The translations under genes were made by a program, and so were the position numbers. Below the pieces are notes generated by a model. It was not told where the DNA came from. It saw only the letters and a list, made by a program, of their open reading frames with translations, and did no database searches. A stretch of DNA of 63,891 nt, the filler included, from NCBI GenBank assembly GCA_964501035.1. It is 3 parts of 3 records of this genome, joined end to end, with 100 filler letters (N's around TTAATTAATTAA, not from the genome) between each part and the next. Parts side by side here need not be neighbours in the genome. Positions count along the whole stretch, not along the records: positions 1 to 31,086 come from CAZCRK010000015.1; 2 more parts are not named here. One strand, written 5' to 3'. Positions 1 to 63,891 of this stretch are shown piece by piece (position 1 is the first letter of the stretch; the number at the start of each line of letters is the position of its first letter).

Positions 1-368
1 CTACTTAATATATCTTTAGCAACAGATTGTTTATTAGCAAGAATAGCAACATTCACATTTTGATTGAATAATATATAATGTAAAAGATATGCAACCATTG
101 TCGTCGATTTTCCGCTCTGCCGCGGCAGTTTTGCAATCACAAATCGGTTATTGTGAACAGTTTCAACCATATCTTCTTGAAAATCATAAAGTTTAAATGG
201 AACAAGTCCTTCATCTAGTGAAACTACTTTAATATATTTCTCAATAAAATATACAGGATCTTTAGAACATTTCATATATTCTTTCACCTGTTCTTCGGTA
301 AATTGAATATCAATACCAGCCTCTTTGAGATTGGTGTTTCCTAAATATCCTCCCTGTTTGTCAGTCAT
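1..368 (-). CDS. gp17: Terminase large subunit, N-terminal part (runs off the window)
   Basis: Manual translation: MTDKQGGYLGNTNLKEAG...EYMKCSKDPVYFIEKYIKVVSLDEGLVPF...KLPRQSGKSTT (Walker A), typical of T4-like gp17. Not in the ORF track. Confidence 0.95.
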   Translation of the reverse strand, partial: MTDKQGGYLGNTNLKEAGIDIQFTEEQVKEYMKCSKDPVYFIEKYIKVVSLDEGLVPFKLYDFQEDMVETVHNNRFVIAKLPRQSGKSTTMVAYLLHYILFNQNVNVAILANKQSVAKDILS

Positions 369-846
369 TTATAATATCCGTATCCATTATTGTATCATCT
401 GTAATTGCTTTCGTTCTACTTCGTTCTTGATTTATTAAATCTTGTAATTGACTAGTAGAACCAACATAAATGGATTGGTTGGTTGTATTGTGCTGATTAA
501 GAATTATATCTTCTTTATCAATCTCTTTTACTTTCTTATGCAGTTCCATTAAATCTTTATTAACTTCAGAAACAGTTTTAATCATCTGAGCAGCAACTTC
601 ATAAGCCCTAGGAGCATCCCCCTGAATTGCTACATTTAAAATACCTTCAATCGCATCTTCACCTTGTTTGATAAGTTCCTTCATGTTCTGACGAACTAAC
701 CAATAATCTTTTTCACTATCTTCTGCTTCTATTTCTACCACATTAGCATTAGGTGGATGAACTATTTCTTTAGTAGTTTCTTCTTTTTTAAATTTTACAT
801 CTAATGCTTCAGATAACTTTTCATCTACACTTTTTTTATGTTTCAT
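361..846 (-). CDS. gp16: Terminase small subunit
   Basis: Motifs EKDY..VRQN, PRAYEVAAQMIK, IYVGSTSQLQ; lies between gp15 and gp17; start moved to ATG at 846. Confidence 0.92.
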   Translation of the reverse strand: MKHKKSVDEKLSEALDVKFKKEETTKEIVHPPNANVVEIEAEDSEKDYWLVRQNMKELIKQGEDAIEGILNVAIQGDAPRAYEVAAQMIKTVSEVNKDLMELHKKVKEIDKEDIILNQHNTTNQSIYVGSTSQLQDLINQERSRTKAITDDTIMDTDIIND

Positions 847-1606
847 AATAAAATTCACCGTAAATCTGATTGCCAGCAGTATAACCTTCTCCAGTATAAC
901 CACCAGTAATTCCTATTCTTAAATCGTGTGCGCCTGAAACCGGAAGATTAAATTTCTCTTCTGAACCAAATATATCAATTTCTGATTGTAAAACAACTTT
1001 ACCTGTTTTGATAGGTCCATAGATATATGTCTTTGTTGAAAATTCAAAAGTTGTTGCTAAATTCCTTCTGGTAAAAAAATCACCCTCATATTCTTCTAAA
1101 ACAGAAACACCATTTAATACTATAGGAATATCAATTTTCTTATTAATATTATTAATATTAAATGATACTATAAATTCTGGCGTAAAATAAGGCAAAATCT
1201 GTTCAATAATTTGAAGATTTTCATCTTGATTTCTGGTAAATGCATACAAACCAAATGATATAATATAAGGAACTTCGTTATAGTTGTACGAGTAAGAAAT
1301 ACCATCTTCAGAAACCGCAGTTCTTTTTATGAGTTTATTTGTTTTTCTAGTAGGATCATACGAGAATCCTGTTATATCAAACCCCAATCTGGGTAAAGTA
1401 ATTTGAACTTTAGATGTGTCGGATATGCTACTACTTTCTGCTATTCTTCTTATAAATTTTTCCTTTGGTCCATATGATAAAGGAACACGAATAGTTTCTT
1501 TAGTAGTACCATCTGGATTTTTTCTGATTACTCTAATATCATTGAACAAAGAACCAAATCCAATTACTAATTTTCTAATTGCTTCATTGTAGAATTGGGT
1601 AAACAT
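836..1606 (-). CDS. gp15: Tail sheath stabiliser / tail completion protein
   Basis: FYNEAIRKLVIGFGSLFNDI, VPLSYGPKEKF, LPRLGF, QIIEQILPYFTP motifs; synteny. Confidence 0.93.
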   Translation of the reverse strand: MFTQFYNEAIRKLVIGFGSLFNDIRVIRKNPDGTTKETIRVPLSYGPKEKFIRRIAESSSISDTSKVQITLPRLGFDITGFSYDPTRKTNKLIKRTAVSEDGISYSYNYNEVPYIISFGLYAFTRNQDENLQIIEQILPYFTPEFIVSFNINNINKKIDIPIVLNGVSVLEEYEGDFFTRRNLATTFEFSTKTYIYGPIKTGKVVLQSEIDIFGSEEKFNLPVSGAHDLRIGITGGYTGEGYTAGNQIYGEFYYET

Positions 1607-2532
1607 TAATAATTACCCCCCTCCGAGAAAGGATCCGTTTCTGTAAAGTCAAATATATCATCTTGATCTCTCAACAATTCTAAATCATCTCCATCGCCCA
1701 TATTATCACCATCTTGAGGTTCTTGTGGAATAATCAAAGTAGTAGTTGTAGAACTATTAAGTTCATATTCTGCATTTGATACCGCACCCCTAACAGTTTC
1801 GCTTTCAGCAGTAGAAAGATTACCCACAATGTTTGTAACAGTTAATTTGGTTGTTAATTCATCCCAATCCGTAACAACTGCGGTTGCAGTCGCATCAGCA
1901 AGTGCCGCACCAGTTGAACCAAGCACCTGAAATATTGTTTCACCTTCAAAGTAGTTGATGTAAGTATTAGAACTTATTCTAGTCCCAAGTGCTAATTCGA
2001 CAGCAAATTGTTCTCTTTCGTCTTCAATTTTATCAATATTGCTATATCCGGTGTCAATTTCTTCACCACTATAAGTGAACACCTCACACGAAAGTTTATA
2101 AGTATAAAGGCTACCAACAGAATAAAATGGGTTTTCGTGTTCTACAAAATTAATTTCGAATAAAGTATTACTAAGAGGGAAGAAAATTAAATCCCCTTCT
2201 TTTGGTCTGGTTATGTTTTCATATGAACCAACAGATTCTTCAAACCGTTTTCGAGAAACAACCAATTCTATTCTGTCCTTTATTTGTAACCCAAATTTAG
2301 AAAGAATATCCCCTTCACCCTCAAATCCATCTACAGATTGAATATACATTTCAATTTCATAACCATCGTCAAATTTTGCAATATCATCTTCCCCAAAAAG
2401 TTTATCTTCGTCTATCAGGGTACGAGGAATATAAATCATATTTCTGCCCATTGTTTTTATAATTTCAATGGTAAGATCTTCAACAAGAATTTGTTCTTGT
2501 GTGTTTTCTTTAAAGAAAGGATTTCGAGCCAT
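1606..2532 (-). CDS. gp14: Neck protein
   Basis: NPFF...EQ.LVEDL..E.IK, YIPR, PKEGDLIFFP, FEINFVEHENPFY, C-terminal DFTETDPFSE. Confidence 0.93.
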   Translation of the reverse strand: MARNPFFKENTQEQILVEDLTIEIIKTMGRNMIYIPRTLIDEDKLFGEDDIAKFDDGYEIEMYIQSVDGFEGEGDILSKFGLQIKDRIELVVSRKRFEESVGSYENITRPKEGDLIFFPLSNTLFEINFVEHENPFYSVGSLYTYKLSCEVFTYSGEEIDTGYSNIDKIEDEREQFAVELALGTRISSNTYINYFEGETIFQVLGSTGAALADATATAVVTDWDELTTKLTVTNIVGNLSTAESETVRGAVSNAEYELNSSTTTTLIIPQEPQDGDNMGDGDDLELLRDQDDIFDFTETDPFSEGGNY

Positions 2533-2540
2533 TTGTTTTA

Positions 2541-3344
2541 TTATCCTGTTGTAAAGTCAATGGGATATTCATATGACAACATTAATTCTTCTCTTAGTGT
2601 CATGATTTCTTCTTTTGCTTCTGATAATATTTCCACACCTTTTAAAGAAACTCCTCCCGGTAATTGAACACCCTCAAATTTAGACATATTTTGTCCCCAT
2701 TGTTTTTTAATAAGTGCAGGTACATATTTTTTTAACCAAACATCATTGAACACTTCAGGAAAAATTGAAGAAGGTAATTTCACAAATGCTTCAATAATTA
2801 TATAGTTACCGACAGTAATATCATTTTTCCAGTCTAAATCTAAATTTAATTTATTTGTTACTTTACTAAAACGAATTTGGTGTTCTGGCTGAAACATATC
2901 TTCTATTAAACCGATATATCTTTTAGTAGCATCATACCGCGCTAATCCCATACTCGAATTAAATCCAAGACCCCTATTGATACCAAAATAATCCATTAGT
3001 GCCATTTGATAGCGTACATCAAACATATTAATGTTTGCAAATTGACCAAATTGAAACATTTTAACAATACTTAATATATCATTGCTGTCCATCCCTCCAG
3101 TTGAGCCAATAGGAGAACCTAAATTATTTGTGCTAATATATTGATTATCTTTATCCGCTTGTGTAATTTTATAAGAAAAAAGTTCCCTATCTGAGCCATC
3201 AAAATGCCGTTCAGCAAATAAATCCAACGCTTCGTCTAAACGATCCTCACACTGCTGACGATCAACATTAATTTCAATTACGGGAGAACCCAATTTTCTT
3301 AAAGAATAATCAATAATTTCATCTCTAGATTGTAATTTGGCCAT
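2541..3344 (-). CDS. gp13: Neck protein / head-tail adaptor
   Basis: DYSLRKLGSPVIEINV, HFDG, WLKKY..ALIKKQWGQNMSKFEGVQLPGGV; AGGAG RBS before ATG 3344. Confidence 0.93.
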   Translation of the reverse strand: MAKLQSRDEIIDYSLRKLGSPVIEINVDRQQCEDRLDEALDLFAERHFDGSDRELFSYKITQADKDNQYISTNNLGSPIGSTGGMDSNDILSIVKMFQFGQFANINMFDVRYQMALMDYFGINRGLGFNSSMGLARYDATKRYIGLIEDMFQPEHQIRFSKVTNKLNLDLDWKNDITVGNYIIIEAFVKLPSSIFPEVFNDVWLKKYVPALIKKQWGQNMSKFEGVQLPGGVSLKGVEILSEAKEEIMTLREELMLSYEYPIDFTTG

Positions 3345-3369
3345 CAAAATCTCCTATACCCTTATATTA

Positions 3370-3377
3370 TATGTATA
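3370..3377 (-). promoter_or_regulatory. Putative late promoter variant TATACATA upstream of gp13
   Basis: One mismatch to T4 TATAAATA, intergenic, ~25 nt before the start. Confidence 0.5.
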
Positions 3378-3392
3378 AATATACAGGAATAG

Positions 3393-3917
3393 TCAGTCAG
3401 AAGAATTCGTTGTATCGCTATTTTCTTGCTGCTCTCCTACCATAACAGAGATATTTTGAATAGTGTTGTAATCTATATTTTCAATATAATATTTTCTGGT
3501 AATAGGAGATTCTCCTTCATCAGAAGCACTCACAACATAATTAGAAAATCCTGGCATTTGTAATGGACATGATAGTTTCGGATAATCAAGTTTACCATAT
3601 TGATCTGCTTCTGCTACTAAAAAGGTTCTTTCTTTATCGCCACACCCACAACCACCACAAATATGTTTTGTTGGATCAATTTGACTTTGCTGTAAATATT
3701 CGCATGGTGGTAATTGACCCCCCAAATCCTCATCACCAAAACAACTCAACACTCTAAGTTGTTTAATTGGTTTGTTAATTTTATTATTGGATAAATTTCT
3801 TGATGCAAGCGCAACAGCAAAACTCTGTACCATACTAAATTTTTTCTTTAATCCTCTTTGATTGGGATCAATAGAAGTTTTGCGGAACGAAATATTATTT
3901 TTTTTATCATCTTTCAT
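3393..3917 (-). CDS. Small Cys-motif (probably metal-binding) phage protein
   Basis: R..SC...PPC...HICGGCGC...KL......SCP pattern; GGAG RBS. Confidence 0.7.
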   Translation of the reverse strand: MKDDKKNNISFRKTSIDPNQRGLKKKFSMVQSFAVALASRNLSNNKINKPIKQLRVLSCFGDEDLGGQLPPCEYLQQSQIDPTKHICGGCGCGDKERTFLVAEADQYGKLDYPKLSCPLQMPGFSNYVVSASDEGESPITRKYYIENIDYNTIQNISVMVGEQQENSDTTNSSD

Positions 3918-3943
3918 AATATAATCTCCAATAAATTTCTTTT

Positions 3944-3971
3944 ATTTTAACACAAAAATTTAAAATATCAA
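3944..3971 (-). promoter_or_regulatory. Putative sigma70-type promoter (TTGATA-16 nt-TAAAAT, with extended -10 TG)
   Basis: Read on the minus strand in the gap 3918-3976; AT-rich background lowers specificity. Confidence 0.4.
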
Positions 3972-3976
3972 AAAAA

Positions 3977-5530
3977 TTATTCAATTTTTGCAACAATTAT
4001 AGGTCTTGCAAAAGCAATCATATCCATAGTGCTGCTGCTGACAAAAGAATTATTATTAAAAGTTTGAGTATATACCAAAGGGGTTCCACCAGTATCATTC
4101 AATAAAGTAGAAGACCAATATTTACCTTTCATTTGCCGATAATGTGATTCTGGTTTATTATTATTTAATATTGCGTTTTGTAAAAATTCTGGATTTGAAG
4201 TTTGTTTAAACATAAAGGACAATACTCTTATAGAAGGAAGCGACCAAAAATAACTACCAATACCATTAACTATAAAATCATTTTTGATATCATTGATTAA
4301 TTTAAATGAAGTATTTTTCATATTAAATTCAGAATTACAAACAGAAGTTTTTGGCGTTGATAATTGATTGCTAAAAATTACAGATTCGTTTTTGAAATCA
4401 TTATCTGCAACAATAATAGCATACTCATGTTTTGAATATGATTTCAGTTGCTTTTCAACAGAATCTTTAGATTTACCAAGAATAATAGTTTCTTGTGCAG
4501 GACCAGTTTCTATATTACCAATAACTTCAGTATATTCATAAGGACTATCTACAGAATGATATACACCAAGATACCTGCCAGCAATAAGCCAATCGCCAAT
4601 ATTAAGATTTATAATATCACTTCTTTTAATAGTTTTGTTTTGTATAAAATTTTTAACTATATTAATTTCGTTAGAATCGTCACAGTTATAGTTATCACCG
4701 TTAGGCCTCAATCCCATCCAAAAACCATCACAATTAATCAAAGAAGACATTTCACATTTATATTCCCCTTTATTTTTATTTTGAATACAAGCAGAAACCA
4801 AACCATCCTTTTGATTGATTGTGTTGATGTATTCTTCATCAAATGTTTTTAAATTTGTAACTCGCAATGTGTTATTATATTTTCCTTCTACTCCTAATCC
4901 ACCATGAATTTGATTTGAGTAATATTCACCAACTGAACAATCGGCTTCAAACTCATGAAAATTATCACCACATGCATTATCCGGGAAATATGATCCTGTC
5001 AATCCAGAAGATTGAGCATCCGAGCATTCCTTTTCTGAACAAACATTTTTACAATCATAAGTCCCGTCACCACTATTTACACAACAACCAGCAGGAAAAC
5101 GACTATCATACTCTACATTATTAGTTCCATTTGTACATAAATTAAATATATCTGTAATATCAGAATAATCTGAGCAACTTTTGTCTGCCCCTCCCCACAC
5201 ACCACCTTTAGCGTTACATTCGCATAAAGTAACATTATCTTCTAACCCCCCATTATAATTACTATATCCGTTCTCCGTATGTAAATATTCGTCAAAATCA
5301 TCAACATAAGAACAAGCACAACAACAACCAACTGATCCCAATTCTGGACACAAAATACTACCAATATCTTCCCCTGTTTGAAAATATTGAAAATATCCAT
5401 TAATTTTTAAACATTCACCATAAGTTAACTCTACAGCAGTACCACCAGGTTTACAGCAAGCACCAGTATCTGTAAGAATACTTCCATAATCTGCTATATT
5501 TTTAATTCTAGATCGAAATTGAATACTCAT
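3977..5530 (-). CDS. Cys-repeat protein with C-terminal Lcl/DUF1566-like (C-type-lectin fold) domain; putative fibre or receptor-binding protein
   Basis: Several GACC-type repeats, then WSLPS..L, KYWSST, ARPII motifs. Confidence 0.7.
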   Translation of the reverse strand: MSIQFRSRIKNIADYGSILTDTGACCKPGGTAVELTYGECLKINGYFQYFQTGEDIGSILCPELGSVGCCCACSYVDDFDEYLHTENGYSNYNGGLEDNVTLCECNAKGGVWGGADKSCSDYSDITDIFNLCTNGTNNVEYDSRFPAGCCVNSGDGTYDCKNVCSEKECSDAQSSGLTGSYFPDNACGDNFHEFEADCSVGEYYSNQIHGGLGVEGKYNNTLRVTNLKTFDEEYINTINQKDGLVSACIQNKNKGEYKCEMSSLINCDGFWMGLRPNGDNYNCDDSNEINIVKNFIQNKTIKRSDIINLNIGDWLIAGRYLGVYHSVDSPYEYTEVIGNIETGPAQETIILGKSKDSVEKQLKSYSKHEYAIIVADNDFKNESVIFSNQLSTPKTSVCNSEFNMKNTSFKLINDIKNDFIVNGIGSYFWSLPSIRVLSFMFKQTSNPEFLQNAILNNNKPESHYRQMKGKYWSSTLLNDTGGTPLVYTQTFNNNSFVSSSTMDMIAFARPIIVAKIE

Positions 5531-5557
5531 TAATGTTTCCTGTTAATATGTAGTAAT

Positions 5558-8500
5558 TTATTCATCACATTCGGGATATGGACACGAAGGAAATGTACAT
5601 TCCATCCAAACACATTCTCCAGAAGGTAATTTCACTTTTGTATAATTTTCGTTATTTTCTTCGGTTGGTAAAGGAGTAGTTATTATATCATCAGAATCAT
5701 TTACGGGATCATTCAAAGGCGGAGGCGAATCCGAAGGCTTTGTCAAAGGACAAAAGAAATTGCAATCCCAACACCCTCCGATACATATATAGTCTAGTGA
5801 CGGACAACCATTACTGCAGCCGGGGTGGCATGAACCAAATGCTTCAGTACAACGCGGCTCGCCTGTCGGTGGAGGGACAGGCAAATCTGGCGGCCAACAA
5901 CAACACACATTATGTGGGCAATCACAACAAGGCTCTTCTGCGCCGGGTATATCTGGATTATAGTCTAATTCGTCACATCTTGCATAACCAAAACAAACTT
6001 CACTATCACACCCATCCGGATGCCAAGCAGTACTACAACCCATCTCCTCATCACAACATCTTACAGGAATTTTACCGCACATACCCTCGCATTCTTGCTC
6101 ATTTTCAAACCTAATGCCACCCATACACGCACATTCTCCTTGTCCTTCGCCGGGTCCGGGGGCATACACACACCGACCAAACCCCTGGTTTTCTGGACAA
6201 CAACACCAACGGAAACAACATCGATGATGCGAAGAACAAAGATGGTCACAAACCCCTGATCCTGCTTCTGCACAAGTATTCTCTCCTCCATATTGAATAA
6301 CAAGCATACCACCCGGCGCAAAATCTTCACAATTCGCTCCCCTTGGCATATTCCAACAAGCAGGACCAAACTCCCAACACCCACAACAATGATCTGTTTC
6401 TGCATAGGGTGAATCCGTTGTTCCTGGCGGCGGTGAAGTAGGACTGGGACTGGGAGTGGGAGTGGGACTGGGAGTGGGACTGGGAGTGGGACTGGGAGTG
6501 GGATCGTCATCACATGGGTTTGGTGTACAAGAAACAGAATCGCCTAGATAATCACCATTAGAAGTAGAACAACTTGATTGTGTTGTTATTATACAATTTG
6601 TGTCAATGCAACACGCACCTTGCTCCCCTCCCCCTCCGCACTGTACGCAAGTAGGACAATCAACACAATCAGAACATTCTTCTAAACAACACAAAACATC
6701 TAAACATGATGTGTCGTCTCCGCCATATGTTCCGCCATAAGAAGAAGAACAAACAATTGCTTCAACAGGACCAACGCAAGAACCATCGGGTAAACAACAT
6801 GCTCCTTCAACAGGACCAATATTACACGGATCATCGTCACAACTAGAACCACCACCACTCCAGACACAACTATTACAACTGCAAAAATTTTCTATACTAG
6901 TATCGTGACATATGGGGTCTGTTCCTTCATGTGAGCAACATGCTCCTCTATCACACGGTCCATCTTCGCAATTTATTCCACCAAACCAAACAGAATTATT
7001 TGGATAATCTTCATAACAATCAGAACTTATCATGTAATAACATTCATTCCAATCAAAATTGTTTATAATACAACATGCTCCATATATTCCACCCACTTCA
7101 CAACCATCACAACTTTCAACCCACACATCACCGTCACTAACATCACAAGTACCATCTGAATCACAAATACCATCAGGATGACAACAAAACATCATATCAC
7201 ACCCAATATTACAATCGGAACCGTCGCCTCGATAAATTCCACTACTATTCTGACACTTTTCTGGTGTATAGTCTGGGTAACAAGACCCCCAAATACAACA
7301 TGCCCCTGTTGGCATATCACATGTTATATCATCACAAACTCTATGCTCATACCATATACCACCCACACTAATACAATAGTCTTCCGGCCAAAAATAACAA
7401 TCCCCATCTGGTTGACAGCACGCAGCAAAGGTTTCAGAAGAACAATCTACCTCTAAACAATTAAATCCTTCATGAAATATACCATCCATCGAATCACAGT
7501 CACTATTTGTTGATGATGAACATTCGTCATTAACACAACAAGCATATTGTGGTTCAGAGCAATCTATTTTATCACAATTTGAATAATAAACATCCCCACC
7601 CCACTCCAAACAGGTAGATTCATTCATATTATAGCAGGTGAACTGATCGACGCAGCAGGCAACATTATCAGGATTGTCCCCACATTTACTTTTACATTCT
7701 ACTTCAGTAGAAAACCACGATCCAGACAAACATTCACAAAAATTCATACTCTCACATGATTTATTTTCACAACAATAGCCACCATTTGTACACGATGTGT
7801 CGCCCCATACTCCTCCACAATCTGTGTCTGTGGTTTCGCTACAAGAATTATCTTCACAACACCAATCAATGTCAAAAACACCAGCACACGGACAAGGATC
7901 ATCCTCACAAGATGTACCTTCACCCTTAAAAATTCCTATACCCATACATGAATTTTCTTCTGCTTCGAAACACTCTTCACAATTATTCTTAACACAACAA
8001 GCACCATGCGGTGTAATTGTGTGACAACTACTATCAAAACAACTCATAGAATTCCAAGGATAATTTGAATTGTTGATATCCCCTTCATAAAAGGTTCCAG
8101 CTATTTTATCACTTTCACAATAACATATATTAGTTCTAAAACAGTTATCATAATCTACGGATTCCGAACAACACAATCCCCAACATTCTTTACCTGATGT
8201 CCAAGTTCCGTTACGATCATCACAGTCACTTTGTGTTCTATTTCTACAATAATCAGTCTGTATTGAATAGTCTTCGATTTTTGTTCCTATACCACCACAA
8301 TCAGCACTGTCCGCATAATAAATTCCTCCACCCCACAACATTTTACAATAATTCTCCGTCGAAAGAGAATTCAAATTATCCAAATATTCTGGAATATTAT
8401 TTATACACAAAAGAGTTTGACCACTAATTGATGGTATAAATCCTGACAGGGGCCAAAGACAAGATCTATTGTTATCTGGCTGCATATCACAATTATCTTC

Positions 8501-11500
8501 CCATGGTGGAGGACTTCCTTGTGGACAATGTTCAGGATTACTTTCTATGTCACCGGGAATTTGAGGATCTTTTACCGGAACTCCTCCCTCTCCTGCATCT
8601 ATATAACCAAATCTTCCTTTAACATCTGCTAACCAAGGGCGAGGTCCATCAGCATATTCGCCTATGATAGTACATTCATTATCTGAATATGGAGAAGAAA
8701 AATTACCTCCCCAATAATATCCATCATTGGTACACCTTATATAATTTCCGTACCATACCCTCGGACCCCCTTCATTACAACACACACCAATATCCAAGCA
8801 ATCAATATTAGCACAAGTGTTTCCGACAAAAAATGTATTATTAGTACCCTGCCACCTACACTCATTTTCAAAAACATCATCTTCACATAACTGCCTGCCA
8901 CGACAACAAGCACCGCGCGGTTCACAAGGACAAGGATCATCTCCGCACGATTCCTCATCATACCACACACCACCACTATTATCACATTCTGATCTTTTAA
9001 TGTCTTCACATTGTGCCTCACCACACCCACCATCTAGTCCAGCACAACATGCACCAAGATTATCACTACCATCACACGCCGGACAAGGATCAACAGAACA
9101 AATTCCAAAATCTGTGTTTGCTGTCCAACCCCCCCCAAAAACATTATTACAAACCTCTTCAGAAACATAAAAACAATCACCACAATCACCTTCAGTACAG
9201 CAATACCCGAGGTCATCAGGTTCGTTATTACAGGTTGGACACGCAGTCTCACCATCATAGCATAAATTATCAGAAGGACAAATACACGCACCCCAAGATC
9301 CCATACACTCCGCAGAGACTTGACAACACCCTGCACATTCATGCCATGTTGAATTTTCACCACTACAATGACTCTTATTCGTGTATCCACAAGAGCGTGT
9401 TGCATTTTGTGGTTCAATACAACACCCACCTATACCACTAAAATAATTATGGTAATTATCATTACAATTATTTAAATCACAAGTGCTATTCATTATCCAA
9501 CCGCAATGGTGTACCGAAGAAATTCCTGTATGATTTCCGGGGCTATATGGACCCTCACATATACCTTGACATTCTGACCATGTTACATTTTCATTACACA
9601 AATAACCACCATCACTACGGCAAGGAAGATAGCAACAACTTCCTTCACAAGGCCAATCAACATTAGAATTGCCGCACAATTGTCCGGCATGAAACTCTCC
9701 ACCTTTATCATCACACTCTGAATTGTTTGTATTATCACAACGCGGTACTGTTTCGAAACCAGATGTCTCCACATAACAACACGCACTAATACCAAATTCA
9801 CACAATCCCTCAATACAAAAATAATGTTCTGAATACCATGTTCCTTCAGTGCAAGCAGATTCAGTGGTTACTTCACAGTCTTTACCAGTACAACAAACAC
9901 CGGGACAATTACCGCACTCTTCTACAACAATTCCAGACATTATATGTTTACAAGTATATCCAGGCATTCTGGTACAAGTTCCTTCAACACAACAATGAAC
10001 CCAACATCCTTCATCGATATTAATATTATCTGGATCATCAGGATCACAAGAAGCATTCGACCAAAAACCCCCCTGAGAAGAACAACCACACCTACCCATT
10101 TCTTCACATTCGCCATTAACAAAACAACAAGCACCAATAGCAGAACAATCTTCAAAACTAACAGCCACCGAACACAATCCACCATGCCCATCCGTTTCGT
10201 TACACGGTACGCAAGCCCCATCAGGACAACAACATGCTCCTGACTCACCCTCACAAGTAATAGGATCTATTCCGCAAGTTGAATCACAACAAGTAGTATT
10301 TTCTGACCAAACTCCTCCCACCTCATTACATTCAGTTAGAGTAGTTAATGTACAGTCACAATATATATAATTCCCATTCCCATTAGGATCACATGGACAA
10401 CCAGAACCGAAGAAATCTTCGCACGGATCAGTGCAACATGCCCCAACCGGGTTATCACAATCAACACCATCACAAGGCCAAAAATCATACCACACGCCGC
10501 TCCAGGCGGCACAAACCTCATAAGTCATATCAGCATTATTATATGTGTCATAACATGTCCAATCATCAACACAGCACGAACCCGGACAATCTCCACCAGA
10601 ACTATTATTTCCGCATCCACACCCACCCCCTCCACACTCTCCACTTCCATCATAACAACCAATTCCACAGTGGACAGATAATGGTATATCCGATTGACAA
10701 TCATTAGGATTCGCTCTTAAATCATCACATGTTGTCCCTTCACCATACCAATAATTTAGAGGATGAGATGATAAAGGACAAGTACAAAGAGGCCTTATAG
10801 TTTCTACACAGTTACAATTTCCCTGACCATCTACATTATATACACAGCAAGCCCCCCGTTCCCAATCGCCACAATATGCGCATAGTGGTGCGCATAATTT
10901 TTTATTACAAACATCTACACATCTACTATTTCCTTCTCCCACACCCGCACAATCATCATGATCTGTACATTCTCTTGTTTCATTACCATCCAATATACCA
11001 TAGTAACAACTATTTACATCATCTGGACACACAAAGTCATTATCTGGGCATCCGCGAGTTTGAACACAACTTGTTCCATTATCATCATGGTTATTAACAC
11101 AAGTACATCCCCTATAGAATCTTCTTTCTTCCGGATCATCATCTAAAGGAGCAACATTCGTGCATACATCTGAATCATAATACATCCCACAACATTCCGA
11201 TGGTGGTTCAGGTTGCCAACTATCTGTCCAATCTTCATCCTCCTCCGAAGCATCCCAAGGAGAACCATCAGCAGAACCACAACTACACCCACAAGCATTA
11301 GTACTTAATAATTCGTCACAAGTATTAATGAACCATATATCACCTGAACTTTCACATTCATTTTGATTCATTGTCACACAACTATCACCAGCTTGACAGC
11401 AACTACCAGAAGGAGAACAATAAATAGAATCACAATCTTCATCCAATGTGAATGTTCCCCCCAACATACTACACTGATTGTTTGTTACACCATCTATACA

Positions 11501-11992
11501 GTGTTCTTCATTATAGCAACATGCCCCGCTACCAGAATAATCACAAACATCTGCACAAGATTGATTGACCGTCCACACACCATCTATACACATCTCCTCA
11601 GTCCAATTATCATAGCAAAGAGTATTATCACCAAAACAACACGCTCCAACCGGAATAGGAGAACCCGAACAATCAATAGTCCCGTCCGGCATTTCACCGT
11701 CAGCACAATATTGTCCATTATGATGAGTTCCTGAAAAATTATTGGTGCAAGTATATGCTGATACACCATCCAAACAATTTTCATTTTCTTGACAACATGC
11801 CCCATATCCAACCCCACAAGGATCATCTATACAATATGCACCTTCAATGAATGTATGCCCAAACGCACACAAATACATACAGACATTTTCTGTTACTTGA
11901 CCTCCAGGGTAATCATCCCACGCATCAGGCAAACAAGTTTGACCACAACAACAAACACCACAAGTTCCGGCGCAAGTTCCAGTATCAGTCAT
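5558..11992 (-). CDS. Giant (2144 aa) cysteine-rich tandem-repeat protein, putative fibre/appendage
   Basis: Dozens of GACC-x(3-5)-C-x(6-8)-C-xxx-GG-x-W/F/Y-x5-C-x4-C units; PTPS linker before a distinct Cys-rich C-terminal module; lies in the tail module. Confidence 0.85.
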   Translation of the reverse strand: MTDTGTCAGTCGVCCCGQTCLPDAWDDYPGGQVTENVCMYLCAFGHTFIEGAYCIDDPCGVGYGACCQENENCLDGVSAYTCTNNFSGTHHNGQYCADGEMPDGTIDCSGSPIPVGACCFGDNTLCYDNWTEEMCIDGVWTVNQSCADVCDYSGSGACCYNEEHCIDGVTNNQCSMLGGTFTLDEDCDSIYCSPSGSCCQAGDSCVTMNQNECESSGDIWFINTCDELLSTNACGCSCGSADGSPWDASEEDEDWTDSWQPEPPSECCGMYYDSDVCTNVAPLDDDPEERRFYRGCTCVNNHDDNGTSCVQTRGCPDNDFVCPDDVNSCYYGILDGNETRECTDHDDCAGVGEGNSRCVDVCNKKLCAPLCAYCGDWERGACCVYNVDGQGNCNCVETIRPLCTCPLSSHPLNYWYGEGTTCDDLRANPNDCQSDIPLSVHCGIGCYDGSGECGGGGCGCGNNSSGGDCPGSCCVDDWTCYDTYNNADMTYEVCAAWSGVWYDFWPCDGVDCDNPVGACCTDPCEDFFGSGCPCDPNGNGNYIYCDCTLTTLTECNEVGGVWSENTTCCDSTCGIDPITCEGESGACCCPDGACVPCNETDGHGGLCSVAVSFEDCSAIGACCFVNGECEEMGRCGCSSQGGFWSNASCDPDDPDNINIDEGCWVHCCVEGTCTRMPGYTCKHIMSGIVVEECGNCPGVCCTGKDCEVTTESACTEGTWYSEHYFCIEGLCEFGISACCYVETSGFETVPRCDNTNNSECDDKGGEFHAGQLCGNSNVDWPCEGSCCYLPCRSDGGYLCNENVTWSECQGICEGPYSPGNHTGISSVHHCGWIMNSTCDLNNCNDNYHNYFSGIGGCCIEPQNATRSCGYTNKSHCSGENSTWHECAGCCQVSAECMGSWGACICPSDNLCYDGETACPTCNNEPDDLGYCCTEGDCGDCFYVSEEVCNNVFGGGWTANTDFGICSVDPCPACDGSDNLGACCAGLDGGCGEAQCEDIKRSECDNSGGVWYDEESCGDDPCPCEPRGACCRGRQLCEDDVFENECRWQGTNNTFFVGNTCANIDCLDIGVCCNEGGPRVWYGNYIRCTNDGYYWGGNFSSPYSDNECTIIGEYADGPRPWLADVKGRFGYIDAGEGGVPVKDPQIPGDIESNPEHCPQGSPPPWEDNCDMQPDNNRSCLWPLSGFIPSISGQTLLCINNIPEYLDNLNSLSTENYCKMLWGGGIYYADSADCGGIGTKIEDYSIQTDYCRNRTQSDCDDRNGTWTSGKECWGLCCSESVDYDNCFRTNICYCESDKIAGTFYEGDINNSNYPWNSMSCFDSSCHTITPHGACCVKNNCEECFEAEENSCMGIGIFKGEGTSCEDDPCPCAGVFDIDWCCEDNSCSETTDTDCGGVWGDTSCTNGGYCCENKSCESMNFCECLSGSWFSTEVECKSKCGDNPDNVACCVDQFTCYNMNESTCLEWGGDVYYSNCDKIDCSEPQYACCVNDECSSSTNSDCDSMDGIFHEGFNCLEVDCSSETFAACCQPDGDCYFWPEDYCISVGGIWYEHRVCDDITCDMPTGACCIWGSCYPDYTPEKCQNSSGIYRGDGSDCNIGCDMMFCCHPDGICDSDGTCDVSDGDVWVESCDGCEVGGIYGACCIINNFDWNECYYMISSDCYEDYPNNSVWFGGINCEDGPCDRGACCSHEGTDPICHDTSIENFCSCNSCVWSGGGSSCDDDPCNIGPVEGACCLPDGSCVGPVEAIVCSSSYGGTYGGDDTSCLDVLCCLEECSDCVDCPTCVQCGGGGEQGACCIDTNCIITTQSSCSTSNGDYLGDSVSCTPNPCDDDPTPSPTPSPTPSPTPTPSPSPTSPPPGTTDSPYAETDHCCGCWEFGPACWNMPRGANCEDFAPGGMLVIQYGGENTCAEAGSGVCDHLCSSHHRCCFRWCCCPENQGFGRCVYAPGPGEGQGECACMGGIRFENEQECEGMCGKIPVRCCDEEMGCSTAWHPDGCDSEVCFGYARCDELDYNPDIPGAEEPCCDCPHNVCCCWPPDLPVPPPTGEPRCTEAFGSCHPGCSNGCPSLDYICIGGCWDCNFFCPLTKPSDSPPPLNDPVNDSDDIITTPLPTEENNENYTKVKLPSGECVWMECTFPSCPYPECDE
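6441..6502. repeat. G-rich 6/12-bp tandem repeat (GGGACT/GGGAGT)n encoding a PTPS linker
   Basis: Seen directly; 6447-6502 is identical to 31019-31074. Confidence 0.95.
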
Positions 11993-11998
11993 CTTAAA

Positions 11999-13939
11999 TC
12001 ATACTCCGATATTTCCACAACAAGAACCAACACCATAGAAAGTTCCACCAGAACTAGCACATTCATCAGAAGTTATTTCTGAACACCCACCGGACGATAA
12101 ACAACACGCACCAATCAAAGGTTCACAAATTGCAGAAACACAACTCGTATTGATATCAGTAAATATACCACCAGAAAGAGAACAATCTTCCATTGTTAAT
12201 TCCTGACAAGAACCATCTGATAAACAACATGCTCCTATATCATCAGTGAAACAACAATTTACAGTTTCACAATCGGTATCAGGCCCCATGAAAAACCCAC
12301 CATCTGAAAAACATTGATGGTTTGTATCAATATAACATTCAAAATGCTCTCTACAACAAGCACCAACATAAATTGTAGCATCACAACAATCAACTTCTCC
12401 GCAAATTCCTTCTATTGCAATACCACCATAAACATTTTCGCAAATTATTTTAGATATTGGTGGAAGTTTTTCATCAGGATTAAAGGGATCATTGCCCATA
12501 CCACCACCATTAGAATCACCAATACAAACTCCATCTCTACAACAGGCAATTGGGGCACAGCAAGGATCTAAACAAATCCTATCATCTGTTAAATTAGTAC
12601 ATTCATATTCACCAGTATTGCCTTCTTCATCACCCTCAAACATATTCATATTACATCCAATAATAACTGGTTCATTAAGAGGTTCTGCTCTTCCCCATTC
12701 ATCTTTAGTATAATAAAAATAGTTCCAAAACTTGCCGCCGAAATGATCACATTCTGCCGGACCAACTTCTTCTAAACAAATAGCAGTACTGGCAAACAAA
12801 CCCCAATCGCCACCCTCATTACAACAAATACCATTTGCTTCTTTACCACAATTTTCTGCACAAGTTGAAAAAGGATTCCAAAAATTTTCATTATATTCTT
12901 TACATTCGTCTTCTGATAAATAATCAATACAATTTGATTCTCCGTCATCGTCTGTATAGCAGCAAGATCCCACACCATAAACATTAAAACAATCATCAGT
13001 TCCGTAACCTCTGGCTGCTATTGTTGCTTTCCAACTTTTACCCCCATCAGTACTCAAAAAATTTATAATATCTGTTCCACAAGAAAAGAATAAATCTGAT
13101 CTATCAAAATATACATTACTAGGCCAATCCCAAAGTTTATTTCCTTTTAATTGCATCACAAAACTAAAAACTTCACCATCAACAAAATTACCAGTGAACC
13201 CTTTAATTCCTATAGGGGTTTCAACTTTATATACACTTCCTCTTCTAACTTCAAATTGAATGCCTGTTCCCATACCAGCAGTAGGACCAAAATAATATTC
13301 AGTAGCACCAGTGATTCCAACAACCCAATCACTTTCAATAGGTTCAACATTTATTATAATTTCTTCTGGATCGTATGTCCACCGATTTCCAGTATGACCA
13401 TGACCAAATATCATATGCCCGACAACACTGTCACTATACCCATATGTTAAACCGGAAGAACCATATACATCATGACGACTAAGATAAGCAAATCTTCTTT
13501 TATCGGGAGTTACATTCCCGGCAGAAGCACCCTGATACACATAATCCCCACTAATTCCAACAACATTATCTGTTTCATATATTAATAATGTACCATCAGA
13601 AGTCAATCCCTTAAACCAAAATGTAATACCGTCTGTAACTTCTTTAAATATATCATAACCATCACCAAGAGTAAGACCACCAGCATCGCCACTTGCCCCG
13701 GTTACTCCAGATAAATTTCCAATAGTCAGTTCTCTTCCATCTGACAGAGTTATTATCAAATCTCTATCGGAAGGTCTTCCAGAAACAACATAAATTCCTG
13801 TAGCACCAGTAAACCCAGTAGCACCTGTAGCACCAGAAAAGCCAGAAGGACCAGTATTTCCGGTTGGTCCAGTCAAACCTAAAGGACCGGCGACTGCTGC
13901 CGGAACTGTTACTGCACTACTTCCTATTATTGGTGACAT
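11999..13939 (-). CDS. Collagen-like / Cys-repeat fibre protein
   Basis: MSPIIGSS head, GxT triplets, WPSNVYF...GTDIINFLSTDGGKSW fibre domain, GACC repeats; ends in a TGA in frame with the next gene. Confidence 0.8.
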   Translation of the reverse strand: MSPIIGSSAVTVPAAVAGPLGLTGPTGNTGPSGFSGATGATGFTGATGIYVVSGRPSDRDLIITLSDGRELTIGNLSGVTGASGDAGGLTLGDGYDIFKEVTDGITFWFKGLTSDGTLLIYETDNVVGISGDYVYQGASAGNVTPDKRRFAYLSRHDVYGSSGLTYGYSDSVVGHMIFGHGHTGNRWTYDPEEIIINVEPIESDWVVGITGATEYYFGPTAGMGTGIQFEVRRGSVYKVETPIGIKGFTGNFVDGEVFSFVMQLKGNKLWDWPSNVYFDRSDLFFSCGTDIINFLSTDGGKSWKATIAARGYGTDDCFNVYGVGSCCYTDDDGESNCIDYLSEDECKEYNENFWNPFSTCAENCGKEANGICCNEGGDWGLFASTAICLEEVGPAECDHFGGKFWNYFYYTKDEWGRAEPLNEPVIIGCNMNMFEGDEEGNTGEYECTNLTDDRICLDPCCAPIACCRDGVCIGDSNGGGMGNDPFNPDEKLPPISKIICENVYGGIAIEGICGEVDCCDATIYVGACCREHFECYIDTNHQCFSDGGFFMGPDTDCETVNCCFTDDIGACCLSDGSCQELTMEDCSLSGGIFTDINTSCVSAICEPLIGACCLSSGGCSEITSDECASSGGTFYGVGSCCGNIGV

Positions 13940-13959
13940 ATTATATCCTCATTTACCTA

Positions 13960-16602
13960 TTATTTAGGATAAAAACAATTATCACATCCATTAACACAAA
14001 CACAATTAGTAGATTTATTTTCACATTCAGAGCAGGGTCTGGGTTCTTTATATTCTATACAACTTTCTTTACAGCAACAAGAACACACCATCCATACAGG
14101 ATTTTCTGGATTTGAATTATCCACATATGGTTTACATTTGTGTTCATTTTCTGTCCAATTTTCATCACGAATCTCGCAAACAGATACACCATCAGGAACA
14201 GATGATGGACTATTTGATGTCTGATAACAAAAATCTTCAAAGCAACCAAAAACAGGCTGACATCTTTTATCGATTTCTGAGCAATCATTAACAATTCCAC
14301 CATCCCCCAATGCACCTTCCCAGCAAACATCAGGACAACAACAAGAGCATTTTCCACTACCAACTTCAATTATCCATGGATTATCGTTTTCTGGAGGAAT
14401 TATAATTCCGGGTTCTACACACGAAGACAAACTAAATATTCCGTCACACGACAAACTAGCAATTGGAGAATCTATAGGTTTTCTTATTCTGTTTGTTTTG
14501 GTTGATATAATCTTGCTAGTTTTATTATTAGTTTCTAGTTGTGTTATTGATGATAAAGAAGGAGAATCTATAATTTCCTCTTCTTTAAAATCACTTCTAT
14601 TTTTATAAGAATTACAAATACCAGAAACACAATTCCCTCCTATCCATACCCCACCATTTGCATGACATGTATCAGGTACAACATTATTTTGACAAGCATC
14701 TCCATAACAACATGCACCAAAAGAACAATCTAAAGTATAACATGTTTCTGTAGAAAAATATCCATTATTTTCTAAACAAGTAGTTTCGGTTAAAGGTAAA
14801 CATACATAATCACCATATCCATCAGAAACACAACATCCACCAATTGTTTCTATATCGAATTCTTCTCTACAACATTCCCAACAAGAACCATCAACTAATA
14901 CTATTGTACCACAACTTAAAGGATCAACCTGACAATCACAAGGACAATTAATTCCATCACATTCGCAGATTGCATCGTCCTCTGCACAATCACCAACAAT
15001 TTGTGTCCACCCCAAACACCCTCCTTCTATACATGGTGGTAAATGATTTACACCCGCACAATTACCGTCTACATCTAAAGTACCTCCAATAGTTCCATTT
15101 TCCAATATGCAATTATATGGCGAATACCTCTCATCAGGAACATCTAAACCCGGATCCATATTCAAACCGCCGCATCTTGAACCAATGCCCCAAAATGTCC
15201 CTGGCGATCCATCACTAGAACGAAGGTTTGTACAAATTGCCGGACTAGTATGGTAACAAACTTCATCAACACAACACGCTCCATAAAATCCTTCTATACA
15301 ACAATTGGTTTCATCACAAGGAGTTTCTAACCACACTCCATTAGAAACAAATGAGCATTCATATTCAGTAAACGGAAAACATTCTCCATTAATACAACAA
15401 GACCCCCTTATGCCACATGGTTCTGGACACCCTCCAAGAATATCAATATCCTCACAGTCTCTGCCTCGTACAAAAAAACCGCCATAAATTTCACATTTGT
15501 TTTTACTTGTTTCCACACATTTCTTTTCTCTTGTGAGACAACATGCTCCTTCAACAAAACAATCTACACCTTCTGAACGATTCAAACAAACTTCAAAAGA
15601 AAAATTTCCTCCTATTGCATCACAATAATTTTTATTAACATAATCAACACATAACGGATGATCTTCTTCCTCTCCTACACCCTCAGAACAATAACAACAA
15701 GAACCTAAAGATGATGTTGCAACCGAATATAAATCACTATAAGTTATTCCAGAAAATACAAAAACAATATCAGAACTAGCACCCTCATTATCTGAAGTTC
15801 TTCCTAAATGAAACCCACTAACAATTGCTGTTGCGCCTTGAATTCCTGTAGAAGGATCGTCTTCAAAAATACTACTAAAAGAAACAGAAGTTCCTTCTGT
15901 ATTTGTTAAACTTACTACATCAACTGGGTTTGATGCTGTAATACCATATTCGGGAAAATTGTTATTGTCTTTTAAAGTTTCCCGATGAGATAATATTCTT
16001 GCAGCGAATTGATTACCATCCCAAAAAGTGTTTAATGCTCCGTGTGCTGATAAACCCCCAACCCTATTATCAATAAAAAGAAGTTCGCCAGTATTTCCAG
16101 CAAGTCCCCACTCATATGTTGTTCCTCGAAGAAAAACGGAATAATCAGTCGGAGAAATAACTTCAATATCTCTTCCTGAGACAGTTAAATTTCGAAAATG
16201 CCCAGTAATTCCTATTCTTTCTTTAAATATTTTTCCATAACCATCATTTTCAATGGTATTTGTTATATTAAAATTATCGGATATTCTATCGCCTGTCCCA
16301 CCACGAACACCAGTAACGCCCATAGTTGAACCGGGTCCAACTAATTGCCCGTAAGTTGGACCTTCATAACCAGCAAGTTGAAAAATTATTTGATATTTAT
16401 AATCATTCTCACCACCACCGGTTCCTATAACAGCATTAATGCCACCACTAATACCATATCCAGTAAACCCCAACGCTCCTATAGGGCCTGTTTCACCAGT
16501 ATTACCGATAGCACCAGTAATACCTACAGCACCACTAGGACCAGTTATTGGACTAATCCCCGTCAAATCGAATATTCTACTACTTCCATGAATTGTTGGC
16601 AT
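13960..16602 (-). CDS. Collagen-like / Cys-repeat fibre protein
   Basis: MPTIHGSS head, Gxx triplets, multiple GACC/GSCC repeats, Cys-rich C-terminus. Confidence 0.8.
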   Translation of the reverse strand: MPTIHGSSRIFDLTGISPITGPSGAVGITGAIGNTGETGPIGALGFTGYGISGGINAVIGTGGGENDYKYQIIFQLAGYEGPTYGQLVGPGSTMGVTGVRGGTGDRISDNFNITNTIENDGYGKIFKERIGITGHFRNLTVSGRDIEVISPTDYSVFLRGTTYEWGLAGNTGELLFIDNRVGGLSAHGALNTFWDGNQFAARILSHRETLKDNNNFPEYGITASNPVDVVSLTNTEGTSVSFSSIFEDDPSTGIQGATAIVSGFHLGRTSDNEGASSDIVFVFSGITYSDLYSVATSSLGSCCYCSEGVGEEEDHPLCVDYVNKNYCDAIGGNFSFEVCLNRSEGVDCFVEGACCLTREKKCVETSKNKCEIYGGFFVRGRDCEDIDILGGCPEPCGIRGSCCINGECFPFTEYECSFVSNGVWLETPCDETNCCIEGFYGACCVDEVCYHTSPAICTNLRSSDGSPGTFWGIGSRCGGLNMDPGLDVPDERYSPYNCILENGTIGGTLDVDGNCAGVNHLPPCIEGGCLGWTQIVGDCAEDDAICECDGINCPCDCQVDPLSCGTIVLVDGSCWECCREEFDIETIGGCCVSDGYGDYVCLPLTETTCLENNGYFSTETCYTLDCSFGACCYGDACQNNVVPDTCHANGGVWIGGNCVSGICNSYKNRSDFKEEEIIDSPSLSSITQLETNNKTSKIISTKTNRIRKPIDSPIASLSCDGIFSLSSCVEPGIIIPPENDNPWIIEVGSGKCSCCCPDVCWEGALGDGGIVNDCSEIDKRCQPVFGCFEDFCYQTSNSPSSVPDGVSVCEIRDENWTENEHKCKPYVDNSNPENPVWMVCSCCCKESCIEYKEPRPCSECENKSTNCVCVNGCDNCFYPK
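13961..13968 (-). promoter_or_regulatory. Possible late promoter CCTAAATA
   Basis: TAAATA core ~20 nt upstream of start 13939, followed by GAGG RBS; overlaps the previous stop codon. Confidence 0.4.
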
Positions 16603-16603
16603 G

Positions 16604-19600
16604 TTATGTTTGATTTATTCCTTTATCATTATCCTCTAAAACTTTAGGAAGTTTCCATAGTTTGTAATTATCATCATATAAATCTGGATATTTACCATCA
16701 CATCTGACTAAACGAATAGGTCTTACTTGATATGTATTTTTTGTTCTATTCTTTTTACCAACAATAAAATTATTAGAATTTCCATTAACATCAAATTTAA
16801 TTGCCCAAGAAAGAGAACCCGGATCTGCTGTTGCTCCTGTTATTCCTGTCGGATTAATAATTCCTTCCCCACTACCAGCAGTTATTCCTTTTGTTTCATC
16901 AAAAGCACCAGTTGAAGTCCAATACCAACCATCAAAAGGGGTTCCATCATTTTCTAAAAGTTTTGAGTTAATATTAAATCCATCAGAATCACCAATGCAA
17001 GAATTTGCAATATATGCCAATTCATCATGACTGGGAAGATACCACCCAGAAACATAATTAGAATTTTCTCCTGTTGCACCGGTAGCAGAAATTAAATTAT
17101 CATCATATAACCTAACAAGTCGTGTAGCAGAAATATATGAACCAGTTAAACCGGGTCCAAAATTACCAGAAGAATAATCTCCATCAATATCATTATAATT
17201 TTCAGAAAGAGCATTATTTGCAGAAATTGCTCGTATAGTATTATACAATCCCCAATTTCTATGCCACATTCCGTGTGATGCGTTGGGATTTTTGGTTTTA
17301 ATTTTTTGAATTGCTTTATTTCCGTTTCTCCTAGCAGAACGGCAAGAACTAAAAGTATTAAACGGTAAAGTGTTTAGAGATGAATTTCCAATATATTGAT
17401 TGTACCAATATCCTTCTGATAATTTAAATATCCTGCTTTTGTATTCTTTATCAATATCATCATATTGGTTAGTTGTTTGATTATAAATTGGACCCCAAGC
17501 ACTTCCCCGATTTCCCCAATAAAATTCACTTGTTGCTCCAGAAACATCGTTAGGATTGACTACCTCTCTATTACCAGTAACTCCCAAAGGATATAAAGAA
17601 GTAATAATATAATAAGAATCAGGTTTACTACTTGCTTCCCGTAAAACCGACAATTTATCATACTCAACACAACCGCCAACAGAATCAAATCCATAACCAT
17701 GCCAATCATATTTTGTTCTATACGAACTACAGGGTAAACCATAATTATCAAAGGTTGATCCTGTACCACCTTCCATTAATATTTCCCATGAAGTAAATTT
17801 ATTACCACCAAAACTCCTAGCACCAAAAATTTCTGAACTATAAGGACGATATAACCCCACAACCATTCCACCAGCATACAAATCGCCTGGTTGTAAATCT
17901 AATCCTGCAATTTCTGAAACACAACCAGCATTTCCAAGATTGTTTAAAGAATTTCTATCAGCAATATCGCCACATTTGCTATTATCACCTGCATATAAAT
18001 CACCTCTATCTATACAAGCAGAACCAGAAATACCATCAATACACCCACCAGTTCCTAAACATGCACCAGTACCACCCAAACAAAGATTTGTCCCCATACC
18101 AGAAACACACGAAACCCCCACACCCAAGAAATAATTATTTTGTTTAACACATTGTTTTTTGGTTGTTTCAAAACATTCTCCCCTACCATCACAACATCCT
18201 CCAATCCCATCTATAACATTAAAACAATTCATATCATCACATATGCTGCCAGTTCCTCCAAACGAAGAAGCGTTATTGTGTAAATTTCCTATATTAATAC
18301 ACTCATCAGCAGTTATATCATCATAGCAATTTACATTTCCATTTATTATATCAACAACACAACAAGAACCAGTATCAAAACAAATACCACCAGAACCACC
18401 AACTATTCCGCCACAAGTAGTGCCAGCACCATGATAATAACCACTACAAAAAGATTCTGGCACATGCGCACATATTCCGTTACCAACACAACATGCACCA
18501 GTTGCTCCTGTTATTCCTCCAATTCTGGGATAATTTAATTTACCAGATTTGAAATTAACCGTATTGGTATGACAATAGAATGGATCATTTTCTGTTCCTT
18601 CTTCTATTAATATATCTTGAGATTTCCATTGAACTATATTACCATGCCATGCACCACCACCAACACACACATCAACCAATCCATCTCCATTTATATCTCT
18701 TGGTTCGCAAGGCAACCAAAAAAAGTTAAATATATCTGTTCCTCCACTCCAACAAGGTTCTTTATCAAAAGACCAAATTATATTAGTTCTATCAAACCTA
18801 TTTTGCTCTTTTGTAAGAGCATTGTGTACTATTAGAGTAAATGCTTTACCATATTCATTACTGGTTGTAGGACCATTTCCGGTATAACCAAACCTAGCAT
18901 CTTGAAAACTTAACTGAACAGCACCAGTCGATCCTCCGTATGTAACGCCATCGAGTTGACGCATATCAAGAACAAAAACTTTTGCTTTATTTGAATCAAT
19001 TGGGGTTTCTGGTGGTGGAGCGTATATGGGTTCATCACCAGAATTTGCTTGATTTGTTATATCCCCATTTATACCAATGGTTAAGAATTTTACTTTTTCT
19101 TTATAATCTTGAATTTGAACTTCTATTGCATTAGCAGAAACATCATATGTTGTTCCCGTAAGCCCGCGAAATTGTGGAGTTGCTTGAGCATCAGTACCAA
19201 CTAACATTTTATTTACGCCAGATTCAACATTCAAATAACCAAAATTGCCTCTATCATAATCAACATTGATTGTATTTAAATTTTCATCTTGCGTTAAAGT
19301 TAAAGCATCACCAGTAACTTCTATACTCTTAACTACTAAAGAATTTAGTTCGTTGCTAGAATTTCTTCCCTTAGCAAAAGTTGCTCCAACACCATAACTT
19401 GATTCGTAAGTATTTCCTCCATCAATAAGATTATAGGTATCACCAGTGGGGCCTTGAATTTTGGTTGTGGTTGTATATCCGGCAGTAGTACCATCTCTTA
19501 ATTCAAATATAGTACGAAGTTTATCATTATTAACAATATACATGTTAGTGATGTTTCCACCACTAAATCCGGTCGATCCAACTATTCCTTCTCCGGTTGG

Positions 19601-19699
19601 ACCAGTAGGTCCAGTCGGACCAGTAGGTCCGGTTGGACCAGTGACTGCTGTTTGCCCGATTGGTTTAAAATGACTACTACCATGAATAATTGCTACCAT
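16604..19699 (-). CDS. Collagen-like / Cys-repeat fibre protein with C-terminal Lcl/DUF1566-like domain
   Basis: MVAIIHGSS head, (GPT)5, GACC repeats, WYLPSHDEL...WYWTST...VRPIR motifs. Confidence 0.8.
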   Translation of the reverse strand: MVAIIHGSSHFKPIGQTAVTGPTGPTGPTGPTGPTGEGIVGSTGFSGGNITNMYIVNNDKLRTIFELRDGTTAGYTTTTKIQGPTGDTYNLIDGGNTYESSYGVGATFAKGRNSSNELNSLVVKSIEVTGDALTLTQDENLNTINVDYDRGNFGYLNVESGVNKMLVGTDAQATPQFRGLTGTTYDVSANAIEVQIQDYKEKVKFLTIGINGDITNQANSGDEPIYAPPPETPIDSNKAKVFVLDMRQLDGVTYGGSTGAVQLSFQDARFGYTGNGPTTSNEYGKAFTLIVHNALTKEQNRFDRTNIIWSFDKEPCWSGGTDIFNFFWLPCEPRDINGDGLVDVCVGGGAWHGNIVQWKSQDILIEEGTENDPFYCHTNTVNFKSGKLNYPRIGGITGATGACCVGNGICAHVPESFCSGYYHGAGTTCGGIVGGSGGICFDTGSCCVVDIINGNVNCYDDITADECINIGNLHNNASSFGGTGSICDDMNCFNVIDGIGGCCDGRGECFETTKKQCVKQNNYFLGVGVSCVSGMGTNLCLGGTGACLGTGGCIDGISGSACIDRGDLYAGDNSKCGDIADRNSLNNLGNAGCVSEIAGLDLQPGDLYAGGMVVGLYRPYSSEIFGARSFGGNKFTSWEILMEGGTGSTFDNYGLPCSSYRTKYDWHGYGFDSVGGCVEYDKLSVLREASSKPDSYYIITSLYPLGVTGNREVVNPNDVSGATSEFYWGNRGSAWGPIYNQTTNQYDDIDKEYKSRIFKLSEGYWYNQYIGNSSLNTLPFNTFSSCRSARRNGNKAIQKIKTKNPNASHGMWHRNWGLYNTIRAISANNALSENYNDIDGDYSSGNFGPGLTGSYISATRLVRLYDDNLISATGATGENSNYVSGWYLPSHDELAYIANSCIGDSDGFNINSKLLENDGTPFDGWYWTSTGAFDETKGITAGSGEGIINPTGITGATADPGSLSWAIKFDVNGNSNNFIVGKKNRTKNTYQVRPIRLVRCDGKYPDLYDDNYKLWKLPKVLEDNDKGINQT
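19592..19642 (-). repeat. 9-bp period repeat encoding the collagen-like (TGP)n stretch
   Basis: TGPTGPTGPTGPTGPTG in translation. Confidence 0.85.
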
Positions 19700-19729
19700 A
19701 TGAAATCACTTATTATTTCCTATAATTTA

Positions 19730-21046
19730 TTATTCTAAATAACTACTACCTGTACTTGCTGCTGAACCTTCTACCATAACTTGTATACTGTTAACTTTAC
19801 CTTGTATTTCGTTTGCCCATTCAACTAGATTTGTAACTGTAGTTGTTTTACCATTAAGAACAACTTTTTCTACATTAATAGTTTTAGCATCAATAGTAGA
19901 TGCAACCGAAACAGAAGTTCCTGCCATTCCGTAGGACGAAGTACCTGCAACTTTGTCGGGAGCAGTGTAAAACCACGCATCCATCCCCATTGACATTATT
20001 TTTCCGTCAATATCAAAATTAATTTTAGAAAAAGTATTATTAGAAGAAAGAGAAGGAAGATCAAAAGAATAATATTCCCATCCTCTCATACTTAATATCT
20101 CACCAGTACTAACAGTCATAACACCACTACCAAGATAGGGTGTAAGATTGCTTGAATTGCTGGCAGGCCATTCAACAACCACATATCCAAGAGAAGAATT
20201 AAAATCGACAATTTTTCCTCCTTTTAGGGGGGTATTTTTTCCATCACGAACCTTTACGGTTTTGCCAAACTGCTTAGATGAAACGCCAGTACAATCTATT
20301 TTAGTACGAGTTTTACATAAATTTTTAATTTCACCATAAACACTATAATAAGTATTTCCGTATTCCCCGTTCCCACGAAGATTCATTTTTGTTCCAGCAC
20401 GCGACCAACTACTAGAATTATTAACACCACTATTAGTATATTCAGGAACAAATGATATTGCTCCAGCAGGAAGTTGTCTAGAATCTTCTGCAACTATTTG
20501 ACCGCCAGATTGATAACCAATATAATTTATTACTTGACCTGTAAATGGATCATCAGGAGAAACTTGATATATTGGTTTTATTACTTGTGTTGGTTCAGTA
20601 GGTGCAAGGTTTTGTAAAATTCCAGCAGTAGCAGCACTTAAGAAATATATATCATTTCCGCCGCCAGAACCAGTAGAGCCGGGAAATTCATACGATTCTT
20701 TTAGTTTACCTTCTGGATATTTGATTTGACCATTAGTAACAATATTAACAGAAGAATCCGAACCGTAAGGCAATTCTGTTGTAATATCATTAAGTCTACC
20801 AACACTAATATCTTCAATTACTCCCACCACTTCTGAATGTGCAGGATTGTCTGCTTGTGCTGTTACATAATAACCATAAGACGGACTATCAACATCACTA
20901 TCATAACGAACAGCATCGCCTGCTGTAAATCCACCAGAAAATCCAGTAGAATTTAATGTCATAAGAAGTCTTGCACCATTAGAGATGTCATATACATTTA
21001 CATGACCTATGATGTTAGAACTACTATTTGAACAAGAACTCGACAT
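19730..21046 (-). CDS. Virion structural / fibre-associated protein
   Basis: AQAD..HSEVVGVI and YFLS...G.L....PT.P.Q..KP segments paralogous to the next gene. Confidence 0.65.
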   Translation of the reverse strand: MSSSCSNSSSNIIGHVNVYDISNGARLLMTLNSTGFSGGFTAGDAVRYDSDVDSPSYGYYVTAQADNPAHSEVVGVIEDISVGRLNDITTELPYGSDSSVNIVTNGQIKYPEGKLKESYEFPGSTGSGGGNDIYFLSAATAGILQNLAPTEPTQVIKPIYQVSPDDPFTGQVINYIGYQSGGQIVAEDSRQLPAGAISFVPEYTNSGVNNSSSWSRAGTKMNLRGNGEYGNTYYSVYGEIKNLCKTRTKIDCTGVSSKQFGKTVKVRDGKNTPLKGGKIVDFNSSLGYVVVEWPASNSSNLTPYLGSGVMTVSTGEILSMRGWEYYSFDLPSLSSNNTFSKINFDIDGKIMSMGMDAWFYTAPDKVAGTSSYGMAGTSVSVASTIDAKTINVEKVVLNGKTTTVTNLVEWANEIQGKVNSIQVMVEGSAASTGSSYLE

Positions 21047-21061
21047 TTATTTTATCTCCAT

Positions 21062-23434
21062 TTATGAATTCGTCATATTTTCATCTAATTCTGCATCAGC
21101 AACATAATGTGTAGAAATTTGATCCCATAAAACAGACCCACTAGGAACAATAATATACATTCCGTCTTCTGTTATATGTTCTGCTTTAATAGTTGTTGCA
21201 CCAGCAACAGATATTCTTGCTGTACCATCATAACCAAAAGTTCCAGATGCTTTTCTCAAATCAACTTCCGCTGATCTGTTATAAGCATCTCCGGTTGTTC
21301 CAGTTTTCGGTGAATAGAAAGCAACACTACTAGGAATTCCCCTCATTCTTACTGGATATCTAAAATATAAATCTTTCAAAGGAGTAATAGTAAAATCAAT
21401 AACAGTTGGTGTAGGATTATTTAAATCTAACATTGTTTCTGAAGCATTCTTTTGATCTATATTATAACTTCTTTGATAATATCGATTACATTTTTCTAAT
21501 TCGTTTTCAACATCACTCTTGGGATTTGTAGTAGCAACCAATCCTCTTTCGACTTTAACTTTCGTAAGATCCAAAGTTGTTGCAGATAATTTAGTAACAT
21601 CAAAACCCACAGAAATATAATGTTTGCTACCAATTGGTAAAGTGTTGATAGTAGGAACATTAAACGAAATTTCATACTTACCCCAAACACTACCCAAAGA
21701 CACATTAGCAACATCTTTTCTATACACATCTGACCCATCGTATTGATTGACAACAATACCCATTGTTGATCCCGTAACACCACATTTTGCAGCAAACGAT
21801 AGAGTAACATCTTCTCCGCGTGCGGTTCTTACATCTTCAATACGATTTTCAATAACGACAAAATCACCACTATTGCCCGCACCCCCATCAGAAATTGTAT
21901 GCTGTGCTGATAGGTAATATTTCGGATTTCCTGCAACTTCTGTTTGGTTTTTTGTAAATTCGTTTCTTTGTAAAGAATATGTTGTTGGTGTGCTTCCTCC
22001 ACCAGAAATACCATCCAACCTTACCCAACGATCAGCAAAATAAGTTGTTCCTGTCGCACCATAAGATTTTGTTTTTCCTATTCCTCTTTGCCAAACATCA
22101 AATGAACCATTAATTAAAATATTTTCATTAATAGCACTACCATATGTTGCTCCACCAGAAGTAGAAGATCTATACGCCCATGCATTTCCTCCTCCCACCG
22201 GAGAACTATTAAGATTGCCAAAATTAGATCCACTACCAGCACCACCACCAGCATGATTTTGATTTATAACAACACCGCTTCTTGATGAACCCCCAGCAGA
22301 AGCCCATGCTATTGCAAACGGTTTTTGAAACCCACCAACAGCACTGGATGTCAATTGTCCGTTAGAATTTACATATAAAAGACCGGAAGACCCATCATTA
22401 ATAGGAAAATCATCAACAAATCCACTAGTAACAATTTTTATATAATCTGTTCCATCTAAAGTATAACGATGAGTAACAATACCTACCGAATTAGAAACAC
22501 TATTAGTATTACTAGAAACTTTAATCCAACTATTTCCATCATATCCAGCAACAACCCCCCGTATTAAATCTGAATTGGTGGTTTGAATAATAAAGTTATT
22601 ACTATCTTGACCGGCAGTTGCTCCAGTTCCGCCAGTTCCGGTTAAAAATTGACCACGATAATTTAGTACTATTCCTTCGTCCGCAGTAATACCCATTATC
22701 AACGGTTTAGAAATATGACCAGCAATAATAGGTTCTATAGGAGTAAACCCACCACTTATGCCTGGACTTAGGAAATAAACAGTTCCAGCACTTAATCCGG
22801 CATCATGATCATTCGCTTTTGTAAAATCTCCTTTAATTTTTCCGTGCGTGGTAACTTCGATATAAGTATTGTTGGAATTATATGGTGGTTGTGGAATACC
22901 AGATTCCGAAGGCCAAGTAAAACCAGAAACAACCCCGAACACTTCTGCATATTCTTTATCGTCTGCTCGTCCAAGATAATAAGTAGCGTCCCCAGTACAA
23001 CCATAAGTTTTATCAACACGAATAGCATGACCAAAGGAAAATCCGTGCAAAGAACCAGTAAATCCTTCTTCTGGAAATAATCTAACTTTTATAGAATCAA
23101 AATTACTTTTACTAAAATCATAATTTAAAGTTCCATTAATAGAAACATCTTCCGAAAAAGTTATTCCTTTTGGTATAACATCTGCAATACTAACTCTAAA
23201 AGTTCCAGCAGGAAGATCCGGTCCTGAAGTTTCACCACCAACAGGATCATTACCGGCAGTAGTACCCAAAGTAAACACAATACCATCACCAGAAACACCT
23301 CTATATAACTGAATGTTGTTCAGTTTGTTTAGGCCAAGAGTATTATAATGACAAACCCAATCTAAAAAGGTATCATTTCCTTGAAGATATGGTATTTGAT
23401 ATAAATTGTCGTCAGTATTTCCTATACAGGGCAT
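21062..23434 (-). CDS. Tail fibre protein with C-terminal carbohydrate-binding-like domain
   Basis: N-terminal NDTFLDW fibre-type motif; NILINGSFDVWQRG...ADRW...ELEKCNRYYQ domain common in phage fibres. Confidence 0.75.
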   Translation of the reverse strand: MPCIGNTDDNLYQIPYLQGNDTFLDWVCHYNTLGLNKLNNIQLYRGVSGDGIVFTLGTTAGNDPVGGETSGPDLPAGTFRVSIADVIPKGITFSEDVSINGTLNYDFSKSNFDSIKVRLFPEEGFTGSLHGFSFGHAIRVDKTYGCTGDATYYLGRADDKEYAEVFGVVSGFTWPSESGIPQPPYNSNNTYIEVTTHGKIKGDFTKANDHDAGLSAGTVYFLSPGISGGFTPIEPIIAGHISKPLIMGITADEGIVLNYRGQFLTGTGGTGATAGQDSNNFIIQTTNSDLIRGVVAGYDGNSWIKVSSNTNSVSNSVGIVTHRYTLDGTDYIKIVTSGFVDDFPINDGSSGLLYVNSNGQLTSSAVGGFQKPFAIAWASAGGSSRSGVVINQNHAGGGAGSGSNFGNLNSSPVGGGNAWAYRSSTSGGATYGSAINENILINGSFDVWQRGIGKTKSYGATGTTYFADRWVRLDGISGGGSTPTTYSLQRNEFTKNQTEVAGNPKYYLSAQHTISDGGAGNSGDFVVIENRIEDVRTARGEDVTLSFAAKCGVTGSTMGIVVNQYDGSDVYRKDVANVSLGSVWGKYEISFNVPTINTLPIGSKHYISVGFDVTKLSATTLDLTKVKVERGLVATTNPKSDVENELEKCNRYYQRSYNIDQKNASETMLDLNNPTPTVIDFTITPLKDLYFRYPVRMRGIPSSVAFYSPKTGTTGDAYNRSAEVDLRKASGTFGYDGTARISVAGATTIKAEHITEDGMYIIVPSGSVLWDQISTHYVADAELDENMTNS

Positions 23435-23460
23435 AATGTTATAATAATCTCCTTATAGTT

Positions 23461-23468
23461 TATTTATA
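23461..23468 (-). promoter_or_regulatory. T4-type late promoter TATAAATA
   Basis: Exact consensus in the intergenic gap, followed by an AAGGAG RBS. Confidence 0.7.
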
Positions 23469-23472
23469 TCTT

Positions 23473-24465
23473 CTACCAACTAAATATAATTAAATTGTTT
23501 ATATATCGAACAGTTCTTTCGGCCGGATCTATTTTACATATAAGAGATAATTGATTATATATAGAAGGCTCAACACCCCAATCAGCACTAATTGGATTTA
23601 TTTGATAGCGACTTGCACCACACGCAACATCATTTGCAAATCCTGCTGAATTGTCTCCTAAATCTGAATCACACAATGCATCAGGATCATTACAGCAAAC
23701 ATAATTACTACTTTCTAATTTTAATCCAACGGCAATATTATCAGATCCTGACAAGGCAGAAGAAGGAATATTAACTTCATAATTCGGATCTGCTGTAAAA
23801 TCTGTAGCATGGTCTAAAAATATCCAATGTTTTAATCCACTAACATAACTAACATCTGGCGGATTATAAGGAAGTTCTACTAACCACCATCCGGGGTTAA
23901 ATGTAATTTTTAATGTACCAAAAGTATTATTAAAAGAAACTTGAACCGGTCTTCCCATATTATATTGTGCTGCTCCATAAGGGGAATTAAAGGGATGTAA
24001 TGGGCAAGAACCTTTCCACGCTGGGCCAGAAACTGCTTTTGATTTAATATGTCCGGTTCCGTTTGGTCCTCCTCCTATACCAATTCCGCTTTCTGGTATA
24101 GATCCACCAGCAAGATTTCCAGATTGCCCCGGAGGGACATCAGAACCGTCACCAAAATAAGGGGAACTTTCATTCCGTCCCCACCAAACAGGACCAGGAC
24201 CAGAACAAACCCAATTATGCATCATCGAAACAGATAGTGTCATTTGTAATTGAAAATGTTCTTGGATTTCGTTCAATTCTGATGCTTGTAAAGGAAATCC
24301 AGGCCTAAAATTAACAAATTGATAATTTTTAGATTTGTCGGTAAAATCAGTCCCTCCAGAAATTATTAATTCTTGTTCTTCAACACGGCTATTATATGGG
24401 GATTCTGTTAAAGGAAATGATGGGTTTCCTCCTGAATATAAAGGTAATATGCTTCTATCAGTCAT
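23473..24465 (-). CDS. Short VrlC/DUF4815-like baseplate-associated protein
   Basis: FRPGFPLQASELNEIQ...Q motif characteristic of the DUF4815 N-terminus; position after the wedge genes. Confidence 0.7.
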   Translation of the reverse strand: MTDRSILPLYSGGNPSFPLTESPYNSRVEEQELIISGGTDFTDKSKNYQFVNFRPGFPLQASELNEIQEHFQLQMTLSVSMMHNWVCSGPGPVWWGRNESSPYFGDGSDVPPGQSGNLAGGSIPESGIGIGGGPNGTGHIKSKAVSGPAWKGSCPLHPFNSPYGAAQYNMGRPVQVSFNNTFGTLKITFNPGWWLVELPYNPPDVSYVSGLKHWIFLDHATDFTADPNYEVNIPSSALSGSDNIAVGLKLESSNYVCCNDPDALCDSDLGDNSAGFANDVACGASRYQINPISADWGVEPSIYNQLSLICKIDPAERTVRYINNLIIFSW

Positions 24466-24473
24466 TTTTTATA

Positions 24474-26381
24474 TTAAACTCCTCTTCCTGGCCACGATCC
24501 AAGATTTGCTTCAAACAGTATAGTTCTAGCATCAGCAGATACGGGTTTATTTGGTAAAAATGCTCCTGTTAAATCTATATCAGGAGTCTGTTGAACAGTA
24601 TATATTGTAGTTTTTTCGTAATTTATAGGACTACGAGTATTTGGATCTGTTGGTATTTGTATATCAATAAAAGTATAAACATTGCCGTTATCGTCTCTAA
24701 ATGCACTATTAATAATATCTTTCTCAGTCTGACCTCTTGCTTTTATTTCCATATCTATTTGAGAAGAAGATCCGTCTTGTAAAACAGCAGAATTTATACT
24801 AATATAATTAGAAGTACCCGTTAATACAAAATTATTATTTACCAAAGACTTAACACCTTCACTATCAATTGTTGATAAGGCTACGGCTGTTAATTTAATA
24901 TTAAGTCCTATTTCATTTGTTGTGTGGTTCGCGTCACTAAAAACCTTAACACCATCTGATGTTTTTAAAGTTCCTATAGACCAAGAATTTAATTTTCTTA
25001 CTGAGGTGTTATTTGCGATATTTTTAACGGGAATTATTTTTTTAATATATGGAATAACCGAACCAACTATAGTTGGTAATTCATAATGAAAATTTGGTAA
25101 GGGTCCAGTAATTCTAAAATCACTTGCTTCTAACCCCGGGACCATATCATTTAAAATGCTTTTATCAATAGTTGGCGTAGTATCATAACCCGAACCCGGA
25201 TCGATAATTTTTATACCAACAACATGTTGTTTTTTTTCGTTTCCTTCTGTTGCTAATAATATTTTCGCTGCTCGTTTTGAGTTAGCACCAGTTAACGGTA
25301 TAACTTTTTCCTTATTTAACCAAGAATCAGATACCCTTCTGGTTGATGAATTTTTCATTTTATATTCAAAAGACGGTTTTAGCGACATGATTACTCCGCC
25401 AGCATTTGCGGTATGATTTTTAGCAAGAATAGCATTTTTTCTTGCAGTAGAGTTATTAGACAAATGTGAATCATTTAAAATAGCATCCCAATCATTTTTT
25501 GCATTTATTGTACATTTACACGGACCACAATTTATCGGAAAGTTTTCTTCATCGCAACCAACACAATCCCCACCAGTCCCACCAGTAGTTCCAGTAGAAC
25601 CTGCAAACAGATTAAACATATAATCCATCTCTAATTTGTCTGCTATTTCAATACATTTGTAACATTTTGTGCAAGTACATTTATAAAAATCGCCAGCAGA
25701 ATATGTTACACCAGAAATTGCATCATAATAAGGATTTCTGTGATAAAGACAACAAGTTCCGCTTTTTTGTTCTTGACCTGGCCCACAAATAGTAGTTGAT
25801 CTTGTTTTTTTGCTATCCATTTTTCCGCGAACATATTGATCTAATTCATCTTTAATGGTACGAAAAGGAACTTTATTTTGTGCTGATATGGGATTAATTC
25901 CACTCCACCCCACAGCAGCAGTAACATACCACCAACCATTTCGAGTTTTTTGAATTTTTCCATCACCTTCAAGAGGAGTACCCCTTGAAAATGCATATGA
26001 ATTATAAATTCCTTCCCTTCCGTTAGCATTTTCATTAAACAAAGGTATAACATATGCTCCGCCCTGAAGATTATACCATGGTTTATTACTTTCTGGAGTT
26101 GCTTGAGAATCATCACCTCTGTAGAAATCAGGAATTTGTGATGATGCAATATATTTTGATTCGCCCGGATTAAGCGTTGCAACTTTTAATATATCAGATG
26201 GTAATATTTTAGTCGCAAAAACCATATTAGCAATAAAATCTTTTTTACTCTTGGGGGTATTTTGAGCAGCAGCACCTTCTGGTGCAGAATCTCCAAGAAT
26301 TAAAGCCAAAGGTTCTCCCCGTAATTTTTCTATTACGGCTTCGTTGATTTCGGTTGCAATTGTGGGATTATTTCTTACCAT
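24474..26381 (-). CDS. Putative divergent baseplate wedge subunit (gp8 position) with Cys cluster
   Basis: Synteny between gp7-like and VrlC-like genes; IIDPGSGY repeat motif; homology not confirmed. Confidence 0.5.
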   Translation of the reverse strand: MVRNNPTIATEINEAVIEKLRGEPLALILGDSAPEGAAAQNTPKSKKDFIANMVFATKILPSDILKVATLNPGESKYIASSQIPDFYRGDDSQATPESNKPWYNLQGGAYVIPLFNENANGREGIYNSYAFSRGTPLEGDGKIQKTRNGWWYVTAAVGWSGINPISAQNKVPFRTIKDELDQYVRGKMDSKKTRSTTICGPGQEQKSGTCCLYHRNPYYDAISGVTYSAGDFYKCTCTKCYKCIEIADKLEMDYMFNLFAGSTGTTGGTGGDCVGCDEENFPINCGPCKCTINAKNDWDAILNDSHLSNNSTARKNAILAKNHTANAGGVIMSLKPSFEYKMKNSSTRRVSDSWLNKEKVIPLTGANSKRAAKILLATEGNEKKQHVVGIKIIDPGSGYDTTPTIDKSILNDMVPGLEASDFRITGPLPNFHYELPTIVGSVIPYIKKIIPVKNIANNTSVRKLNSWSIGTLKTSDGVKVFSDANHTTNEIGLNIKLTAVALSTIDSEGVKSLVNNNFVLTGTSNYISINSAVLQDGSSSQIDMEIKARGQTEKDIINSAFRDDNGNVYTFIDIQIPTDPNTRSPINYEKTTIYTVQQTPDIDLTGAFLPNKPVSADARTILFEANLGSWPGRGV

Positions 26382-26396
26382 TGATTATTTTGTTCC

Positions 26397-27713
26397 TTAC
26401 ACAGGCCAACAAGGCCCTGCATTTGTATCTGAGTTTGCTGTGCATCCAGTTATGCCTAAATTGGGGCTATCTTTTAACGGACAAAGATATATAAAATCTC
26501 CAATATATATATTCCCAAATGGTATCCTATGTTCTGGTGAACCACTTATACCAGTAGCCCAATCAGGATAGTTGTGAGTGGGTGCATTAAATTCAGCACT
26601 AAGACCGCCACATCCAACACCAGTCCACCCATAACCATATGTCCATCCAGTCATTCCTCCTAAAAGATTTGGATTGATAGAATAAAACATTCCAGTAGGT
26701 CCAGAATAAGTAAAACCACTACCAGAACACCCAACACACAAATTAATAGATTCTCTGTCTCCTAATCTATAAGGAAAATAATTTTCCAATCGAGGAACTT
26801 CACAAAGATTAAATCCACCACTATCATCTTCTGGCGGAATATAATCAGATTCAGTTCTTTCCCAAAATGCCTTCATTCCCGCAGGATGTAACATTTCATA
26901 AATGTTGTCAAAATATATTGGCAACCCGGTTTCTTCATTAACACAATCTATTCCGGTTTTCAGAACATATGAATATTCCTGATACCAATCACTATCTTGT
27001 AATCTATACCTACCGTTTAAATAACTGCCACCAAGATGCCATGTTGGATCATCTTCTTCTATTCCTGTTAATTTTTCGCCAAAAAAATTACCCGTAAATC
27101 CTTCATGGGAAATTTTCCATTTATTCCCAAATCTTCCTCCATTTAAGCGAAGAATGTCTGCTTTGGGATAGAAAAACTCCACTTCAGAACCAGAAACCCC
27201 AAAAAGGGAAGAAAAGAAATATCTATACGCATCTTCAGAACTTTTTCTTTGATAAAATGATTGTCGTACATTTTTAATAAATGTCCGAATATTACTATTA
27301 ACATCTTTAAAACATTCTATATTGCCACCAAAAGTAATACCTTCTCTATCAAAATAATAATCAGGAAATCCTGAGGCGTAAGTATAAGTAAAATGCTTCA
27401 AAAATTCTACTGGAGTGGTATTTATATCCAGCAATCTTCTTAAACCAATTGTATCATATGAAGTTTTATTAAGTTCATAATCAGAAAAATTATATAACCA
27501 ATCATAATATGCTTGAGTAAACTTAACAAGATAATTTTCAGGAACATCTATTTCACTTCTTTGGAGAATCCAAAACGGAAAAAGATGACGAACATCAATA
27601 GAAGATTCTGTTCTTTCTTCTGATAAATTTAAATCTGCATTTATAGATTGATCCAATAGAAGCATTCTATAAAATTCATTTTTATCAGAAGATTGATAAT
27701 GTCCTATAAACAT
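26397..27713 (-). CDS. Baseplate wedge initiator, gp7-like
   Basis: F..AYYDWL, FIKNVRQSFYQRKSSE, LQDSDWYQEYSYVL, LHPAGMKAF motifs; follows gp6. Confidence 0.8.
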   Translation of the reverse strand: MFIGHYQSSDKNEFYRMLLLDQSINADLNLSEERTESSIDVRHLFPFWILQRSEIDVPENYLVKFTQAYYDWLYNFSDYELNKTSYDTIGLRRLLDINTTPVEFLKHFTYTYASGFPDYYFDREGITFGGNIECFKDVNSNIRTFIKNVRQSFYQRKSSEDAYRYFFSSLFGVSGSEVEFFYPKADILRLNGGRFGNKWKISHEGFTGNFFGEKLTGIEEDDPTWHLGGSYLNGRYRLQDSDWYQEYSYVLKTGIDCVNEETGLPIYFDNIYEMLHPAGMKAFWERTESDYIPPEDDSGGFNLCEVPRLENYFPYRLGDRESINLCVGCSGSGFTYSGPTGMFYSINPNLLGGMTGWTYGYGWTGVGCGGLSAEFNAPTHNYPDWATGISGSPEHRIPFGNIYIGDFIYLCPLKDSPNLGITGCTANSDTNAGPCWPV

Positions 27714-27726
27714 AATTATGTTTGTA

Positions 27727-29502
27727 TTAAATAATTCTTTCTAAGGTTAATTCAAATCTTGGCCGTGATACCGTAGAAAAAATTGCTTTGTATAATTTAT
27801 CATAAGGTTCAATTGTTAATATAAATTCACCCTCTTCATTATCTGCTGCAACACCCCGTTCCAATTTAAATTCCCCCATACTTGGATTAAATGTCCCCGC
27901 ACCCAACAAACGAACCAACAAGCCGGTATCTGTAGTATAATAACCCTCAACTTTTTGGTTGCCTTTAGAATCTGGAGATTCTACAACCCTTAATCTTATT
28001 TTTTGATCTGAATTTTCAATTTCATTATATTTTGTACCATATGAAAATTCTGTAGTATACAAGGACGATGTTTTTAATTTATTATAAAACCTAATTGTAT
28101 TTCCTGATTCAAATTTAGGAAATATTTTTCTCTGTATGTTAATATTATAATCGTCTGACACTGAAGAAATTGAAGGATTTGAATTATTAGCAACATTTGA
28201 AATAAATGATGTGTTATATACATTCTCAAATCCGGTAATAAACGAATCAGATAAATCTTTTAACAAATTTCCCATCACCGAATCTCTAGAAAGTTCTGTG
28301 TTCATGGGATCCCAATGAACTGTTCCTCCAACAACTACTTCTACAAAATCGGGATTAATAAATTCAGGCAAAATCGTAACACAAGTTTTTTCCTTTAGCA
28401 ATGCTATAGCATCACCGGCCAACAAAGCCAAATCTTCAGAATTCTCTTCGTTAACCGAAACAAATACTCTTCCGTACATTGGAGGATCCATTTCTTCTCC
28501 ACCCCAGACATTAAATCTCTCAAAGGGATTTGATACATCTGATATGAGTGTTCTTGCTAGTAATGCTCTACAATCTTCTACAGTTACCGCTCTATCTTGT
28601 GCTGCAAACCATTTTGGAGCAAAAAACTTTATTGTATCTAAATTGGGGTCATTTGCTCCACCAGAAGAAAGTGATATGGTTTCATTTGCAGCATTATTAA
28701 AATAATCAATTCTAAAATTTCCTACTCCATTACCATCTTCACCACTACTCTTAATATAAGTTATTCTAACATTATCGTTTTCTGTAATTTGTTTACCTAT
28801 TTGAACTGTTGTACTTGCACCCAAATTCCCCCCAAACACAACAAAGAATCCCAATTCACTTCGTTCCAACCAATAAACTTTACTGGTTTCATTTAACCCA
28901 CTATGAATATTATCTGATTTTGCCCATTCTTCCCATTCAGCAGTCTCTTTATTTTGTACTTCAATCCTAATTGTACTAATATCAGTATCAAGACCAGTTA
29001 AGAAATATTTTTGTGTTTCAACATCAACCAAAATTGGAAATTCTTTAATTAAACTTTTTCCTTCAACAATATTGACAATTTGTTCTCCATCTGCATTTAA
29101 AGAATATTCTTCAATGGTATAAAAAGAATAAGAAACCCCATTAGTATTTTTTCCAAAAAATCTAGTATATTTTGGTATTAATGTTCCTTCTGGAGAAGCA
29201 TGTCTAACCTTTACCTTCGCTCTTGAAGAATATTTTCCGGGAATAACATATCCTAAAGGCTTCACTAAAGAAATTATAGATTCTAATTTTTGTGCAGAAT
29301 CTAAAAACATTTCATTAGCAACCATATTTGTATAATACCCATAATATAAAGTATTATATGCAAGAACATCTAATAAAACTTGCATTGCTGAACCAGCATA
29401 ATCATAATCTTTTAATGTATCTTGAGTTTTGAGATATTCGACAATACTATCTTTGATAGATTCAAAATTTAAACTTCCTAATTGAACATTTGGTGTTGTC
29501 AT
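27727..29502 (-). CDS. gp6: Baseplate wedge subunit
   Basis: LNFESIK, DYDYAGS...LLDVLAYNT, NEMFLDSA, AQDRAVT.ED, WGGEE..PP.YGRVF. Confidence 0.93.
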   Translation of the reverse strand: MTTPNVQLGSLNFESIKDSIVEYLKTQDTLKDYDYAGSAMQVLLDVLAYNTLYYGYYTNMVANEMFLDSAQKLESIISLVKPLGYVIPGKYSSRAKVKVRHASPEGTLIPKYTRFFGKNTNGVSYSFYTIEEYSLNADGEQIVNIVEGKSLIKEFPILVDVETQKYFLTGLDTDISTIRIEVQNKETAEWEEWAKSDNIHSGLNETSKVYWLERSELGFFVVFGGNLGASTTVQIGKQITENDNVRITYIKSSGEDGNGVGNFRIDYFNNAANETISLSSGGANDPNLDTIKFFAPKWFAAQDRAVTVEDCRALLARTLISDVSNPFERFNVWGGEEMDPPMYGRVFVSVNEENSEDLALLAGDAIALLKEKTCVTILPEFINPDFVEVVVGGTVHWDPMNTELSRDSVMGNLLKDLSDSFITGFENVYNTSFISNVANNSNPSISSVSDDYNINIQRKIFPKFESGNTIRFYNKLKTSSLYTTEFSYGTKYNEIENSDQKIRLRVVESPDSKGNQKVEGYYTTDTGLLVRLLGAGTFNPSMGEFKLERGVAADNEEGEFILTIEPYDKLYKAIFSTVSRPRFELTLERII

Positions 29503-29503
29503 A

Positions 29504-29905
29504 TTATCTTACCTTTGTCAGTGCTATAGTGATAGAATCGAAAATAGGAGAATCTGTACCATTTAAAATATAATAATCTACTCTAATGTTGATTTCGTTG
29601 TTGTCAATATTATTTGGAATAATTAAAAGATTATCCAAAACAACTCTAGGTTCAAATTGACCCAAAGCAACATCAACATCATCTTTTAATATTACTTCAT
29701 CCAGTATAGAAAAATTTTCAAATAACAAACTATGAATACCAACACCAAAACTTCTCCTAAACGGTTTTTCTCCCGGTAAAGTTAAAATAATATTTTTAAT
29801 TGATTGTTGCACAGCACCCTTATCAATTTTCATAGCAACATCATTAGTAAAATCATTTTTACTAAAATCTATATCAAAATCCGAATATTTATAATTATTA
29901 GGCAC
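29504..29905 (-). CDS. gp25: Baseplate wedge protein (GPW/gp25 family)
   Basis: YSDFD, AVQQSIKNIILT.PGEKPF...FG, FEPRV; likely GTG start after an AGGA RBS. Confidence 0.92.
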   Translation of the reverse strand: MPNNYKYSDFDIDFSKNDFTNDVAMKIDKGAVQQSIKNIILTLPGEKPFRRSFGVGIHSLLFENFSILDEVILKDDVDVALGQFEPRVVLDNLLIIPNNIDNNEINIRVDYYILNGTDSPIFDSITIALTKVR

Positions 29906-29922
29906 CAATTTTCCTTTCTTTT

Positions 29923-29930
29923 TATGTATG
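29923..29930 (-). promoter_or_regulatory. Putative late promoter variant CATACATA upstream of gp25
   Basis: Same TACATA core as upstream of gp13; intergenic. Confidence 0.4.
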
Positions 29931-29947
29931 CAATTTGTTGCGAAAAT

Positions 29948-30673
29948 TTATCCAGATGTTGTTATCCAGCCCCACAAATCTTCTAAAGTAATTTCCTCGT
30001 TTATATTAGGATCAGTTGTGGTACTATCCCTCATTAAAGTAACTATCATATCATGAGAAATTGGATTTATTAAATGATCTATATTTACCACCATCCATCT
30101 TCCACCATGTCTTTTTAGTTGAATTTTGTTGTCTTTTGATGAATGAACCGTGTCTAATATGTATATAAGTTCTCCCGGTCTTAAAGTAAAATCGCCATGT
30201 ATCATCATTGTCGCAGATTGTGAATTTAAAAGTGCTAATTGTGCTTCCCTCCACAATGGTTGTTTTGGTGAAGTGTCCCAATAAGTAGAATATGTTCTGT
30301 TATATTTAAGATAATCTTTAAATTTTTCTCCAACACAAGGACAATTACAACTACTCGGATGATCTAATTTATTCCATAAACAACCAAGCCATTCTTCTCC
30401 TAATTGTTCTTTTATGAGATCACATTCTTTAATGGAATTTTCTACTTCTTTGATTTCTTCGTCAGTGGGTTCAAAAGAATCTGGTTTTAATTCTTGACAG
30501 GGACAATTACATAAAGGATCACTTTCTTCACAATCAGAATTATCAACAGGGCCATTAGGATTTGCACAAGGATAACCATCATCAACCACTCCTCGGAAAC
30601 CATGAGTTATTTGTCTATTCCAGCCTTGATTAGCAAATGTTGTAAGTTTTGATAACAGTTCTTTTTTTTTCAT
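29948..30673 (-). CDS. Protein with Cys-rich N-half and a baseplate-hub (gp27/gpD-like) C-terminal segment
   Basis: IHGDFTLRPGELI...GRWMVVNIDHLI...LMRDS resembles the hub C-terminus; two CNCPC motifs. Confidence 0.55.
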   Translation of the reverse strand: MKKKELLSKLTTFANQGWNRQITHGFRGVVDDGYPCANPNGPVDNSDCEESDPLCNCPCQELKPDSFEPTDEEIKEVENSIKECDLIKEQLGEEWLGCLWNKLDHPSSCNCPCVGEKFKDYLKYNRTYSTYWDTSPKQPLWREAQLALLNSQSATMMIHGDFTLRPGELIYILDTVHSSKDNKIQLKRHGGRWMVVNIDHLINPISHDMIVTLMRDSTTTDPNINEEITLEDLWGWITTSG

Positions 30674-30700
30674 AAGCAGATTCTCTACTATACTATTTAT

Positions 30701-30708
30701 TATTTATA
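30701..30708 (-). promoter_or_regulatory. T4-type late promoter TATAAATA
   Basis: Exact consensus in the gap 30674-30714. Confidence 0.65.
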
Positions 30709-30714
30709 TTTTCG

Positions 30715-31086
30715 TTAAGTGACACAATCAATTCCCCCTCCACACTCAACAGGACCACAGCAATAACAAACAATCGCTTGTCCTAACCCACCATCAGGAT
30801 CACTAATCCACCCCTCGCACTCCCATTCGCAAGGAGGATCACACCCAAAGCCAGGACAAGGTTGATCTACACAATGAGTATCATCCCCCTGATAATCACC
30901 ACCCAATTCTGCACAATCTTCTTCATTTATAGGAGATACACAATGACCACCATAAATTCCTATACAACACGCACCATATCCCGGTATGGGACTTGGTGAA
31001 GGACTTGGTGAAGGACTTGGACTGGGAGTGGGAGTGGGACTGGGAGTGGGACTGGGAGTGGGACTGGGAGTGGGACTGGGAGTGGG
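30715..31086 (-). CDS. 3' end of a Cys-repeat protein (5' truncated by contig end)
   Basis: Frame is open to the contig edge: PTPSPTPS...PSPIPGYGACCIGIYGGHC...GGDYQGDDTHC...DCVT*. Confidence 0.8.
   Translation of the reverse strand, partial: PTPSPTPSPTPSPTPSPTPTPSPSPSPSPSPSPIPGYGACCIGIYGGHCVSPINEEDCAELGGDYQGDDTHCVDQPCPGFGCDPPCEWECEGWISDPDGGLGQAIVCYCCGPVECGGGIDCVT
30988..31086. repeat. PTPS/PSPS-encoding tandem repeat at the contig end
   Basis: (GGACTTGGTGAA)2 followed by (GGGACT/GGGAGT)n; the assembly breaks inside it. Confidence 0.95.
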
Positions 31087-31186
31087 NNNNNNNNNNNNNN
31101 NNNNNNNNNNNNNNNNNNNNNNNNNNNNNNTTAATTAATTAANNNNNNNNNNNNNNNNNNNNNNNNNNNNNNNNNNNNNNNNNNNN
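31087..31186. other. Artificial contig linker (N run with TTAATTAATTAA all-frame stops)
   Basis: 100-nt N/linker/N pattern, identical to 60085-60184. Confidence 0.98.
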
Positions 31187-31187
31187 T

Positions 31188-31412
31188 GAAGAATTCTATA
31201 ATGATATTGAAAAAAAACTTAATGGTTCAGAAATAATAATCAAAAATATTGTACACAACCAATATCACGAAAAATATTACTTTGAGCAAAACGATGAATT
31301 TGCAATTTTTCTTTTTTATTATGATGGGAAAAATAGGTTTAAAAAAGTCGTACCCGAAGAATCAACGAGCAACTCACTTAATTTGATAAACAAAATTAAA
31401 AATCTCTTATGA
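31188..31412 (+). CDS. 3' fragment of a gene translationally coupled to the TPR gene
   Basis: Open frame EEFYNDIEKKL...HNQYHEKYYF...FYYDGKNRF...KNLL*; TGA overlaps the next ATG (ATGA). Confidence 0.7.
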   Translation, partial: EEFYNDIEKKLNGSEIIIKNIVHNQYHEKYYFEQNDEFAIFLFYYDGKNRFKKVVPEESTSNSLNLINKIKNLL

Positions 31413-32701
31413 GTAATATTAAAGAAAAAAGGGATAAAGCATCTTCACTTCGGAAACAAAATAATTTTCATGATGCCCTCCCTTTATTTGAATCTCTTTG
31501 GAATGATACAAAGGACAAATGGGATGGATGGAATCTTGCGTTTTGTTACAATAAATGTTCAAACTATGATGATGCATTAGCGGTTGCAAAAGAAGTATAT
31601 GAAATTGATAATGAATTTGACTATATAAAAGGCCAGTATGCATGGTCAGCATATATGATAAAAATTAAAGATTTTGACATTAATGATAATTATGAAACAC
31701 TGAAATCTTATGGGAATGGTATTTTAAAATTAACGGACACAAAACATGAAGATGTATTTCGTCAACTTACTGTTTTAAAATTAATGGACTTTTGTGAGAA
31801 AAAAGGAATGTGGGAAGCAGTAGTATCATGGTCTAATAAAATTAATCCGAATGTCTTGAATGCAAAACCATTTCAAATGAATAAAAATGGAAAAAATATT
31901 ACAATCCCATCAAACCGTGAGAAGTATTTCTTAAAAACTACAAAAGCACATGAAAAATTAGAGAATTGGGATAAATGTCTTGAATTGTCATGTTCTGCAT
32001 TGACCCATTTCCCTGATGAAATTTGGTTCAAAAGACGAAAGGCTATTTCTGAAGGACATTTAGGTGATATTGAAAAAGCAATTGAAGATTTGATTTACAT
32101 CTCTTTGGTCAAAACCGACTGGTTTATTTATAGGGACATTGCTGTTCTTTATGCAAAAAATGAGAATTTTGATAAAGCATCAGATTTTATCATTGATGGC
32201 TGTATTGCATCTGTAAATCAACCTGATCCTGGCTATAGATGGGAATTGTATTATGATACTGCATTATTCCTGTTTAAAAAAGGCGATATAAAAATGGCTG
32301 AAAAACATTTATTATTATCTTTCTCATTACGTAATAACGAAGGTTGGAAAACACCAGAAGTGATTTCAAAATTAGCAAGTGAGATGAATATTTCACTTGA
32401 AAGTGTTAAAGATACAAAAGGATTATTTAGAGAATTAAATCCATTTTGGGATAAACATAAATTTTCAAAACTACCTAAACATAACGGTAATATAAAAACA
32501 ATATTGCCGAATGGAAAAGCTGGCTTTATTACTTCTGAAAATGGTGACGATTTCTATTTTAAAATCTTTTCCTTCAATGGTAATAGAAAACGAATAACAC
32601 CTGGTTTAAAAGTTCAGTTTTATGTGCAAGAATCTTTCGATAGATCAAAAAATGAGAATTCATATAAGGCTGTTAACATATCAATGGTTGTAAATGAATA
32701 A
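31409..32701 (+). CDS. TPR-repeat protein with C-terminal cold-shock/OB-fold domain
   Basis: Helical TPR-like segments; G.IK....GKAGFI...G.DFYF...G.KVQF...AVNI C-terminus. Confidence 0.75.
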   Translation: MSNIKEKRDKASSLRKQNNFHDALPLFESLWNDTKDKWDGWNLAFCYNKCSNYDDALAVAKEVYEIDNEFDYIKGQYAWSAYMIKIKDFDINDNYETLKSYGNGILKLTDTKHEDVFRQLTVLKLMDFCEKKGMWEAVVSWSNKINPNVLNAKPFQMNKNGKNITIPSNREKYFLKTTKAHEKLENWDKCLELSCSALTHFPDEIWFKRRKAISEGHLGDIEKAIEDLIYISLVKTDWFIYRDIAVLYAKNENFDKASDFIIDGCIASVNQPDPGYRWELYYDTALFLFKKGDIKMAEKHLLLSFSLRNNEGWKTPEVISKLASEMNISLESVKDTKGLFRELNPFWDKHKFSKLPKHNGNIKTILPNGKAGFITSENGDDFYFKIFSFNGNRKRITPGLKVQFYVQESFDRSKNENSYKAVNISMVVNE

Positions 32702-32713
32702 AATGAAATTACT

Positions 32714-32770
32714 ATCTAACCTCCACTCCACACGGACAGCTAACGCTGCCCGTGAGTTTATTCGTTATAA
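32714..32770 (+). mobile_element. Integron attC site
   Basis: R'' ATCTAAC 12 nt after a stop; ACTC(C)AC pairs with GTGAGT leaving an extrahelical base; CAGC-TAAC-GCTG stem-loop; R' GTTATAA; 57 bp. Confidence 0.85.
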
Positions 32771-32807
32771 AGCAAAATTGAAACTAATGAAAAGGGGACA
32801 AAAAAAA

Positions 32808-34268
32808 ATGAAAAAAACAACTATACTATTCTTATTATTGGTTTTTAGCACTGTTTTTGCGCAAAGACGAGTTAGTGAAGAAGCAAAAATGTTCAACCAA
32901 ACAAAGGACAAGGTGTTTACAGTATTTGGAAACGGACACGGTTCTGGATTTTTATTTGACAAAATCAATGGTTTGATTCTTACAAATGAACACGTGATAT
33001 CAAACTCTCAAAACATCAGTGTTCAAATTGATGACAACCAACGAATCAACGCAAAATTAATAGAAAAAGATAAAAGGAAAGACTTGGCTGTATTGGCAAT
33101 TCACCCTGACTTTGTAAAGGATTTGGAAGGTTTGTTAATTGCCGTAGCCAGTGATACGATGATTTATGTTGGTGAAAGAGTAATCGCAATTGGAAGTCCG
33201 TTAAATCAAACCAGAACTTTAACATCTGGAATTGTCAGTAATATCGAAAGAGAAACAATTATTTCTGATGTAAATATTAACCCCGGAAATTCTGGCGGTC
33301 CTTTAATTAATATGATTGGACAGGTGGTGGGAATTAATACCTTTGGTGACTTTTCGTCTGTTGGCCCTGGTTTGTCAGGTAGTGTGATAATTACTGAAGC
33401 AAATGAAATTATTAGTAATGCAGTTGCAACTGTAAGTCAGGGAAGCCTTACATTATCTAAAAAACTTTTACCAATTATGCCAAAAGATAGATTTCCTCTT
33501 GACGCATTAGAAACTGCTGCTTTGAATGAATTTCACGATAAGGATTATCAGTTAAAAGCCGGGAAGTTCAAAATTACTTTTATTACCCCACCTTATCAAT
33601 ATAATGCTCAAAAAGCAAAATCTTTGCGAATGGCTTCAAAAAGAGAAGGTGCAAGTAGTGGTTCCGATGAATCAGAAGAAGTGTTCTCTGATTTAAAAAA
33701 CTGGACTTCAAGCGTTGGTCAGTTTAAACCTGTCGTATCAATATTAATTGAACCAACAACTGGTGAAACATCAGCAAGTGCAACAGCAAATGCTTGTGGT
33801 GCAGCAGCAGCAGGATATGCTGGAACTTCATATTACGCTAACCGTGATTATGAATTTAAATCTGATGTTGAAAACTTTATATTAAAAAGGGACGGTAAAG
33901 TTATTGAGCCAATAATAAATAGTTTTCAATACATCACTTTAGATTTTAAAACCGCTGGTTATTATGGTTCATATTCCGGTGAAGATTTAGCCCAAGCAGG
34001 TTATTTTGTTTACCCTATTGATGCATTTTTACCAACTGGTGGTTCATTTCCAGAATTTTCTTTTGATGTTATCAACCATATGGATAATCAAACTATTACA
34101 CATTTAATACCTGAAAATTCAATATATAAAATAAATGCAGATTTTGAACCATACACTAATGACAAAACTGGTTCGCTTGCTTATAAAAAACCAAGTGGCG
34201 GCGATGGTGGAGTTGTCTGTGTTTTATTAATGTTGGCTGGACTTGTCTTGATGGCGACTGGTGCATAA
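32808..34268 (+). CDS. Secreted trypsin-like (S1/HtrA-type, no PDZ) serine protease
   Basis: GSGF, LTNEHV, DLAVL, NPGNSGGPL catalytic motifs; signal peptide from ATG 32808 with AGGGG RBS; C-terminal hydrophobic tail. Confidence 0.85.
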   Translation: MKKTTILFLLLVFSTVFAQRRVSEEAKMFNQTKDKVFTVFGNGHGSGFLFDKINGLILTNEHVISNSQNISVQIDDNQRINAKLIEKDKRKDLAVLAIHPDFVKDLEGLLIAVASDTMIYVGERVIAIGSPLNQTRTLTSGIVSNIERETIISDVNINPGNSGGPLINMIGQVVGINTFGDFSSVGPGLSGSVIITEANEIISNAVATVSQGSLTLSKKLLPIMPKDRFPLDALETAALNEFHDKDYQLKAGKFKITFITPPYQYNAQKAKSLRMASKREGASSGSDESEEVFSDLKNWTSSVGQFKPVVSILIEPTTGETSASATANACGAAAAGYAGTSYYANRDYEFKSDVENFILKRDGKVIEPIINSFQYITLDFKTAGYYGSYSGEDLAQAGYFVYPIDAFLPTGGSFPEFSFDVINHMDNQTITHLIPENSIYKINADFEPYTNDKTGSLAYKKPSGGDGGVVCVLLMLAGLVLMATGA

Positions 34269-34916
34269 TTGAAAATCGCTTTTTTTGTCGTTTTGATAAT
34301 GAGTCAGTATCATCTATTTGCACAGGAAAAACAAATACCATATGCAAAATATTATGATGTTCCTGTTGATTCATTAATTTTTTATGAATCATTATCGTTT
34401 GATAAAAGCATTTTCATCAAAGCAATTAGAAAATGGCAAATTCATTCTTATTCTAATGAAAACCTCAATTGTCAATTTTATCCATCGTGTTCTAATTTTT
34501 TTGCCTTGTCAGTTTTTAATAATAATACTTATTGGGGCGTTGTAAAAGGAATTGATAGAATTGTTCGTTGTAATAATTCGGCAAAAAAATATTTTGATAG
34601 TAATACTTATAGCGCCAATTATTGGGATGATGATAGGATGGTTGACAAACTATCCCCAGCAAGAAATCCAATGCCTACAAAAAAAGCGTTATTGGCAACG
34701 AGTTTATCCATTATACCAGGTCTTGGAAGATTTTATTGTGGCAGACATAAAGACGGTGTAATTAGTTTTTTTTCATTTGGTTTACTTTCTTACATAACCT
34801 ACAAACAATATGAAAAAGAAAATAATTTCCTCCTTTATTTATCTGGTTCTTTTACGTTCACATTTTGGCTAAGTGATTTTTATGGTGCATATAGAACAGC
34901 AAAAACAACAAAATAG
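34269..34916 (+). CDS. YidD/DUF37-like domain fused to a membrane domain
   Basis: CQFYPSCS...DRIVRCN motif; LSIIPGLGRFY membrane segment. Confidence 0.7.
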   Translation: MKIAFFVVLIMSQYHLFAQEKQIPYAKYYDVPVDSLIFYESLSFDKSIFIKAIRKWQIHSYSNENLNCQFYPSCSNFFALSVFNNNTYWGVVKGIDRIVRCNNSAKKYFDSNTYSANYWDDDRMVDKLSPARNPMPTKKALLATSLSIIPGLGRFYCGRHKDGVISFFSFGLLSYITYKQYEKENNFLLYLSGSFTFTFWLSDFYGAYRTAKTTK

Positions 34917-34925
34917 GAGCTAACA

Positions 34926-35468
34926 ATGAAAAACCTTTTGATATTAATTTTAATCTTTTCATACTCATTTGGTAATAATTTTTCGTTTGTTGGAGGTGGC
35001 ATTAGTTCAATTGGTCAATTTTCTCTTTTTGGTGGTTTAGTTCAAAAAAATAATATGTCTTTTTATGGGCATATTGCATCTCAATTAAAATATTCATCTT
35101 ATATTGAAGATGATTATTATTCAAATATTTCGTATTGGGATTCAATTGATTGGGGTGATGATTATTATGGTGAAGAATCAGATTATTATTCCTTAATTGG
35201 TGGAATTACATATGGGTTAGAAAACAATATGTTTCTTTTTGGCGGAGTTGGTTACTCGAATAAACGAACCTTTTGGGAATTTCACGATGATACTTATATT
35301 TTAGGATCATTAGGTTTTTATTATGTAGATGCGCCTTCAGATTCTCAAGAAACTGGCGTTACATTTGAAGGTGGTCTTGGTTCAACATTTAAAAAGTTTA
35401 ATTTTTCTATATCCTATCAAACATTTCCTTCATCAATAAATTTCAAATTTGGTGTTAACTATTTTTAA
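34926..35468 (+). CDS. Putative outer-membrane beta-barrel protein
   Basis: Signal peptide, amphipathic strands, C-terminal FGVNYF. Confidence 0.6.
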   Translation: MKNLLILILIFSYSFGNNFSFVGGGISSIGQFSLFGGLVQKNNMSFYGHIASQLKYSSYIEDDYYSNISYWDSIDWGDDYYGEESDYYSLIGGITYGLENNMFLFGGVGYSNKRTFWEFHDDTYILGSLGFYYVDAPSDSQETGVTFEGGLGSTFKKFNFSISYQTFPSSINFKFGVNYF

Positions 35469-35483
35469 TCAAAGTGATTTGCT

Positions 35484-35597
35484 TTATAACCCCCACTCCA
35501 CCGAACCCTAAAATGGTTAATGGTTAATTATTAATGATGAACGATTTAACAATTTTCAATTTATCGTTTATAATTAAAAGAGTCAGTGAGTTTTTTT
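35484..35597 (+). mobile_element. Long attC site with degenerate R' box (array end)
   Basis: TTATAAC-CCCC-ACTCCAC 15 nt after a stop; matching GTCAGTGAGT at 35582-35591; internal hairpin; no GTT at the expected position. Confidence 0.65.
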
Positions 35598-35870
35598 AAA
35601 GGCAACCCTACCTATTTAGTTCTGTTATCCTTAGTAATATTTCTACTTATCCCACTTATTGCAATGCAATATACGACGCATATTAATTGGGATGTCGTTG
35701 ATTTTTGTATCATGGCAATTCTTCTTATTAGCATGGGTAGTTTGCTTGTATTGGTGATTAAAATAATCCCATTAAAATACAGAAAATTTGTTGTGTCAGT
35801 TATTGTATTGGGGTTTTTAACTATTTGGGTAGAACTTGCTGTAGGTGTATTACCAGTTTGGGGAGATTAG
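35586..35870 (+). CDS. Small membrane protein
   Basis: Three hydrophobic segments, LIPLIAMQ...W...DF and IWVELAVG motifs; start codon uncertain. Confidence 0.65.
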   Translation: MSFFKGNPTYLVLLSLVIFLLIPLIAMQYTTHINWDVVDFCIMAILLISMGSLLVLVIKIIPLKYRKFVVSVIVLGFLTIWVELAVGVLPVWGD

Positions 35871-35883
35871 GTGTTTACCAGTT

Positions 35884-36945
35884 TTAGGCTTCTTCCAAGC
35901 GAACTTTTTGTTCTTCTAGCTGAAGAGCTTCAATCACTTCGTTTAAATCACCATCGGTAATTTCATTCAGTTTATACAAAGTTAGATTAATGCGGTGGTC
36001 TGTTACCCTGCCTTGGGGGTAATTATAGGTGCGAATTTTGGCAGATCGGTCACCAGTGGATACCATCGATTTTCGAGCAGTTGCACGCTCACTTTGTTGC
36101 CGTTCAATTTCCTGTTCCAATAAACGAGAGCGTAAGACCTTCATGGCTTTATCACGATTTTTATGCTGAGAGGATTCATCTTGGCAAGTGACGACTAACC
36201 CAGATGGGTTATGCGTAATTCGAATCGCTGATTCGGTTTTATTCACATGTTGTCCACCAGCACCCGATGCTCGATAGGTATCAATTTTTAAATCACCTTC
36301 ATTGATGTCAACATCCACATCTTCTGCTTCGGGTAGCACGGCAACCGTTGCAGCGCTAGTATGCACACGACCACTCGATTCGGTTTCCGGAACTCGCTGT
36401 ACTCGATGCACACCCGATTCAAATTTAAGGGTACCATACGCAGATTCACCAACAATAGAGAGCACAGCTTCCTTAATGCCTCCCCCCTCGTTTTCGTTTA
36501 AACTGAGTAGTTCTGATTTCCACGTTCTTCGCTCAGCAAAACGGGTGTACATACGCAATAAATTTCCTGCAAAGAGAGCAGCTTCGTCTCCACCTGTGCC
36601 TGACCTTATTTCTAAAATTGTATTTTTATCATCGTTTGGATCTTTTGGAATGAGCATAATTTTTAATGTTTCTTCCATTGCAGCTAATTCTTCTTTGAGC
36701 TCGCCAATTTCGTCTTTTACTAATTCTTTGAGTTCATCATCATTGCCTTGTAAAATTTCCAAATCTTCTTGAAGTTGTTCGTGCTTGGCAATATATATTT
36801 TCGCCTGCTCAACTACATCATTTAAACTATTATGCTCACGTGCCATTGCAGTAAAGGCTTTCATGTCGGACATTGCATCGGGTTGACTCATTTGTTCTGC
36901 AATTTCAATATGATGCTGAATTACTTGTTGGAGTTTATCTATCAT
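35884..36945 (-). CDS. prfA: Peptide chain release factor 1
   Basis: GGQ motif, PET anticodon mimic, [14 protein letters not shown]. Confidence 0.97.
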
Positions 36946-37913
36946 CCTATTGCCTCTGCCACATGTTTTTTGCCTTCATAATCTTGGAGTTTATCACCAA
37001 AAGCAGATTTAAGGGCAGTAATTGCTACTTCTAATTGTTCATCGTCTGGCTCTTTTGTAGTAATGCGTTGAAGCCATAATCCGGGTTGGGATAATCCACG
37101 AAATATAACATTATCTCGATGTTTTGCAGTGAGCTTGAGAACCTCATATCCCAAGCCCGCAACAAGTGGAATAAAAGGAATGTGTAAAACAAGTCGCATC
37201 CACACGGTAATTTCACCGATAAAATAAATAATTATAGAATCTAACACAGCAAACGTAAGAATAGCCACTATCATGATAATAAATAGAAAGCTGGTTCCAC
37301 ACCGTGGGTGAAATGTTGTAAAATCCCGGGTGCTATCTGGATTTAATGTTCGGCCTGCCTCGAATGCAAAAATGGTTTTATGTTCTGCTCCGTGGTATTG
37401 AAATAATCGACGAACATCTTTCATAAGTGAGATTAGTAGTAAGTAAACTAGAAAAAATGTTATGCGAACTGCACCCGAAATAATATTAAAGAAAAATGGC
37501 TCTTGATCTTTTTCAAACAGCCATGTTGCTAAACCAATAGGGGCAATAAAAAATAAACCAATAGCAAACCCAACTGAAACAAATGTCAACAGACCATCCA
37601 CAAACGAATTTGATTTTTCTTTTTCTTCAGGCATCGCAATATCAGCTGACCATTGCAATGTTGAAAAACCAATTTTCATGGCTTCAAATAAACCTATCAT
37701 CCCACGTAAGACAGGAAGTTTTAAGTATTTCTTCTTTTCGTTTAACGAAACAAAATCATGCTTATCAATTTGAATTTCACCCTTTGGATCACGCACTGCT
37801 GTTGCATATGCACCGGGAACTCGCATCATAACGCCTTCAATCACTGCCTGCCCACCAACAAGAACTGCAGATTTTGATAGTATTAATAATATGTGTCGAA
37901 AAATATATTTCAT
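36942..37913 (-). CDS. DUF1385 family membrane protein
   Basis: [26 protein letters not shown]; conserved rpmE-DUF1385-prfA order; start moved downstream of the hairpin. Confidence 0.9.
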
Positions 37914-37916
37914 AAC

Positions 37917-37951
37917 AAAAAGCGGATCCAAAGTATTTCTTGGAACCGCTT
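37917..37951 (-). terminator. Rho-independent terminator after rpmE
   Basis: AGCGGTTCCAA...TTGGATCCGCT stem followed by TTTT on the minus strand. Confidence 0.7.
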
Positions 37952-37969
37952 AACGTCTATGTTATTAAT

Positions 37970-38185
37970 CTATTTCTGTTTTTCTTCAGTTAGATTATAT
38001 TTTTGCATATATTTTTCAATACGTCCAGCAGTATCAATCAAGTTTTGTTTTCCAGTGAAATATGGATGACATTCACTGCAAATTTCAACATTGATAGCGT
38101 CAACAGTTGCACGAGTTTCAAATGTGTTTCCACACGCACAATGCACTTTTACTAATTTATATTCTGGATGAATACCTTTTTTCAT
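37970..38185 (-). CDS. rpmE: 50S ribosomal protein L31 (Zn-binding type)
   Basis: [23 protein letters not shown]. Confidence 0.97.
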
Positions 38186-38202
38186 TTCCTAACCTCTTCT
38201 TA

Positions 38203-39387
38203 TTAATCTAATTTTTCACATGCTATTTCTAAACGATCCATTGCTCTATTTAGCTCAGCTTCTGATGCTGCATACGAGAAACGAACGTGGTCATTTGCAC
38301 CAAAACTTTCACCTGCAACTGACACAACAAATTGGTCTTCAAGTAAATACATTGACATATCATTTGATGAAAGTATTGTTTTACCCTCAAAAGACCGGCC
38401 CCAAAAATACGACATTTTAGGGAAAACATAAAATGCTCCACCAGGATTTGAGCAAGAAATTCCATTTATATCATTTAACCTACTCACAATTAGCTCTCTA
38501 CGAGTTTTAAATGCATCTCGCATTTCTGTAATACAGGATTGATCTCCCGTAAGAGCTTCAATTGCTGCATATTGCGCAATAGAGTTGGGGCAGGATGTAC
38601 TCTGTCCTTGTAATTTAGACATTGCTTTTATTACATCTTGTCGCCCTGCTGTATAACCTATTCGCCACCCAGTCATTGCATAGGTTTTTGAACATGATTG
38701 AAACGTTAAAATTTTATCATAATTAGAATCCAATGTAGCTGTACTTGTGAATGGTTTATCATACGTCAGTTGTTCATAACATTCATCTGAAAACACCCAA
38801 ATATCATGTTTTTTTGCTAATTCCACAGTTTTTAATACAGCTTCATCACTCCAAACACCTCCTGTTGGGTTTGAAGGGGAATTAATAATAATTCCTTTTG
38901 TATTTGCATTAATTTTAGATTCTAATTGTTCAAAAAATGGTTCAAATTGTTTCTCAGGATTAGTATCAACAAATACGGGTGTTGCACCTGTTACTGATAC
39001 AAAATCTGGAAATGATACCCAATAGGGTGAAAAAATAATAACTTCATCACCTGTTTGAAACAGAACCTGGCAAGCATTATATAAAGAATGTTTTCCACCA
39101 CATGAAATTATAATTTGGTCGGGTGAATATTGTAAGTTATTATCTCGAGCCATTTTTTCTGAGGCTGCCTTCCTAAGCGGAAGCATTCCGGGGCCTGGTG
39201 TATATCGGGTATATCCTAAATCGATAGCTTTTTTACCAGCTTCTTGAATATTTGAAGGTGTTGGAAAATCGGGTTCGCCCACACTTAAATTAATTACATC
39301 CACTCCTGCTTCACGAAGCTCGGCTGCTTTTGCTGTCATCTGTAATGTTGCAGATGGCTGAATTCTATTTATTCTATCAGTAAACAT
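38203..39387 (-). CDS. aspC: PLP-dependent class I aminotransferase (aspartate aminotransferase family)
   Basis: GEPDF, NSPSNPTG, DECY, SKTYAMTGWRIGY. Confidence 0.88.
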   Translation of the reverse strand: MFTDRINRIQPSATLQMTAKAAELREAGVDVINLSVGEPDFPTPSNIQEAGKKAIDLGYTRYTPGPGMLPLRKAASEKMARDNNLQYSPDQIIISCGGKHSLYNACQVLFQTGDEVIIFSPYWVSFPDFVSVTGATPVFVDTNPEKQFEPFFEQLESKINANTKGIIINSPSNPTGGVWSDEAVLKTVELAKKHDIWVFSDECYEQLTYDKPFTSTATLDSNYDKILTFQSCSKTYAMTGWRIGYTAGRQDVIKAMSKLQGQSTSCPNSIAQYAAIEALTGDQSCITEMRDAFKTRRELIVSRLNDINGISCSNPGGAFYVFPKMSYFWGRSFEGKTILSSNDMSMYLLEDQFVVSVAGESFGANDHVRFSYAASEAELNRAMDRLEIACEKLD

Positions 39388-39395
39388 GTGTTCCT

Positions 39396-40643
39396 TTATG
39401 AGCTCATTGTATCTAAAAATTCACGATTACTTTTGGTTCTTGAAAGTTTATCTAATAGAAATTCCATCGCTTCTACATTGGTCATTTCATTAAACAATTT
39501 TCTCAGCAACCAAATTCTAGTTAGGTCTTTTCTCCCCAGCAATTTATCTTCTCTTCTGGTAGAAGAACGATTGATATCAATTGATGGATACACACGACGG
39601 TCACTAAGTTCTCTATCTAGAACCAGTTCCATATTACCTGTACCTTTAAATTCTTCAAAAATGACTTCATCCATTCTACTACCTGTATCAATCAAGGCTG
39701 TGGAAATAATGGTCAAACTACCGCCACCTTCAACATTTCTTGCAGCACCAAAAAATCGTTTTGGCTTATGAAGCGCATTAGAATCCACACCACCCGAAAG
39801 TATTTTTCCACTATGCGGAATAACCGTATTGTATGCTCGGGCTAAACGAGTGATAGAATCTAGAAGAATGACAACATCACTACCTGCTTCCACTTCCCGT
39901 TTTGCTTTTTCAATTACCATGTCAGCCACTTGCACGTGTCGATCTGCTGGTTCGTCAAACGTAGATGCCACAACTTCAGCTTCAACACTGCGTGCCATAT
40001 CTGTAACTTCTTCAGGTCGCTCATCAATCAACAAAATTATTAGTTTAATATCAGGACTATTTGTAGTAATTGCATTTGCAATTTTTTGAAGCAATATAGT
40101 TTTACCTGTTTTCGGTTGTGAGACAATTAACCCCCGTTGTCCTTTTCCAATAGGCGATAACATGTCAATAATTCGAGTGGAATATTCTTTACCTGCAGTT
40201 TCTAATTTAATAATTTCTTCAGGATAAAGGGGTGTAAGATTATCAAAATGCACCTGCCCTTTAGATTCTTCTGGCGCAATACCATTGACAGTTTCTACTC
40301 TTAGAAGGGCAAAAAATCGTTCATTGTCTTTTGGTGGTCGAACTTGACCTGAAATTCTATGCCCAGTACGTAACCTAAATCGTTTTATTTGAGAATGAGA
40401 AACGTAAATATCATCTGGACCTGGAAGATAACTATAATCTTGTGAGCGCAAAAATCCATAGCCGTCTTGCATTACTTCTAACACTCCTGATGCATAAATA
40501 TTGCCATTTTTCTTGGCTTGAGATTCTAAAATTAATTTAATTAAATCTTGTTTTCTTAGTCCTGAGAAATCTGCTGCACCCAATGATTGAGCAAATTTTT
40601 GTAATTCTTTTACAGTTAACGCCTGTAGTTCGCTAGTATCCAT
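39396..40643 (-). CDS. rho: Transcription termination factor Rho
   Basis: [36 protein letters not shown]. Confidence 0.98.
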
Positions 40644-40748
40644 ATTTTCCTTATGATTATTAAAAAAGGTTGACTAATTATAATTTTTGAAAATGTAAAG
40701 AGTTAAAGAGGATGCTTCCCTCTATCAAAATTTACACTTTTTTCGTAT

Positions 40749-41942
40749 TTAATCAAAAGATATTTCAAAAACGTCTTGTATAGCACTCCCCATGTAATGA
40801 GATCCTACAATTGCAATGCTGTCATTTGATGAGGAATTGCTTAAACTACTTCTGATAGCTTTATTTAAGTTTGGCTCACAAACAATTGAAGGGTCATCGC
40901 TGAAATAGCTTTTTAAAATTGTTGCATCCATGCTATGCTTGTTATTGGTTTGGGAGCAAACAATGGTATCAAATTCCATTTCGATTCGAGGAACAATATC
41001 TGAAATGTTTTTCCTAGATTGAACGGATAAAATGAGGGTTTTATTATCTGATTGAGTTTTTGAAAATTCATTTAAGAAACAAATAATTCCATCTTTGTTA
41101 TGTCCCACATCAAAAACTACAAACGGATTATTTTGAATAATTTGAAATCTTCCGGGCCAAACCACATTTTGTAGTCCGGTTGAAATATTATCCTCAGAAA
41201 TAGTAAACTGGTTCAATGATAAACATGCCTCTTTGGCTAGTTGAGCATTTTGAAGCTGATGGTTACCTTTAAGTGAAACTTGGGAACAAGTATTATTGGA
41301 TAATTCTACAAATTTCATTTCAGCATTTTGAACTTTTGCGGTGTTAGTTAAAATGTTTTGAGCAACAAGTTGTTGCTTCACTGAAATACATTTAACATTT
41401 TTACGAATTGCTCCTGCCTTTTCTATGGTAATTTTTTCTAAACTATCACCTAAAATTTCGACATGGTCTAACGAAATGGGAGTAAAAACAAGTAAACTTG
41501 GGTTGCACACACTCACACTATCAAAACGTCCTCCAAGTCCAGTTTCTAATATGGCAATATCTACTTTTTCTCGTTGGAAATACCACATCCCAAGTGTTGT
41601 CAACACTTCAAAAAAAGAGGCATCAATTCGTTCAATATCGTCTTTAGTCCTTTGAATAAAATCATCTATTACTTTATTGGAAATAGAAACACCGTTGATT
41701 CGGATTCTTTCATTTACATGTACTAAGTGAGGAGATGTAAACAACCCTACTTTATATCCTGCAGTTTTGAAAATACTTGCTATCATCGCAGATGTAGACC
41801 CTTTTCCATTTGTACCCACAACTTGAATACATGGAAGATTTTTATGTGGCGAGCCACATGCTTCCATTAACTGAAAGGTTCGCTCTAAACCAAGCTTAAT
41901 TCCTTTGGGTTCTATAGACAGAAGGTACTGTATTGAATTCAT
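40749..41942 (-). CDS. folC: Dihydrofolate/folylpolyglutamate synthase
   Basis: GTNGKGS, TSPHL, ETGLGGRFD, WPGRF. Confidence 0.95.
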   Translation of the reverse strand: MNSIQYLLSIEPKGIKLGLERTFQLMEACGSPHKNLPCIQVVGTNGKGSTSAMIASIFKTAGYKVGLFTSPHLVHVNERIRINGVSISNKVIDDFIQRTKDDIERIDASFFEVLTTLGMWYFQREKVDIAILETGLGGRFDSVSVCNPSLLVFTPISLDHVEILGDSLEKITIEKAGAIRKNVKCISVKQQLVAQNILTNTAKVQNAEMKFVELSNNTCSQVSLKGNHQLQNAQLAKEACLSLNQFTISEDNISTGLQNVVWPGRFQIIQNNPFVVFDVGHNKDGIICFLNEFSKTQSDNKTLILSVQSRKNISDIVPRIEMEFDTIVCSQTNNKHSMDATILKSYFSDDPSIVCEPNLNKAIRSSLSNSSSNDSIAIVGSHYMGSAIQDVFEISFD

Positions 41943-42751
41943 TACATTAAAGAAACTAGTTCAACATTTGATATTTTTTTTCCTAAAAATTGACTTCCTA
42001 AATCATCAAATTTTTGAGGATAATCTGTAACGAAATATCGAGTTTTGCCTGGAGAGGAGTTCATGTTTACAATTTGTTTGGTTTTCATGAATTGAAAAAT
42101 AGTATCTGCAATAGCGTCACCAGATTCGACAAATACAATTTTATTCGAAAATATTTTATTGATTGTTTGTTCGATTATAGGGTAGTGCGTACATCCAAGA
42201 ACCAGTGTATCAATATCATGTTGATTGAGTTGTTCCAAATATGTTTGAGCAATTTGTTCGGCCACAGCAGTATTAGACCACCCCTCTTCTATAATTGGAA
42301 CAAACAATGGACATGCTTTTTCGAAAATTTCCAAATTTGCGTTAAGCGATTGAAATAATTCCAAATACACATGCGAATTAATCGTTGCACGGGTTCCAAT
42401 AACACCAATTTTTCCGTTTTTAGTTAAATCCATTGCTTTTTGTACGCTTGGTTTCACAACACCAACTATTGGGATATCAAATTCTTTTTCTAAAATTGGA
42501 AGTGCAACCGAAGAAGCAGTATTGCATGCAATAACGACCATCTTTACATTGTGGTGTACTAAAAAATTGGTTATTTCTCGTGAATAATGTTGAACCGTTT
42601 TCTCACTCCTCGTTCCGTACGGAACATGGGCTGTATCACCAAAATAAATAAATGATTCATTGGGAAAGTGGTGATGCAATGCTTTCAAGACCGTTAATCC
42701 ACCTAGACCACTATCAAAAACTCCAATAGGAGAACTCGAATTAATCACCAC
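41942..42751 (-). CDS. murI: Glutamate racemase
   Basis: FDSGLGGLTV, IACNTAS, LGCTHYP. Confidence 0.97.
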   Translation of the reverse strand: MVINSSSPIGVFDSGLGGLTVLKALHHHFPNESFIYFGDTAHVPYGTRSEKTVQHYSREITNFLVHHNVKMVVIACNTASSVALPILEKEFDIPIVGVVKPSVQKAMDLTKNGKIGVIGTRATINSHVYLELFQSLNANLEIFEKACPLFVPIIEEGWSNTAVAEQIAQTYLEQLNQHDIDTLVLGCTHYPIIEQTINKIFSNKIVFVESGDAIADTIFQFMKTKQIVNMNSSPGKTRYFVTDYPQKFDDLGSQFLGKKISNVELVSLM

Positions 42752-44210
42752 TAATTAGCGCACTTTCATATTTATTTTTAAACTCAACTAACGCAGTAAA
42801 AATAGCTTTTGCAATCTTTAATCTATAACTAGATTTCCCTAACAAATTGGCTTCTGATTTATTAGTTAAGAATCCAACCTCTATAAGCACATTAGGCATA
42901 GAAGCACCCACTAATACATGAAATCCAGCTTGTTTTACACCTCGATTAGGTGATGTTAAATTTTTGTCCAATTCACGTTGAATTGTTGCTGCTAAATATT
43001 CACTTTCTTTCATGAATGAACTTTGAGCCATTGTTGCTAAAATTAAATTTTCATTCGATAACTTTTCATAGCTTTCATGGTATTCTTCTTCCATTGAAAT
43101 TACTTCATTTTCACGTTGAGCAACCTCGATTGCATCTTGCGTTCTACCCGGGCGTAACAGGTAGGTTTCAAACCCCTTTGCTCCCCGACTATGAGGTGTT
43201 GCGTTTGCATGAATGCTGATAAATACTTTACCACCAGATTCATTGGCTATTTGTGTGCGTTTTTTTAGTGGAATGAATACGTCTTCATCTCGAGTGTAAA
43301 CGACATTAACACCCATATTTCGCTCAATAAGTTTTCCCAGTTTTTTAGAAATATCAAGAGTAACTGTTTTTTCCTGAAGCCCTGTTTTACCAACTGCACC
43401 GGGATCTTTGCCTCCATGCCCTGCATCAATTACAATTGTATCAAGTAACCATTTGGTTCGCATTTCTTTAATTCGATTTGCATTTTCAGCCATTTCTACT
43501 CTTAATGAAATTCTGATTTCATTTTCAGAAGATTCAATATCAAAATCATCCACCTTAGATTTCAATAATAATGAAATTTGTGCTGATTCAGGAGATTGAA
43601 TACATCGTGTTTTAACCACAGGATTTGTAACAGCTGACGATACAACACTAACAGAATCTGCAAAAGCACCAGGAATAGTAATATTTAGCCATCCCCCTCG
43701 AGTAACAGAGGCTGCAATTACATGTTTTGGGAAATAGGACGAAGTTTTTATTTTGATAAGTGTTCCATTTGTCTTGTTAACGACATCAATATTGTGAATA
43801 TTATATGACGGGGTTGCGGTAATGACAAATGTTTCGGATGAATCAAACACCGAATTAGATAAACCTGCTTTGACCAACATTCTTAGAAATGGTTCAGCTG
43901 GCAAGAAAAAATCATTTCCATCAAATACTGAAGGTAAGTATAAATGAAAAATTTCATCATTTACCTTGATAAAAGATGAATGGGGAGAAACGGTTAACTT
44001 ATGTTTTGGAAATCTGAGTTCAATTTTTTCTTTATCTTCATAAAAAATAGTTTGAACATTTTGAACATTTGCAAACTCGTTGAGAGAAATGTACGAAATT
44101 CCATTCATTTGATAAACTTTGGTTTTAACATTTTTGGTTTGCTGTCCAAACCCAATGTTGCCCAATATTATCAAGATAATTAATATGAATGTTGAAAAAT
44201 GATGCTTCAT
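42741..44210 (-). CDS. N-acetylmuramoyl-L-alanine amidase (Amidase_3)
   Basis: IDAGHGGKDPG, FISIHAN, MPNVLIEVGF; signal peptide. Confidence 0.93.
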   Translation of the reverse strand: MKHHFSTFILIILIILGNIGFGQQTKNVKTKVYQMNGISYISLNEFANVQNVQTIFYEDKEKIELRFPKHKLTVSPHSSFIKVNDEIFHLYLPSVFDGNDFFLPAEPFLRMLVKAGLSNSVFDSSETFVITATPSYNIHNIDVVNKTNGTLIKIKTSSYFPKHVIAASVTRGGWLNITIPGAFADSVSVVSSAVTNPVVKTRCIQSPESAQISLLLKSKVDDFDIESSENEIRISLRVEMAENANRIKEMRTKWLLDTIVIDAGHGGKDPGAVGKTGLQEKTVTLDISKKLGKLIERNMGVNVVYTRDEDVFIPLKKRTQIANESGGKVFISIHANATPHSRGAKGFETYLLRPGRTQDAIEVAQRENEVISMEEEYHESYEKLSNENLILATMAQSSFMKESEYLAATIQRELDKNLTSPNRGVKQAGFHVLVGASMPNVLIEVGFLTNKSEANLLGKSSYRLKIAKAIFTALVEFKNKYESALISGD

Positions 44211-44239
44211 TAATGGTTGAAAATTACTCTAATTATTCT

Positions 44240-45676
44240 TCAGAAAACAATATCCATCTGAACTGCCACATTTTGCTGAAAATATGTTTGATTATGCGAC
44301 GCATGGTCTAACGATATTCTTGCACTCAAAAATATAACTGGAGATGGATTCCATATAAACTTACTAAATATGGAATACCCTTTATCATAAAAACTTCGTA
44401 TTCTAAACTCACCCTTTAAACCTGGTTCGTATATATACATTCTAGAATCCCAGCTATCTGTTTTATAGACATTAAACCCACCAATAAATTTTTTCTGACT
44501 AGTTTCATAAACATCCATTGAGAAACCAACCAACAATCCCTTTTCATTTTTTCTCAGTTTTGATGTAATAGTATTGTACTGTAATGTTGTTGAGGTTCTC
44601 GGGTTTTTATATTTTACTGAAATTTTATTTTTCTTTATTATTTCCCAATATTGGTTTTCTAAATCGTTCTCTGTAATTATGGTTGATTCTAAATTGTTTT
44701 TAGTTCTTAATCTAAGCTCCAATAGGTGATTGGAATTAAAATTATATTTTACACCAAAATAATAATCGCTTCCTCTGAGTAGAGGTTGGCTTTCATAATT
44801 TTGCATCTGGGAATATACATCTAGCCATCCAGACCAGATTATTTTGTTTGTTTTAAGGTAATATGCAATAATCAAACCTTTCTCATTTTTTCCACCCAAA
44901 GTTGTATAAGGTTTACCAAACATGTTTGCATGATTAGAGCTTAGAACTCTTTTTTGAATCAACCATTTAAATGTTGGTTTGTCAATATAACCATTCATTA
45001 TAAAGGACATTCCAGGTGATTGAAAAACAATTTCACTGTTAAGGATAATATTGCCAAATGAAAACTCATTTACCAGACTTGTAGATAAATTTTTATTCAT
45101 TGAGACTGTAGTGAGTCTTAAATCAAATGGAATATTTTTCCATCTAAGAGAAGCAAATTTTAGTTGATCTGTTATTATGAAATCTGATATGAATGATGAC
45201 TTAATGTGATATTGATAATATGCTCCATACATATCATCATTGGAGTACGATGATAAGTCAATATTAATAATTTGCTTTTGTTTTGCAATCTGAATAATAT
45301 TTTCATAAGATTTAATACGACCATATTTTGATGAAAACAAATGCCCTTGTCCTAATTCAACCTTAACATTGCCCAATAAAAATTTAGATTTTGGGTTAAT
45401 CCAAGAAAAGCTGAATTTCTTATTAGAAAATTCTTTTTCTTCGGCAATTTTGTCTATCCTCCAACCTGCGATAATTCGATTGAATTTCAAGATTTGCAAA
45501 TAGTACCATTTTTCATCTATGTCTTCAGGTTGAACTCGTATTCTACAATTATTCTGTTCGAAGCTAATTTGACTAACCTCATCAACATCTGTGGTATAAT
45601 CTTCAGGGTCAGAGTTTGATGGGCTGTTTTGTGATAACAAAAAACTAAGAGCAACCAAGAACAGTTTATTTTGCAT
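44240..45676 (-). CDS. Outer-membrane protein related to the C-terminal barrel of FCB-group ComEA-like proteins
   Basis: GN...LGQG.L, NEKG, TDSWDSRMYIYE motifs; C-terminal Phe. Confidence 0.5.
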   Translation of the reverse strand: MQNKLFLVALSFLLSQNSPSNSDPEDYTTDVDEVSQISFEQNNCRIRVQPEDIDEKWYYLQILKFNRIIAGWRIDKIAEEKEFSNKKFSFSWINPKSKFLLGNVKVELGQGHLFSSKYGRIKSYENIIQIAKQKQIINIDLSSYSNDDMYGAYYQYHIKSSFISDFIITDQLKFASLRWKNIPFDLRLTTVSMNKNLSTSLVNEFSFGNIILNSEIVFQSPGMSFIMNGYIDKPTFKWLIQKRVLSSNHANMFGKPYTTLGGKNEKGLIIAYYLKTNKIIWSGWLDVYSQMQNYESQPLLRGSDYYFGVKYNFNSNHLLELRLRTKNNLESTIITENDLENQYWEIIKKNKISVKYKNPRTSTTLQYNTITSKLRKNEKGLLVGFSMDVYETSQKKFIGGFNVYKTDSWDSRMYIYEPGLKGEFRIRSFYDKGYSIFSKFIWNPSPVIFLSARISLDHASHNQTYFQQNVAVQMDIVF

Positions 45677-46409
45677 ACGAAAATGAAATCGAGTAGGTTA
45701 AACCCAAAACAGGGTGAATAAAATTGATTGAAGAAAATTCTAAATTATTTATAAGTGTTGTTAGTCCAAAATATATTTCTGAAGGTTCTCCACAGTACCC
45801 ACTTAACAAGTTAATATTCTTTATCACTTCAACTGAATAAAAAATGGTTTGTTTAACTGGAAACAATGTGTCTTTTTCAATTAAATAGTTTAGTTTATGT
45901 TTAGGTGAAGGGGTATAATCAAATGATAGTTTGAGGATTTGGGGAATATCATTTTTAAATTCATTTGAGTAAAACGTTGATATATTTCTTAAATGTAACT
46001 CGGTATTAAATTTTTTTGATATCTTATGTGTTGATAGAAAATTTATAGAAAATTGTTTTAAACTTTCATAATTTTTTATATCCACATTAAATAATGAAAC
46101 AGAACCGCCAATTTGAAAATTGTAAAAAGATTTGATAAATCCTAACTCTCCAAATGTTTCTTTATAAAGCTGGTCTCCACATAATGCAATTTGAAGATTT
46201 ATTTGATTTGATATCCACTTTTTTTGAACTGCAACCTGATTTACTATTAAATAATTTTGGATAAAGGGTAGGGTGGTTTTTGCAGAATACAGGAATTTCT
46301 CAAAGTTACGGTTACTTTGAATAATGTTTAATGAATGCGACTTTTCAATATTTTCAAATGCTGGAAATAACAATCCAGCAATAAAAATCAAGGATAATAG
46401 CCGGGACAC
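45666..46409 (-). CDS. Hypothetical exported beta-strand-rich protein
   Basis: Signal peptide with PAFE, GDQLYKE, HPVLGLTY motifs; coupled to the previous gene. Confidence 0.55.
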   Translation of the reverse strand: MSRLLSLIFIAGLLFPAFENIEKSHSLNIIQSNRNFEKFLYSAKTTLPFIQNYLIVNQVAVQKKWISNQINLQIALCGDQLYKETFGELGFIKSFYNFQIGGSVSLFNVDIKNYESLKQFSINFLSTHKISKKFNTELHLRNISTFYSNEFKNDIPQILKLSFDYTPSPKHKLNYLIEKDTLFPVKQTIFYSVEVIKNINLLSGYCGEPSEIYFGLTTLINNLEFSSINFIHPVLGLTYSISFSYAK

Positions 46410-46455
46410 GGTTTAAATCTCCTGAAAATTCTTAGGAGAATATACGAATTATTTT

Positions 46456-47118
46456 TTACAAATCAACAATATCAGCATCAATATACAGTTCAACGCGTCG
46501 ATTTAAAGCTCTTCCCTCTTCGGTTGTGTTTGTAGCAATTGGTTCGAATTTGCTTCTTCCTTCTGCAGAGAAAACTTCAGATGAAATATCAAGATTTTGA
46601 GATAAAAAGTCTGCTACTTTTACTGCTCTAGCTGAGGATAACTCTAAATTGGTTTTATATTTACCACCTAAAATTGTTTGATTATCTGTGTGACCCTCAA
46701 CTCGAATTCGAATTAACAACGTCTTGTTTTGTTTTTGTAATTGGTCAAACAATAATGGATTGTTTTCTTCAATATCTGTAGTAAAAAGTTCAGTACTTAT
46801 CATTTCATTACTAATTTCAATTAGAGTTTGTTTGCCAATCGATTTTATGCTTGCACTATTTTCGTCAAATAGTTTTCCAGATGGTATTGTAATTCTAATT
46901 CCTTTTGTATCTTGATGAATCAAAATATTATCTAAATGCTTTATGTTGTTTTCAAGAATGTATTTATTTTTCGTAAGTAAAACTTCAATTTCTTTATATA
47001 TGGTTGTGCTACCAGTTGAAATTACAACAATTCCAAGAATAAAGAAGGTTAAAAGCAAGGTAATTACATCAGCATAAGTTGCAAGCCAGTATTGTTTAAA
47101 ACTGAACTTGTTACTCAT
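46456..47118 (-). CDS. motB: MotB-type stator subunit with OmpA-like peptidoglycan-binding domain
   Basis: WLATYADVITLLLTFF, VEGHTD, NLELSSARA, NRRVE. Confidence 0.88.
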   Translation of the reverse strand: MSNKFSFKQYWLATYADVITLLLTFFILGIVVISTGSTTIYKEIEVLLTKNKYILENNIKHLDNILIHQDTKGIRITIPSGKLFDENSASIKSIGKQTLIEISNEMISTELFTTDIEENNPLLFDQLQKQNKTLLIRIRVEGHTDNQTILGGKYKTNLELSSARAVKVADFLSQNLDISSEVFSAEGRSKFEPIATNTTEEGRALNRRVELYIDADIVDL

Positions 47119-47919
47119 AGAATATTTTCGCGTTTAGACTCAGGTAAAAATGTTGCAAGTTTTTCACGGATTTGTATAGGATGATCATTTGAATGAACGC
47201 TAAGAATTCCCTCAATCATGAGTCGTTTTACTAAAATTTTGTTTGCAGTTAATCGTTTAAGCTTTCCACCAATAGGAAAAAAGAAAAGATTTGCTAAAAT
47301 GATGCCATATAAAGTTGTTGTCATCGCAAGCCCCATTCCGCTTAGGAGTTTTGAAAAACTTTGAGCAACATTAAATGTTAAATATGAATGATTTTGAGTA
47401 AATCCACCATGCATCATCACAATCAGGCCAATAATTGTTCCAATTAGACCAAATGCTGGAGAATACGTTCCCAAAAATAATAATATATCATGATCTTCCT
47501 CGTGCCGGTTAATCATATTTTCAAGTTCAAGGTTTAATACTCTTTCTAGTTTTTTAGCATCATTTTCATTAATTGCCAAATCTAAACCCGTTTGCAAGAA
47601 AGAATATTGAATATTTGGCAAATATTTTTCAAGGCCTCTTAATCCCTTGTTTCTTCGAACATTTCCAGCATCAACAATGATGTTTATAATGCCTTCAATG
47701 CTTTCTTCATAATTGTTAAAGGCATGTACAATGGTGTTCTTAATTCTTAAAATTGCAGAAAAAGGAAAGTTTATCATTGCAGCAGAAAGTGTTCCGCCTA
47801 ACACTAAAAACATGGCATTCCAATCTAATACCATCCATAAACTTCCTCCACGGTTAAGGATAGTTATACAAATAAGCAACATGCCTGCGAGTAATCCAAC
47901 AATTGTTGCGTATTCTTTT

Positions 47920-47930
<11 letters not shown>
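47115..47930 (-). CDS. motA: MotA/PomA-type stator subunit
   Basis: LVLGGT, SPAFGLIGTIIGLI, AMTTTLYG..LANL.F.P. Confidence 0.88.
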
Positions 47931-49529
<1,599 letters not shown>

Positions 49530-49611
49530 TTACTTAAATATCTTAAAATTTACTCCAATTTGTACATCAAAAATGCTGTAAATTTCCCGATATGAGTAAC
49601 ATATTGAGTAA

Positions 49612-50604
49612 GTGAAAATAAATTGTAGAAAATTAACATCTACCGATTATGAAATGTGGGATTATTTTGTTACAAATTCCACAAATGGTACAATCTTTAA
49701 TTATAGAAAATTTTTAAGTTATCATATTCATAGAGAATTTTATGATCACTCATTAATTTTTGAAAAAGGCGGAAAAATTATTGCATTATTCCCCGCTGCA
49801 GAGATTAATAACACCCAAAAAGTACTTTCTTCACACCCAGGTGCAAGTTTTGGTGGATTTATCTACAATAAACTTTCTTACTCAGATTGCACACAAATTC
49901 TTGAACTAGTAGATAACTACTGCATTGAAAATAATTTTACTGCCATTTCACTGATTCCAACTCAATTGCCATACCATTCTACGAAAGATGAATCTATAGA
50001 ATATGCAATGATTTGGAATGGATATTATATCAAAGAACACTATATTTCAAGTATTATTGATTTGAACATGGATGCTTCTTCACATATAAAATCAATCTAT
50101 AAGTTAAAGAATAGGACAGGGGGGTTTTACAAAAAACTGATTGAAAAATACAATATTTCGTTTCAATGGAATAAACGATTTGATCAGTTTTATCCAATTT
50201 TAGCTGAGAATAAAAAACGGCATGACTCAAACCCAACACACAGTTTAGCTGAGTTAGAAAAATTAGATAAACTGTTTCCAAATTCGTTTAATTTATTGAT
50301 GATGTATTCCAATGAAATACCAGTTGGGGGAACCCTGATGTTTCATGCGAATTCGCGTGTAGGAATTATTTTTTATAATATGATAGATTATAATTATTTA
50401 GACCTTCATCCTTCAACATTGCAGATAATTGAAGTTATTAAATGGGCATATGATAGAGAGTATATTCATTTAGATTTTGGGATTTCACATGAACCAAAAG
50501 CAGAAAATCCACTTACACCAAGTGAATCGCTTATTCGTTTTAAAGAAGAATTTGGCTCTCGTGTTTCTATCCGAAAAGTGTACTCAAAAGAAATTCGAGG
50601 TTAG
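49612..50604 (+). CDS. GNAT/FemAB-like acyltransferase (glycan cluster)
   Basis: SHPGASFGG, LDFGIS, LIRFKEEFG. Confidence 0.75.
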   Translation: MKINCRKLTSTDYEMWDYFVTNSTNGTIFNYRKFLSYHIHREFYDHSLIFEKGGKIIALFPAAEINNTQKVLSSHPGASFGGFIYNKLSYSDCTQILELVDNYCIENNFTAISLIPTQLPYHSTKDESIEYAMIWNGYYIKEHYISSIIDLNMDASSHIKSIYKLKNRTGGFYKKLIEKYNISFQWNKRFDQFYPILAENKKRHDSNPTHSLAELEKLDKLFPNSFNLLMMYSNEIPVGGTLMFHANSRVGIIFYNMIDYNYLDLHPSTLQIIEVIKWAYDREYIHLDFGISHEPKAENPLTPSESLIRFKEEFGSRVSIRKVYSKEIRG

Positions 50605-50633
50605 TTTCGTTTCATCATTATTAAGGATTTTGA

Positions 50634-52049
50634 ATGTCATCGATTAAATCACTCGGAAAACAATCATTAATTTATGGACTGGGGCATGTCGCAGCTCGGT
50701 TAGTAAATTTTTTATTAATTCCACTCTACACAAATACAATTCCCGCACATGATTATGGAATTGTGTCCTTAGTTTTTGTGCTTATTTCATTTGCAAATGT
50801 ATTTTTTATTCATGGCATGGATAGTGCAATGCTCAGATTTTATGGAATGGAAGAAAATGATTCCAAAAAGCAAGCAGTCTTTTCCACTAGTTGGTTATGG
50901 ATTGCAGGAATTTCAATAGTATTTTCGTTCATAATTTATTTTTTCGTTCCATCTATTTCAAAATTTTCAATAGGTATAGAAAATAAACAGCTCATTCTTT
51001 TAGCAGTGGGTATTTTATTTTTTGATGCACTTTCTACATTGCCCAAAATTTTGCTACGGATGCAAAATAAAGCTACCATGTTTGTATCTATTGAATTCAT
51101 TAATGTAGGAATAATTTTAGCCCTAAATGTTTGGTGGATAGGCATCCAAAAATTAGGTATTGAATATATATTTATAAGCAATTTGATTGCTTCTGCAGTA
51201 ATCACAATTCTTCTACTAATTTATAGTTTAAAACACCAAACTTGGAGCTTCAATAAGCAACTAAAATCTGAAATGCTTCTTTTTGCAATTCCCTATCTTC
51301 CAGCAGGACTTGCCAATATGGTAAATGAACTAATTGACCGGTATATTCTAAAGTGGATGTTGGATGAAACAGCAGTGGGAATTTATAGTGCAGGGTATAA
51401 ACTTGGTATATCAATGTTGATTGTTACCATGGCTTTTAAATTTGCATGGCAACCCTTTTTCTTAGGAAAAGCAAAAGAAGAAGACTCATATAAAACATTT
51501 ATGAAAGTGGGTACATGGTTTATAACTATAGCTTTGTTTGTTGTGTTAACAACTACATTATTTATCAAGGAGTTTATTCAGTTTGAAGTTTTTGGGAAAT
51601 CCTTTCTCGGAAGTGAATATTGGCATTCGGTTTCAATTGTTCCTGTAGTTCAAATGGCATATGTATTTTTAGGGATTTTTACAATTCAACTTGCAGGGAT
51701 TTATATCCATAAAAAAACCAAATGGATTCCAATAATTACAGGATTTGCAGCACTTGTAAATATTATTAGCAATATAATTTTAATTCAGCATTTTGGTTGG
51801 AAGGGTGCTGCATGGGCAACACTCGTTGGATATATGTTCATGGCAGTTTTGCAATATTTTATTGTAAAGAGATTTTATCCCCTGTTCTGGGAATGGAAAA
51901 AAATTGCAATAATTTTCACCTGTTTTTGTATAGCAATTTTAATTTGGTATTTTATACTTCTTCATAATATGTTTTTCGGAAAATTAGTACTAGTAGGATT
52001 GTTTGGATTTATATCCTATAATTATGTTTTGAAAGAAAAAGAAGCCTAA
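50634..52049 (+). CDS. Polysaccharide flippase (Wzx family)
   Basis: IYGLG...FLLIPLYT...DYG, IDRY, GIYSA; many TM helices. Confidence 0.88.
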   Translation: MSSIKSLGKQSLIYGLGHVAARLVNFLLIPLYTNTIPAHDYGIVSLVFVLISFANVFFIHGMDSAMLRFYGMEENDSKKQAVFSTSWLWIAGISIVFSFIIYFFVPSISKFSIGIENKQLILLAVGILFFDALSTLPKILLRMQNKATMFVSIEFINVGIILALNVWWIGIQKLGIEYIFISNLIASAVITILLLIYSLKHQTWSFNKQLKSEMLLFAIPYLPAGLANMVNELIDRYILKWMLDETAVGIYSAGYKLGISMLIVTMAFKFAWQPFFLGKAKEEDSYKTFMKVGTWFITIALFVVLTTTLFIKEFIQFEVFGKSFLGSEYWHSVSIVPVVQMAYVFLGIFTIQLAGIYIHKKTKWIPIITGFAALVNIISNIILIQHFGWKGAAWATLVGYMFMAVLQYFIVKRFYPLFWEWKKIAIIFTCFCIAILIWYFILLHNMFFGKLVLVGLFGFISYNYVLKEKEA

Positions 52050-52056
52050 TGTATTA

Positions 52057-53157
52057 ATGAAAATTTGTATTCTTACCCAAAACGTAACCAAAAATGATGA
52101 TAGACTGTACTACAAACTAGGTAAATCACTTGCTGAAATTGGTGAAGTTTATATCATCAACCCAATATTCCCAAATATTGATAATAACCCCAAACATATC
52201 GGTATAGAAAAAAACATAACACACCGACAGGAGAGAATGCAGTGGTATGTTAACCAGTTGAATATTTTGAAACCAGATGTAGTTATTGCTAACCATCCCT
52301 ATTTTCTTTCATTGGCAACATTCTACAAAAAACAAAATAAAACAAAAGTGATTTATGATCCTGCTGAAGATTGGGTGAACATGGTGAAAGAATTATCTTC
52401 TTCTTTTTGGATAAAGAATTGGATAGTTTCTCAATATATAAAATGGACCGAATGGGTAAATTCAAAGGATATCGATTTAGTAATTACAACAGATAATTGG
52501 CTAGAATCTTTCTATTGCAAAAAATTCAAAACATTGCAGTTGTTTAATTATCCCAATCTTTCAATTTTTAATGATTACATTTCAAAACGCAACAACCAAT
52601 CATTAGTCTACCATGGTCAACTAATAAAGGAGAGGGGAATATTTGATTTAATACATGCTATAAGTTTGCTGAAAAATAATTTCCCCAAAATCACCCTAAA
52701 CCTAATTGGTTGGTTTACAAAAAATGAAGAAGAAATTGAAGCAAAACAGTTAACGGAAAAGCTCAATATCACCAAACATGTTAACTTTATAAGCTCGGTG
52801 GAACACACCAAAATTTCCAAAGTAATTTCAAGTAATTCAGTTGGGATTGTTCCTCTACAAAATATTCGAAAATTTCAACACAATATTCCAACCAAAGTCT
52901 TCGAATATGCAGCGTGTGGGATGCATATTGTTTCATCAAATTTACCACCTACACAACAATTAACAAATTCAGAAAAGTGGTGCTCATTTTATGAAGCAGG
53001 AAATATAGATTCCCTTGTAAACGTAATTTCAAATGTTTTAAAAAATTCGACCAATGTTAACTCTGAGGGTAGAAAAATGTTTGAGACTAAATTCAACTGG
53101 GAATCACAAGAGATACTTCTTCTTGAAACAATCAAAAGATTGGTTCAAAATGTCTAA
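52057..53157 (+). CDS. Glycosyltransferase family 4
   Basis: DDRLYYK, YHG....RG, PTKVFEYAACG. Confidence 0.88.
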   Translation: MKICILTQNVTKNDDRLYYKLGKSLAEIGEVYIINPIFPNIDNNPKHIGIEKNITHRQERMQWYVNQLNILKPDVVIANHPYFLSLATFYKKQNKTKVIYDPAEDWVNMVKELSSSFWIKNWIVSQYIKWTEWVNSKDIDLVITTDNWLESFYCKKFKTLQLFNYPNLSIFNDYISKRNNQSLVYHGQLIKERGIFDLIHAISLLKNNFPKITLNLIGWFTKNEEEIEAKQLTEKLNITKHVNFISSVEHTKISKVISSNSVGIVPLQNIRKFQHNIPTKVFEYAACGMHIVSSNLPPTQQLTNSEKWCSFYEAGNIDSLVNVISNVLKNSTNVNSEGRKMFETKFNWESQEILLLETIKRLVQNV

Positions 53158-54262
53158 AACAGTTGGTGTAGTTTTTTTTGGTGATTTCTTTCAAGATGCA
53201 CGATGTATTAATATGGTCGATTCAATTTTAGAAAGTGGAAATAATGCGTGGGTAATAGATGCTCAACCTTCAAAAAATACCAAATATAAAAAAGCAAATT
53301 TGTTTCATATTGATGTTCCTAAAAACAAAAAAGGATTTACTAAGTTTTTTAAGTTTTACAAAAAATCTAAATCAATTATTCAAAACCAATTTGCAGATGT
53401 TTTGATTGCAGGTGATTTATACTCTCTTCCATCAATTGCAAGCCATAAAAAGCATTCAAAACTAATCTATGATTCTCGTGAGATTTACTCTCACCTTGGA
53501 GGGCTTTCCCAAAAACCACTGGCACAGTTATTTTGGTCCCAATTGGAAAAACACTTTATCCAAAAAGCAAATGATGTTATTGTTACAGCCATATCAGATG
53601 GGGAGTACTTACAACATCGACATAATATTTTAAACACAACCACAATTTTTAATTACCCAACCATTCAATTAAAACCGCCAAAACCAGAAAACAATTTGAG
53701 AAATCAGTTTGGTATTTCTGAAGATAAGAAAATACTATTATATCAAGGTAAATTGTTTGAAGGACGAGGCTTGTTTCAAATGATTGAAATTGCCAAACAA
53801 AACAAAAAGTTTGTAATTGTTTTTGTAGGGGATGGAAATTTAAAATCTTCATTGAAGGAATATGCTGAAACTCACAAGGTAAAGGATAGAGTGCATTTCA
53901 CTGGTGCAGTCCCATATCATGCTATGTTTGAGCTCACACAACAAGCGGATATTGGATTTTCTTTGATAGAACCCATTAGCAAAAGTTATGAACATGCGTT
54001 GCCAAATAAAATTTTTGAATATGCGCTTTGCGGTGTTCCAACCATTGCAAGTGATTTACCAGAAATGAAATCAGTAATTGAAAAATATCAACTAGGAAAA
54101 ACAGTTTCTCATAGCAACCTCAATGAGCAAGTGAATGCAGTTATTGAGTTGTTGAACTCAAATAGAAATGATGAGATATCTCAAATTGCTTTGAAACATT
54201 TCACATGGAATTCTCAGCACAAATTATTTGTTAAATTACTCGGATTTGATGAAGTTAGTTAG
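53150..54262 (+). CDS. Glycosyltransferase family 4
   Basis: YDSREIY, LYQG....RG, PNKIFEYALCGVP; start moved to 53150. Confidence 0.88.
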   Translation: MSKTVGVVFFGDFFQDARCINMVDSILESGNNAWVIDAQPSKNTKYKKANLFHIDVPKNKKGFTKFFKFYKKSKSIIQNQFADVLIAGDLYSLPSIASHKKHSKLIYDSREIYSHLGGLSQKPLAQLFWSQLEKHFIQKANDVIVTAISDGEYLQHRHNILNTTTIFNYPTIQLKPPKPENNLRNQFGISEDKKILLYQGKLFEGRGLFQMIEIAKQNKKFVIVFVGDGNLKSSLKEYAETHKVKDRVHFTGAVPYHAMFELTQQADIGFSLIEPISKSYEHALPNKIFEYALCGVPTIASDLPEMKSVIEKYQLGKTVSHSNLNEQVNAVIELLNSNRNDEISQIALKHFTWNSQHKLFVKLLGFDEVS

Positions 54263-55055
54263 TGTCATCATTCCAACGCACGATAGGCCAAAGACCTTAC
54301 GTAGGGCCGTAATGTCAGTACAAAACCAATCTTATCCACACATAGAAATAATTATAGTAAATGATGGTCAGAAAATTATTGATCAACATATTCAAAATTT
54401 AGGTGAATTTCCTATTCATGTTGTGCAGAATAAACACACAAAAGGAGCCTGTGGTGCAAGAAATACAGGGTTAGAAATTGCAACGGGTGGTTATATCTCA
54501 TTTTTAGACGATGATGATGAATATATGCCAAATTGTATTGAAATATTTGTTAATGAAATTGACAAGGAAAATACGTTACTGGTGTATTCAGGGAAAAATA
54601 TTGTGTCAAATCATGGAATGAGTTATTCATTCAATCAAAATAAAATTTTACAACCTAAATGGGCAATATTATTGAATAATTTTATTGGGTCAACCTCATC
54701 TGTTTTAATGAGAAGAAACTGGAAAACTTCTACATTGTGGTTTGATGAATCATTAACGGTATTACAAGACTATGATTTATTTATAAAAATTTGTCAAACT
54801 GGAAAAATAACCAAAATAAATCAACCCTTAATCAATTATTATTCTGGAAATAGTAATCAAATTTCAATGGGAACAAGCAATTATTGGAAATCTGCTAGTA
54901 TGCTTCTTGAGAAAAGACGTTTTGGTTTAGAATGGACATTTCAGTTACTAGGTTTAAGCTATATCTATATAACAAAAATAATTAAATCAAATCAGTTGTT
55001 AGGAAGCCTTTTTAAACCTATCATTAAAATAATAAGAAAAATTCGTCAGAAATAG
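54249..55055 (+). CDS. Glycosyltransferase family 2
   Basis: VSVIIPT, GACGARNTG, FLDDDD, QDYDL; start moved to 54249. Confidence 0.9.
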   Translation: MKLVSVIIPTHDRPKTLRRAVMSVQNQSYPHIEIIIVNDGQKIIDQHIQNLGEFPIHVVQNKHTKGACGARNTGLEIATGGYISFLDDDDEYMPNCIEIFVNEIDKENTLLVYSGKNIVSNHGMSYSFNQNKILQPKWAILLNNFIGSTSSVLMRRNWKTSTLWFDESLTVLQDYDLFIKICQTGKITKINQPLINYYSGNSNQISMGTSNYWKSASMLLEKRRFGLEWTFQLLGLSYIYITKIIKSNQLLGSLFKPIIKIIRKIRQK

Positions 55056-55553
55056 TTACGCTATTTCAAATTCTCCACTATTGGCTTCCTCTTGTGATAT
55101 TTGTTCCCATTCCTCCTCATCATACACTGAAGTTTCTATATTTGGTTCAATGGGAGCGGTAGGTTGATTTGAAGGTTTGGGTAAGGTAAAAGACACGTCT
55201 CCAGTTTGGTGTAAAAATAGCAGAGGAATTATAGATATAAAGGCTGTACCAAGTGATTTTGCAATTCCATCGGAGTGAAAAATAAGTGCACCTTTTGGGA
55301 AAGCAGTTTCTTCAACACCAAACAATAAAAACAGAGTTACGGCTAAGACCAGTCCAGAGAATGAAATGATTAATAAAAAATGGCTCATATCAAAAGAATC
55401 AATATTTACTTTGTAAATTGACCATAGTCCAAGGGTACAAACCAAAAATATCAACCCCATGTTTAAATCATGATCTATGACTGCATTGGTATAAAAACCA
55501 AATCCAATTAGTAAAATAAACCAGCCAATAATTTTATAAAATTCAAATTTCAT
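55056..55553 (-). CDS. Hypothetical membrane protein with acidic tail
   Basis: Four hydrophobic segments; fills the gap between convergent and divergent genes. Confidence 0.65.
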   Translation of the reverse strand: MKFEFYKIIGWFILLIGFGFYTNAVIDHDLNMGLIFLVCTLGLWSIYKVNIDSFDMSHFLLIISFSGLVLAVTLFLLFGVEETAFPKGALIFHSDGIAKSLGTAFISIIPLLFLHQTGDVSFTLPKPSNQPTAPIEPNIETSVYDEEEWEQISQEEANSGEFEIA

Positions 55554-55682
55554 TATATTCTCCAGAAGTTTGGGCTTAATTCCAATGGTCTAATTTCTGA
55601 ATAAATTGTAAATTTTACAAGAAGAATACAAATTATTTACCGTGCTTGGGTAACTTTTGTTTAATTTCGTAAATTTATATAT

Positions 55683-56666
55683 ATGAATGATGATAAACCT
55701 ATATCAATTGGTGTTGTTGGTGTTGGGCATTTAGGCAATTTTCATGTACAGCAGTTAAACGAATTACCAAATGTACAAATTTCTGGCATTTTTGATTTAG
55801 ATTCAACTAGATCCAAAGAAATTGCAAATCAATATAATGTTGGATGTTTTTCTGATGTTGCTGATCTACTCACTATTTCCGATGCGGTTACAATTGTAAC
55901 TCCAACTCCAACGCATTTTAACGTTGCAAATCAAGCCCTCGATGCTGGATGTCATGTGTTTATCGAAAAACCAATTACTGAAACAATTGAGCATGCAGAA
56001 GCCTTGCTCTCTAAATCTGAATTGTTGAGAAAATTAATCCAAGTGGGGCATATTGAACGATTTAATCCCGCTTTTCAAGAGGTTAGCAAAATCAATCAAT
56101 CACCCAAATTTATTGAAGCGCACAGACTTGCGAAATTTCAACCTCGGGGTACAGATGTACCTGTCATGTTGGACCTCATGATTCACGATATAGATTTGAT
56201 CCTTCATTTAGTGCAATCGGATATTTCCGATGTAAGAGCAAAAGGCGTTAAGGTTGTATCTGATTCCGTAGATATGGCAAATGCACGATTAGAATTTCAA
56301 AATGGTTGTGTCGCAAATTTAACTGCTAGTCGAATCTCTCAACAGAATATGCGAAAATTACGACTGTTTCGAGAAGATGAATATACAACCGTAGATTTCA
56401 TGCAAAAAACTGTAGAACACTACACGTTAACAGATGAACCGCCTAAGAACATTCATTCAAACAATATTTTTGAAATAAGTGGGAAACGTCGAAAATTTAT
56501 CATTTATGACAAACCAACAATTGATGATCATAATGCATTGCGTGAAGAATTGGCCCATTTTGCAAATGCTATTCAGAACACAACCAAACCACACGTCGAT
56601 GGGCATTCAGGGCTAAATGCTCTCAAAGTTGCACTTATGATTCAAGATATTATTCAAGCGAATTAA
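55683..56666 (+). CDS. Gfo/Idh/MocA oxidoreductase (GnnA-like UDP-GlcNAc 3-dehydrogenase candidate)
   Basis: GVGHLG, EKP, VGHIERFNPA, DLMIHDID, NLTASRIS; coupled to lpxB. Confidence 0.85.
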   Translation: MNDDKPISIGVVGVGHLGNFHVQQLNELPNVQISGIFDLDSTRSKEIANQYNVGCFSDVADLLTISDAVTIVTPTPTHFNVANQALDAGCHVFIEKPITETIEHAEALLSKSELLRKLIQVGHIERFNPAFQEVSKINQSPKFIEAHRLAKFQPRGTDVPVMLDLMIHDIDLILHLVQSDISDVRAKGVKVVSDSVDMANARLEFQNGCVANLTASRISQQNMRKLRLFREDEYTTVDFMQKTVEHYTLTDEPPKNIHSNNIFEISGKRRKFIIYDKPTIDDHNALREELAHFANAIQNTTKPHVDGHSGLNALKVALMIQDIIQAN

Positions 56667-57796
56667 TGAGTCACACGAACCATTATTTCATTATTGCAGG
56701 TGAGCCATCCGCAGATAATCATGGTGCATCATTAATGAAGGAAATGAAAATACTCAATCCAAACATTCAATTTCATGGAATTGGTGGATCAAAAATGGAA
56801 ATTGAAGGATTAGAATCGTTGGTTCCCATTAAAAAAATGTCTGTAATGGGTTTTGTTGAAGTACTCAAACATTTGCAATTTTTCAAACGGATTGAAAAAG
56901 AAGTTATTCAGTCCATAAAATCTATTCGACCAACTCGTGTCATTCTCATTGATTACCCAGGATTTAATCTGCGGATTGCAAAAAAACTACATAAAACGGG
57001 AATACCGGTAACTTATTTCATTGCACCACAAGTTTGGGCTTGGAAAGAAAAACGACTCGAAATCATCCAAAAATATATTGACCAATTATTAGTGATTTTC
57101 CCTTTTGAAAAAGCATGGTTTAAAAACAAGGGGGTTAACGCACACTTTGTAGGACATCCCATTATGGACGAATGGAATCCCTCTAGTAAAACTGAACTCA
57201 GGTACACTCTGGGACTTGATGCGGATAAGCCACTGTTAACATTATTTCCAGGCAGTCGAATGCAAGAAATCGACAGACATTTACATCTTTTTACCGAAGC
57301 AGGGGAAATCTTAAAAGAACAAATCCCTCAACTACAAATTGCATTGGGGTTGGCACCCGGATTTGATAAAGATATGTTAGTCAATAAATATAATTTAAAT
57401 GGTATTCATATCATTCAAGGAAAATCCCACCAAATCTTAGAGTCAGCAGATTGTGCAATTATTGCATCGGGAACATCAACACTTGAAGGGGCAGTATTTG
57501 GTGTGCCCATGGTTGTTGTATATAAAATGGCTTCGTTATCTTGGGTTGTTTCAAAAAAACTCGTTCGTGTACCATTTGCAGGGATGGTCAATTTGATTGC
57601 AGGAAGAGAAATTGTCCCTGAATGCTTGCAGGATGAAGCCACACCAACCAATATTGCAAATAAAATACTACCTTTTTTCAACGATGTCAGTGTACTAGAA
57701 ACTGCAAAAATGGAACTGCAAAAAGTAAGAGAATCGTTAGGTGGAAGAGGGGCTTCTAAGCGTGCTGCAAAGTTGATACTGGAGGCATCATCTTGA
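56666..57796 (+). CDS. lpxB: Lipid A disaccharide synthase
   Basis: AGEPSAD, IDYPGFN, PQVWAW, FVGHP, PGSR, SGT.TLE. Confidence 0.96.
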   Translation: MSHTNHYFIIAGEPSADNHGASLMKEMKILNPNIQFHGIGGSKMEIEGLESLVPIKKMSVMGFVEVLKHLQFFKRIEKEVIQSIKSIRPTRVILIDYPGFNLRIAKKLHKTGIPVTYFIAPQVWAWKEKRLEIIQKYIDQLLVIFPFEKAWFKNKGVNAHFVGHPIMDEWNPSSKTELRYTLGLDADKPLLTLFPGSRMQEIDRHLHLFTEAGEILKEQIPQLQIALGLAPGFDKDMLVNKYNLNGIHIIQGKSHQILESADCAIIASGTSTLEGAVFGVPMVVVYKMASLSWVVSKKLVRVPFAGMVNLIAGREIVPECLQDEATPTNIANKILPFFNDVSVLETAKMELQKVRESLGGRGASKRAAKLILEASS

Positions 57797-58440
57797 AACA
57801 GGTCAAAATGACTCTACTATCGTATCTTATTCAGTTAACGGTGAATGTGTTATACAAGACATGTAAAATCAGAATTGAAGGTGAACAAAATATGCGTGAT
57901 GCAATAGATTCTGAGCGCCCCATTTTGTTATGCAGTTGGCATGGTCGACTTATGTTTGCAGTGCATTATGTTCGAATACAGAAATTAAAAGTTTGGGCAA
58001 TAGCAAGTACGCATGATGATTCTGAAACGCTGACGAAAGTATTAAAACGGTGGGGGTTTGGACTCATTCGTGGGTCGAGTACACGAGGATGGAAAAATGT
58101 AATAACCAGCATGATTCGAAAATTGAAATCTCCCAAAACCATTATTGCACTGACCAATGATGGTCCAAAAGGGCCTCTACAAATAGCAAAATCTGGGTCG
58201 TTGCAATTGGCACGAAAAGCCAATGCCCATATTATAGCATTTTCAGGAACTGCAAGTCGGTATTTTGAATTGGGGTCATGGGACAAATTTCGTTTACCCA
58301 AACCCTTTAGCACGGTTGTCATCAATATTTCGCCCTCATTTGAGTTTCCACAGAAATCGTTGGACAATGAAAATGACGCACAATTATTAACCGACTTTAT
58401 GAATACACATCAAGAACAAACTGATTCACTTTTTTCATGA
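57793..58440 (+). CDS. DUF374 lysophospholipid acyltransferase family protein
   Basis: WHGR, IRGSSTRG, DGPKGP, SWDKF.LPKPF. Confidence 0.88.
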   Translation: MKQVKMTLLSYLIQLTVNVLYKTCKIRIEGEQNMRDAIDSERPILLCSWHGRLMFAVHYVRIQKLKVWAIASTHDDSETLTKVLKRWGFGLIRGSSTRGWKNVITSMIRKLKSPKTIIALTNDGPKGPLQIAKSGSLQLARKANAHIIAFSGTASRYFELGSWDKFRLPKPFSTVVINISPSFEFPQKSLDNENDAQLLTDFMNTHQEQTDSLFS

Positions 58441-59423
58441 AGTTCTTTCTGCTCCCATTTTCATTGTTGTATGGCGCAATCATGTGGTTTCGTAATATTT
58501 TTTATGATGGTGGATTTTTAAAACAACACTCGTTTGGCGTACCCATTATTTCAGTTGGAAATATTTCAACAGGCGGTACCGGAAAAACACCTATGACAAT
58601 TGCCATCGCAAACCACTATGTTAAATTAGGAAAAAAACCAGCAATTGTAAGTAGAGGGTATGGCAGAAAAGGCAAGGGGTTGTTGGTTGTACATAACGGA
58701 CAGACATTATTGGCTACTCCAGAAACTGGAGGGGATGAACCTGTAATGATGGCACAATCCTTAAACGAAGTTCCTGTAATTGTATGTGAAAACCGTAAAA
58801 TTGGAATTGAAAAAGCAATCGCACAATTTACCCCAGATATTATTATTTTAGATGATGCATTTCAACACAGACAGGTGAAACGAGATATAGATATTGTGCT
58901 CGTAAATACAAGCAAGGCAGATGAATTAAAATATGTCCTTCCTGTGGGTCGATTACGAGAACCTCTAAATGCACTGAAACGAGCAAATGCGATTATTCTA
59001 ACCAAGGGTAATGCTGAGCAAAATAGTAAAACAAAAAAACAGATTCAGGGCATAACCCCCACCCCAATTTATACCACTGAAACCAATGCAGAAATTGGAA
59101 AATATAAAAATGGAAAATGGGTTGCCGAAACCCCAAAAGATACACCCTATGTATTTTGCGGAATTGCAGATCCCGATTCATTTAAATCATTGTTAGAAAA
59201 AGAACATATTTCCACAACGCATTTCCGTGCATTTGCAGACCACCACCATTATACAGAAAGAAATGTTCAAGCATTAACAGAAGAAATTCAAAAATCACAA
59301 TGCTCAACCATACTCACAACAGAAAAAGATATAGTCAAATTACCTCCATCTTTCTTATCTCAATTTAAGGTATATCTTCTTAAATATGGTCTTTCCTGTG
59401 ATTTGAATGAAGTTTTAAGCTAG
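58437..59423 (+). CDS. lpxK: Tetraacyldisaccharide 4'-kinase
   Basis: SVGNISTGGTGKTP, SRGYGR, GDEP, LDDAFQH, TTEKD. Confidence 0.96.
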   Translation: MKFFLLPFSLLYGAIMWFRNIFYDGGFLKQHSFGVPIISVGNISTGGTGKTPMTIAIANHYVKLGKKPAIVSRGYGRKGKGLLVVHNGQTLLATPETGGDEPVMMAQSLNEVPVIVCENRKIGIEKAIAQFTPDIIILDDAFQHRQVKRDIDIVLVNTSKADELKYVLPVGRLREPLNALKRANAIILTKGNAEQNSKTKKQIQGITPTPIYTTETNAEIGKYKNGKWVAETPKDTPYVFCGIADPDSFKSLLEKEHISTTHFRAFADHHHYTERNVQALTEEIQKSQCSTILTTEKDIVKLPPSFLSQFKVYLLKYGLSCDLNEVLS

Positions 59424-59438
59424 CTAAAATCATATGAC

Positions 59439-59510
59439 AACTTGCCATTAATATTCAACCTGCTTGTTGGGCTAAGTATTAATGGTCTAAGTTCAAAAAA
59501 CTGTTAGAAC
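59439..59510 (-). other. Long imperfect hairpin between convergent genes; terminator or degenerate attC
   Basis: AACTTGCCATTAATA / TATTAATGGTCTAAGTT inverted repeat; TTCTAAC box on the minus strand. Confidence 0.5.
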
Positions 59511-59544
59511 AATTTTAACTACAAACTTATTCGATTCTACAAAC

Positions 59545-59982
59545 CTATTTTTCAAAAGCCTTTTGCTTCCAAAAAGTATGGCTACTTGCTAGTAAAGCAA
59601 CAGCAAGGCTGAAATCCAATGTTGCTACACCTATTAAAAAAGGATAATTATAATGTGCTATCCTAGATAGTGTTCCCCCTAATACTATCATCATTACTAA
59701 AAAAATATAAAATCTCGGTTGATAAAATTGCCATACATTTGGTTTTTTCAATAAGTCTATTCGGACAAGATTTTTTTTACAGACCAAATTGAAAATGTAT
59801 TTTGCCTTTATTACTCCAATAAGAATGCCAAGGATAATGGCCAACCAAATCCAAATTTGTTGTGAGTCTATTCTATATGCTTCATATAATAGGGTGCTTC
59901 CCTTTAAGACTAGAAAAATACTCCCAATGTACCAGACAAGTGCAGCAGATATTTTAAGAGAGCGAGTGGATGATGTTAGCAT
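59545..59982 (-). CDS. Hypothetical membrane protein
   Basis: Four hydrophobic segments, KKNL.RI motif. Confidence 0.7.
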   Translation of the reverse strand: MLTSSTRSLKISAALVWYIGSIFLVLKGSTLLYEAYRIDSQQIWIWLAIILGILIGVIKAKYIFNLVCKKNLVRIDLLKKPNVWQFYQPRFYIFLVMMIVLGGTLSRIAHYNYPFLIGVATLDFSLAVALLASSHTFWKQKAFEK

Positions 59983-60084
59983 TATAATATTTATTATCTT
60001 TTATTCTCATGTTTCAATTTTAACCACATATGATGTTTATACTTCAGTTTTAAAAATATTAAGGTTTGATTTATTCAGCAATGA

Positions 60085-60184
60085 NNNNNNNNNNNNNNNN
60101 NNNNNNNNNNNNNNNNNNNNNNNNNNNNTTAATTAATTAANNNNNNNNNNNNNNNNNNNNNNNNNNNNNNNNNNNNNNNNNNNN
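60085..60184. other. Artificial contig linker
   Basis: N run with TTAATTAATTAA at 60129-60140. Confidence 0.98.
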
Positions 60185-60257
60185 TCCAATTGGTTTTCCA
60201 AAATGCATACAGCATTGCTATTACACCTGCACCAATTACTAAGTACATTTCATTCAT
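60185..60257 (-). CDS. hppA: 5' fragment of a probable membrane Na+/H+-translocating pyrophosphatase
   Basis: GAGG RBS, MNEMYLVIGAGVIAMLYAFWKTNW resembles the HppA first TM helix; only 24 codons visible. Confidence 0.5.
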
Positions 60258-60278
60258 ATATTTATTATCCTCTATTAA

Positions 60279-60824
60279 TTAATTAAATTTATTCATCGTT
60301 TCAGATATACTATGGTTAAGAAAATATTCCACGGCCGAAGTAGCATATTCAATACTTGAAGATACATCTTCCTGAAACTGTTTTGAAAAGGGGGAAAGCA
60401 CATATTTTTCAGATGGCCGCATAGGTCCATCCGTTGCTATTCCTAGTTTTAATCGGTTAAAATTTTCTGTTTTTAAATGATAAATTGTCGATTCTACGCC
60501 ACGATGTCCCCCTGTTCCACCATCCGACTTGAATCGAATAGTTCCGAGTGGAATATCAATATCATCATACATTACTAAAATATCCTCTACAGATATTTTA
60601 AAATATCGACATACATCTGCAACAGCTAATCCACTATTATTCATAAATGTAGTGGGTTTAACCAAAAGTAAATCACCATCTTTCACAAAGAGGTAATCCC
60701 CTTTTCCTGCCTTAAATTTCAAAGAACGTTTTTCAGCAATCCGATCAACTATCCAAAAACCAAAATTATGTTTAGTGTTGGAATATTGAGAGCCGGGATT
60801 ACCTAGTCCGAACAGTGCTACCAC
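60279..60824 (-). CDS. pth: Peptidyl-tRNA hydrolase
   Basis: GLGNPG, KHNFGF, KPTTFMNNSG, GGHRG. Confidence 0.96.
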   Translation of the reverse strand: MVALFGLGNPGSQYSNTKHNFGFWIVDRIAEKRSLKFKAGKGDYLFVKDGDLLLVKPTTFMNNSGLAVADVCRYFKISVEDILVMYDDIDIPLGTIRFKSDGGTGGHRGVESTIYHLKTENFNRLKLGIATDGPMRPSEKYVLSPFSKQFQEDVSSSIEYATSAVEYFLNHSISETMNKFN

Positions 60825-61489
60825 TATTCTTCTGTTTGCTCTCCAGAGTCACTATCAGAAGATTCTTCAGACGGAGTTCCTTCTTCTTCATCCATGAAAT
60901 CTTCGTCAACTTCTTCAGTTACAACTTCTTCTTCACGCATTGGTTGTGTGACTGAGCAAACAACTGCCTCATCACTACTTTTGAGTGTTAGCTTATCATC
61001 TAATTCAAGATCTCCAACTCGGATACTATCCCCAATTGCCAATGCTTCAATGTTCACTTTAATTGAGTCTGGGATATCAAGTGGAAGGCATTCTATTTCA
61101 ATTTCTGTAGTTGACTGCGATAGTACACCGCCTTCTTCCTTTACACCAACTGCATCGCCTATAAGTTCGATAGTAGCTTTAACGGTAACTGCTGTATCCA
61201 TTTTGACCCCATATAAGTCAATATGTAATACTTGGTCAGTAACAGGATGATATTGAACTGATTTGAAAATAACAGATCGAGTTTTTGAACCAACGGCTAT
61301 ACTGAAAATATGAGCACCTGATTTTATAGCACCTCTTAATTCGGTTTGCTCTATATAAAAAGCAATACTTTGCTTGGAATCATGTGAATAATACACCCCA
61401 GGAATCTTATCATTCCGTCGAAGTTCTTTTAATCCACGCTTTCCTTCATCTTCTCGTTTAAATACTTCTAATTTATACTCATTTGACAT
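60824..61489 (-). CDS. rplY: 50S ribosomal protein L25/Ctc
   Basis: LRR..KIPGVYY, QYHPV...LHID, GVKEEGG; prs-rplY-pth order. Confidence 0.95.
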   Translation of the reverse strand: MSNEYKLEVFKREDEGKRGLKELRRNDKIPGVYYSHDSKQSIAFYIEQTELRGAIKSGAHIFSIAVGSKTRSVIFKSVQYHPVTDQVLHIDLYGVKMDTAVTVKATIELIGDAVGVKEEGGVLSQSTTEIEIECLPLDIPDSIKVNIEALAIGDSIRVGDLELDDKLTLKSSDEAVVCSVTQPMREEEVVTEEVDEDFMDEEEGTPSEESSDSDSGEQTEE

Positions 61490-61505
61490 GATTCCATGCT
61501 CCTTA

Positions 61506-62438
61506 TTAAAAATTAAACATTGAGCTTAACGATGTCCCGTCAACTATTCTTCGAATAGATTCACCGAACACCTTTGCTACAGAAATTACTTCTAATTTTT
61601 CAAACATTTTTTCTTCACTTAATGCAATTGTATCACAAACTATCACTTTAGTTAATGATGACGATTGCAATCTTTCAATCGCTGGACCTGAAAGCACAGG
61701 GTGAGTTGCAACAGCAGTTACTGACTCAGCGCCGTGATCCATTGCAGTATCAGCAGCATTACAAATGGTTCCAGCAGTATCAATCATATCATCAATAATC
61801 AATACATGTTTTTTCTCAAGATCACCCACTAAATTTGCAACCTCTGCCATATTAGGTTTGGGTCGTCGCTTATCAATTAAAGCAAATCCAACACCCAATT
61901 TTTTTGCATACGATTGGCTCATTTTTGCACTTCCAATATCCGGAGCTAAAACAACTCCAGAATCTTCATCTAAATTCATAGATTTCAATTTATCAAGAAG
62001 CACTATTCGGGCATATAAATGGTCAAATGGAACATTTACAAACCCTTGAATCTGCGCTGAATGCAAATCCATTGTGATGATTCTATCAACACCACCAGCT
62101 GTAATTAAATCAAGAATCAACCGTGAAGAAATGGGCACCCTCGGTCTATCTTTTCTATCCTGTCTGCCATATCCGAAATATGGAATTACAGCAACAACTG
62201 ACTTAGCAGATGCTCGTCTTGCAGCATCTAACATTAAAAGAAATTCCCAAATATTATCAGCAGGGGAGTTTGTTGATTGAATAATAAATACATCCTCATT
62301 TCGGATGTTTTCTTCAAACGCTAAACTAATTTCGCCATCACTAAACTCACTGATTGAAATCTTCCCTAGGGGAATATTTAAATAATCTGCAATTCCTTGA
62401 GCAAGTTTTGGATTGGCTCTTCCGCTGAATATCTTCAT
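61506..62438 (-). CDS. prs: Ribose-phosphate pyrophosphokinase
   Basis: FSDGE, PYFGYGRQDRK, DLHSAQIQG, DDMIDTAGT; start moved to 62438 (MKIFSG) because the longer start lies inside the tRNA. Confidence 0.96.
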   Translation of the reverse strand: MKIFSGRANPKLAQGIADYLNIPLGKISISEFSDGEISLAFEENIRNEDVFIIQSTNSPADNIWEFLLMLDAARRASAKSVVAVIPYFGYGRQDRKDRPRVPISSRLILDLITAGGVDRIITMDLHSAQIQGFVNVPFDHLYARIVLLDKLKSMNLDEDSGVVLAPDIGSAKMSQSYAKKLGVGFALIDKRRPKPNMAEVANLVGDLEKKHVLIIDDMIDTAGTICNAADTAMDHGAESVTAVATHPVLSGPAIERLQSSSLTKVIVCDTIALSEEKMFEKLEVISVAKVFGESIRRIVDGTSLSSMFNF

Positions 62439-62442
62439 AATG

Positions 62443-62513
62443 CTGGGGGATAGGGAGTCGAACCCCAATCCCATGGACCAAAACCATGTGTCCTACCATT
62501 GAACGATCCCCCA
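62443..62513 (-). tRNA. tRNA-Gln (anticodon UUG), CCA not encoded
   Basis: Acceptor TGGGGGA/TCCCCCA plus G discriminator; anticodon arm CATGG-TTTTGGT-CCATG; T arm TGGGG-TTCGACT-CCCTA; ispE-tRNA-Gln-prs synteny. Confidence 0.95.
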
Positions 62514-62559
62514 AACGATAATAGCAAAATGCTACTATCTAAAATTATATTTTCATTGA

Positions 62560-63402
62560 TTATGTTAAAACTGGAGAAGTGAGTTGTGTTTGTAAATGAG
62601 TAAATTTAGAAGATGCAGTTTCTGCACGTTCTAAGTTATCAAAAATACCAAACAAAGTCGAGCCACTTCCCGACAGACCGCCAAACAGAGCTCCCTGCTG
62701 TAACAACAGAGTTTTGATGTTTTCAATCTCTGGATATGTTGATCGGATAACCAATTCAAAATCATTTTCAAATAACTGCCATTTTACTGGACTTGTATAG
62801 CCCACTAATTTAGGAACTTCTTTTGATGGTGTCAAAACTTTTTTTACTTCACCATACGCCCATGCTGTAGAAACACTAAATTCAGGGAAGACTAGCAGGA
62901 TATATTTGTCATTCAAAAAAGTGGAATCAATTGGGGAAAGAACATCTCCAATGCCTTCGGCAAGTTGCACTTTACCATCTATAAAAAAGGGTACATCTGC
63001 ACCGAGTGACACCGCTATTTCTTTTTGTTTTTTGCTTGGTAGATTTAATTCCCAAAGAGAGTTGAGTGCTGTGTTAACGGATGCTGCATTACTACTGCCA
63101 CCACCCAACCCTGCACCAATGGGTATATTTTTCTCTAAATGGATATGATATTCTTGCTTAGTAGATGGTGCAAATTTTTCCATTTTACGATATGCTTGTG
63201 TGATAATATTTGATTCATCTGTGGGGACATGAATCCCATTAGTTGTGAGTGAAAAACTGGTTGATGGTGTAAATGTTAATTTATCCGCAAAATCAACCTC
63301 AATAAAAATGGATTGCAAATTATGATACCCATCAGAGCGTTGCCCTAAAATATTGAGTCCCAAATTTATTTTTGCATTTGAAGTTATTTTCATGACTTCC
63401 AT
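62560..63402 (-). CDS. ispE: 4-diphosphocytidyl-2-C-methyl-D-erythritol kinase
   Basis: AKINLGL, KNIPIGAGLGGGSSNAA, GADVPFF, SGSGST. Confidence 0.96.
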   Translation of the reverse strand: MEVMKITSNAKINLGLNILGQRSDGYHNLQSIFIEVDFADKLTFTPSTSFSLTTNGIHVPTDESNIITQAYRKMEKFAPSTKQEYHIHLEKNIPIGAGLGGGSSNAASVNTALNSLWELNLPSKKQKEIAVSLGADVPFFIDGKVQLAEGIGDVLSPIDSTFLNDKYILLVFPEFSVSTAWAYGEVKKVLTPSKEVPKLVGYTSPVKWQLFENDFELVIRSTYPEIENIKTLLLQQGALFGGLSGSGSTLFGIFDNLERAETASSKFTHLQTQLTSPVLT

Positions 63403-63453
63403 ATTTATAAACCGCTAATTATGCTAATTGTTTGACATTTCTTTTGTCTATAC

Positions 63454-63508
63454 AACCTTTCAAAGGTTTCCCCAAAAAACAGGCGGGCAAGTAACCCTTT
63501 GAAAGGTT
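63454..63508. repeat. Inverted pair of 15-bp palindromes (REP-like)
   Basis: AACCTTTCAAAGGTT at 63454-63468 and ACCCTTTGAAAGGTT at 63494-63508. Confidence 0.65.
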
Positions 63509-63576
63509 AACCATTATCCTCAATTTTATTTTTGATTTTGCCTACGGGAAAATCAATAGTCAAATAGTCAACAAAA

Positions 63577-63891
63577 CTAATCGCGAACTAACCTAACAAC
63601 GAACCCGTAGTTCTTATTGTAACTGCTACGGTCGACTTTTGAATCATTGTTATCAAATAGTCGTCTCCACGCGTGAATCGCACCAAACTCACTAGACGAC
63701 CAAAAATAACCTAAGTCGCCCATAAAGTGATATTCACCATAGCTATAATCACGGTAACCAGCAGGAAGGGCTGTGAAACCACTTTCATTGTTAGCACCAT
63801 CATTTGGGAATTCCCAATGATTATAACCAGATTCTTTCAAAAATGCACCCGCTATACTGCTTCCACCATAAAAGTTTACCAGCTCTTGCCA
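63577..63891 (-). CDS. Fibrobacter succinogenes major paralogous domain (Fib_succ_major) protein, 3' part
   Basis: WQEL..F.GG...AG..LK, NESGFTALPAGYR, GYFWSSS, GFVVRLVRD; frame open to the window edge. Confidence 0.9.
   Translation of the reverse strand, partial: WQELVNFYGGSSIAGAFLKESGYNHWEFPNDGANNESGFTALPAGYRDYSYGEYHFMGDLGYFWSSSEFGAIHAWRRLFDNNDSKVDRSSYNKNYGFVVRLVRD

Follow-up and report, generated by a model that had tools for sequence, protein, structure and literature searches.

The five adjacent genes (517, 2144, 646, 880 and 1031 aa) on the minus strand at positions 3977-19699 of the window, together with a sixth gene truncated at a contig end, are best read as a host-recognition fibre cluster, in which trimeric fibres would carry disulfide-locked spacer beads closed without a phage oxidase of the Erv/Dsb type. 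We give this reading a probability of about 0.55, and within it we infer the virion location, the disulfide state, the cysteine pairing, the timing of oxidation and the receptor binding of the array proteins. By the window we mean the whole stretch of DNA analysed (63,891 nucleotides), of which positions 1-31086 are a single 31-kb contig (C15) from an uncultured, marine T4-like phage, followed by N spacers. The observation behind the original prediction was confirmed, with ORF calls returning exactly the five lengths and the coordinates that it had given, and its interpretation was partly supported overall.

The array runs from its first fibre gene, E1031 (16604-19699), through the second and third, D880 (13960-16602) and C646 (11999-13939), to the giant acidic protein B2144 (5558-11992) and the last gene, A517 (3977-5530). 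Upstream, and in the same operon direction, PHROGs and Pfam searches identified structural genes at 19730-30673, comprising in listed order products of 438 aa, 790 aa (PHROG tail fibre 4492), 330, 635 and 438 aa (baseplate wedge), and then gp6-like (27727-29502), gp25-like (29504-29908) and gp5-like tail protein (29948-30673) genes. The gp6 of this phage shares at most 32% identity with any record of the phage collection. Just upstream of the gp5-like gene lies the sixth repeat gene (30718-31086), which breaks off within a Pro-Thr/Pro-Ser linker at a real contig end, as had been anticipated, and keeps only its C-terminal 123 residues, the N-terminus being lost. On the other side, the same searches gave the neck and packaging genes at 3-3347, with gp13-like (2541-3347), gp14-like (1606-2532), gp15-like (836-1606), small terminase (361-903) and the start of the large terminase (3-368), and a small, highly conserved gene, x174 (3393-3917), is found between gp13 and the fibre array. 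All of these genes, from the gp5/gp25/gp6/wedge side to the gp13/gp14/gp15/terminase side, occupy one strand. The T4 tail fibres (gp34-37 and gp12) and fibritin lie in the equivalent slot between baseplate and neck genes. In pelagi- and cyanomyophages, the slot between the baseplate and gp14 is the host recognition cluster, a hypervariable block of fibre genes for which the available text of PMC7029224 reports collagen repeats; the word 'cysteine' is absent from that text.

That such giant frames could arise from a chimeric contig or from low-complexity DNA is a practically negligible alternative, even if the contig end falls in low-complexity DNA coding for PT/PS, this stretch has a depth of ~1000x coming from unrelated contigs, and the contig was binned with a 167-contig bacterial MAG (which itself encodes type IX secretion, T9SS, sorting tails). 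Against it, three seawater metagenome studies contain near-identical DNA in their runs, with Logan contigs showing 0-3 differences and no indels, and the 6.4-kb frame stays open. Moreover, C646 has 44 homologues besides itself, with identities reaching 42-54% and invariant cysteine columns in an alignment of 28 sequences, and synteny is kept in 73 loci of related phages.

The unit common to these genes has ~41 residues and six cysteines. A repeat profile built from 18 units and run on the 232 six-frame ORFs of the window gave 26 domain rows in B2144, five in C646, six in D880 and four in E1031 (E 3e-74 to 2e-18), and one unit in the ORF at 30718-31134 that contains the sixth gene (E 7.8e-10). 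The claim of a shared unit thus holds for the four large genes and the sixth, but not fully for the 517-aa gene, where degenerate copies gave only two weak, partial rows (E 1.4e-4) and which, judged by its sequence, is only a marginal member of the repeat family; none of the remaining 226 ORFs scored below E 0.3. The literal GACC pattern first proposed matches just once, and the repeat is therefore better described as a profile. In this regard, G[AGS]CC was seen 34 times (mean 1.5, maximum 8 in 1000 composition-preserving shuffles) and a loosened unit pattern 25 times (mean 1.1, maximum 7 in as many shuffles). Five cysteines are invariant and the sixth is frequent among 21 aligned units, with no conserved histidine. 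Cysteine content reaches 4.6% in A517, 14.2% in B2144, 6.7% in C646, 8.6% in D880 and 3.1% in E1031, compared with 0.3-2.1% in five neighbouring structural genes.

A close-up view of the individual proteins shows a common plan in three of them. E1031 opens with an I-x-GSS motif and a collagen-like G-X-Y segment (~19559-19639), continues with a globular part and ~4 six-cysteine units (17963-18502), and ends in a 442-aa domain (16607-17932). The same N-terminal motif with 10 G-X-Y triplets begins D880 (~16453-16548) and C646 (13796-13888). In D880 it is followed by a cysteine-free part of ~300 aa, six units (14608-15708) and a cysteine-rich tail with CSCCC motifs, so that successive 100-aa segments hold 0, 0, 0, 14, 13, 15, 10, 11 and 13 cysteines. 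In C646 a conserved globular domain (residues ~60-320) comes next and precedes cysteine-rich units (12005-12973), of which the final three are canonical (12002-12370). B2144 starts without a collagen-like segment; as originally described it is acidic (pI 4.05) and has 15 of its 304 cysteines within the first 100 residues. Its ~26 units (6506-11803), interrupted by a cysteine-poorer stretch at residues ~1075-1215, lead to a Pro-Thr/Pro-Ser linker (~6395-6496) and a cysteine-rich tail of 280 aa with weak similarity to that of D880 (E 1e-4). A517 has a cysteine-rich N-terminal part of ~190 residues that holds degenerate units (5168-5467) and a single GACC, and a cysteine-free C-terminal part of ~300 residues with a W-x-LPS...WSST motif; hhalign of A517 against the E1031 C-terminal profile gave a probability of only 13.7% (E 0.002). 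Finally, what remains of the sixth gene codes for a single canonical unit (30853-30975), preceded by a PT/PS linker and followed by a cysteine-rich tail.

The collagen-like starts of E1031, D880 and C646 are predicted to trimerise. A homotrimer model of C646 residues 1-320 reached an ipSAE of 0.46, compared with 0.00 for the best control, a mark that 20 of 30 solved pairs of one chain and one of 23 single chains attain; pLDDT was at least 58, contact agreement at least 53%, and the interface comprised residues 12-56 and 85-132. The N-termini of the array match PHROG tail-fibre and collagen-like families, and also BclA. For the unit, the predicted fold is a beta-hairpin, a short helix and a strand, and a model of three C646 units, with a pLDDT of 86.8 and a pTM of only 0.48, agrees with the proposal of beads on a string in genes at the fibre position of a T4-like phage. 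In the proposed architecture, E1031, D880 and C646 would be paralogous trimeric fibres in which the shared motif, ~10 G-X-Y triplets and the ~80 residues after them would wind three chains around each other and presumably attach to the baseplate. Beyond the globular domain, independent beads of ~41 residues, strung together and each closed by three disulfides, would form stiff, protease-resistant spacers holding out the variable distal parts.

One such distal part may be the tip of E1031, the last ~120 residues of which look like a C-type lectin or DUF1566 domain and would bind a host surface glycan. The model of the C-terminal domain (pLDDT 81.2, pTM 0.89) found its best Foldseek match in the Bacteroides fimbrial protein 4eps (E 0.011, probability 0.99, 119 columns), with carbohydrate-recognition domains of C-type lectins and Mtd ranking next at E > 0.7, and Pfam Lcl_C was matched in 13 of 29 homologues, every time under the cut-off. 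Legionella Lcl combines collagen repeats with an Lcl_C/DUF1566 domain, and animal collectins are built from collagen plus lectin too. E1031 resembles them in its collagen-like trimerising start and its C-terminal Lcl_C-like domain (below the Pfam cut-off), but differs in the ~850 residues, cysteine beads included, that separate both parts, and in its phage-tail context. T4 fibres are cysteine-poor, beta-structured trimers with metal ions bound by histidine. The window fibres, which like those of T4 would be trimers presenting a distal receptor-binding tip, would instead have a collagen-like start and be built of cysteine beads, and family profile searches gave no match between T4 fibre families and the array proteins.

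B2144, with ~26 beads and a very acidic composition, and A517 lack the collagen start and would probably serve the same apparatus as accessory or distal parts, of fibre or adhesin type. It is very doubtful that some or all array proteins, these two above all, stay outside the virion and are released or directed to the host surface as adhesins, decoys or superinfection-exclusion factors. Neither B2144 nor A517 has a recognisable attachment domain, cellular surface proteins are the nearest carriers of the bead, and related marine myophages carry many non-fibre genes in their host recognition cluster, according to the available text of PMC7029224. On the other hand, the array proteins carry no signal peptide, their genes are tightly packed on one strand within a late structural operon, and in the closest relatives from IMG/VR the corresponding position is occupied by giant repeat ORFs of up to 3080 aa and 14 units. 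Among 91 relatives found there, 77 loci were kept, with at least one repeat ORF in 73, at least two in 50 and at least three in 29, always on one strand. The genes of relatives at the A517 position have 1-4 units, and in relative G001, which has a full T4 core set and many glycosyltransferase genes, the sixth-gene position holds a product of 1,367 aa with five units.

Searches of 50,697 phage records and of Pfam, NCBIfam and PHROGs did not turn up the unit, which maps to no characterised phage fibre family in these collections. Even so, its profile hits 7,738 clusters of proteins, for the most part secreted ones from Planctomycetota and Eisenbacteria, which by sequence makes the family very large and merely uncatalogued. 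The notion of an undescribed system was accordingly overstated: the bead is new to the catalogues, but it sits in an ordinary host-recognition fibre cluster at a conserved position. The cellular carriers, which are secreted or surface-located proteins from the Planctomycetota (Phycisphaerales, Isosphaeraceae) and from Candidatus Eisenbacteria, show the same profile (GACC-x5-C-x7-C-x3-GG-x-aromatic-x-C-x4-C, period ~41, six cysteines) and, as in the phage, long tandem arrays. A crude heuristic found signal-peptide-like starts in 95 of the 140 top cellular matches, but in none of the five window proteins or 31 C646 homologues, and eight of 32 scanned cellular matches had PKD, fn3, SdrD_B or T9SS-like tails. 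The phage proteins lack those starts and parts, as well as the dockerin-like ends of some cellular proteins, and have collagen-like starts, a tail operon context and more divergent units.

Among PDB sequences, only the iRhom homology domain (IRHD; 9xy4, 8snl) matched the unit profile at E <= 1 (E 5.6e-5), making it the only solved relative. VIA-align superposed unit and IRHD with Z 3.5 (rmsd 1.8 Å, 42 residues, 26% identity) and, in a second alignment, Z 2.9 (32% identity; 41-42 residues across both), and Foldseek gave E 0.24-0.35. One disulfide-stapled sub-module of the iRhom1/2 IRHD aligns with all six unit cysteines, and homology is plausible, not proven, given the low absolute scores (Z 2.9-3.5). 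The animal IRHD is a single ~250-residue, 16-cysteine domain inserted between transmembrane helices 1 and 2 of a rhomboid fold, unlike the free tandem arrays of the window unit. It is extracellular or luminal with all 16 cysteines paired in eight disulfides, according to the available parts of PMC11248996 and PMC10148629. The signal-peptide-like starts of the cellular relatives and this luminal, disulfide-bonded domain support the earlier view of the bead as an extracellular-type module.

The original prediction left disulfides and metal side by side, and the evidence favours the former. Exactly six cysteines are present in 1216 of 1288 tandem units (94%) and five in only 60 of 2294; four-cysteine variants lack Cys12 and Cys33 together, and in others a cysteine at position 19 substitutes for Cys38, a handful of variants that suggests the pairing. 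Zinc or iron held by cysteine thiolates would suit a reducing cytoplasm and proteins without signal peptides, cysteine density is very high, T4 fibres carry structural metal ions, and x174 might, speculatively, be a metallochaperone. We consider metal binding improbable because the even six cysteines without a conserved histidine do not divide into tetrahedral sites, cysteines are lost or replaced pairwise, and homologous units are part of secreted proteins and of the disulfide-bonded IRHD.

If disulfides lock the beads, they would form in chains made in the reducing cytoplasm, and to our knowledge ~150 disulfides in one such chain have no precedent. Large eukaryotic viruses with cytoplasmic disulfides encode their own oxidases. 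The least unlikely alternative has a dedicated factor, not recognised in these searches, oxidising the same fibres within the infected cell; this could be x174, the thioredoxin-like domain of one relative, a host enzyme, or an enzyme encoded on the part of the genome that is missing. Compared with the fibres, x174 is much more strongly conserved (E 2e-78 for its G001 homologue); it always lies beside the array, and each of its six cysteines, including C-x2-C-x-C, is kept at 94-100% in 51 unique homologues from IMG/VR loci; it matches no family, redox family, PDB chain or named cluster, and is a candidate adaptor or assembly factor. In G001, the N-terminus of a glutamine-synthetase-like ORF resembles thioredoxin/glutaredoxin (E 2.3e-5 and 1.4e-4, below the cut-off), the only such hint among five long relatives and the one exception to the lack of redox families in 123 scanned of 129 called G001 ORFs. 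Only 31 kb of this phage are available and the relatives are 60-70% complete; within these five, DsbA was found in none, nor was Erv1, the search for which matched no control genome and is hence uninformative. The dedicated oxidation route once proposed was thus not found, and oxidation can probably dispense with phage enzymes of these types. For the cyanophage Pam3, a myophage also assembled in the cytoplasm, the available text of PMC9942802 describes fibres (gp24) disulfide-linked to the wedge, with DTT freeing them and triggering contraction, and mentions no phage oxidase. It offers a precedent for virion disulfides, although with few inter-subunit bonds at the fibre-wedge joint, no sequence relation to the window proteins, and nothing like the hundreds of intradomain bonds that the window shaft would contain. 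In the preferred reading, the bonds of the trimeric fibres would most likely close without an Erv- or Dsb-type phage oxidase, late in infection or upon release into oxic seawater, and may do so after lysis.

Altogether, these tail-fibre-like proteins are built largely of beads from a family that is new to domain catalogues, yet common in secreted bacterial proteins, and that resembles part of the animal iRhom protein. If the beads are indeed locked by disulfides, a virus assembled within a cell apparently has to form disulfides by the hundred.

The first part of the window (positions 1-31086) is a single contig, here C15 (CAZCRK010000015.1), of a bin (MAG) of 1.87 Mb in 167 contigs, in which it is the sole sizeable phage contig. 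C15 represents part of a T4-like myovirus genome, and all its genes lie on the minus strand. Following the direction of transcription, a truncated repeat gene at the contig end (30718-31086) precedes a gp5-like tail protein, gp25, gp6 and a wedge subunit, then four unassigned structural ORFs (one with a PHROG tail-fibre family match) and the five genes of the fibre array (3977-19699). The series closes with a 174-aa protein named here x174, gp13, gp14, gp15, the small terminase gene and the first part of the gene for the large terminase. The order of this T4-like module (gp6/gp25 wedge, gp13/gp14 neck, gp15 tail completion and gp16/gp17 terminase) is conserved, and its members match PHROGs 219, 261, 211, 460, 227, 445 and 5989, with Gp6-like_1st, GPW_gp25, T4_neck-protein and T4-gp15_tss above the Pfam cut-off. 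The gp23 capsid, gp20 portal and gp18/gp19 sheath and tube genes are absent from these 31 kb. Among 2,369 matching phage records, none exceeds 32 % identity to gp6, and 24 kb of the window had no megablast match in the phage collection. The gp14-like neck protein (1606-2532, -) bears an extra ~90 C-terminal residues with a weak match to pAdhesive_15, an ice-binding-like adhesive (E 7e-4, below cut-off).

Logan contigs from seawater metagenome runs of three studies contain the phage DNA with 0-3 differences and no indels, so the giant reading frame of the array is not an assembly accident; no RNA run was among the sequencing runs listed with this DNA. In four of four seawater runs, summed contig depth reached ~1000x in the interval 6077-6601, against ~5x elsewhere. 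C15 itself terminates within PT/PS-coding low-complexity DNA at 31086, where such repeat DNA, common to many other organisms, probably broke the assembly. Beyond this end come N spacers and then cellular contigs of the MAG, with genes in 31191-63891 that include an RF-1-like factor, a PRPP synthetase and glycosyltransferases. The MAG holds 39 matches to T9SS sorting tails, and the repeat is absent from the rest of it and from 200 other genomes of its phylum (E <= 1e-6). The bin shows no sign of the repeat in the host, and binning by itself does not establish the host.

The original prediction described five consecutive genes, named here by their length in residues (A517, B2144, C646, D880 and E1031), and a sixth at the contig end, all sharing a cysteine-rich unit of about 40 residues. 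Gene coordinates, lengths and cysteine counts were as claimed, including the 15 cysteines in the first 100 residues of the acidic B2144 (pI 4.05); altogether the five proteins hold 479 cysteines, 304 of them in B2144. The sharing of the unit stood for B2144, C646, D880, E1031 and the sixth gene and was weak for A517, which gave two partial domain rows (E 1.4e-4). The literal GACC pattern that had been written for the repeat matches only once, and a profile is its proper description. With such a profile we find 26 domain rows in B2144, five in C646, six in D880 and four in E1031 (E 3e-74 to 2e-18). The truncated sixth gene contributes a single clean unit (E 7.8e-10), and no match lies outside the six genes among 232 six-frame ORFs of the window. 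Moreover, the motif G[AGS]CC occurs 34 times, compared with a mean of 1.5 in shuffles. Cysteines at positions 5, 6, 12, 20 and 34 are invariant in 21 aligned units (alignment A1, 21 of the 44 domain rows of repeat-bearing ORFs at iE < 1e-4), and a sixth is frequent. Two further subsets were used: A3, with 53 non-overlapping segments from 57 unique near-full segments out of 312 domain rows, and A4, with 28 of 50 rows. An ORF at 63577-63891 (-), open at the window end on a cellular contig, is not the sixth gene of the original prediction; it is a cysteine-free fragment with a FISUMP (Fib_succ_major) domain, unrelated to the E1031 C-terminus (hhalign probability 0.5 %).

Around the repeats, the architecture of these proteins resembles that of fibres. 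C646, D880 and E1031 start with a shared I-x-GSS motif followed by 5-10 G-X-Y triplets (~10 in C646 and D880, 5-8 in E1031), and these collagen-like starts match PHROG tail-fibre and collagen-like families as well as BclA, with the Collagen triple helix repeat (PF01391) scoring 21.1, below its cut-off of 27.2. When three copies of C646 residues 1-320 were modelled together, ipSAE came to 0.46, with 0.00 for the highest-scoring of three controls; as a reference, 20 of 30 solved pairs of one chain attain that mark, as does 1 of 23 single chains. The model (pLDDT >= 58, contact agreement >= 53 %, interface residues 12-56 and 85-132) supports a putative trimer. Besides itself, C646 has 44 homologues, and its cysteine columns are invariant in a 28-sequence alignment (A2, 28 of 45 matches). 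The C-terminal 442 residues of E1031 have a predicted fold (pLDDT 81, pTM 0.89) whose best Foldseek match is the Bacteroides fimbrial protein 4eps (probability 0.99, E 0.011), followed at chance level (E > 0.7) by C-type lectin domains and Mtd. Lcl_C/DUF1566 (PF07603) scores 18.2 bits here against a cut-off of 34.9, and matches 13 of 29 homologues at E <= 0.01 (best 4e-5, also below cut-off). From these below-cut-off and fold matches, the E1031 tip is likely, although not securely, a lectin-like receptor-binding domain. The collagen start is missing from B2144 and A517. In addition, B2144 has a PT/PS linker (~6395-6496) and a cysteine-rich tail weakly resembling that of D880, and the A517 C-terminus reached a probability of only 13.7 % against the E1031 C-terminal profile in hhalign. 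Pairwise BLASTP of the five proteins detected little in common besides repeats and collagen-like starts. Apart from those starts, no Pfam or PHROG match to the T4 long or short tail fibre families (gp34-37, gp12) was obtained, and tblastn against 50,697 phage records, with the low-complexity filter on, returned nothing for C646 (E <= 1e-3) or for B2144 residues 1440-1840 (E <= 1).

Relatives of the locus were found in IMG/VR, where a scan with C646 as single-protein query recovered nothing and an alignment-based scan recovered 91, of which 77 loci were kept. At least one repeat ORF is present in 73 of these 77 loci, at least two in 50 and at least three in 29, always on one strand, and the closest relatives keep a giant repeat ORF with 11-14 units. 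The feature is real, conserved and unusual. The 123-kb relative G001 (CheckV 68 %), scanned over 123 of its 129 ORFs, has the full T4 core including gp23, gp20 and gp18/gp19, and in it the gene upstream of the gp5-like gene encodes 1,367 residues with five units, being the counterpart of the truncated sixth gene of the window. The position of the array corresponds to the 'host recognition cluster' of pelagi- and cyanomyophages (PMC7029224), a source whose accessible text makes no mention of cysteine. G001 has in addition Cpn10, Hsp20 and CobS-like genes and a large block of ~20 genes (L088:8453 to L089:7577) whose products make sugar nucleotides or are glycosyl-, sialyl-, fucosyl- or sulfotransferases. 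The block adjoins a collagen-repeat protein; taken with the PT/PS linkers of B2144 and of the sixth gene, it prompts the question of fibre glycosylation. As a speculation, the Cpn10 co-chaperonin and Hsp20 (L089:9031-9336 and L094:427-894) might keep the cysteine-rich chains soluble before oxidation.

Beyond these phages the unit is very widespread. The array had been put forward as the best candidate for an undescribed system in the window. The repeat corresponds to no characterised phage fibre family in Pfam or PHROGs; neither these collections nor NCBIfam have a model for it, and no prior description of the repeat in phages or Planctomycetota was found in the main text of literature mostly outside subscription journals. 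A search of 1.84 billion proteins with the 21-unit profile yielded 7,738 cluster representatives at E <= 1e-3, of which 3,595 remain at E <= 1e-10 and 786 at the stricter E <= 1e-30. Five top matches are long tandem arrays of the form GACC-x-DG-x-C-x7-C-x3-GG-x-Y-x-G-x3-C-x-PNPCP. By a crude heuristic, 95 of 140 Met-starting cellular matches have a signal-peptide-like N-terminus, and 8 of the 32 scanned with Pfam (picked across ranks from 150 listed) contain PKD, fn3, SdrD_B, DUF11-type, Flg_new_2, Laminin_G_3 or FlgD_ig domains. Neighbours of the unit in the Atlas are Planctomycetota clusters, and named genome records with the repeat, retrieved with a single cellular protein as query, belong mostly to Candidatus Eisenbacteria and Planctomycetota (Phycisphaerales, Isosphaeraceae, Planctomycetales), with a few from Fibrobacteraceae, Acidobacteriota and Ilumatobacter. 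The modal period of the tandem units is 41; of the 1,288 distinct ones, 1,216 carry exactly six cysteines, and five occur in only 60 of 2,294 units. Two variant units with four cysteines miss Cys12 and Cys33 together, and several units have a cysteine at position 19 in place of the missing Cys38, a pattern of loss and replacement that matches the behaviour of disulfide partners. The window proteins are best filed as putative phage host-recognition fibres built from an uncatalogued and very widespread bead of the disulfide type.

Structure prediction for three C646 units, with a 54-row alignment from the phage loci, gave a mean pLDDT of 86.8 and a pTM of 0.48. In each modelled unit a beta-hairpin is followed by a short helix and then a strand; units that are well predicted and loosely coupled to each other fit the beads-on-a-string arrangement originally proposed. 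When the unit profile was compared with the whole PDB at E <= 1, only iRhom1/2 were retrieved (best 5.6e-5), with all six cysteines aligned; the three-unit profile gave a weaker iRhom match (E 0.004) and RNase matches at chance level. The iRhom chains were the top-ranked Foldseek matches for the three-unit model, weakly (E 0.24-0.35) and with no match of any kind at E <= 0.001. VIA-align, run over 48,161 representative chains, also placed them first, with Z 3.5 and 2.9 (rmsd 1.8 Å over 42 and 41 residues, identity 26 and 32 %). The low scores reflect the tiny size of the module, and the agreement of three methods makes a relation between the unit and a sub-module of the iRhom homology domain (IRHD) likely, not proven. 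As far as the accessible text of the two sources goes, the IRHD is stapled by eight disulfides and structurally unprecedented (PMC11248996), and all its 16 cysteines are paired (PMC10148629). The whole IRHD comprises ~250 residues with 16 cysteines between TM1 and TM2 of a rhomboid-like protein, whereas only one ~42-residue sub-module aligns with the phage unit and no rhomboid or TM context is present in the window translations. No prokaryotic relative of the IRHD was described in the main text of the literature found, which lies mostly outside subscription journals. Kazal inhibitors and a de novo miniprotein (VIA-align Z 2.0-2.4) were taken as generic small-fold likeness. An EGF-like identity was rejected as well, with no EGF family in Pfam at E <= 0.1 and a helix in the predicted unit; the absence of EGF among the matches listed by the Foldseek and VIA-align searches is of little weight.

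How so many bonds might be closed is approached through the protein starts and the redox genes. Signal-peptide-like starts, again by a crude heuristic, were seen in none of the five window proteins and none of 31 C646 homologues, so the fibre proteins would be made in the cytoplasm. The main rival explanation is that a hidden dedicated oxidation factor acts on them. DsbA was found in none of five long relatives (60-70 % complete), a search whose controls were positive in 9 of 14 genomes, and the equal blank for Erv1/ALR in the same relatives says little because no control genome gave a match; neither was found on the 31 kb of C15. Thioredoxin/glutaredoxin profiles pointed to one place in one of the five long relatives, below cut-off (E 2.3e-5 and 1.4e-4), namely the N-terminus of a 497-aa G001 ORF (L089:12761-14251, -) with glutamine-synthetase N- and C-domains. 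In the accessible text on the myophage Pam3, functional disulfides are described in the fibre-baseplate joint (PMC9942802). On these grounds, closure of the bonds with no phage oxidase of the Erv or Dsb type is preferred to the action of such a factor. Between the array and gp13 lies x174 (3393-3917, -), whose conservation greatly exceeds that of the fibres. Related loci contain 51 unique homologues of it, and six of its cysteines are invariant (C59, C72, C87-x2-C90-x-C92 and C117). It has no match in Pfam, PHROGs, NCBIfam or the PDB, only viral 'hypothetical' clusters in the Atlas, and might serve as an adaptor, provide a metal site or act as a redox factor.

Under the preferred reading, the bonds would close without an Erv- or Dsb-type phage enzyme, possibly upon release into oxic seawater. 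A bolder reading goes further. In it, chains would be synthesised reduced and flexible in the cytoplasm, disulfides would form only after lysis into oxic seawater, and up to ~240 of them per set of chains would stiffen the beads and thereby make the particle competent to adsorb. The bead, for its part, would descend from an ancient extracellular module that also occurs in surface proteins of Planctomycetota and at the core of the animal IRHD, besides the fibres of marine phages. That the fibres are redox-gated and the bead is such a module, both together, is a tentative proposal to which we give roughly one chance in four.

Phage fibres determine host range, and those of the abundant uncultured T4-like phages of the sea are almost unannotated. 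A defined bead profile would label thousands of 'hypothetical' proteins in phages and in Planctomycetota and Eisenbacteria. A presumed need for hundreds of disulfides, set against synthesis in a reducing cytoplasm, turns the timing and route of virion maturation into a testable question. Moreover, the likely iRhom link would offer the first non-animal relatives of the IRHD, a domain described as lacking structural precedent, and such beads, being small and soluble, could be used to model its core.

Follow-up and report, generated by a model that had tools for sequence, protein, structure and literature searches.

The question raised by this locus is whether the genes that run up to prfA in a 1.87 Mb genome of the phylum Fidelibacterota (Marinimicrobia/SAR406), one of the abundant dark-ocean lineages, are integron cassettes. 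Integrons are known mostly from Gammaproteobacteria, which hold 93% of the complete integrons in complete RefSeq genomes (PMC9024848, in the part available), and the literature, seen partly as excerpts, yielded no description of integrons in Fidelibacterota, Marinimicrobia or SAR406; the supplementary tables of broad surveys may list some. The window analysed here is a stretch of 63,891 nt in which contigs C15, C16 and C94 of this genome (G000) are joined by N spacers, and the region of interest, 31187-35870, is the start of C16 (Table 1). As had been predicted, the contig breaks upstream, beginning at 31187, and as assembled it carries two attC sites and no integrase. The array genes are all co-oriented, every ORF from 31188 to 35870 lying on the plus strand and prfA on the minus strand. 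The original prediction read this as the distal end of a chromosomal integron or of a CALIN, which is supported by matches to a lineage-specific covariance model, by similar sites elsewhere and by a variable prfA flank. We consider 31187-35600 very likely to be the promoter-distal end of a sedentary chromosomal integron. Here two attC sites of a lineage family enclose a complete cassette with three genes and delimit the 3' part of a larger one.

Table 1. Features at the start of contig C16, in window coordinates.
Feature	Position	Strand	Basis
TBP-like domain of TOTE / PDC-M16A protein, 3' end of large gene	31188..31409	+	Pfam PF22721 TBP-TOTE (8e-21, profile positions 6-78 of 78)
TPR repeats and cold-shock (OB-fold) domain, TPR-CSD partner of TOTE / PDC-M16B	31409..32701	+	Pfam (TPR families; CSD at residues 359-412); PADLOC PDLC01170 'TPR fused to cold shock-like domain' (5e-63)
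attC site 1 (57 nt)	32714..32770	+	model R1, box reading, relatives' consensus
Site 1 R'' ATCTAAC	32714-32720
Site 1 spacer	32721-32725
Site 1 L'', then central hairpin	from 32726
Site 1 L' GTGAG	32752-32756
Site 1 spacer TTTATTC	32757-32763
Site 1 R' GTTATAA	32764-32770
Cassette 2, ~2.8 kb, three genes	32765..35597 (end approximate)	+	13/13 complementarity
Trypsin-like serine protease	32808..34268 (start inferred)	+	Pfam Trypsin_2, 2e-24
YidD-like + TM2 fusion	34269..34916	+	Pfam YidD 1e-11; TM2 1e-3, below cut-off
180-aa protein	34926..35468	+	no Pfam family
attC site 2, terminal and decayed	35484..35601	+	R1 match, box reading
Site 2 R'' TTATAAC, then spacer	35484-35490
Site 2 L'' CTCCACC, then AT-rich centre	35496-35502
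Site 2 L' GTGAG	35586-35590
Site 2 T7	35591-35597
94-aa hydrophobic small protein, between last attC and prfA	35586..35870	+	homologues
prfA (peptide chain release factor 1), convergent with array	35884..36945	-	Pfam PCRF and RF-1

An attC site is an imperfect palindrome with the consensus boxes R'' RYYYAAC and R' GTTRRRY and with L'' and L' boxes that carry an extrahelical base. The R boxes read for site 1 are present, and a bulge interrupts the pairing of its L boxes; crossover is expected between G32764 and T32765. The motif TAAC-CYCC-ACTCCAC proposed to be common to the two sites was found in the 15-mers TAACCTCCACTCCAC at 32717-32731 and TAACCCCCACTCCAC at 35487-35501. At two mismatches or fewer the 15-mer has three matches in the window against 0.12 expected, a number reached in 0 of 100 shuffles, and at one mismatch or fewer it occurs three times in the 1.87 Mb genome, the reversed control giving none. 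Across the family, matches at two mismatches were no commoner than in the reversed control, and the follow-up was therefore limited to zero or one mismatch. This family is lineage-specific (R'' YTAAC, a 5-nt spacer, L'' CTC[C]ACC, a variable centre, L' GGTGAG, TTTATTC and R' GTTRRRY), most members being 134-163 nt long and short versions 57-74 nt. Site 1 has both ends in common with the relatives, 5' YTAAC-CCCCA-CTCCACC and 3' GGTGAG-TTTATTC-GTTAGAC. Its 3' 16-mer equals the relatives' consensus exactly, although this 16-mer had no part in finding the relatives' elements; in G000 it is exact at site 1 only, with one further place at one mismatch.

A covariance model (R1) was built from nine relatives' sites, with the window sequence excluded from training. 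In a search of the whole genome with this model the two sites are the top two matches, site 1 first and site 2 second. The model, made from other genomes, returned for site 1 the very span that had been predicted, at 44.6 bits (E 7e-10 in the window, 2e-8 in the whole genome), and site 2 scored about 25 bits (24.9; E 1.5e-4 in the window, 0.0045 in the genome), all E-values being rough as they come from a shortened calibration. The third-best match in the window reaches only 13.6 bits. For its 5' half the match to the model has some circularity, as six of the nine training sites had been located through the window's 5' motif; one more was found through a 3' motif taken from those. A place at C22:2473-2534(-) was rejected as an attC for its weak match (18.9 bits, E 0.19), and the genome holds in total two clear copies and one weak one. 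In the nine-sequence alignment 86% of the cells in the R and L helices are paired, falling to 22-52% when the helices are slid by one to three columns; the covariation score is 0.171 versus 0.088 in shuffles, 4 of 500 shuffles reaching 0.171, and in four helix pairs both partners change. These helices are visible only in this comparative alignment and in a constrained attC-like fold, for which site 1 gave -10.0 kcal/mol on the bottom strand and -7.1 on the top strand. Unconstrained folding was rejected as a source of an attC-like closed structure for either site: the minimum-energy fold of site 1 has the central hairpin only, with the R helix absent, and site 2 folds no better than shuffles (z -0.94 and -0.03). 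Site 1 also holds a 10-bp GC-rich hairpin a short way past a stop codon.

One correction to the original prediction concerns site 2, in which R'', L'', L' and a T-rich spacer can be read and R' is lost: 35598-35604 reads AAAGGCA, not GTT, and R1 aligns the R helix with non-standard pairs. Metagenome contigs matching 35517-35593 go on into ATTCGTTAG, with spacer and R' intact. The terminal site of L088, a related genome fetched by IntI similarity, has lost its GTT too, and a terminal attC without R' is found in both arrays with readable ends. As the last attC is without an R' box, the last cassette is probably locked in place.

A cassette hallmark is found at the ends of cassette 2, where the predicted 13-nt reverse complementarity is exact. 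GTTATAAAGCAAA stands at 32764-32776 on the plus strand and its reverse complement at 35478-35490, such that the first 12 nt past the crossover complete an exact complement of the 13 nt ending the cassette's own R''. The match alone is weak (three matches at one mismatch or fewer versus 0.35 expected, with 2 of 100 shuffles reaching three), and it recurs in five further cassettes, whose cognate R'/R'' complementarity is 12, 13, 13, 10 and 9 of 13. Outside the conserved TAAC the six cassettes give 9/9, 8/9, 9/9, 9/9, 6/9 and 5/9, the mean of the non-cognate combinations (n=57) being 3.7/9. Within cassette 2 the intergenic gaps are 0 and 9 nt and leave no room for an internal attC. In the translation of the protease, the N-terminus resembles a signal peptide and the C-terminal part includes a hydrophobic stretch. 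Homologues of the YidD-TM2 protein (43-45% identity) occur in two genomes of family f2, where the protease and barrel-like neighbours are absent and no attC was found near them. The 180-aa protein has no Pfam or PADLOC match; it reads as having a signal-peptide-like start and Gly/Tyr-rich repeats and might, at a guess, be an outer-membrane barrel. It is not detectably related to the 196-aa barrel-like protein of the first L088 cassette (E 0.07), and cassette 2 as a conserved operon was rejected, the three genes not occurring together elsewhere.

In cassette 1 the TPR-CSD gene is the last one and the large TBP gene is cut by the contig start, its fragment matching the C-terminal ends of PADLOC PDC-M16A models (687-930 positions). 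What C16 holds of cassette 1 is the 3' part of a larger cassette, which carries a putative TOTE/PDC-M16 defence pair. A TBP-domain protein and a TPR-CSD fusion are the defining pair of TOTE (TPR, OB, TBP, Effector) conflict systems in the available passages of PMC12458937; in the window a TBP-domain protein is likewise followed by a TPR-CSD fusion, with the difference that the effector part of the large protein lies beyond the contig start. Those passages make no mention of TOTE in an integron cassette, and integron cassettes are reported, in the accessible portions of 10.1101/2024.07.02.601719 and PMC12614218, to carry defence systems.

At the other end of the array, the start of the 94-aa gene overlaps L' of site 2, and the best sigma-70-like match of the region (35546-35574, 11/12) lies just upstream of this gene. 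Homologues with 31-45% identity are present in 10 other genomes of 74, none of them on a prfA contig, and no attC was found near five of them. The gene is real and patchily distributed, and could be an old cassette or a native gene. Beyond it, prfA is the conserved chromosomal boundary of the array. All of 7/7 relatives' loci retain prfA, DUF1385 and the aminotransferase, and in 5/5 loci examined none of the six island proteins stands beside prfA; gene content here is not invariant in relatives, as the original prediction had anticipated. In G018, a genome of another genus, an attC, an RmuC cassette and a decayed attC lie upstream of prfA. Similar sites were expected elsewhere; within the order, 14 of 74 genomes have them, often in pairs on one strand separated by 0.8-4 kb, and in L088 they come directly after intI. 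Toxin-antitoxin genes are carried by relatives' cassettes, namely HicA with a helix-turn-helix partner and ParE.

The site 1 sequence was also followed in metagenomes. In four seawater/marine runs the bin of site 1 has a summed contig depth of 62-185 versus 0.25-4.4 in two neighbouring bins, and contigs in which site 1 has different surroundings part from the window sequence at 32715-32717 and at 32752 or 32767. Site 1 sequence occurs in many other contexts and breaks at the R boxes. Among the metagenome pieces listed, none runs through site 1 to connect cassette 1 with cassette 2, and window parts without metagenome contig cover are uninformative. A joint 32773 -> 35471 in run X4 was rejected as an excision product: it depends on a single contig whose shorter side has 22 letters, and it is also off the expected crossover. 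The contigs show site 1 in other contexts but no excision product.

The search for intI was partly successful, recovering the 5' two thirds of the gene at the end of contig C31 but not the whole gene, and the C31-C16 join is unassembled. The fragment (C31:4-570(-)) matches TIGR02249 positions 1-189 with 237 bits and no stop codon; for the same part of the model the Xer-like genes of G000 give 52-80 bits. Its closest solved structure is Vibrio IntI4 (2a3v, 7e-46). The full-length relatives, at 77-80% identity to this fragment, reach 450-453 bits on TIGR02249 (cut-off 265) and contain an ALERKYP stretch, which we take to be an IntI hallmark. The 3' third of intI, with the IntI-specific insertion and 3/4 catalytic residues, and attI were not found in the G000 assembly. 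A recombinase at the end of C6 (TIGR02249 240-314, 97 bits) was rejected as the missing 3' end; it is 49-51% identical to relatives' IntI and adjoins an mraZ-like ORF without an upstream intI part. In L088, whose integrase is 77% identical to the G000 fragment (453 bits), the order is intI(+), a candidate attI core (at 7138) and three plus-strand cassettes ending in the lineage attC type. Across the 74 genomes, IntI and attC co-occur in seven (7/13 with IntI, 7/14 with attC) where about 2.5 are expected, kin not being independent. In G001, of the same genus as G000, a Schlafen-type helicase stands beside prfA, and next comes the ATPase which in G000 adjoins intI; from the gene order in this one genome we infer that the C31 intI lies upstream of the C16 array. 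The other six loci examined lack this ATPase near prfA. G001 has its own intI at another locus, the G000 homologue of which (C63) ends at a contig break.

A layout consistent with these observations would be a P-type ATPase, intI reading towards the array, an unassembled attI and further cassettes, C16 and prfA. Following the steps of established integron biology, IntI would bind the folded attC bottom strand via the R and L boxes and the extrahelical base and would cut between G and TT of R', and cassettes would leave as circles by attC x attC recombination and enter at attI.

If the sites were instead lineage-specific intergenic repeats (terminators, REP-like elements or MITEs) that resemble attC, the GC-rich hairpin of site 1 just past a stop codon would fit, and so would the length (134-163 nt) and conservation of the relatives' elements, as MITEs can be long and conserved. 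We give this reading almost no credence. A scan of 31187-36100 found 0 terminator-like sites, Rfam gave nothing relevant and no family matching either attC site, and a genome with two clear copies and one weak one does not have a dispersed repeat. Moreover, cognate R'/R'' complementarity, a position after intI in L088 and breakpoints at R boxes are specific to integron cassettes.

The array could also be a CALIN, without an integrase of its own and maintained in trans or decaying, with the C31 intI as a separate locus or a remnant. C16 as assembled, with two attC and no integrase, does resemble this IntegronFinder category (as given in the available part of PMC9024848), and the terminal site is decayed. 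Further weight comes from seven genomes of the order with attC but without IntI at E<=1e-40, one of which (G030) has nine matches at 98% completeness, and from the different locus of intI in G001. This look may however be an assembly artefact, given that the break falls within a cassette and that C31 has a partial intI at its end. The array certainly extends further upstream, since C16 begins within a cassette. The sole intI fragment of G000 sits at a contig end and points outward; the gene flanking it is the one found next to the prfA region in G001. Of eight relatives' intI genes in this IntI clade, six are likewise cut off at the 3' side by a contig end or finish within ~800 nt of one, and L088 shows an array there. 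Although the C31-C16 join is drawn from gene order in one same-genus genome, we judge a CALIN unlikely.

Read as a chromosomal integron, the locus can be set beside known systems. The Treponema integron has an 'atypical structure' with the integrase co-oriented with the cassettes (PMC3607928, as excerpted). In L088 intI, candidate attI and cassettes are similarly on one strand, and the same order is proposed for G000; the host is of the Fidelibacterota rather than the Spirochaetes, the attC family is its own, and the comparison concerns layout, not integrase kinship. Like the Vibrio cholerae superintegron, the array is chromosomal, not on a plasmid or transposon, and its attC sites are alike within the lineage; toxin-antitoxin cassettes in relatives, defence cargo and IntI4 as the closest structure add to the likeness to that type. 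It differs in that the assembled arrays are small, with 2-3 sites per contig and three cassettes in the one complete example, in that the integrase is co-oriented, and in that most family attC measure 134-163 nt, with short forms of 57-74 nt. We lean, by a modest degree, towards an undescribed Fidelibacterota integron clade with a co-oriented integrase, its own attC family, R'-less terminal sites that lock the last cassette and a shared seawater cassette pool.

If this is true, a careful reading of attC logic from sequence alone can be right, and the attC signature could be used for harvesting cassettes from metagenomes. TOTE/PDC-M16 as cassette cargo would fit recent reports of phage-defence cassettes. 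That site 1 outnumbers cassette genes many-fold in seawater would mean a large shared cassette pool, one that moves defence genes (TOTE, nuclease-like, toxin-antitoxin) and multi-gene envelope modules between streamlined genomes, and an uncultured, abundant ocean lineage would possess working gene capture with a recognisable attC signature.

The array at the start of contig C16 of the studied genome (1.87 Mb in 167 contigs, 34% G+C) is a real integron cassette array, and the original prediction was essentially right in its interpretation. The window consists of three contigs of this assembly (C15, C16 and C94) separated by N spacers. Both 15-mers (at 32717 and 35487) were confirmed, as was the 13-nt inverted repeat, which pairs 32764-32776 with 35478-35490. 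At up to one mismatch the 15-mer occurs three times in the whole genome and its reversed control not at all. In DNA this rich in A and T the 13-nt inverted repeat is unremarkable by itself, the observed match count being equalled in 2 of 100 shuffles; its weight comes from its position.

Coordinates of features in the window and in the loci fetched from relatives
Feature	Sequence	Position	Strand	Remark
Contig C15	window	1-31086
Contig C16	window	31187-60084		array at very start
Large protein, C-terminal TATA-binding-like domain	window	31188-31409	+	PF22721; matches ends of PADLOC PDC-M16A models; cut by contig start
TPR repeat protein fused to cold-shock domain	window	31409-32701	+	PDLC01170, 5e-63
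Trypsin-like protease	window	32808-34268	+
YidD-TM2 fusion protein	window	34269-34916	+
180-aa protein without known family	window	34926-35468	+
94-aa hydrophobic protein	window	35586-35870	+
prfA	window	35884-36945	-	convergent with array genes
intI	L088	5956-6954
attC sites, each ending a cassette	L088	7778-7911, 9039-9173, 9759-9832		same family
attC upstream of prfA	L078 (G018)	229-386		also RmuC-family cassette, decayed attC-like site (16.9 bits), HicA gene with helix-turn-helix partner

Among 42 genomes of the same family, matches to the 15-mer at two mismatches were no commoner than in the control, and those at zero or one mismatch selected a few genomes. Reading onward from these matches revealed elements of 134-163 nt that have both ends in common, YTAAC-CCCCA-CTCCACC at the 5' end and GGTGAG-TTTATTC-GTTAGAC at the 3' end. 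This is the architecture of attC, R'', spacer and L'' followed by L', spacer and R' (GTTRRRY), and the L boxes pair as CTC[C]ACC with GGTGAG, leaving one extrahelical base. In an alignment of nine sequences, 86% of cells in the two helices are paired (22-52% in slid controls), and four helix pairs have changed on both sides. The first site of the window (site 1) is a short member of 57 nt (ATCTAAC-CTCCA-CTCCAC, hairpin, GTGAG-TTTATTC-GTTATAA); its 3' 16-mer, which has its sole exact occurrence in the genome here, is identical to the consensus of the relatives, themselves found without using it. The array carries a lineage-specific attC family.

A covariance model trained on the nine relatives' sites only, and run with filters off, placed site 1 at exactly the predicted 32714-32770 (44.6 bits, E 7e-10) and the terminal site (site 2) at 35484-35601 (25 bits, E 1.5e-4), the next match in the window reaching 13.6 bits. 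Both were again the top two in the whole genome (E 2e-8 and 0.0045), ahead of a weak third match on contig C22 (E 0.19). These E-values come from a shortened calibration, and agreement in the 5' half is partly circular because six of the nine training sites had been found by the window's 5' motif; one was found by the 3' motif read from those six. The C22 match (2473-2534, minus strand; 18.9 bits) shows L-box-like pairing without GTT and lies about 3 kb from a gene for a 335-aa tyrosine recombinase. Across the order, matches at E<=0.001 occur at 34 places in 14 of 74 genomes, including several same-strand pairs 0.8-4 kb apart outside the training set (G030, G031, G003). G030, 98% complete, has nine such matches over several contigs and no IntI match at E<=1e-40, and these are possibly CALIN-type clusters.

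Logan contigs from four seawater or marine runs were aligned at >=90% likeness. Summed depth, which may combine contigs of several organisms and denotes presence in other contexts rather than copy number, was 62-185 in the bin of site 1; the two bins next to it gave 0.25-4.4. For contigs of up to 3.5 kb the match is confined to 32715-32767, beyond which they diverge. Their unmatched ends start at 32715-32717 on one side and past 32752 or 32767 on the other, which places the breaks at the R boxes. A single contig of one run joins 32773 to 35471, omitting the cargo of the cassette between the two sites with both R-box flanks retained; the joint has only 22 letters on its shorter side and does not fall at the expected crossover.

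Site 2 retains R'', L'', L' and the T run, with AAAGGCA at the position of GTT. Metagenome contigs matching 35517-35593 continue with ATTCGTTAG, the intact spacer and R' missing from the window's copy. As GTT is missing, the last cassette is, by inference, probably no longer excisable; the terminal site of L088, a relative's locus, has GAT where GTT is expected. Homologues of the 94-aa gene past site 2 occur in 10 further genomes of the 74; in none of these 10 does the gene adjoin prfA, and in none of the five loci searched does it adjoin an attC. The region's best sigma-70-like match (35546-35574; TTAACA, 17 nt, TATAAT; 11/12) falls within the decayed terminal attC and immediately precedes this ORF; promoter-like matches as a whole do not clearly exceed chance (33 versus 24.3 +/- 5.0).

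C16 carries no integrase, as the original prediction stated; a partial intI is present at the end of contig C31 (4-570, minus strand). It covers TIGR02249 positions 1-189 at 237 bits, against 52-80 bits for the genome's Xer-like genes over the same part, is free of stop codons and continues past the contig start. The closest solved structure is Vibrio IntI4 (2a3v, 7e-46). The 3' third of intI and attI were not found in the assembly. Searching public genomes with this fragment yielded L088, whose IntI is 77% identical to it (TIGR02249 at 453 bits) and whose intI, core region and three cassettes all lie on one strand; intI is followed by about 180 nt in which TATACTGCA-like words recur, with the core, GTTATAT, at 7138. 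In six cognate pairs (window, three in L088, G018 and G043) the cassette start, the bases past the upstream crossover, complements the end of its own R'', with 9/9, 8/9, 9/9, 9/9, 6/9 and 5/9 matches outside TAAC; the mean of 57 non-cognate combinations is 3.7/9. The argument for a once-circular cassette extends beyond the window.

In G001, of the same genus, a Schlafen-type helicase and then a P-type ATPase come after prfA, and the ATPase flank maps to C31:715-7015, directly adjoining intI in the studied genome. The order there would be ATPase, intI, gap, C16 cassettes and prfA, which would give intI and the cassettes a common strand, the layout seen in L088 and reported for Treponema integrons (PMC3607928). 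We infer this join from gene order in one genome, G001; in the six other loci examined, prfA has no such ATPase nearby. G001's own intI, 80% identical, is at another locus, and in the studied genome the homologue of its neighbouring genes, on C63, ends at a contig break. Within the same IntI clade, six of eight relatives' intI 3' ends are cut by a contig end or lie within ~800 nt of one, which fits a badly assembling array 3' of intI. Elsewhere in the studied genome, C6:51206-51430 (plus strand) encodes ~75 aa from the 3' end of a different tyrosine recombinase, with 49-51% identity to IntI relatives. It sits at a contig end next to an mraZ-like ORF, its 5' part is missing upstream, and it appears to be a remnant or a broken mobile element.

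The sites could instead be terminators or REP-like repeats, but a scan of 31187-36100 found no terminator-like site, Rfam gave no match and the genome holds only two or three copies. A CALIN, which requires the C31 intI to be unlinked to the array, is possible. For an integron in Fidelibacterota, under which NCBI files Candidatus Neomarinimicrobiota, a full-text search of articles pairing 'integron' with the phylum names found no description among the papers listed; co-mentions were incidental as judged on titles and abstracts, and the word Marinimicrobia is absent from the main text of the IntegronFinder 2.0 survey (PMC9024848).

According to PMC12458937, TOTE (TPR, OB, TBP, Effector) conflict systems are defined by a gene pair of the kind that the first two array genes form. 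The end of C15 (30960-31086) consists of tandem 12-nt repeats, GGACTTGGTGAA then many GGGAGTGGGACT, reaching the contig end, where assembly probably failed in a repetitive coding sequence. Relatives' loci conserve prfA, DUF1385 and the aminotransferase; in all five that were compared, prfA has none of the six island proteins as a neighbour, and DNA-level matches are limited to the prfA part of the stretch. In G018, of another genus, the features listed in the table stand upstream of prfA (L078, contig C21, 229-2748), and the prfA flank is either a recurrent integron site or an old location. In G001 the slot between prfA and the ATPase (L014, contig C6, 9737-11737) is occupied by a defence-like gene with a Schlafen group 3 helicase domain (PF09848, 6e-80); the slot therefore carries accessory cargo both there and in the studied genome.
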